The notes below the pieces were generated by a model, which did not search any database, was not told the DNA's origin, and worked only from the letters and a program-made list of their open reading frames with translations. This document shows, piece by piece, positions 1 through 26,907 of a DNA stretch of 26,907 nt. Source of the stretch: Archangium sp. (GTDB lineage Bacteria > Myxococcota > Myxococcia > Myxococcales > Myxococcaceae); contig JANLPS010000309.1 in assembly GCA_031367385.1 (NCBI GenBank), forward strand, positions 1-26,907, given 5' to 3'. Position 1 is the first letter of the stretch. The number at the start of each line of letters is the position of its first letter. The position numbers and the translations under genes are program-made.

Positions 1-208
1 CGCCATTGACGATGGGCGCGTCAGGCGCAAACCCGCAGACGCCGCCCTCTTTGAAGCGGCCAATCGTGCGGCCGTCTTGAAGCGAGAAGTCAAGCGTGCC
101 GAGGTCTCCCACGCGATACTGGCCTGTCAGCGCGCTCGGCGCGGCGGCGGCTTGCGTCGCGCACAACAGCCCACTCCACACGAGCAGTCTCAATCTGGGC
201 GTGCACAT
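1..208 (-). CDS. 5' part of a secreted hypothetical protein (runs off the window edge)
   Basis: Manual translation from ATG at 208: MCTPRLRLLVWSGLLCATQAAAAPSALTGQYRVGDLGTLDFSLQDGRTIGRFKEGGVCGFAPDAPIVNG. The frame stays open to position 1. The N-terminus has basic residues, a hydrophobic core and an AxA-type cleavage site. Not in the ORF track because there is no stop in the window. Confidence 0.7.
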   Translation of the reverse strand, partial: MCTPRLRLLVWSGLLCATQAAAAPSALTGQYRVGDLGTLDFSLQDGRTIGRFKEGGVCGFAPDAPIVNG

Positions 209-229
209 CGCGAAAGTGAAGATAGCACC

Positions 230-257
230 TTGAATTCGAAGGTCTCGCCCTTAAGAT
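230..257 (+). promoter_or_regulatory. Putative sigma70 promoter for the 6S RNA / cyclo-ligase transcript
   Basis: TTGAAT (230-235), a 16-nt spacer and TAAGAT (252-257) in a locally AT-richer stretch just upstream of the 6S RNA. Confidence 0.5.
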
Positions 258-283
258 CAGGCCCAAGGAGACTTCAACGGGCT

Positions 284-461
284 GTTCCCTGCGGAGTGCG
301 TGATTTTCAGCAAACACTCGAACCGATACAAATCCAAGGGAGCCTCTTCACGGTAATGGGTGCACGCCCTCCGCAAGGAAGGAAGCCGAAATTGCCGAAA
401 TTGGGTCCCACCTGAACCTTCCGGTTCAGTGAGTGCTGAACACACGGCTATGGCGGGGAAC
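284..461 (+). ncRNA. ssrS: 6S RNA
   Basis: About 180-nt self-complementary rod. GTTCCCTGC (284-292) pairs with GCGGGGAAC (453-461), and TTCAGCA (306-312) pairs with TGCTGAA (434-440). There is an A-rich central bubble and a 3'-bubble hairpin CTGAACC-ttcc-GGTTCAG (412-429) preceded by CCCAC, as in proteobacterial 6S RNAs. It lies directly upstream of a 5-formyl-THF cyclo-ligase, the classic ssrS-ygfA arrangement. Confidence 0.9.
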
Positions 462-986
462 TTTTTTCAGACGAAGCAAGCGGCAAGGCAGGCGGTGGAG
501 GGCGTTCGGAGGTCGCTGTCGCCTCAGCAGGTCAGTGAATGGGGCGGCGAGGTGCAACGGCATCTCGTCGCCCTTGGTTTTTGGGCCAGGGCTCGCCTCG
601 CGTCGAGCTACCAGGCCGAGGCGTTCGAGGTGCCGACCGACGCGCTCCCACGCCCGGGCCTCAGGGTCTGCTACCCGAAGGTCACCAAGGGCACCCGGCT
701 GCTCACCTTTCACGAGCTGGCTGACGATGGCCAGTGGTTGCCCGCGGCTGCGCTGGCGGAGATCGATGTGTGGGTGGTGCCGGGTGTGGCCTTCACCCGC
801 GATGGCCGGAGGCTGGGCCGCGGCGGTGGGTACTACGATGCCACCTTGGCCCACGCGCGCCCCGATGCGATCAAAGTGGGGCTCACCTTCGAGTGCTGCG
901 TGGTCGAGGGCTTTCCCACCGAGGGGCATGATCTCGGTGTCGATTGGGTCATTACAGAACGTGGGGCCAGCCGCGCATTGCGCTAG
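450..986 (+). CDS. ygfA: 5-formyltetrahydrofolate cyclo-ligase
   Basis: Signature VVPGVAFTRDGRRLGRGGGYYD, C-terminal HDLGVDWVITE, and N-terminal helix KQAARQ..RRSL. The start is placed at ATG 450 because the track start at 360 lies deep inside the 6S RNA. Confidence 0.9.
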   Translation: MAGNFFQTKQAARQAVEGVRRSLSPQQVSEWGGEVQRHLVALGFWARARLASSYQAEAFEVPTDALPRPGLRVCYPKVTKGTRLLTFHELADDGQWLPAAALAEIDVWVVPGVAFTRDGRRLGRGGGYYDATLAHARPDAIKVGLTFECCVVEGFPTEGHDLGVDWVITERGASRALR

Positions 987-998
987 AGTCTGAGGTCT

Positions 999-3722
999 GT
1001 GGCAACCGGGTCTGGCTCGACATCGGGGTCTCCATCGCTGGCGACCCTGACCATTCTGGGTCGGTTGCGGCACACGAAATACCTCTGGGCCTTCTCTTCG
1101 CTGGTGGTGCTGGCGGCGTTCATGTTCGCGGCCGAAGCCACGGTGGTGCGCACGGTGGCGATGGCGGGCGATATCGGCTTGGAGCTCCAGCACAGCCCTG
1201 ACTCCGTTGGCACGGTGGCGACGATCAATTCGGCGCAGTGGCCGACGCTGCGGCCCGGAGACCAGACCGTGTCGATCAACGGCCTCCCGACCGACGGTGT
1301 GAACTTCTTCGACGTGAGCACCGCGATACCACCAGGGCCGGTCAAGGTTCGGGTCAGGCGCGGCGACCAACTCATCGACGCCGAGGCGCTGCTCGGGCCG
1401 CCCCGGCTGATGACGCTGATGTCGATCGCCATTCGGTGGATCACCGGCGCCCTGATTTACCTGCTGGGTCTGGGCGCGTTCGTGCTGCGGCCGGGCGCCC
1501 GAGTCAGCTGGGTCTTCGCGCTCTTCACCTTCAACCTGGGCTCACTGTTGATGATCACCGACGGGTTTCCCGTCGAGGGTACGCTGTTCTATTCGATGTA
1601 CACGACGTTTTTCTCATTCGCGCCCGTGCTGGGCCTGCACTTCTTCACGCTCTTTCCCAAAGAGAGCCCGACGCTGACTCGGGTGGTGAAGCCGATGTAC
1701 GTCTTCTTCGCCCTGCTCTCAGCCGTGCGAATCGGGCTGGCAGTCGCAGGGGGGAGCGACTCGCTGCTGACCTCATTCGACATCGTCGGCCGGGTGATGG
1801 CAGTGGCAATCGTGCTCGCGGTGTTGGTGCACCTGATTCGCAACTGGAGGCTCGATGTGAAGGCCAACAACGAGCGGGCGATCAGCATGTCGCGTACCCT
1901 GATGATCGCGGCCTTGCTCGGGTTGACGGCGCCATTGGTGATCAACACCATGGTACGCATTCTGAAGTGGGACGGCGGCATTGCCCATCAGACCTCGGCC
2001 GGCATGGTGCTGATCTTCGCGGTGCTGACCACCACCGTGCTGGTGCGGCACAACCCGCTGGAGATCGACCGCTACTCGGCGTCGGTTGTCGGGTACGTGA
2101 CGACCCTCGGGCTCTTCGGCGCGCTGTTCGCGATTCTGCTGCTGACCATACCCTTCGGGTTGCGGCGGCTGGGGCTGGGAGATCGCCCCGAAGCCTGGGT
2201 GGTGCTCACCGCGGGCATCGTGTTCTCGATTGGCCCGACCTCCAAGCGGCTGCGCAAGGTGGTCGACCGCTGGTTCTCGCGGGAGCGTGCCGATGCGCTG
2301 CAGACCTCGGCGGTGTTGCGCCGAACCTCCGACGCCGTTCAGCGCGAGGGCCGCGACGCAGCGCTGAAGATCATCATCGAGGCCGCCACGTTGATCGGCC
2401 CCGAGTTCGTCGGGCTCTGGCAGGTCGACCCTTCTGGCCGAAATTTTCACCGGTTGATGACCAACATCGAGCAGCCAGCCGGCGAGCCGTTGACGCGTAC
2501 CGCAGCACTGGCGTCTTCGCTCGAAGTGGCGGGCGGCGTCAGCTCGCTGAGCCCGCAGGCGCAGACCCCCGAGACGCAAGACATTCTGTGGCAGCTGGGG
2601 CTGGCGATGGTCGCCCCGGCGCGCTCGCACGGTGTGGTGGTCGGGTTTCTGGGGGTCGGTCGTCGCAAGTCGGGGTTTTCGTACACCGCCGAAGACCTGG
2701 CCTACCTGGAGATGCTCGGCTCGCAGGCCGGCTCTGCCCTCGAGCGCAGCGAGGTCGTCACGCAGATCGGGCGCTACCGCATCGAGAAGCGCCTGGCCTC
2801 GGGCGGCATGGCCGAGGTCTTCGTGGCGTGGCAGCTGGGGGCGGGCGGCTTCGAGCGCAAGGTCGCGTTGAAGCGCTTGCTGCCCGAGTTGGCCGAGAAC
2901 CCCGCGTCGGCTGCCGGGCTGCTCGACGAGGCCCGAATCACCGCGCGACTGCAGCACCGCAACATCGCTCAGGTTTTCGAGGTCGGTCTCGAGGGCGGCC
3001 AGCATTTCATCGCGATGGAGCTGGTCGATGGGCCACCGTTGCGCAGCCTGATGGCGTCGCAAAAGCGGGTCTCGGTGCAGACACCGCTGCCGGTCGCCTT
3101 GATGATTTCGCGCTCGCTGCTCTCGGCGCTGCAACACGCCCACGACCTGAAAGATCAACACGGCGCACCGCTCAATGTGGTGCACCGCGATGTGACGCCG
3201 GCCAACGTCTTGGTCTCTCGCAACGGAGAGCCCAAGCTGATCGACTTCGGCCTGGTCTTAGCGACCTCGCGGCTGTTTCGAACCGAGACCGGCATCGCCC
3301 GCGGCACGATGCCCTTCATGAGCCCCGAGCAGGCGACGCACACCGCCATCGATCGAAGGGCCGATGTCTTCAGCGCGGCGGCCACGCTCTACGAGCTCTT
3401 CACCGGAGCGCGGGCCTTCGTCGAGGGGCCTTTCGGGCCCAAGCCGGCCCTGCCCAGCTCCGTTCGGCACGATCTGCCGCCCGCCGTCGATGACGTGTTT
3501 CACAAAGCCTACGCGGCGAAACCCGATGATCGGTTCGAGAGCGCGGCCGCCTTCGCCGAGGCGCTCAGCCGGGCCTGCGGTGTCGAGCCAGCGACCGAGG
3601 CGGTGATGGCGGCCTGGGTGCAGGCCCATTCTGATGCGCCCCCGCCAGTGGTTGCGCTCGAAGAAACGCGCAGCGCGGTCGTGCCCACCGGCGGCGCCTC
3701 AGACACGCAGACCAAGCGCTGA
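999..3722 (+). CDS. Multi-pass membrane Ser/Thr (Hanks-type) protein kinase with PDZ-like and GAF-like domains
   Basis: C-terminal kinase motifs: LASGGMAEV, VALKRL, HRDVTPANVL, DFG, GTMPFMSPEQ, DVFS. PDZ-like LRPGDQTVSINGLP follows the first TM. About 10 hydrophobic segments in total. GAF-like VAPARSHGVVVGFLGVGRRKSGFSYTAEDLAYLEML. GAGG precedes the GTG start. Confidence 0.9.
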   Translation: MATGSGSTSGSPSLATLTILGRLRHTKYLWAFSSLVVLAAFMFAAEATVVRTVAMAGDIGLELQHSPDSVGTVATINSAQWPTLRPGDQTVSINGLPTDGVNFFDVSTAIPPGPVKVRVRRGDQLIDAEALLGPPRLMTLMSIAIRWITGALIYLLGLGAFVLRPGARVSWVFALFTFNLGSLLMITDGFPVEGTLFYSMYTTFFSFAPVLGLHFFTLFPKESPTLTRVVKPMYVFFALLSAVRIGLAVAGGSDSLLTSFDIVGRVMAVAIVLAVLVHLIRNWRLDVKANNERAISMSRTLMIAALLGLTAPLVINTMVRILKWDGGIAHQTSAGMVLIFAVLTTTVLVRHNPLEIDRYSASVVGYVTTLGLFGALFAILLLTIPFGLRRLGLGDRPEAWVVLTAGIVFSIGPTSKRLRKVVDRWFSRERADALQTSAVLRRTSDAVQREGRDAALKIIIEAATLIGPEFVGLWQVDPSGRNFHRLMTNIEQPAGEPLTRTAALASSLEVAGGVSSLSPQAQTPETQDILWQLGLAMVAPARSHGVVVGFLGVGRRKSGFSYTAEDLAYLEMLGSQAGSALERSEVVTQIGRYRIEKRLASGGMAEVFVAWQLGAGGFERKVALKRLLPELAENPASAAGLLDEARITARLQHRNIAQVFEVGLEGGQHFIAMELVDGPPLRSLMASQKRVSVQTPLPVALMISRSLLSALQHAHDLKDQHGAPLNVVHRDVTPANVLVSRNGEPKLIDFGLVLATSRLFRTETGIARGTMPFMSPEQATHTAIDRRADVFSAAATLYELFTGARAFVEGPFGPKPALPSSVRHDLPPAVDDVFHKAYAAKPDDRFESAAAFAEALSRACGVEPATEAVMAAWVQAHSDAPPPVVALEETRSAVVPTGGASDTQTKR

Positions 3723-3788
3723 AGTCGCGTTCTCGCGGCTCTCGAGGGTCGTGCTAGAAACCGAAGGGTCGCGCCTGCCGGAGACTCG

Positions 3789-4334
3789 ATGAGCAAAGCC
3801 CCTTACACGACCTACGCGAGCTCGGTGGTGATGCTCGCGGGCATCGTCACCAGCCGCATGAACAAGAAGTCCATCGGCAAAGCCCGCCCTCGCTTGTTGG
3901 CGCTGCAAGAGCCCGCCGGGCCGAGTACGCAGGGAGGCCGCGCTGCCAGACAATCACTGCTGTTGGTGGCTGACCGCGAATCGGCGGTGTGCGGCTGGGT
4001 CGATTTCGTCGAGCAGGCGTGGGACCTGAAGAACTATGACGCGATGGCCGCGCGGTACCAAGCGCGCTTCGACAAGGCGTTCGATTTGACCCGCGCCGAG
4101 TATGACTCGTTCACCAAGAACCTGACCCTGGTCTTCAAGGAGCTCAAGCTCAAGCAAGCCATCGGAGACAACGACCCGTCAGTCGAGACCACTGAAGAGC
4201 ACGCGGTCACCGGCTCGGGGGTGGTGCTGTACCCGCCGGTGCCCACCGGCATACCGACCGGCGTGGTGGCGCTGATCATCGCCCTCACCGTCGCGTTGGG
4301 CGTGGTCGCAGTGCTGCTGTACCAGCGCTCTTGA
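3789..4334 (+). CDS. Hypothetical protein with a single C-terminal membrane anchor
   Basis: GGAG RBS before the ATG, GC3-rich codons, C-terminal hydrophobic helix VVALIIALTVALGVVAVLLY, and no signal peptide. Confidence 0.75.
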   Translation: MSKAPYTTYASSVVMLAGIVTSRMNKKSIGKARPRLLALQEPAGPSTQGGRAARQSLLLVADRESAVCGWVDFVEQAWDLKNYDAMAARYQARFDKAFDLTRAEYDSFTKNLTLVFKELKLKQAIGDNDPSVETTEEHAVTGSGVVLYPPVPTGIPTGVVALIIALTVALGVVAVLLYQRS

Positions 4335-4338
4335 TGGC

Positions 4339-5283
4339 TTACTGGCTGACGCTGGCGAAGACCCAGGTGAACACGCCGTCTCCGTCACCCGGCAAGCGCG
4401 TCGCTCTGACGACCGTCGCCAGACACGCGTCGAAGCGGTAGTCGGCCGCGGGAGTGCTGAGATCAGTGCCATTCGCGGTGACCCACGCCTGGGTGACCGC
4501 ACCGCTGACGGCACGAAAGCGAAAGGTCTTGCTGCCGCCCAACCCCGCCCGCCGGGTTCGGGCTTCGTCCCAGCAGGCGCTGACGGCGGGTTGCTTCAAG
4601 GTGAGCGCTTCGTGGGTCGTGTTGAGGTCGAGCGCGCCCAGCGATGAGGTCTTGGGGGTCGCGTAGAATGAGACGTCTCCCGCGGCGAGAGGTGCCGCAG
4701 TGGTGTCGTCGAAGGTGAGCGTGAAGGCGCGGGTCGAAGGCCAGGTCGTCGCCGACAGCACGGCTTCGAGGCATCGCTCTGAGTCGGTCAACGCGAGGGG
4801 TATGGTTTTGACGGCCAGGCCAGAGACCTCGAAGCGGGTCGAGGGTCGCGGCGCGCCCAAGGTCAGGCACGCGCGGGCCAACGGTGCGGGGTCGACGAGG
4901 CCACGCTCGGCGCCGTAGCGGGCGCTCGAGAGCAACTTGACCCAGGCGAGCACGACGAAGCCCGGCACCGGAGCGCTCGGCGGGCGAACGGTGATGGTCT
5001 GGGTCGGCCGCGGTGACCAAACGACTGTGGTGGCGATCTCTCGCAGGCAGCGGGCGGTCGAGTTGGTCGCTCCGTCATGAACATCGAACATCACGTCGGC
5101 GGGCTGAAAGACCAGGTCGACCGAGCCGGTCGAGTCGGCCGGCCAGCAGACACCGAAGAGCGACTCGGGAGGCAGCGCGGTCGCCACCGGGGCGGTGTTG
5201 GTGAATTTGGCTCCGCCCTGCGCCGCGGTGTCGGTGGTCGCGCAGGCGGCGAGGAGAACGAGGAGCAGGAGCGCAGATTTCAC
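4339..5283 (-). CDS. Lipoprotein with AgmX/PglI-like (TonB-C-like) Cys-paired domain(s)
   Basis: Lipobox LLAAC after MKSALLLLVL. The C-terminal unit VSACWDEARTRRAGLGGSKTFRF...FDACLATVVRATRLP resembles myxobacterial AgmX/PglI C-terminal domains. The start overlaps the pdhC stop (GTGA). Confidence 0.7.
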   Translation of the reverse strand: MKSALLLLVLLAACATTDTAAQGGAKFTNTAPVATALPPESLFGVCWPADSTGSVDLVFQPADVMFDVHDGATNSTARCLREIATTVVWSPRPTQTITVRPPSAPVPGFVVLAWVKLLSSARYGAERGLVDPAPLARACLTLGAPRPSTRFEVSGLAVKTIPLALTDSERCLEAVLSATTWPSTRAFTLTFDDTTAAPLAAGDVSFYATPKTSSLGALDLNTTHEALTLKQPAVSACWDEARTRRAGLGGSKTFRFRAVSGAVTQAWVTANGTDLSTPAADYRFDACLATVVRATRLPGDGDGVFTWVFASVSQ

Positions 5284-6593
5284 AGCAACAACCGCAGCGG
5301 GTGCTCGAGGAGCGACCGCAGCTCTTGCAGAAACTGCGCGCCAACCGCTCCATCGATGACCCGGTGGTCACCCGACAACGTCATGCTCATCATCTGGCGA
5401 ATCACCATCTCGCCGTCGCGCACGACGACCTTGGGCTCGACCTTGCCGACCGCCAAGATCGCCGCCTGTGGAGGGTTGATCACGGCGATGAACGAGTCGA
5501 TGCCGAACATGCCGAGGTTCGACACGGTGATCGACCCTCCGGTGTATTCGTCAGGCTTGAGCGACTTCTTCTTCGCGCGCTCAGCAAGCTCTCTGACCTC
5601 TTGGCCGATTTCAGCGATGCCCTTCTGGTCTGCGTCTTTGACGATCGGCGTGATGAGCCCGTCTTCGATCGCCACCGCGACCCCGACATCGACATTTTGC
5701 AGCTGCTGAATCACGTCACCCGCGAACACCTGATTGATGCGGGGGAAACGCCGAACCGCCATCGCCGTCGCCTTGACGATGATGTCGTTGACCGAGATTC
5801 GCAGCTCCTGCGCTTTGGCTTCTTCGCGGAGCTTCAGCGCCTGGTCCATCTCCAGGTCGACGGTCAGATAAAAGTGCGGCACGCCCGGCTTCACTTCACC
5901 CAGCCGCTGCGCGATCACCTTGCGCATGCTGGTCACCGGCATGGAGGTCGGAGCCACCCGCCCACCCGGAGCGCGCGGCGTGATCTTGCCCGGGGCTGAG
6001 CCAGGTTTTGCGCTCGCTGGGGGCTTGTTCATTGCCGCTTCGATGTCGCGCTTGACGATGCGCCCCGAGGGGCCCGAGCCCTGCACCGAGCCCAGGTCGA
6101 TGTGCTGCGTCTCGGCGATCTTCTTGGCCAATGGAGAGACCCTGACCCGGCCGTCTCCATTCGACTCGACGGCGGGCGGCACCGGCTTCGCGACCGGCGC
6201 GGGGGCCGAAGCCGCTGCCGGCATTGGCGCGGTCGGGCTCGGGGCCGACGCAGCAGGCTTCGGTTCGGCGGCTTTCGCAACCTCGGCAGGTTTCGCTTCG
6301 GCCTTCGCCGCAGGCGCAGCCTCTGGGGCGGCACCACCCTCGGGGGCCTTCTCGCCAGCCTTGCCAATCCACCCGATGTTCGAGCCCACCGGCGCGGAGT
6401 CACCCTCCTTGACGAGGATCTTGATCAAGATGCCATCGTCGTACGCCTCGATGGCGAGGTTCGACTTGTCGGTCTCGACCTCGGCGATCTCGTCGCCCGT
6501 CGATACCTTGTCGCCCTCTTTTTTGAACCACTTCGTGATGCGCCCGTCCTTCATCGTCGGGGAGAGCGCCGGGAGTTGAACCGGTACGGCCAT
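5280..6593 (-). CDS. pdhC: Pyruvate dehydrogenase E2, dihydrolipoamide acetyltransferase
   Basis: One lipoyl domain (LPALSPTM...EVETDKS), an Ala/Pro linker, a peripheral-subunit-binding domain (SPLAKKIA...GSGPSGRIVKRDI) and the catalytic DHRVIDG motif. Confidence 0.96.
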   Translation of the reverse strand: MAVPVQLPALSPTMKDGRITKWFKKEGDKVSTGDEIAEVETDKSNLAIEAYDDGILIKILVKEGDSAPVGSNIGWIGKAGEKAPEGGAAPEAAPAAKAEAKPAEVAKAAEPKPAASAPSPTAPMPAAASAPAPVAKPVPPAVESNGDGRVRVSPLAKKIAETQHIDLGSVQGSGPSGRIVKRDIEAAMNKPPASAKPGSAPGKITPRAPGGRVAPTSMPVTSMRKVIAQRLGEVKPGVPHFYLTVDLEMDQALKLREEAKAQELRISVNDIIVKATAMAVRRFPRINQVFAGDVIQQLQNVDVGVAVAIEDGLITPIVKDADQKGIAEIGQEVRELAERAKKKSLKPDEYTGGSITVSNLGMFGIDSFIAVINPPQAAILAVGKVEPKVVVRDGEMVIRQMMSMTLSGDHRVIDGAVGAQFLQELRSLLEHPLRLLL

Positions 6594-6612
6594 GGCAAGA
6601 CCTCGAGCTTTG

Positions 6613-7593
6613 TTATTTGTAGAGAACTTGATTGACCGCTTCGATGACCCGCTCGGTCGACGGCTGTATGGCCCGCTCGAGGTTCGCGGCGTAGGCCATG
6701 TTCACATCGAGCCCATGAACGCGGAGCACCGGCGCGTCGAGATCATCGAAGCACTCGCGCTGAATGAAGTCGGCGATCTGGGCGCCCACTCCGGCGAAGC
6801 CCCAGCCTTCTTCGACGATGACTACCCGGTTGGTCTTCTTCACCGACGCGGCGATGGCTTCGAGGTCGAGCGGCTTGATGCTGCGCAAGTCGAGCACCTC
6901 GGCCGAGACGCCCTTCTCTGCCAACGCCTGGGCCGCTGGCAACACGCACGAGGTCAACATGCGCGACCAGGTGATGATGGTCACGTCAGAGCCGGCCAGC
7001 TTCACGTCGGCCTTGCCGATGGGCACCAGGTGCTCACCTTCTGGCACTTCGCCCTTGAGGCCATAGAGCAGCTCGCCCTCGATGAAGACCACCGGGTTCT
7101 CGTCGCGAATCGCCGACTTGAGCAACCCCTTCGCGTCAGCCGGAGTCGCCGGCGCCACCACCTTGAGCCCCGGGAAATGCGCGTAGTTCGCCTCGAGCGC
7201 CTGCGAGTGCTGCGACGAGAGCCGGCCGCCTGCGCCGCCAGGGCCGCGAAAGACGATTGGGCACCGCAGCTGGCCGCCCGACATGTGCCGTATCTTCGCG
7301 GCGTTGTTGACGATCTGGTCCATCGCCAAGATCGCAAAGTTCCACGTCATCATTTCGATGACCGGCCGCAGGCCTACCATCGCCGAGCCGATGCCCAGGC
7401 CCGCGAAGCCCAGCTCTGAGATCGGCGCGTCGACCACCCGCGCGCTGCCGTACTTCTCGAGCAACCCCTGCGAGACCTTGTACGCGCCGTTGTAGCGGGC
7501 GACCTCTTCGCCCATCAGGTACACGCGCGGGTCACGGCCCATCTCTTCGTCGAGGGCCTCTTTGAGTGCGTCACGGTATGCGAGCTCGGGCAT
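6613..7593 (-). CDS. pdhB: Pyruvate dehydrogenase E1 beta subunit
   Basis: MGEEVARYNGAYKVSQGLL, DAPISELGFAG, PIVFRGP, QHSQ, VVIVEEGW, FDDLDAPV. Located between the E1 alpha and E2 genes. Confidence 0.96.
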   Translation of the reverse strand: MPELAYRDALKEALDEEMGRDPRVYLMGEEVARYNGAYKVSQGLLEKYGSARVVDAPISELGFAGLGIGSAMVGLRPVIEMMTWNFAILAMDQIVNNAAKIRHMSGGQLRCPIVFRGPGGAGGRLSSQHSQALEANYAHFPGLKVVAPATPADAKGLLKSAIRDENPVVFIEGELLYGLKGEVPEGEHLVPIGKADVKLAGSDVTIITWSRMLTSCVLPAAQALAEKGVSAEVLDLRSIKPLDLEAIAASVKKTNRVVIVEEGWGFAGVGAQIADFIQRECFDDLDAPVLRVHGLDVNMAYAANLERAIQPSTERVIEAVNQVLYK

Positions 7594-7596
7594 GAC

Positions 7597-8739
7597 TTAG
7601 GCCGCTCCCTTTTTCTTCATCGGTTTCGCCGCCGGAGCCACTTCTTCAACCGGCGGCGCGATCGACACCGGTGCCTCTTTGGGCTCGAGGTCCCAGGTGA
7701 CTTTGAAGTCGGTCGGGTACGTTGGCCACTTCACCTCGACGCCGCGCACGCGGGCCCGGGGGTGCTCATCGGGCTCTCCTTCGGCGATCAGCGCGTGGGT
7801 GTACACGTCTTCAATGGGCGGTTCGGCCGAGGCGTCGGCGAAAGCAATCGCCTCTTCGACGATGTGTTTCTGCGCTTCGTCGAGCGCGTCGAGCTCTGCG
7901 TCGGTGGCGACCTTCTGCTTCACCAGGTGCGTTCGCAGCGTGATGATCGGGTCTTGCTGCTTGCGCGCCTCGACCTCGTCTTTGGTTCGGTAGGTCGCCG
8001 CGTCAGACATCGAGTGCCCGCGAAAGCGGTAGCAGTACGCCTCGAGCAAGATGGGCCCGCTGCCGGCCCGGAGGTCTTTGGCCAGTGACTCGACCTTGTC
8101 GTGCACGGCCAACACGTCCATCCCGTCGACGGTCTCGCCGCGCATTTTGAAGGCGCCCATGCGCTTGTGAATGTCGGGCTCGCCAGAGACGCGCGCGATG
8201 TCGGTGCCCATGCCGTACTTGTTGTTCTCGACGATGTAGAGCACGGGCAGCTTCCACTTCGAGGCCATGTTGAAGCTCTCCCAGAGGGCGCCCTGGTTGG
8301 CGGCGGCGTCTCCGAAGCTGCACACGGTGATGCGGTCTTCACCGCGGTACTTCGAGGCGAAGGCCATGCCTGCCGCGAGGGGTATCTGCCCGCCGACGAT
8401 GCCGTAGCCACCATAGAAGTGGTGCTCGACGTCGATGAGGTGCATCGACCCGCCCTTGCCCTTGCTGTAGCCGGTGTCTTTGCCGAACAGCTCGGCCATC
8501 AGCATGCCGGCGTCGGCTCCGCGCACCAGTGGGTGCACGTGATCTCGGTAGCCGGTCATCACGTAGTCATCGGGTCGAAGCGCTTCGTTCACGCCGACGA
8601 CGACCGCTTCTTGCCCGATGTACAAATGGCAGAAACCTTGAATCTTTTTCTGACCGTACGCCTGGCCGGCCTTCTCTTCGAAGCGCCGCGAGAGCGACAT
8701 TTTTCGAAACAGGGTCAGCAACAACTCTGAGCTGTGCAC
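7597..8739 (-). CDS. pdhA: Pyruvate dehydrogenase E1 alpha subunit
   Basis: GFCHLYIGQEA, YRDH, KGKGGSMH, TPP motif GDAAANQG...ENN, and YRFRGHSMSD. AGGAGA RBS precedes the GTG start. Confidence 0.96.
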   Translation of the reverse strand: MHSSELLLTLFRKMSLSRRFEEKAGQAYGQKKIQGFCHLYIGQEAVVVGVNEALRPDDYVMTGYRDHVHPLVRGADAGMLMAELFGKDTGYSKGKGGSMHLIDVEHHFYGGYGIVGGQIPLAAGMAFASKYRGEDRITVCSFGDAAANQGALWESFNMASKWKLPVLYIVENNKYGMGTDIARVSGEPDIHKRMGAFKMRGETVDGMDVLAVHDKVESLAKDLRAGSGPILLEAYCYRFRGHSMSDAATYRTKDEVEARKQQDPIITLRTHLVKQKVATDAELDALDEAQKHIVEEAIAFADASAEPPIEDVYTHALIAEGEPDEHPRARVRGVEVKWPTYPTDFKVTWDLEPKEAPVSIAPPVEEVAPAAKPMKKKGAA

Positions 8740-8763
8740 GAATTTCTCCTCGGCCCTGAGGGG

Positions 8764-10311
8764 TCAGAACCGCGCTTGTATGACTGCGTTGAACCCGAGC
8801 TGGTTTTCTTTCTCGAACGTCGGCTGGGCCACCGAGGCGGTCGAGTCTCTGAAGGTCACCCGGTTGGCATCGCGGGTGTAGAACACCTCGCCAATCGCCG
8901 CGAAGTACTCAGAGATGTCGAGCTTGAAGGTCGCCTTCACCGACACGATGGGGATCACCGTGGTGTTGGCCGGCAAGATGTTGAACAGGTTCACGTCTCG
9001 CACCACGACCGTGCGCGGCCCCTCGAGGCCGGCCGGAGGGTTGTTGCCACCGAAGTCGAAGCGCGGCGCGCTCACCGAGGCCGGCACCTGCACGCCCGCC
9101 ACCAACCCGGCCGTCAAATGCAGCGCGGGGAAAAACTTGTCAGCGCCCACCGCCAACCACACCTCGGGCGAGACCGAGCTGCCCTTGGCGAAGTCGTAGA
9201 ACGGAGGCAAGCCCGGCACGTCGAACTGAATGAACGAGAGCGAGCGAAACAGGCCGAGCGCGAAGAAGCGGTAGAAGTCGTACTTGAAGCGCGCCTGCAG
9301 GGCGACCGAGTTGGCCGGCTGCAGCTTGGTGGTCGCGAAGCGATCAGGGTCGACCAACGTTTGGGTCAGGTACGAGGTCTCGATCTCGAGCTGCATCGAC
9401 AACCCGCCGGGGTAGGTCTCGGGTCGAAAGAAGCGCGTCAGCACGTCGGGGTCGTTGCGGTAGAGCCGAATGTCGATCGACGACTGAATTTCATCGCCCT
9501 GGCTGAACGAGAGCCGCGCCGAGCCGCCCGCGGCCGTCACCGGAGCGTTGATGCCCTGCTGGGCCAACGAAGGCACGATGCCGCGGCCGAAGTAACCGCC
9601 GTTGGCCTCGAGGCGCAGCGCGCGATTGCCGCCGCGGTACAAGTCGATGCCGCCGCCGAGCAAGCCGCCATAGGTGCGCTCTTGCACGTTGAGCAGGTTG
9701 TTGAGCAACAGGCCGGTCTTGAGGCCCACGAAGGCGTACCAGCGGTCGCGGGTGATCTGCAGCTTGCCGCCGGGTACGGCAGAAGGGCGGCCGGTGAGCG
9801 AGGTGCCCGAGCCCTGGTTGAAGGTGAACGCGGAGTCGCCACCCCAGGTCACGCGCCAGTTGTAGCCCAAGCGAAACCGGTCAGACGAGACGGGGAAGCC
9901 GGTCAGCGCGATGTCTTCTTTGGGGCCCCAGCCAGCGGGCTTGTAGTTGAGCTTCACGTAGCTCGAGTTGTCGACCAGCGAGATGGCACCCGACGGCTGG
10001 GTGAGCACCAGCATGTTGAGCGCGGCCTCGGCGTCGAAGCCCTCGAAGAAGCTCGCCGATTTCTTGTAGAGCGTGAGGTTCGAGAGCGTCTCGTACCCGG
10101 TGTAGCGGGTGTTGAAGTTGTCGAAGAACTGGGTGTTCTGCCTGGCGGCGCCGAAACCGGTGCCTGGGCTGTTGGGCGTGGTCTCACCGGGCTTGACGAA
10201 GACGTTGTCGTTCGAAAACGCAAACGTGACACGGGTGTCGATGAAGTCGCCGGCAAACGCAGACGTCGCACAGCCGAGCAACAGCCCGGTCAAAAGCTTG
10301 AGCAATTTCAC
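8764..10311 (-). CDS. Putative outer-membrane beta-barrel protein of unknown function
   Basis: Signal peptide ending SAFA, many amphipathic aromatic-rich strands, and a C-terminal beta-signal-like LGFNAVIQARF ending in Phe. Strong RBS AGGAGAGG. Confidence 0.8.
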   Translation of the reverse strand: MKLLKLLTGLLLGCATSAFAGDFIDTRVTFAFSNDNVFVKPGETTPNSPGTGFGAARQNTQFFDNFNTRYTGYETLSNLTLYKKSASFFEGFDAEAALNMLVLTQPSGAISLVDNSSYVKLNYKPAGWGPKEDIALTGFPVSSDRFRLGYNWRVTWGGDSAFTFNQGSGTSLTGRPSAVPGGKLQITRDRWYAFVGLKTGLLLNNLLNVQERTYGGLLGGGIDLYRGGNRALRLEANGGYFGRGIVPSLAQQGINAPVTAAGGSARLSFSQGDEIQSSIDIRLYRNDPDVLTRFFRPETYPGGLSMQLEIETSYLTQTLVDPDRFATTKLQPANSVALQARFKYDFYRFFALGLFRSLSFIQFDVPGLPPFYDFAKGSSVSPEVWLAVGADKFFPALHLTAGLVAGVQVPASVSAPRFDFGGNNPPAGLEGPRTVVVRDVNLFNILPANTTVIPIVSVKATFKLDISEYFAAIGEVFYTRDANRVTFRDSTASVAQPTFEKENQLGFNAVIQARF

Positions 10312-10346
10312 TTGGTCCCTCTCCTACTTTTTGAAACACGAACGCC

Positions 10347-12557
10347 CTACAACGCGGTGATACAGGGCTTGATGGGTTTGGGGCACTCCAAACCGGCGCC
10401 CGGATAACAGCAGATGTCGTCAGGATCTCTTGGAATCACCATCCACCTTGGCCGCGCGGGCTGAACTTGCCGCAGGTGGCCGATGACGTCGAAGGTCGCG
10501 CCCTGCAGGTCTCGGCACTGCTGCGCTTTTTCGGCGTTCGGGTCGGTGGGTGAACAGTCGACGCTCAGCTCAGGCACCGCGTCTTTCATCAGCAGGTTGA
10601 TGCGCATGTGCGGGTTGTACGAGACGCTGCACGAGCCGCTCGCGTTGACTCGGGCGAAGGCGATCGCGCTCTGACCCGCCGCCATTCGTACGGTGAGCGG
10701 CGTCTTCGCGGGCAGCACCGGGTCGGTCGCCACCGCCACCCCCGAGTCATCACCCAACCGGTAGTGCACCGGCACGTCACAGGCCGCGGCGATCGACGCG
10801 CGGTCTTCGTAGCCCTTGGTCGTGTCGACCACCAAGCCGGTCACCTTCACCGGAGTCGCCACGCCGCCATCAGCCAGCGCGATCGGCACCGTGATGCTGC
10901 GCTTGGGCAAGCTGTCGTCCAAGTTGGCGTAGGCCGGGCCTGCGGGGGCCATCTCGACCACGAATTGGCCGAAGCCTTCGAAGGTCGAGCCCTCTGAGCA
11001 GACGCCCAAATCGGCATCGGCCCCGCGCGTGAGCACGCAGTTCTGCAGGCAGGTGCGCTCAGCCGCGTCGTTCGGCAGCTCGGGCTTGGGCACCGGGTCG
11101 AAGTCGCAGTTGCCCCACGAAGCGATGGTGGTGCCTTGCTCGCCGCGATCGGTGCGGTTGCAGAAAAAGGGCACCGTTGCGTTGCCGTTGAAGTCGCAGT
11201 TGCTGAAGCGGTCGGGCATCTTGACGCCGCGCACGCGAACCAGGGCTGACTCGAGGCTCTCCAGCTTGAGGTTCGAGGTGCTCATGCCGCACAGCACGTC
11301 GGTCACGAACGGCACCTGCGCGTCGTCGAGGCCGCAGATGCGCCCATTCAAGTCGACCGGAGGCACGAAGTTGAGCCACTTGTTCCACTGGTCAGGTGGC
11401 AAGAGGCGAACACTCTCGGCGATCGTCCACCCGGGGAAGACCATCTGCGAGGTCGAGGTGAACTCCTGCACCGAGCCCGAGACGGTGAAGAGCAGGTCGC
11501 CGACGTTGAGCCCATCGGGGTAATTGTAGTTGTAGACGAACATGTGGGCGTAGGTGCCCGGCATGTACCGCTGGCAGGTGTTGCCATTCTTGATGCAGGT
11601 GTGGCGTGAAATGCGACAGATGCCCGTGGCCTCGGTGGTCTGCTCGATGGGCGCGCTCCCGCCGTCGGGCAGGCTGGCGATGCATGGCTCCAGCGGCTCT
11701 GGCGTGCGCACCACGCTTCGCCCGGTGAGCGGGTCGATTGGCACTTCAACCAGGCGGCACGCGGTGAGGTCGGTGATGAAGAACCCCGAAGGGTCGACGC
11801 CGGTGACGACCATCAGCGACTGCACGCCGTTTCGGGCCGGGTCATCGGCGCAGTTCTGCAAGAGCCGCTCGCCCGACTCGGGGTTCTTGCCGACGGTGAC
11901 GAACTCGCCCACGAACGGAGAGCTGCGGTTGTCGGCCCCGTCGGGCAGCTGCATGCTCTGAAGCGTCTGATCTTCGAAGTAAATCGTCGGTGACAAGCCG
12001 CTGGCGAAGGTGCGCAGCGCGGGCTCGACCGGGAGGTCGTCGGGGTTGGGCAAGCCACCTGCGTCGTAGCTGAGCTCAGGCGGAGCGTCTTCGACCCACA
12101 CCCGCACTTCGCCGTACTGGTGAACGGCCTTCACCGTCGCGCTCATGGTGCCGAAGTCGAAGGTGCTCCACCGGCTTCGAACGCTCGGCGCGAGATCGCC
12201 GGGCAAGACCTTGAAGGCCACCGGGCCGCTGAAGCTGGTCAGCGGTTGACCGTTGCGGTCGAGTGACTTGGCGGTGATGTCGATTTCGACTTGCCCGCGG
12301 GGAATGACGTAGCGGCAATCGGCGGTGCCACGCAGCGCCGTGGGGGGCATGCCGCCGTCGAAGCGGGCCTTGCACGACGAGCTGACGCCCAGCGGTACCC
12401 GAATGCCGCCGCCGTCAGCGATGGGCACCCGGACGTAGACGCCTGCGGTCTCGACCGAGAACGACGAGAGGTTCGCCGGGGCGGTGATGACCGTCGGTAC
12501 CGAGCAGGCCCCAAGCGTCAGCGCACCCAGCACGAGAGCAGATGGTCGAAGTCTCAT
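10347..12557 (-). CDS. Cys-rich lipoprotein with ExeM/NucH/YhcR-like OB-fold motifs and no recognisable catalytic domain
   Basis: Lipobox LTLGAC. Motif series TLQSMQ..SSPFVGEFVTV..VVTGVDPSGFFITD..MFVY..LNVGDLL..VSGSVQEFTSTSQM..LESLESALVRV. About 24 Cys besides the lipidated one. ATGA overlap with the upstream gene. Confidence 0.75.
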   Translation of the reverse strand: MRLRPSALVLGALTLGACSVPTVITAPANLSSFSVETAGVYVRVPIADGGGIRVPLGVSSSCKARFDGGMPPTALRGTADCRYVIPRGQVEIDITAKSLDRNGQPLTSFSGPVAFKVLPGDLAPSVRSRWSTFDFGTMSATVKAVHQYGEVRVWVEDAPPELSYDAGGLPNPDDLPVEPALRTFASGLSPTIYFEDQTLQSMQLPDGADNRSSPFVGEFVTVGKNPESGERLLQNCADDPARNGVQSLMVVTGVDPSGFFITDLTACRLVEVPIDPLTGRSVVRTPEPLEPCIASLPDGGSAPIEQTTEATGICRISRHTCIKNGNTCQRYMPGTYAHMFVYNYNYPDGLNVGDLLFTVSGSVQEFTSTSQMVFPGWTIAESVRLLPPDQWNKWLNFVPPVDLNGRICGLDDAQVPFVTDVLCGMSTSNLKLESLESALVRVRGVKMPDRFSNCDFNGNATVPFFCNRTDRGEQGTTIASWGNCDFDPVPKPELPNDAAERTCLQNCVLTRGADADLGVCSEGSTFEGFGQFVVEMAPAGPAYANLDDSLPKRSITVPIALADGGVATPVKVTGLVVDTTKGYEDRASIAAACDVPVHYRLGDDSGVAVATDPVLPAKTPLTVRMAAGQSAIAFARVNASGSCSVSYNPHMRINLLMKDAVPELSVDCSPTDPNAEKAQQCRDLQGATFDVIGHLRQVQPARPRWMVIPRDPDDICCYPGAGLECPKPIKPCITAL

Positions 12558-15004
12558 TTGACTCTCCGGCTGATGCGGCCGTCTTCTTTGGCGGAGGCGA
12601 TCGGCAGCGCGATGGGGTTCTCACAGAAATTTCGCACCGGCCGGGTGACGTGCCCGCACACTTCGAGGCCAGCCAAGGCATCGCGGCAGCCGCAGCGGCC
12701 GAGCACCGGGCCCGCCGGCAACGAAGCCTGGCAACTGGCGATGCGCGCGTCGATCGCCTCGGTGTTGCCGCACTTGCCCTCGCGCCGGTACGCATCGGCG
12801 CACGAGCACCCGTCGCCGGGGTCTGCGAGCAGCTGCGTCTGAAACGAGTCGGCCTGGGCGCAAAAGCTCACCAGGTTGTCAGACACTGTGAACTTGGTGG
12901 GCGACGCGACGTCGCGGCCGCCGCAGGGCTGGTTGTTCTTACCGATGGTGTTGCCGTACTCGTCGGTCTTCTTCAGGTTGATGTCGGTGCAGCTGCAGAA
13001 GTTCTGCATGTACCCGATGAGCGAATCACGGAGGGGGATGCCGGTCTCGATGCGGGTGGTGTTGCGCTTGAGCACCAGAAAGCCCGAGCCGCCGCGCGCG
13101 ATGTAGTCATTGACCGCGATGCGGTAGCTCTCGTTCTCTTGCAGCGGCTTGCCGTTGATCGTGATGTTGGTGGCCGGGTGGGCGTAACAGCGGCCGCCCG
13201 AGGTGATGGTCGGGTCTTGCACACACTGCCAGGGGAAACGGCCTCCGCTGCGGTCGTCGTTCGGGCAGTCGGTGCCGTTGTTGGCCGGGTCGCACGAGAG
13301 CCGAATCTTGTTCAGCTGGGCTTGCGCGCAGTCCATCGTGAAGCGTGCTCCAGAGACCTGCGATTGGCTCACGCAGCCGCGGTCTGATGATTTTTCAGTC
13401 GAGAAATCGAACAGCTCCTGCATTTCGCGGCCTGAGACGAACATGATGTTGATCGTGTTCTCGAAGGGGAACACGTTGAACATCGCCTCTTGGGTGATTG
13501 GCCCGGCGTACAAGTTGTCGCGAATGCCCAGCGAGTTGGTGAGCCCGACCTCGGCCTCGACACCCTGGCGGCGGCGCATCGAGTCGGCGGTGATGTTGCC
13601 CAGTGGCGAGTCGCCACCCGCTGAATTGTTGCGGCGGGCCACGTCTTCAGGCGCGTAGGCGAAGATCGAGGTGAGCGCGAGCCGCACATCGAGGTCGGTG
13701 ATGTACGGCAGCAGCAGCTGGGTCGTCTCGCGGTCTTCTTGCTTCTGACATTCAGCCCGCGCGGCCTTGACCCGATCGTTGGCTAAGAACTGCCCGGGGT
13801 TCCAAAACTGCGACTTGTAGTAGTCGCGCATGCCCGAGTCGCACCACAGCGCATCGACGGGAAACACCTTGAAGTTGTGGCTCAGAATCTCGGCGCCCTC
13901 GGTCTTGTCGAGCGAGTCTTTCGCCGGCATCTGGAGCACCAGATCCATTCGCAGCACGTACTTGGCGAACGCTCCACCGTGCGAGAGCAACACCTTGCGA
14001 CCCTTGGGGTCGGTGAGGGCCTGGGGCGGGTTGAGCACGATGTGCAAGTGGCCGCCGAGAATCGCATCGATGCCTTCGACGCCGGGCACATGCACCCGAA
14101 CCACCGAGGCGTCATCGCCGACGGTGCCGTACCATTCGTTCACCGTCCACGCGTAGGGGTTGATGGGCTTCTTCGGGTCCTGCGCGTACTTCTTGGCGAT
14201 GCTCCACTCGTAGAAGGCCTCGTAGCCCTCGATGAGGTCTTGGTCTTCGGTCAACCCGGCGTGGCTCACGATCATCATCAGGTCGACCGAAGGCCGCAAG
14301 AACTCGACGTACGAGCGAACGATCTCGTTGGTCTCGAGGGGTATGACCTGCAGCGAGTTGCCACGCTCGACGATTGAGTTGAGCGAGCTGATGTTGCCGG
14401 TGCCGATGATGCCCACCCGCACGCCGCCGATGTTCTTGATGGTGTACGGCTGGGTGACCAACGCCGTCTGGTTGCTCTGCGGTTGGCGGTAGTCCTCCCA
14501 CTGGTAGTTCGCGACCAACACGGGGAAGCGGGCGTTGTCACGGGCCTGGCGGGTGAAGTTCGCGGCGCCTGCGTCGAACTCGTGGTTGCCCACCACCGCC
14601 GCGTCGACCTTCATCAGCGACAGAAATTTGTACTCGGCTTCACCCAGGTTCAGGTTGAAAATTGGGGCGCCTTGAAACGAGTCGCCCGAGTCGAGGTGCA
14701 GCACCCGGCCGGCCGAGGCGCGCTCGCGGCGCACCAGCGAGGCGATGCGGGTGGCTCCTCCGAAGGGCCCCATCTCGGGTATCAGGCCCAGGTCGGTGTC
14801 GGTCTTCACCGGGTTGAAGTCGTAGGGCAACAGCCGCGAGTGAATGTCTGAGGTGTGCAGCAGGGTGAAGCGCACCTCTTGACCCGACAGGTCGATCTCT
14901 TCGCCCTCGATGGTCGGCAGACACGAGACGTGAATCAACGCGACCACGGCGTACGCCAACACGCGAAAGGGCCGCAGCAGTCGGTTGAGCGTCAGCGTCA
15001 GCAT
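12554..15004 (-). CDS. 5'-nucleotidase / UDP-sugar hydrolase family metallophosphoesterase, probable lipoprotein
   Basis: Calcineurin-like motifs HTSDIHS, DSGDSFQG, GNHEFD, SHAG, GGHLH. 5'-nucleotidase C-domain motifs SPLGNITADSMR, NSLGIR, VFPFEN, YRIAVNDYIARGGSGF. The hydrophobic N-terminus ends in HVSC. The start may be GTG 15010 or ATG 15004. Confidence 0.92.
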   Translation of the reverse strand: MLTLTLNRLLRPFRVLAYAVVALIHVSCLPTIEGEEIDLSGQEVRFTLLHTSDIHSRLLPYDFNPVKTDTDLGLIPEMGPFGGATRIASLVRRERASAGRVLHLDSGDSFQGAPIFNLNLGEAEYKFLSLMKVDAAVVGNHEFDAGAANFTRQARDNARFPVLVANYQWEDYRQPQSNQTALVTQPYTIKNIGGVRVGIIGTGNISSLNSIVERGNSLQVIPLETNEIVRSYVEFLRPSVDLMMIVSHAGLTEDQDLIEGYEAFYEWSIAKKYAQDPKKPINPYAWTVNEWYGTVGDDASVVRVHVPGVEGIDAILGGHLHIVLNPPQALTDPKGRKVLLSHGGAFAKYVLRMDLVLQMPAKDSLDKTEGAEILSHNFKVFPVDALWCDSGMRDYYKSQFWNPGQFLANDRVKAARAECQKQEDRETTQLLLPYITDLDVRLALTSIFAYAPEDVARRNNSAGGDSPLGNITADSMRRRQGVEAEVGLTNSLGIRDNLYAGPITQEAMFNVFPFENTINIMFVSGREMQELFDFSTEKSSDRGCVSQSQVSGARFTMDCAQAQLNKIRLSCDPANNGTDCPNDDRSGGRFPWQCVQDPTITSGGRCYAHPATNITINGKPLQENESYRIAVNDYIARGGSGFLVLKRNTTRIETGIPLRDSLIGYMQNFCSCTDINLKKTDEYGNTIGKNNQPCGGRDVASPTKFTVSDNLVSFCAQADSFQTQLLADPGDGCSCADAYRREGKCGNTEAIDARIASCQASLPAGPVLGRCGCRDALAGLEVCGHVTRPVRNFCENPIALPIASAKEDGRISRRVK

Positions 15005-15192
15005 CGTCACGTCGAATTCACCCTTCGCTTGAATGACCTGCGTGGCGCCCTTACGCGGCCGCCGCGATTCGGTAAAGCGAGCGTTTGCGCTGACACCACG
15101 GCGTCACCCGTCGATTGTGCGGTGCGACATGAATCACCAAAGATTCGCAGGGTTCGAAAAACAGGAGTGGGGCTGGTATACGCGCTCGGGCC

Positions 15193-15897
15193 ATGCCCCA
15201 CGCCGCAGTGACTGACATCGAAATCGTCGAAGACTTTTCGGCCACCGCTCGTTGCGACGAGGGTTTTCTGCAGATTCGACGGCTTCGGGCTCGCAATCAC
15301 CGCGCCGACGGCACCGTGTCACCCATCTACCGCATCGACGTGGTTGACCGGCCCCGGCTCGACGCGGTCGCGGTGCTGGTCTACCGCTCACGACGCGACG
15401 GCGAGCTCGAGTTCTTCACCCGCGAGAACGTGCGACCCGCGGCGCACTTTCGAAGAGACAAGGTGCCGACCATACCTGACGGGCGCTCGCACCTGGTCTG
15501 CGAGGAGATCGTCGCCGGGTTGCTCGAGGCCACCGACCTGGGTCAAGCGGGCGTTCGCAGCCGCGCGGCCAATGAAGTGGCCGAGGAGGCCGGTTTTCGC
15601 GTCGCGGTCGATCGGGTCGAGCTGCTCGGGGCTCCGTTCTTCGTCGCGCCCGGCATCATCAGCGAGAAGATTTTCTTGTGCGCGGTCGACGTGACCGGAG
15701 TCACCCAGAACATGCCCGAAGGCGATGGCACTCCGCTCGAAGAGGGGGGGCGAATGCGCTGGCGCACCGCCACCGACCTGCGCAACGCCTGCCTGGTGGG
15801 AGACATTCAAGACGCCAAGACCGAGCTCGCCTTGAACCGCTTCTTGGCCGAGCGTGATGACGTCTCACGGACCTTCGACGACACGACGACCAGCTAG
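15193..15897 (+). CDS. Nudix hydrolase (ADP-ribose pyrophosphatase-like)
   Basis: Variant Nudix box AGLLEATD...RAANEVAEEAGF, plus DAVAVL, FFVAPGIISEKIFL and IQDAKT, which are typical of the ADPRase subfamily. Confidence 0.85.
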   Translation: MPHAAVTDIEIVEDFSATARCDEGFLQIRRLRARNHRADGTVSPIYRIDVVDRPRLDAVAVLVYRSRRDGELEFFTRENVRPAAHFRRDKVPTIPDGRSHLVCEEIVAGLLEATDLGQAGVRSRAANEVAEEAGFRVAVDRVELLGAPFFVAPGIISEKIFLCAVDVTGVTQNMPEGDGTPLEEGGRMRWRTATDLRNACLVGDIQDAKTELALNRFLAERDDVSRTFDDTTTS

Positions 15898-15898
15898 C

Positions 15899-16630
15899 TC
15901 ACCAGGCGAAGTGCGGTATCGAGACGACGCGGGGCGCCAGTGTCACCTCGCGGCCCGAGTGGTCAGTCGCCAGGTGCACCGACACCGCCTCGGGGAACTT
16001 CTCTGCGTAGTCATTGACGTGGGTGGGCTCGTTGTCGAACGCCGCGATCACCGTGCCGAAGAGCCCGACCTGCGCATGGGCGACCCGCTTGTAGGCGTCG
16101 TCATTCTCTTTGAGCGTCGGCTTCATCAGCAACTTGACCGAGCCGCCAGGGGCCGGCATTTCGCATTTCACCAGCGCCTCGACGGTGCCTTCGCGCATCG
16201 CCTCGTGCCGGCCGGTCACGTAAATCACCTGGGCGTGGGTCGAAAGGCAGGCGTGCAAGAACCTGGGCGCACCGACGATTTCGATGTCGTCTTTGCAGTA
16301 CTCGCTCGTGAAAAAACGCTCAGCCCAGAACCGCTTCACGTCGGCGTAGAGGGGCTCGACCTCGGCTGCGGGCATGCCTGCACCCGTCATCGCGGCCCGA
16401 AGGTCCCACCCGCTGGTGAAGTGAAAGGGTTGGCAGGTCGTCAGCGTGGCGAGGTTCTTCGCGATGCCGTACTCGCGAACGATGCGGGCTTGCCTTGGGC
16501 GGTTGTCGAACAGGGTCGAGTCGAGGTCGAACACCAGCACGCCCGAGGGCCCAAGCTTCTTCGCCGACGCGAGCACGCGCTCGAGCGTCTGCTGCCAGTT
16601 CACTGCGATTCGGTTGTGAAATTCACTCAT
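15899..16630 (-). CDS. HAD-superfamily phosphatase (class B acid phosphatase-like)
   Basis: Motif I VFDLDSTL, motif II YVTGR, Lys motif LLMKP..YK, and motif IV AFDNEP. Confidence 0.85.
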   Translation of the reverse strand: MSEFHNRIAVNWQQTLERVLASAKKLGPSGVLVFDLDSTLFDNRPRQARIVREYGIAKNLATLTTCQPFHFTSGWDLRAAMTGAGMPAAEVEPLYADVKRFWAERFFTSEYCKDDIEIVGAPRFLHACLSTHAQVIYVTGRHEAMREGTVEALVKCEMPAPGGSVKLLMKPTLKENDDAYKRVAHAQVGLFGTVIAAFDNEPTHVNDYAEKFPEAVSVHLATDHSGREVTLAPRVVSIPHFAW

Positions 16631-16664
16631 AGCGCCGCGGCGCTCTAGCAGAACTTCGCGGCTT

Positions 16665-18323
16665 TCACAGCTGCGCGAGCTTGGCCGGGTGCGCTTCGGC
16701 CGGGGCCGGCGAGACCTGGGCTCCAGGCGGCGTGGGCAGCGCCTGATCGGTGTGAGCGAAGATCTCGCTCATGCGCTTGATGCCGTTGCGGTCGAGCACC
16801 AACCGAACCAACCGGGTCTTGGTCTCTTTGTGCTTGCCGTCGTCGACCGAGAACCGAAACGCGAGGTCGACGCGGTACGCCTTCGAGGCCTTGAGCCGCT
16901 CGACGCTGAAGTCATCGATGTCGACGTAATCGAGCGCATACTCCGGGTCGTCCATGTCGTGGAGCATGCGCTCGACGTTGAGCCGAATGATGTCGGTGAC
17001 CCCCGCCACCAGGCCGTCGGCGATGCTGGGCAACATGTGGGAGTCGAGCGTGATGTGCTTGCGGTACCGAATCACCGTCTCGGGCACTTCGCCCTGCGCG
17101 ACGGTGATCAAGTCGTCTTGCGAGCGCATCACGCGAATGTCTTCGGGCACGACCACCGCGCTGTCGTAATCGATGCGCTCTTTGCAGACGCCGACGCTGT
17201 CGTGGGTGACGGGGTCTTGAATGCGGGTGGTGCGCTCGTACAAGAAGCGGCCGAGGTAGGTCGAAAAGAACTTCTGCATCGCGTCTTTGGCACGGTCGCG
17301 CAGCACGTACGCAAAGACCGCCACCATGAAGAACGTCGAGGTCGCGTTGGTCGCGGTGCGCGACTGGGCGAACAGGCTGACGCTCAGCGCCAGGGCCATT
17401 GCCGAGCCGGCCGAGATGGCGAAGAGCAGCTCCTCCCACGACTTGCGGGCCGAGCTGCGCATCACCTTCAAGAACAAGATGTTCATGCAGAACTTCTTCA
17501 AGAAGCTGATCCGGTGCGTGTACTCCTCGTTGTCAGAATCAGGCGCGATGACCGAGGGAAAGCGGTTCAGCTTTCGGTAGCTCTCATCGTTGATCACCAC
17601 GTCCATCAGCTCGCGGCGCAGGTCGGCGTACACTCCGCTGCGAGGCATTCGCTCCATCTGCACGACCACGCGGCGAAAGTAGTGCTCGACCAGCAGGCTC
17701 AGGTACTCGTCGACCAGGCGCAGTGAGGCTTTGGTCTTCTCGCCCAGCGGGTATTTTTCGTTGAGCTGCGCGGTGGTGCTGCGAAACCGGGTCAGCACCT
17801 GTTGGGTGGCACCGACTGACCGGCGAGCCAGCCGCTGCAGCAGCTCGAGCGAGTCGGGGTGGTGGCCATTCGCCAGAATCGCGCAGTGATCTTTCATGCC
17901 CTTCGCGAAACGCCGCAGCGCCGCGCGGAGCACGCACGCCAACATCTTCGCGTCGTAAATCACCTCTGACTCGGGGCCGTTGAGGCCCAGCATGATTCGC
18001 TCTTGCAGCTGAACCAGCGGTGAGTGCGCTCCGGTCAAAAGCTCGTCGAAGGCGAGCACCGGCGTCTTGAGCCGAACGTAGTTGTGCAGGTCAGCGTAAA
18101 ACGCGGCGCGCGGCCAAGTGTCTTGCGTGACGTTGAGTGAGCGGGGCACGAACAGCAGCGTCTCGACCAGGTACTCGCTCTGCGGGTCGGTGCCGCTCGG
18201 TTGGTACTCGAGCTTGAGCTCGAACTGTTTGCGGTCGTGTATTTCGAGCTTGGTCTCGAAGAGGGTGTGCCCTGTCGGTCTGAAGTCACCCCGCTCTGCC
18301 ACGTACCGTAGAGAGTACGTCAC
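16665..18323 (-). CDS. Hypothetical membrane protein (large soluble domains flanking two TM helices)
   Basis: 552-codon ORF with native codon style. Hydrophobic pair LLFAISAGSAMALALSVSLFA and FFMVAVFAYVL. The true start may be GTG at 18302. Confidence 0.75.
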   Translation of the reverse strand: MTYSLRYVAERGDFRPTGHTLFETKLEIHDRKQFELKLEYQPSGTDPQSEYLVETLLFVPRSLNVTQDTWPRAAFYADLHNYVRLKTPVLAFDELLTGAHSPLVQLQERIMLGLNGPESEVIYDAKMLACVLRAALRRFAKGMKDHCAILANGHHPDSLELLQRLARRSVGATQQVLTRFRSTTAQLNEKYPLGEKTKASLRLVDEYLSLLVEHYFRRVVVQMERMPRSGVYADLRRELMDVVINDESYRKLNRFPSVIAPDSDNEEYTHRISFLKKFCMNILFLKVMRSSARKSWEELLFAISAGSAMALALSVSLFAQSRTATNATSTFFMVAVFAYVLRDRAKDAMQKFFSTYLGRFLYERTTRIQDPVTHDSVGVCKERIDYDSAVVVPEDIRVMRSQDDLITVAQGEVPETVIRYRKHITLDSHMLPSIADGLVAGVTDIIRLNVERMLHDMDDPEYALDYVDIDDFSVERLKASKAYRVDLAFRFSVDDGKHKETKTRLVRLVLDRNGIKRMSEIFAHTDQALPTPPGAQVSPAPAEAHPAKLAQL

Positions 18324-18339
18324 ACAACCGTCACAATTC
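18318..18339 (+). promoter_or_regulatory. Pho-box-like tandem repeat (PhoB/OmpR-family site)
   Basis: CGTCACA at 18318-18324 and 18329-18335, an exact 11-nt period, about 50 nt upstream of a GlpT-like transporter. Confidence 0.5.
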
Positions 18340-18386
18340 TACCCCTCCCTTGCGATTTCACGAGGTTCGTGAGACGCGCGGGCCCC

Positions 18387-19787
18387 ATGCCGACCTGGCT
18401 GTCGAACATGCTGCCCATCGCCGTGTTGCTGGTCGCCGTCGGGCTGGTCGTCTGGCGGTTGCCGAAGGTCGAGCTTGGCCATTCGAAGGCGTTCAAGCGA
18501 CGGCGCATCTTGAATTGGCTGCCGCTGGGGCTCACCTACGCGTTTCTGTATTTCGGTCGGTACAACTTCAAGGCGATGGGCTCGGAGCTCGAAACCATTG
18601 GGCTTTTGACCAAGCTCGAGTTCGGCGACATCGAAGGCATCGGGGCCATCACCTACGGGTTGGCCTTCTTGCTCAACGGGCCCTTGACCGACCGGTGGGG
18701 CGGCCGGGTGACCATCTTGCTGGCCTCCGGGGGCTCGGCGCTGGCCAACCTGGCGATGGGTTTTCTGTTTTGGAAGGCGACCGACGGGGCGATCGAGAAG
18801 CCGACGATGATCACCTGGCTGACCGTCATCAACGCCGTGAACATGTATTTTCAGAGCTTCGGTGCCGTCTCGATCGTCAAGGTCAACGCGCCGTGGTTTC
18901 ACCTGCGCGAGCGCGGCATCTTGGGCGGGCTGTTCGGCATCTTGATTTCGCTGGGGCTCTACTTCGCCTTCGACTGGAGCAAAGCGATTCGCGCGGTGCT
19001 GCCCCTGCCCTGGGTGTTCTGGGTGCCGGCGGTGACCCTGGCGGCGTTCTTCGTGCTCGACCTGTTCGCGATTCGAAACACGCCGGGTGATGCGGGCTAC
19101 CCCGACTTCGACACCGGAGACGCGACCGATCATGACGCGGGGCCGCCGTCGCTGACCCGCATCGCCAAGCGCATGTTCAGCCAACCCGTGATCTGGATCA
19201 TCATCTCGGTCGAGTACTGCAGCGGGTACCTGCGGCAGGCGGTGATGACCTGGGGCCCCAACTACGCCAAGAGCATCGGTCAGGCCTCGCACTTCGTGTT
19301 CGCCAACTGGGGCCTGGTCTCGTGCGTCGCAGGCATTCTCGGCGGAGTCTTCGCCGGGTTCATCTCTGACGCGGTCTTCGGGTCTCGGCGTGGGCCCGTC
19401 GCGGCGGTGCTCTACGGAGGCCTCCTCGGAGGCGCGACGGTCGCCTTCTTCACCATCGGCAGCCCAGTGGTGGGCTGGTCAGTCGCCTTCATGTCGCTGT
19501 GTGTGATCGGCGTGCACGGCATGCTCTCGGGCACCGCCTCGATGGACTTTGGCGGCAAGAAGGGCGCGGGCATCGCCACCGGTATCATCGACGGCTTCGT
19601 GTACTTGGGCAGCGCGACGCAGTCGTTCATCTTCGGGCGGTTGCTGCCGCACGACGCAGCGGCGAAAGACCCGGCGAATTGGTCGGTGTGGCCGTTGGCG
19701 ATGATACCCGTCGCGATGCTCGGGCTCTTTCTCGCCACCCGGGTGTGGAACGCGAGGCCCGTCAGCGCAGCGCCAGCGGCGCACTGA
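18387..19787 (+). CDS. MFS transporter, organophosphate:Pi antiporter (GlpT/UhpT-like)
   Basis: 12-13 TM segments. MFS motifs GPLTDRWGGR and GFISDAVFGSRRGP. Arg in TM1 (YAFLYFGRYNF) and TM7 (GYLRQA) correspond to the two GlpT phosphate-binding arginines. Also WFHLRERG and ATGIIDGFVYLG. Confidence 0.85.
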   Translation: MPTWLSNMLPIAVLLVAVGLVVWRLPKVELGHSKAFKRRRILNWLPLGLTYAFLYFGRYNFKAMGSELETIGLLTKLEFGDIEGIGAITYGLAFLLNGPLTDRWGGRVTILLASGGSALANLAMGFLFWKATDGAIEKPTMITWLTVINAVNMYFQSFGAVSIVKVNAPWFHLRERGILGGLFGILISLGLYFAFDWSKAIRAVLPLPWVFWVPAVTLAAFFVLDLFAIRNTPGDAGYPDFDTGDATDHDAGPPSLTRIAKRMFSQPVIWIIISVEYCSGYLRQAVMTWGPNYAKSIGQASHFVFANWGLVSCVAGILGGVFAGFISDAVFGSRRGPVAAVLYGGLLGGATVAFFTIGSPVVGWSVAFMSLCVIGVHGMLSGTASMDFGGKKGAGIATGIIDGFVYLGSATQSFIFGRLLPHDAAAKDPANWSVWPLAMIPVAMLGLFLATRVWNARPVSAAPAAH

Positions 19788-19876
19788 TTCGACCGTCGCA
19801 GGGTCACTCTCGACCCGACGCCGCGCCCGACCCCAGGCGGCGGCTCGCAACCGTGGGCATTCGGGTGTCACCTCAA

Positions 19877-19892
19877 TGGCCCGGCGATTGCC
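19877..19892 (+). promoter_or_regulatory. Putative sigma54 (-24/-12) promoter of the CBS gene
   Basis: TGGCCCGGCGATTGC has GG-N10-GC spacing with TGGC and TTGC intact, ending 13 nt before ATG 19905. Confidence 0.55.
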
Positions 19893-19904
19893 TATCGCCC
19901 GGGT

Positions 19905-20324
19905 ATGCGTGACCCCAGTGAAGTTCCAGTTCGAAGTGTGATGTCCGCTCCAGCGATCGAGATCGCCGCCGAAGCCCCCATTCAAGACGCCTTCACCTCG
20001 ATGCGCGCTCATCACGTTCAACATCTCTGCGTCGTTCGGCGGGGCGAGCTGGTGGGCATCGTGTCTGAGCAAGATCTCCACCGGGCGATGCCTTCAGCGC
20101 TCAGCAGCACCCAGGCCCAGTACGAGCACACCCTCGACGCCGTTCGGGTCGAGAGAATCATGAGCCCACATGTGCTCTCCATCACCCCCGACTCGACCCT
20201 CTCGAGCGCGATGACCTTGCTGACCTCGACCCAGATTCATGCGTTGCCCGTGCTCGAGAGAGGGCACTTGGTGGGCATCTTGACCGGCACCGACTGCCTG
20301 CGAGCGCTGAACCCGGTGGGCTGA
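19905..20324 (+). CDS. Stand-alone CBS-pair protein (AcuB-like)
   Basis: Two CBS units: VRSVMS..HLCVV..LVGIVSEQDL and VERIMS..ALPVL..LVGILTGTD. Confidence 0.88.
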   Translation: MRDPSEVPVRSVMSAPAIEIAAEAPIQDAFTSMRAHHVQHLCVVRRGELVGIVSEQDLHRAMPSALSSTQAQYEHTLDAVRVERIMSPHVLSITPDSTLSSAMTLLTSTQIHALPVLERGHLVGILTGTDCLRALNPVG

Positions 20325-20330
20325 CTCAAG

Positions 20331-20346
20331 GCGCCCCCTGGGGCGC
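20331..20346. terminator. Short GC hairpin after the CBS gene (possible weak terminator or pause site)
   Basis: GCGCCC-cctg-GGGCGC, 6 nt after the stop codon; no U-tract follows. Confidence 0.25.
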
Positions 20347-20474
20347 ACGATGCCCCCCCTCACGAAGAGCGACGGCGAGTCCGTTGTGCTCGCACCAGTC
20401 GAGTCGTCGACCGTGGTGTGTAGCAGCTCCACTGGGTGACGATGTCGCTCCGCGTCATTGAGCGTCGATGATTC

Positions 20475-20507
20475 TGCGCGCGATTCTTGGTTTGGTGCGC
20501 GCGATTC
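20475..20507. repeat. Perfect 12-bp direct repeat upstream of the acyl-CoA ligase
   Basis: TGCGCGCGATTC at 20475-20486 and 20496-20507 (21-nt period). Confidence 0.7.
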
Positions 20508-20526
20508 GCACCCGCCTGGAGCGCAC

Positions 20527-22194
20527 ATGAACCTCAACGGCCGCATGATGGATTTCCCGCTGACCATCACTCACATTCTCGAGCATGGCCGGTCGATTTT
20601 TCCCAATGTCGAGGTCGTCTCTCGGCGCCCCGACAAGTCGCTGATTCGGCAAACCTTCGCCCAGACCTACGAGCGGGCCGAGCGTTTGGCCCGCGCCCTC
20701 AAGAAGCTCGGCGTCAAAGACGGCGATCGCATCGGCACCTTCTGTTGGAATCACCGCGAGCACCTCGAGTGCTACCTCGGCGTGCCCGCGATGGGCGCGG
20801 TGGTTCACACGCTCAACCTGCGGCTGCACCCAGACGAGCTCGCCTACATCGCCAACCACGCCGAAGATTCGATCATCGTCGTCGATCGCACGCTGTGGCC
20901 GCTGTTCGACAAGTTTCGCGGGCGCCTCTCGAAAGTGAAGCACGTCATCGTCGTGCGCGACGTCGGCGGTGAATTGCCCGGCGGCACGCTCGACTACGAA
21001 GCGCTGGTGCAGGCCGAGACCGCGGCCAAGCACGGCCCGAGCTCGGTGCTGCCCAAAGACTCACCCTTCAAGCACCCCGACGAGCGCAGCGCGGCGATGA
21101 TTTGTTACACCTCTGGCACGACCGGCAACCCGAAGGGCGTCGTCTACACGCACCGCTCGACCGTGCTGCACTCGTTCGCCGAGGCGATGGTCGACACCGC
21201 CGCGATCAGCGCCAACGATACGGTGTTGCCCGTGGTGCCCATGTTTCACGCCGCGGCCTGGGGCTTGCCCTTCACCGCGTTCATGGTCGGCAGCAAGATC
21301 GTGATGCCCGGGCCCCACCTCGACGCGGTGTCGACGCTCGACTTGATGCAGGGCGAAAAGGTGACCCTCGCCGGCGGAGTACCCACGATTTGGATGGGCA
21401 TTCTCGCCCAGCTCGATGCGGCCCCCAAGAAGTGGGACTTGTCGTCGATGCGGTCGATGATGATCGGTGGCTCGGCAGCGCCTCCGTCTATGATTCAAGG
21501 CTTCGCCGAGCGGCACAACCTCGACGTGGTGCACGCCTGGGGCATGAGCGAGACCAACCCGCTGGGCACGCTCGCGCGGGCGACTCCGGCGATCAAAGCG
21601 CGGGGCACAGAGGCCGTCTTCAAGGCCAGAATCTCGCAGGGCCTGCCCGCGCCGTTCGTCGAGCTGCGCGTGATGGACGATGCGGGCAACGAGCTGCCGT
21701 GGGACGGAGAGTCGATGGGAGAGCTCGAGGTGCGAGGCCCCTGGGTCGCCTCGAGCTACCTGGGCGACGAAGGCAAAGACCGCTTCACCGCCGACGGTTG
21801 GTTCAAGACCGGAGACGTCTCGACCATCGACAGCGACGGCTACATGCGCATTACCGACCGCTCGAAAGACGTGATCAAGTCAGGCGGAGAATGGATCAGC
21901 TCGGTGGGCCTCGAGAACGCCCTCATGTCGCACCCCGCGGTGCAAGAGGCCGCGGTGTTCGGGTTGCCCCACCCCAAGTGGGACGAACGGCCCGTCGCGG
22001 CGGTAGTGCTCAAGCCAGGCCAGAGCGTCACCCACGAGCAGCTCGTCGCCCACCTCTCGAAAGACTTCGCGAAGATGTCGCTGCCTGACACGACGGTGTT
22101 CATCGCGCAGATACCGCGCACCTCGACTGGCAAGTTCTTGAAGCAGAAATTGCGCACTGATTACAAAGATCTGCTGATCAACCAGTCGAAGTGA
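20527..22194 (+). CDS. Medium/long-chain fatty-acid--CoA ligase (AlkK/DmdB-like adenylate-forming enzyme)
   Basis: YTSGTTGNPKG, VPMFHAAAWG, AWGMSET, TGD, DRSKDVIKSGGEWISS, PRTSTGK. The GGAG RBS before ATG 20527 makes it the preferred start over TTG 20458. Confidence 0.92.
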   Translation: MNLNGRMMDFPLTITHILEHGRSIFPNVEVVSRRPDKSLIRQTFAQTYERAERLARALKKLGVKDGDRIGTFCWNHREHLECYLGVPAMGAVVHTLNLRLHPDELAYIANHAEDSIIVVDRTLWPLFDKFRGRLSKVKHVIVVRDVGGELPGGTLDYEALVQAETAAKHGPSSVLPKDSPFKHPDERSAAMICYTSGTTGNPKGVVYTHRSTVLHSFAEAMVDTAAISANDTVLPVVPMFHAAAWGLPFTAFMVGSKIVMPGPHLDAVSTLDLMQGEKVTLAGGVPTIWMGILAQLDAAPKKWDLSSMRSMMIGGSAAPPSMIQGFAERHNLDVVHAWGMSETNPLGTLARATPAIKARGTEAVFKARISQGLPAPFVELRVMDDAGNELPWDGESMGELEVRGPWVASSYLGDEGKDRFTADGWFKTGDVSTIDSDGYMRITDRSKDVIKSGGEWISSVGLENALMSHPAVQEAAVFGLPHPKWDERPVAAVVLKPGQSVTHEQLVAHLSKDFAKMSLPDTTVFIAQIPRTSTGKFLKQKLRTDYKDLLINQSK

Positions 22195-22750
22195 GCCGAA
22201 GGTAGAGCGCGTTTTCGGGCTCGATGAGCGAACCCTCGAAGTGGTCACCGTCGATGGTGACTCCGCGAAAGCGACCCTCTTCGTCGAGCCAGCCGATCTC
22301 TTCGCCGCCATCGAAGATCACGCCGTCGAGCGCGGTGAACGATTTGCCGGCCAGCTCGATGCGAGCCGAGCTCCCGCTGGAGGGCGATGAGAGCCATACC
22401 GCGCCGGGCGTGTGCCCGACGTTGCCCTCGAAGTGCTGATCGAACACCGTCAGCGCGTAGTCACCCGTCGCGTTCACCGAGCCCACCGCTTTGCCCTCGA
22501 AGTACGCCGTGCCGCCGCGCACCTCGTAGGTCGTCAGGCCCACCCGCACCTTGCCGGTGCGCCCGTCTTTGCCGCCTCCGAGCAACTTGCTCTTCACGTC
22601 GGCCTTGATCAGCGCCGCGATGCTGCCGGAGTGGCTCTTGCCCTCTTGGTCGACCACGCGGTACTGACCCTTCGCGTCGACCGAGCCGACCTTGGCGCCG
22701 TGCGCGTACACGATGCCCTTCTTGACGGTGTATTCAGTGGGCGATGGCAT
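22178..22750 (-). CDS. Hypothetical protein with three Gly-rich beta repeats
   Basis: Units YTVKKGIVYAHGAKVGSVDAKGQY..GSI, YEVRGGTAYFEGKAVGSVNATGDY..GNV and FTALDGVIFDGGEEIGWLDEEGRF..GSL. Starts 3 nt after the stop of the upstream paralog. Confidence 0.8.
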   Translation of the reverse strand: MPSPTEYTVKKGIVYAHGAKVGSVDAKGQYRVVDQEGKSHSGSIAALIKADVKSKLLGGGKDGRTGKVRVGLTTYEVRGGTAYFEGKAVGSVNATGDYALTVFDQHFEGNVGHTPGAVWLSSPSSGSSARIELAGKSFTALDGVIFDGGEEIGWLDEEGRFRGVTIDGDHFEGSLIEPENALYLRLTSTG

Positions 22751-22753
22751 GGG

Positions 22754-23890
22754 TTATTGGCCGCTGACGACGATGCGTGCGCCTTTCAACTTGTTGACGT
22801 TACCCTGTTCGATTTTGCCGTTGATTTTCACCGAGTAGTTGCCGTCTTTGTTGACCGAGCCGACGCGCTTGCCATCGAGAAACACTTTGCCGGCGGCCAC
22901 CTGGTAGTTCTTGCCATTCAGGCTCACCAGCCCGCTCGGCGCGTTTCTCAGCTGGGTCTTGTCGGGTTTGTCTGCGAGGTACGAGGCACCGAAAAGGGCC
23001 CCGACGTTGCCGCTGTAGATGCGGCCATCGATCTTCACTGCGAACCCGCCCTTCTCGTCGACGGTACCGATGTTCTTGCCGTCGCCGTTGAAGACGTGGC
23101 CGCTGCGAATCACGTAGTCGGTGTCGCCCAGATGCACGTCGCCGTTGAGGCGGTTGTCGACGGCCTTCTTGTTGCCCAACGTACCGTCGTAGACCGCTCC
23201 GGTGAGCTGGTTCACGTTGCCAGTGACGCCGCCGACATTGAAGGCGCCGGTGTCGTTGATCGTGCCGACCTTCTTGCCATCAACGCTGACGATGCCCTTG
23301 TCGACCGCGTAGTGCTGGCCTCCGACGTCGACCTCTCCGGTGGGCCGGTTGTCGACGGCCTTTTTGTCGCTCAGCGTGCCGTCGTAGATCGCGCCGGTGA
23401 CCTTCGTCACGTTGCCGGTGACGCCGCCCAGGTCGAAGTCTCCGGAGTTGTTGATGGTGCCGACCGCCTTGCCCCCGGTGCTGACCACGCCCTTGTCGAC
23501 CGCGTAGTGCTGGCCCCCGACGTCGACTTCGCCAGTGGGGCGGTTGTCGACCTTCGCACCGGTGCTCAGCGTGCCTTCGACCGCCGCGCCGATCAGCCCG
23601 GCCACGTTGCCCTTGACCTCTTGCCCGTTGAGCTTGACCGAGTAGTCGCCGGCGTCGTTGACGGTGCCGATCACCGTGCCGTTGAGCGAGACCGAGCCAT
23701 TGGTCACCTCATACGTCGCATCACCCTGCTTCACCGAGCCGCTCGGGCCGGTGTAGCCCGAGTTCGGGCCGTAGCAGGTGACCAGACCACCCGAGCTCGA
23801 GGCCGGGTTCGCGGCTGCCGTGTCTGCTGGCTCAACGGCGGTTGCGGTTTGGTTGATGACGGTGCTGCTGCCGACTGACGAGACGCCCAT
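22754..23890 (-). CDS. Hypothetical protein with five ~65-70 aa Gly-rich beta repeats
   Basis: GGAGG RBS. A Ser/Thr/Ala-rich N-terminus is followed by five units matching GxVxxxxxxYxVxxGxVxxxGKxVGTVNxxGxF/Y...GNV..GA. Confidence 0.85.
   Translation of the reverse strand: MGVSSVGSSTVINQTATAVEPADTAAANPASSSGGLVTCYGPNSGYTGPSGSVKQGDATYEVTNGSVSLNGTVIGTVNDAGDYSVKLNGQEVKGNVAGLIGAAVEGTLSTGAKVDNRPTGEVDVGGQHYAVDKGVVSTGGKAVGTINNSGDFDLGGVTGNVTKVTGAIYDGTLSDKKAVDNRPTGEVDVGGQHYAVDKGIVSVDGKKVGTINDTGAFNVGGVTGNVNQLTGAVYDGTLGNKKAVDNRLNGDVHLGDTDYVIRSGHVFNGDGKNIGTVDEKGGFAVKIDGRIYSGNVGALFGASYLADKPDKTQLRNAPSGLVSLNGKNYQVAAGKVFLDGKRVGSVNKDGNYSVKINGKIEQGNVNKLKGARIVVSGQ
23162..23551 (-). repeat. Intragenic tandem duplication, 2 x 195 nt
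   Basis: Units 23357-23551 and 23162-23356 encode 65-aa repeats identical at 50 of 65 positions by hand alignment; both begin VDNRPTGEVDVGGQHYAVDKG. Confidence 0.9.
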
Positions 23891-23996
23891 GGCGAACTGC
23901 CTCCAAGAAAAAAGTGGTCTTCAGTCCCTCGACGCCGATGAAGAAGAATCGTCCCATAAGGTGAGAATGCGCGTGCATGCGCCGATGTAAGCGCTC

Positions 23997-24059
23997 GAAT
24001 TTCGTGTGCGGTCTCGACTTCAGACACCGCAGTTGCGGGGCTGGCCCCACACGAAGTTC
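23997..24059. other. Intergenic inverted repeat / structured element
   Basis: GAATTTCGTGTGCGG (23997-24011) and CCCCACACGAAGTTC (24045-24059) are complementary at 13 of 15 positions and enclose two small hairpins. Confidence 0.5.
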
Positions 24060-24071
24060 ACAGCTCGAGGC

Positions 24072-24848
24072 TCAGCGCAGCTCGACCCAGGTCGGCGCAT
24101 GATCGCTCGGCTTGAGCTGGGCGCGCACCGTTTTATCGACGCCCGCAGCCTTCAAGCGCTTGGCAGCGGGCGCGTTGAGCAGCAGGTGATCGATTCGCAG
24201 CCCGGCGTCGCGCGCGAAGCTGTTCCGAAAGAACTCCCAGAACGTGTAGAGCGGCTCGCCCGGGTGCAGGTGGTGCAGCGCGTCGACCCAACCCTGTGAG
24301 AGCAGCCGCCGCCAGGCCTCACGCGACTCGGGCTGCAGCAGCGCGTCGTTGAGCCACGAGCGCGCGTTGTAGATGTCTTCGACTCCGTCAGTAGGCACCA
24401 CGTTGTAGTCACCCACCAACAGCACCGGCGCGTCGTGCGCGTACAGCCGCTTGGCGTGCGCGATCAACCGATCGAACCACTTGAGCTTGTAGTCGAACTT
24501 GGGGCCCGGCTGCGGGTTGCCATTGGGCAGGTACAGGCAACCGATGACGAGGCCGTGCACCTCTGCCTCGAGGTACCGGCTCTGGGCATCATCAGGGTCG
24601 CCCGGCAACCCTCGGCGCCGTTCAATCGGCTCGGCCCCGCGCGCCAAGAGTGCGACGCCGTTGAAGCCCTTTTGGCCCTGCCAGAGCGCTCGATACCCCG
24701 CGGCCTCAATCGCCTCTTTGGGAAAGGTGTCGTCGGAGGTCTTGAGCTCCTGCAGGCAGGCGACGTCGGGTTGGGCGTCGGCGAGCCACTCGAGCAGGCG
24801 CGGTAACCGGCTCTTGATGCCGTTCACGTTGAACGTGGCGATCTTCAT
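24072..24848 (-). CDS. xth: Exodeoxyribonuclease III / AP endonuclease
   Basis: MKIATFNVNGI, CLQELK, NGVA, YLPNG, GDYN, GLRIDH, SDHAP. Confidence 0.95.
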   Translation of the reverse strand: MKIATFNVNGIKSRLPRLLEWLADAQPDVACLQELKTSDDTFPKEAIEAAGYRALWQGQKGFNGVALLARGAEPIERRRGLPGDPDDAQSRYLEAEVHGLVIGCLYLPNGNPQPGPKFDYKLKWFDRLIAHAKRLYAHDAPVLLVGDYNVVPTDGVEDIYNARSWLNDALLQPESREAWRRLLSQGWVDALHHLHPGEPLYTFWEFFRNSFARDAGLRIDHLLLNAPAAKRLKAAGVDKTVRAQLKPSDHAPTWVELR

Positions 24849-24855
24849 GGCTGCC

Positions 24856-26718
24856 TCATCGCGAAACCAACCGCGTCATGGTGCCCGGCGCCGCGAGGGT
24901 GAGCCGGTGGGTGGTGCGAGTGACTCCGACATAGAGGGCCCGCCGCGAGTCACCCGTCTCGGGAAAAGTGGTCGCGGTGGCGTCGGGCACGATCACCAGG
25001 TCGAACTCGAGGCCCTTCACCTCCGGCACGCAGGTCAGAATCAAACCGGGCTTGAAATCGAACAAGCCATCGAGCGCGATTCTCGGAGTCACGTCATGGC
25101 GAACCGAGCGAGCAAAGGCCCGCGCGCCTTCGGCGGTGCGGCAGATGATCGCAATCGAAGCCCAGGGGTCGAGGCGCTGCACGTCGCGCAGGGCCGCTCC
25201 GAGCCAAGCGGCTTGGTGAAAGACCGATGCCGAGACCACCTTGGTCACCGTCGGGTGCTCGCTCGGCGAAGGCAACGAGGCGTCGATGATCGACCGGGCC
25301 AGCGCGGTGACGTCAGGAGGGCACCGGTAGTTCACCTCGAGCACGGCGCGGGTGTAGCGCTCGGTGCCGAGGTCGCTCATCACATGCTCCCAGCCGGTGA
25401 AGAACGACGACGGGTCGACCTGCTGCGCGGCGTCACCCGCGATGATCACGCTGCCGTCACCCTTCACGGTTCGGCCGATCAACGCCAGCTCGAGCGCGGC
25501 GAATTCTTGAGCCTCGTCGACCATCACGCAGTCGTAGCGTGCCAGTGAGATCGGTTTCTTGCCGTTGGCGCGTGAGCGCAGCCGCTCGACTTCGAAGAGT
25601 ACCGCGTGATCTTCGGCGTCGATGCTGTACGCGTCTTCGGTCGGAGTGCCTTCATCGATGCCGCGGCCATCGGCGGTGGTCAGCGAGCCTTGCGCGCCCC
25701 CGGCATACGACTGCTCGGTCGAGTCGAGAAATTGCACGCGGGTGTGCTCGGCCACGTCGTTGACCGCGGTTTGCCGAAGCGCTCCTGCACTCGCGGTGAC
25801 CACCTGCTGCAGGGTGGCGCGCTCACCAAACAGGTGCTCCAAGTCGGCGCGGCGCGCGAGGTGCTTGGAGTGCGTCGGGCGTTCTTCATCGACCGTGGGA
25901 GCCGGGCGCTGGGCCACGAACTGCTCGAGAATCGGGCGCAGCGCCGGGTGCCGCTTCACCGCGGTCACCGCCGCCAGGGTGCTGCTCTCGCGCCTAGGCA
26001 GGTCGGGGAAGATGCTCCTCGAGAGATCAGCGGCCCAGGCATCGTAGGTGGCCACCTCGATGTCTTCGATGCCGCGGCGCTCGAGCATCAGCTCGGTCAA
26101 CCGCTTGAGGCCCTCGGTCGGCACCACCACCGCCCCAAGAAAATCGAGGTTCTTCTCGCGCAACGCGACGAGGCGATGCAGCGCGACGGTGGTCTTGCCA
26201 AACCCTGCTTCTCCGAGCACCAGCACGCTCTGACTCGCCGGCAAGTCGACGATCGCTTGCTGCGCGGGGTCGAGCGTCACCTCGAGTGGAGACCGAAACG
26301 GCGTTCGCAACAGGGCCGGGCGTGGGGCGAGCTTTCGCTCAAAGGGCAACGGCTGCGATGACCACTGCCCCGAGGCCCGCACCAGCGACTGCCTCGGCGT
26401 GTCGATGCGCGCCAGCAGGCCGTTCTCGAACGTGAGCAGGTTCTTCTCGAGCAACGTGCCGACGATCGAGCGATCAGCCTCGTCGATTTCGTACGCCTCG
26501 CCCTCGTCGCAGAGAAAGAACACCTCCGCCAAGGGTGCCGCTTGCCAGTCGACGATGGTGCCGCCCGAAAAACCGCGGTTGGCGCTGCCGAGCAACACGT
26601 CGAGCTCGCGGCGCGTGGTGCGCAGGCGAATGTGAGCGAACACCGGAGTCGCCGTGCCCGCGGCTTCGAGCACGGAGAGCAAACGCTCGAGTCGCAGCTG
26701 CAGCACGGGGTCGAGCAT
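24856..26718 (-). CDS. HelD-like SF1 (UvrD-family) ATPase
   Basis: Walker A GEAGFGKT, Walker B VDEAQE, GDAAQ, NYR, KGLEFD, LYVGVTR. The N-terminal PVFAHI..IVDWQAAPLAEVFF corresponds to the HelD PYF..DWRAP motif. Confidence 0.8.
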   Translation of the reverse strand: MLDPVLQLRLERLLSVLEAAGTATPVFAHIRLRTTRRELDVLLGSANRGFSGGTIVDWQAAPLAEVFFLCDEGEAYEIDEADRSIVGTLLEKNLLTFENGLLARIDTPRQSLVRASGQWSSQPLPFERKLAPRPALLRTPFRSPLEVTLDPAQQAIVDLPASQSVLVLGEAGFGKTTVALHRLVALREKNLDFLGAVVVPTEGLKRLTELMLERRGIEDIEVATYDAWAADLSRSIFPDLPRRESSTLAAVTAVKRHPALRPILEQFVAQRPAPTVDEERPTHSKHLARRADLEHLFGERATLQQVVTASAGALRQTAVNDVAEHTRVQFLDSTEQSYAGGAQGSLTTADGRGIDEGTPTEDAYSIDAEDHAVLFEVERLRSRANGKKPISLARYDCVMVDEAQEFAALELALIGRTVKGDGSVIIAGDAAQQVDPSSFFTGWEHVMSDLGTERYTRAVLEVNYRCPPDVTALARSIIDASLPSPSEHPTVTKVVSASVFHQAAWLGAALRDVQRLDPWASIAIICRTAEGARAFARSVRHDVTPRIALDGLFDFKPGLILTCVPEVKGLEFDLVIVPDATATTFPETGDSRRALYVGVTRTTHRLTLAAPGTMTRLVSR

Positions 26719-26907
26719 CTCGAACGCCTTTTACCCGAACTGAACCGCGCGCATCGACAGCGATGACACCCACGCGATCCGTATCGGGCCCTATGACGCA
26801 AGCGCTTGAGGGGGCTGATCGGCAAGCATCGGCTTGATCGCGGCACCTCCGATGAATTGAAGGTCGAGAGTGGTGCCGAGCGACAGTGCGTTCCACGCGA
26901 GTCGTTG

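Follow-up and report, generated by a model that had tools for sequence, protein, structure and literature searches.

Organization of the Locus

The window, by which we mean the whole stretch of 26,907 nucleotides of Archangium sp. DNA that was analyzed, contains three co-oriented genes for putative envelope proteins, here called A, B and C. The locus and its immediate context comprise the following features:

15004-12554, minus strand: gene A, 816 aa from ATG, UshA/CD73-type 5'-nucleotidase lipoprotein (predicted), orthologue MXAN_2661
12557-10347, minus strand: gene B, 736 aa, Cys-rich lipoprotein (predicted), orthologue MXAN_2660
10311-8764, minus strand: gene C, 515 aa, GTG start, predicted outer-membrane beta-barrel, orthologue MXAN_2659
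12554-12557, minus strand: ATGA overlap of the A stop and the B start, seen in the window sequence and, as an overlapping or abutting junction, in 70/70 loci
15193-15897, plus strand: Nudix hydrolase gene (context; equivalent of MXAN_2662), TIGR00052 E 3e-6
5280-8739, minus strand: pdhA-pdhB-pdhC (context, outside the conserved unit), from domain matches; co-oriented, 24 nt after C

The three open reading frames lie where a preliminary description of this DNA had placed them, and the ATGA overlap and the 35-nt gap between B and C, which holds a AGGAGAGGGA ribosome-binding site, are as it had reported. A GTG is located 6 nt upstream of the ATG of A. The ATGA overlap is likely to couple the translation of A and B. 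Among 80 loci fetched from relatives, 70 named loci hold A, B and C as separate open reading frames, and in all 70 the A/B junction overlaps or abuts (50 four-base, 14 one-base and 6 abutting junctions), so that this packing is not a matter of chance. An apparent A-B fusion in one locus (L101) was rejected: close to the end of A the reading frame shifts, and the B signal peptide lies embedded in the product. A promoter and terminator scan returned signals at chance level only.

Two neighbors had been overlooked in the preliminary description. The Nudix gene stands head-to-head with A, an arrangement shared by all 57 loci whose upstream flank is complete (Myxococcaceae). On the other side, pdhA follows C after 24 nt in this genome, and directly follows C in only 1 of the 80 relatives' loci (71 of them with at least 900 nt downstream); a functional tie of the trio to pdh was therefore dismissed, the join being lineage-specific.

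Conservation Across the Myxococcota

In a survey of 201 Myxococcota genomes, 110 had none of the three genes, and 88 of the 91 genomes holding any of them had all three. A and B were adjacent wherever both occurred (90/90), B and C in 74 of 88 genomes. In the remaining 14, a few of them at contig edges, C was unlinked from A-B and stood in unrelated gene contexts, with all three genes still present. Of the 90 genomes with A-B, 88 also carry C, and a single genome has C without A-B; in the seven families with both carriers and non-carriers the genes were lost together, save for this C-only case. The neighborhood survey that the preliminary description had called for thus indicates a trio kept as a unit across the phylum. 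Near C paralogues elsewhere, A or B occurred in none of 20 fetched loci. One relative's locus (L044) has a compact version of the trio, with an A of about 630 aa, a B of 346 aa and a C of 494 aa.

Gene A: A Nucleotidase-Type Lipoprotein

The A product carries a lipobox (Cys28), has 21 cysteines in total and contains Cys-rich insertions. It matches PF00149 (E 6e-6) and PF02872 (E 2e-29), both above the Pfam cut-off, and aligns with nucleotidases of known structure (3ivd, E 4e-37; 2z1a, E 6e-35). In an alignment of 41 orthologues, with D53/H55 as anchor motif, residues D108, N140, H141, H248, H319, H321, R457, N490, R495 and F514 are invariant, Y634 is aromatic throughout (41/41) and D144 is kept in 40 of 41. 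The pocket of CD73 is described as comprising Phe417, Phe500, Asn390, Arg354 and Arg395 (PMC8677862), and the conserved pocket residues of A, mapped via the 3ivd, 2z1a and UshA alignments, match it. Judged by these residues, A has an intact binuclear metal site and a base-stacking pocket, and its domain pair together with the metal and catalytic residues places it in the UshA/CD73 5'-nucleotidase superfamily.

In the nucleoside pocket the aromatics, the Arg pair and the Asn are kept, and the ribose-binding Asp of UshA and CD73 is a Ser (Ser640 in A) in all 41 orthologues, so the true substrate of A may differ from NMPs. Against the UshA equivalog NF007109, A scores 123 bits, far under the curated cut-off of 600. 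This genome encodes six further proteins with 5'-nucleotidase domains; two A paralogues have Gly at the position of the ribose-binding Asp.

Gene B: A Predicted OB-Fold Lipoprotein Related to ExeM

The B product has a lipobox (Cys18) and 25 cysteines in total. Its AlphaFold2 model (pLDDT 95.3, pTM 0.92) can be divided into three parts:

11967-12476, minus strand: Ig-like (invasin/GH2-type) stalk domain at the N-terminus, spanning mature residues 11-180 (VIA Z 7.8)
11355-11969, minus strand: first OB fold, spanning mature residues 180-384 and carrying insertions (VIA and hhalign)
10407-11249, minus strand: probable second OB-like domain with a beta-sandwich insertion (hhalign and alignment)

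In VIA-align comparisons the Ig-like domain has a middling match (Z 7.8, rmsd 3.1, 97 aligned), and the first OB fold aligns with those of AspRS, RPA and MCM (Z 5.4-5.9, rmsd 2.2-2.6, 79-91 aligned). The fold search of B did not pick up the second OB-like domain; its beta-sandwich insertion is confined to the Myxococcaceae rows of the alignment.

Profile comparisons connect the OB region of B, a probable tandem of the ExeM/YhcR type, with the ExeM/NucH/Xds nucleases. The OB region of NF033681 is matched by 8 of 34 B members, and the six matches that were position-checked all fall within profile positions 5-117. Conversely, the B profile picks up all 10 ExeM OB regions, nine of them over the inclusion threshold, and hhalign aligns the two with a probability of 97.5% (E 8e-12), from the first OB through the ExLE motif to the start of the second OB of ExeM; the motifs GF.v.D, EF.g.Tq and lE.lEg are common to both. 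These matches show that the OB region of B is homologous, at the level of sequence profiles, to that of ExeM nucleases, and the OB folds assigned to B in the preliminary description are upheld. The C-terminus of B follows directly after the OB region, and no catalytic domain was recognized. Neither an EEP nuclease domain nor DUF5689, to which the Bacteroidales DNA-uptake lid DdbD belongs in the description of that system (PMC12478041), was matched by any of 34 + 64 members (0/34 and 0/64 proteins for DUF5689). Foldseek with the whole B chain gave nothing meaningful, a search of PDB sequences with the B profile gave 0 matches, and a short B homologue retrieved only unnamed Myxococcota clusters in the ESM Atlas.

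Gene C: A Predicted Porin-Like Barrel

The C product has a signal peptide ending in AFA/G and the C-terminus QARF, as expected from the preliminary description, which had also noted the lipoboxes and the many cysteines of A and B. A lone Cys14 stands in a lipobox-like context; most of the 29 C homologues examined have an Ala-x-Ala/GDF cleavage pattern without a lipobox, and C was therefore read as an SPI substrate. Its AlphaFold2 model (pLDDT 88.9, 495 residues) consists of 18 long strands from residue 2 on and has no plug. MOMP, LamB and AlgE are the best Foldseek matches, and VIA aligns C with maltoporin (LamB) at Z 20.1 (rmsd 4.1, 344 aligned), followed by ScrY (17.9) and Occ (16-17), with BamA/TamA (11.7-11.8) and MtrB (11.3) lower. 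The beta-barrel proposed earlier is thus borne out by the model and both fold comparisons, and the best folds are predicted to be those of solute-selective 18-strand porins. No Pfam or NCBIfam family, TonB-receptor Pfam included, matched C at E 0.01. Counted irrespective of whether they face the lumen, 20 acidic and 15 basic positions are conserved, with no one-sided basic ladder, and the loops are highly conserved. In the ESM Atlas the nearest named clusters are Treponema Msp (0.93) and porins, which we regard as leads only.

A Fourth Gene and the Search for Nucleases

Directly upstream of A, 12 of 30 distant (non-Myxococcaceae) loci encode an extra lipoprotein that contains an OB unit several times over; the window has no such gene. 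All 12 proteins match the ExeM OB region, four have a lamin-tail domain as in ExeM, and two match DUF5689, one of them over the cut-off. The presence of this multi-OB gene strengthens the link of the trio to nucleic acids. Domain searches (Pfam, NCBIfam) recognized no nuclease among the products of the trio and of the fourth gene. This genome (98% complete) has two Endonuclease_NS genes and no match to PF04231, PF02265 or NF033681. In one genome an RNase II/EEP fusion is encoded about 12 kb upstream of the locus.

The Orthologues in Myxococcus xanthus

The preliminary description was correct in placing a similar M. xanthus trio near pdh: the genes are MXAN_2661, MXAN_2660 and MXAN_2659, and pdhA (MXAN_2666) is found on the opposite strand at a distance of some 5 kb. 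ABF90168.1 of M. xanthus DK1622 (656 aa) falls in the 90% cluster of a B homologue. In the outer-membrane proteome MXAN2659 is represented by 17 peptides and MXAN2660 by 6, and among the proteins classed as barrels by both proteome studies only Oar exceeds MXAN2659 in peptides (PMC3222651). MXAN_2661 was reported in vesicles; the trio is highly expressed already without prey, and MXAN_2661 and MXAN_2659 rise mildly on prey (log2 0.56-0.67, ~1.5-fold) (PMC9548883). The M. xanthus orthologues are thus expressed and located in the outer membrane or vesicles. The transcript of C is about three times that of A (617 vs 185) (PMC9548883), which would suit a general porin.

In what is described of an experimental evolution of M. 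xanthus (MyxoEE-3), 7 of 12 evolved populations carried mutations in the operon, and one of the seven had been kept without prey; the most-mutated operon was the frz motility operon, and the prey bias of the mutations was not significant (p = 0.242). Such repeated mutation could mean that the operon is dispensable or costly in the laboratory. A role specific to predation, as suggested earlier, is weakly supported: expression is high already without prey, the rise on prey is small and the prey bias is not significant. A literature search, with most subscription papers outside its reach, found no functional study of the trio, only list-type mentions in three papers.

Comparison With Known Systems

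The trio may bear on the use that myxobacteria make of nucleic acids from lysed cells. OB folds bind sugars and proteins as well as nucleic acids, and in YhcR of B. subtilis OB, nuclease and 5'-nucleotidase are fused in one protein. In contrast to ExeM and YhcR, B lacks both an EEP and a thermonuclease domain; here two separate lipoproteins carry the OB module and the phosphoesterase, with a barrel as an additional component. The OB region of ExeM is reported to be essential for activity and is fused to the catalytic domain (PMC6085458). A has the same two domains as UshA, CpdB and CD73 and the same metal ligands, arginines and aromatic clamp, but it is probably lipid-anchored, exceeds them by ~250 aa and contains disulfide-rich inserts, and it comes with dedicated partners; UshA and CD73 differ further in the ribose-binding Asp and, for UshA, in the equivalog score. 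The eDNA phosphate pathway of V. cholerae, as far as it is described, offers a comparison for A (PMC4714964). LamB-type porins are trimers with an aromatic greasy slide. C resembles the 18-strand channels LamB/ScrY, Campylobacter MOMP, Occ/OprD and AlgE in its predicted fold, with only ~10% identity.

The Bacteroidales ddbABCDEF locus, as described, likewise combines an outer-membrane barrel, an adjacent OB-type lipoprotein and secreted nucleic-acid enzymes in one locus (PMC12478041). However, DdbC is TonB-dependent whereas C is predicted to be a plug-less 18-strand porin, and ddb encodes nucleases (PMC12478041) whereas the trio encodes a 5'-nucleotidase-type enzyme. The DdbD family was matched by the fourth-gene products of two distant loci and not by B. 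The barrels of Sus/PUL and ddb systems have 22 strands and a plug, depend on TonB and carry a physically bound lipoprotein lid. The Sus analogy drawn in the preliminary description therefore holds for the logic and fails for the architecture, since C is predicted to have 18 strands and lacks a TonB plug, and no nuclease is recognizable in the locus. By analogy, the trio appears to follow Sus/ddb logic and is not a member of these systems.

Proposed Function and Alternatives

We give about an even chance to the reading that the trio is a TonB-independent outer-membrane module for harvesting nucleic-acid fragments or nucleotides. Nucleases encoded elsewhere would first cut long DNA, B would bind the fragments or nucleotides by its predicted ExeM-type OB folds, A would likely strip phosphate, and C would serve as a TonB-independent diffusion path into the cell for substrates or products. 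Here we infer the substrate class, the membrane face of A and B, which way material flows and whether the products touch one another; B is a putative lid on C. This reading is favored by the co-inheritance of the genes (88/91), which holds even where C is unlinked (14 genomes), by the conserved pocket of A, the homology of B to the ExeM OB region and the porin-like C, and by the fourth multi-OB gene, the outer-membrane and vesicle location in M. xanthus and the mild rise on prey. It is weakened by the unlinking of C in 14 of 88 genomes and the lack of A or B near C paralogues (0/20), by the nuclease-free locus, the broad binding repertoire of OB folds and the middling Z values of B, by the threefold transcript of C and its missing basic ladder, and by the Asp-to-Ser change, the six other 5'-nucleotidase-domain genes and the repeated mutation in the laboratory.

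A bolder and rather unlikely version, a nucleic-acid "utilisome" of the Myxococcota that would likewise work without TonB, has the OB lipoproteins capping a maltoporin-like C and feeding oligonucleotides to a tethered A, with the Asp-to-Ser change opening the ribose site for chains, so that A-B would be a two-chain exonuclease-phosphatase; if true, it would explain the repeated selection on the operon in M. xanthus.

Somewhat improbable too, to about the same degree, is that A-B alone is the functional unit, a two-chain enzyme like ExeM or YhcR, and that C is a co-inherited general or nutrient porin not serving A-B specifically. The tighter adjacency of A-B (90/90 vs 74/88), the unrelated contexts of unlinked C, the solitary C paralogues and the far greater abundance of C would agree with this, as would the fusion of OB region and catalytic domain described for ExeM (PMC6085458). 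However, C accompanies A-B in 88 of 90 genomes, unlinked lineages included, occurs alone in one genome only, and has highly conserved loops.

Less probable again is a non-nutritional handling of nucleic acid or nucleotides, such as eDNA matrix remodeling, the removal of nucleotide signals, or a role at the surface that affects swarming. It would fit the high expression without prey and, from what is described of the evolution experiment, the 7 of 12 mutated populations, one of them without prey, with frz the most mutated operon; a co-inherited porin-like channel, though, is easier to explain by uptake.

We think it quite unlikely that C serves export or scaffolding (Slam- or MtrB-like), bringing A and B to the surface, and not import. 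The cargo-plus-barrel gene order, the suitability of Cys-rich lipoproteins for surface display and the strict co-presence of the genes point that way, but C is nearer to LamB, ScrY and Occ than to BamA/TamA or MtrB, and large disulfide-rich proteins such as A and B are unlikely to pass an 18-strand pore. DNA uptake for natural transformation, suggested by DUF5689 in the fourth gene and by the Riemerella DdbC/D homologues described as serving transformation (PMC12478041), is very improbable, as the sole enzyme of the locus is of a dephosphorylating type, a maltoporin-sized pore without energizer is ill suited to long DNA, and an unsystematic look noticed no competence genes beside the loci.

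Should the harvesting module with B as a lid on a porin prove real, it would extend Sus/ddb logic to a passive channel; otherwise the trio would be an ordinary scavenging pathway, yet one made of new families. Two of the three families are without a Pfam or NCBIfam model. Among the outer-membrane barrels of the model predator M. xanthus, the one encoded here ranks with the most abundant, and the operon is, as described, a recurrent target of experimental evolution; its anatomy lends itself to specific and inexpensive tests in a tractable organism.

Matches to ExeM (E up to 1e-20) occur in 3 of 91 carriers of the trio vs 13 of 110 non-carriers; mutual exclusion of the two was set aside, as 10 of the 16 ExeM matches come from one family.

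Organization and conservation of the operon

The A-B-C operon is real and conserved. The sequence features claimed in the preliminary description (three co-oriented ORFs, an overlap, a short gap, lipoboxes, Cys-richness and a barrel end) were all found:

15004-12554, minus strand: gene A, UshA-type 5'-nucleotidase lipoprotein, 816 aa, lipobox Cys28, 21 Cys
12554-12557, minus strand: ATGA overlap of A and B
12557-10347, minus strand: gene B, OB-fold lipoprotein, 736 aa, lipobox Cys18, 25 Cys
Between B and C, minus strand: gap of 35 nt
10311-8764, minus strand: gene C, predicted outer-membrane beta-barrel, 515 aa, C-terminal QARF

The source genome, in which the window spans the entire contig C288, is 98% complete and has one close copy each of A, B and C, with additional distant UshA-type paralogues of A. 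The closest named relatives are Myxococcaceae MAGs (top identity in C 90%). A, B and C are separate ORFs in 70 of 80 named relatives' loci, with an overlapping or abutting A/B junction in 70/70; the remaining 10 are broken by contig ends or, in a single locus, frameshifted.

The conservation suspected earlier was borne out by a gene-neighborhood survey of 201 evenly chosen Myxococcota genomes, using the A and C sequences and a profile of B as queries. For A, 97 genomes matched at E <= 1e-20, and removal of 7 with a best E of 1e-28 or weaker as generic nucleotidases left 90; B matched 91, or 90 without one weak match (genome G029, likewise among those removed for A); C matched 89. All three co-occur in 88 of the 91 genomes with any of them, two having no C match and one C alone; the tallies include one unpublished genome (G196), on which none of the conclusions rests, and carry no statistical test, because kin genomes are not independent. 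B directly follows A in 90/90 genomes and C directly follows B in 74/88; outside the window's family, A-B are adjacent in 45/45 and B-C in 29/43. At least 20 families contain carriers, and non-carriers also occur in 7 of these.

Downstream, 24 nt after C, lie pdhABC and a 314-aa ORF that resembles a lipoprotein and overlaps the stop codon of pdhC (4339-8739, minus strand), a recent rearrangement common only to the window and locus L071. Between 15193 and 18323 lie a Nudix hydrolase, a HAD/e(P4)-like acid phosphatase at 15899-16630 and, at 16665-18323, a 552-aa protein without annotation; the latter two adjoin pdhA in several Myxococcaceae loci, and in the window are inverted and apart from it. 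A HelD-like helicase adjoining exodeoxyribonuclease III (24856-26718, minus strand) and a GAF-Ser/Thr kinase (999-3722, plus strand) are ordinary.

The nucleotidase and the OB-fold lipoproteins

A matches PF00149, PF02872 and solved nucleotidase structures, and lies below every NCBIfam equivalog cut-off. As described for CD73, the base is stacked between Phe417 and Phe500, the ribose is bound by Asn390 and Asp506, and the phosphate by Arg354 and Arg395 (PMC8677862). Among 41 A orthologues the metal ligands, the catalytic His, R457, N490, R495 and F514 are invariant, and the Y634 position is always aromatic. Where 3ivd, 2z1a and UshA have a GGDG motif, A aligns as GGSG, in which the Ser is invariant. 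From the six-residue spacing, the GGDG Asp probably corresponds to CD73 Asp506; since two A paralogues in the same genome carry Gly there, its loss is not unique to A. In all likelihood A is a working phosphoesterase directed at nucleotides, with a substrate that may differ from NMPs.

The window's B itself gave no Pfam or NCBIfam match. Its AlphaFold2 model is confident (pLDDT 95.3, pTM 0.92), and VIA-align on this model gave middling matches to an Ig-like domain (mature residues 11-180, Z 7.8) and an OB fold (180-384, Z 5.4-5.9), as well as a small beta-sandwich (~521-632) confined in the alignment to Myxococcaceae rows. Sequence support for the OB assignment is stronger than these Z values: the ExeM/NucH model NF033681 is matched by 8 of 34 diverse B members (best E 2.5e-7, profile positions 5-117), the B profile scores 10/10 ExeM OB regions excised from other genomes, and hhalign of B against the ExeM OB region gives 97.5% across 119 columns. 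In Shewanella ExeM this region is described as containing two putative OB folds and as needed for activity (PMC6085458); unlike ExeM, B terminates where the nuclease domain would start. The family comprises 297 clusters at 50% identity (E <= 1e-30). A complete RCC1 beta-propeller sits inside the Ig domain of some orthologues (~1070 aa; protein P0164 and relatives, loci L074-L081), so B tolerates large accessory inserts.

Among 30 non-Myxococcaceae loci (~3 of them with a shortened upstream flank), 12 encode a co-oriented lipoprotein immediately before A, and in 12/12 of these C is adjacent; this fourth gene is absent from the window. Each of the 12 lipoproteins matches the NF033681 model over its OB portion (E 1e-42 to 1e-4); DUF5689 is found in 2/12, PF01336 in 2/12, a lamin-tail domain in 4/12 and a catalytic domain in 0/12. 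DUF5689 is the family of DdbD, which is predicted to bind DNA as the partner of the ddb transporter in Bacteroidales (PMC12478041). These OB and DUF5689 matches, the strongest added clue, hint at a nucleic-acid substrate.

Related proteins occur elsewhere. In genome G000 (contig C425; locus L192:4832-8842, minus strand), a 1336-aa lipoprotein fuses amidohydrolase and lamin-tail domains with TSP3 and an OB-like region that resembles the fourth-gene proteins; it may deaminate nucleosides or nucleotides at the cell surface. Genome G073 encodes a 1284-aa RNase II/RNB and ExeM-like EEP fusion (L191:2013-5867, plus strand) ~12 kb upstream of its four-gene operon. A small YfcE-type phosphodiesterase gene directly precedes A in loci L060, L063, L065 and L066, where C is not adjacent.

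The predicted barrel

C gave no family match. Its predicted structure (pLDDT 88.9) has 18 long strands and no plug, with maltoporin (Z 20.1), sucrose porin, Campylobacter MOMP, Occ channels and AlgE as top structural matches; its conserved charged positions are of both signs, 15 being basic and 20 acidic in 41 rows. Neither A nor B was among the genes listed near unlinked C genes or C paralogues (20 loci). A less likely reading has A and B acting as an enzyme, with C a general porin loosely tied to it.

In several Myxococcaceae genomes, shorter C paralogues that lack the first ~70 positions of the profile occur by themselves (L158-L162). Near one unlinked C gene, L176:8013-13904 encodes both a multi-LTD protein and one of 798 aa that carries a ComEA-like HhH motif.

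Orthologues in M. xanthus

A similar trio near pdh had been suggested for M. xanthus, and it exists: MXAN_2661 (2385 nt), 2660 (1971 nt) and 2659 (1536 nt) share a strand, and the opposite strand carries a Nudix gene as well as pdhA (2666) (PMC9548883 supplement). This arrangement fixes their orthology to A, B and C; DK1622 ABF90168.1 (656 aa) clusters at 90% with a homologue of B. Normalized expression without prey is ~185, 380 and 600 for 2661, 2660 and 2659; after 6 h on prey the log2 fold change is 0.56 (2661) and 0.67 (2659), 2660 being missing from that report's up-regulated tables (PMC9548883). MXAN2659 and 2660 belong to the outer-membrane proteome (PMC3222651), and a vesicle location is cited for 2661 (PMC9548883).

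The operon carried mutations in 7 of 12 evolved M. xanthus populations; at least three mutations per operon were improbable by chance (p = 0.0011), and the mutations showed no significant bias towards prey (p = 0.242) (bioRxiv 10.64898/2026.05.15.725110); the mutation types bear on selection for loss versus tuning. A non-nutritional role for A-B-C is unlikely, somewhat more so than the loosely tied porin.

Proposed mechanism and known systems

In the most likely mechanism, short nucleic acids would be bound at the outer membrane by B, with the fourth protein where present, A would dephosphorylate these or their nucleotides, and C would pass substrates or products; physical contact among the three, the membrane face and the substrate are what we infer here. 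That C is an export barrel is improbable, and a service of A-B-C in transformation is highly improbable.

The literature searched yielded no functional description of the operon. The proposed analogy to Sus loci holds for the logic of the locus, as it does for ddb loci; membership fails because A-B-C has no TonB barrel and no nucleases. The proposed nucleic-acid route through A, B and C would resemble the Vibrio nuclease-UshA/CpdB pathway, as described in PMC4714964. Two Endonuclease_NS genes lie elsewhere in the window's own genome, one with a lipoprotein-like start.
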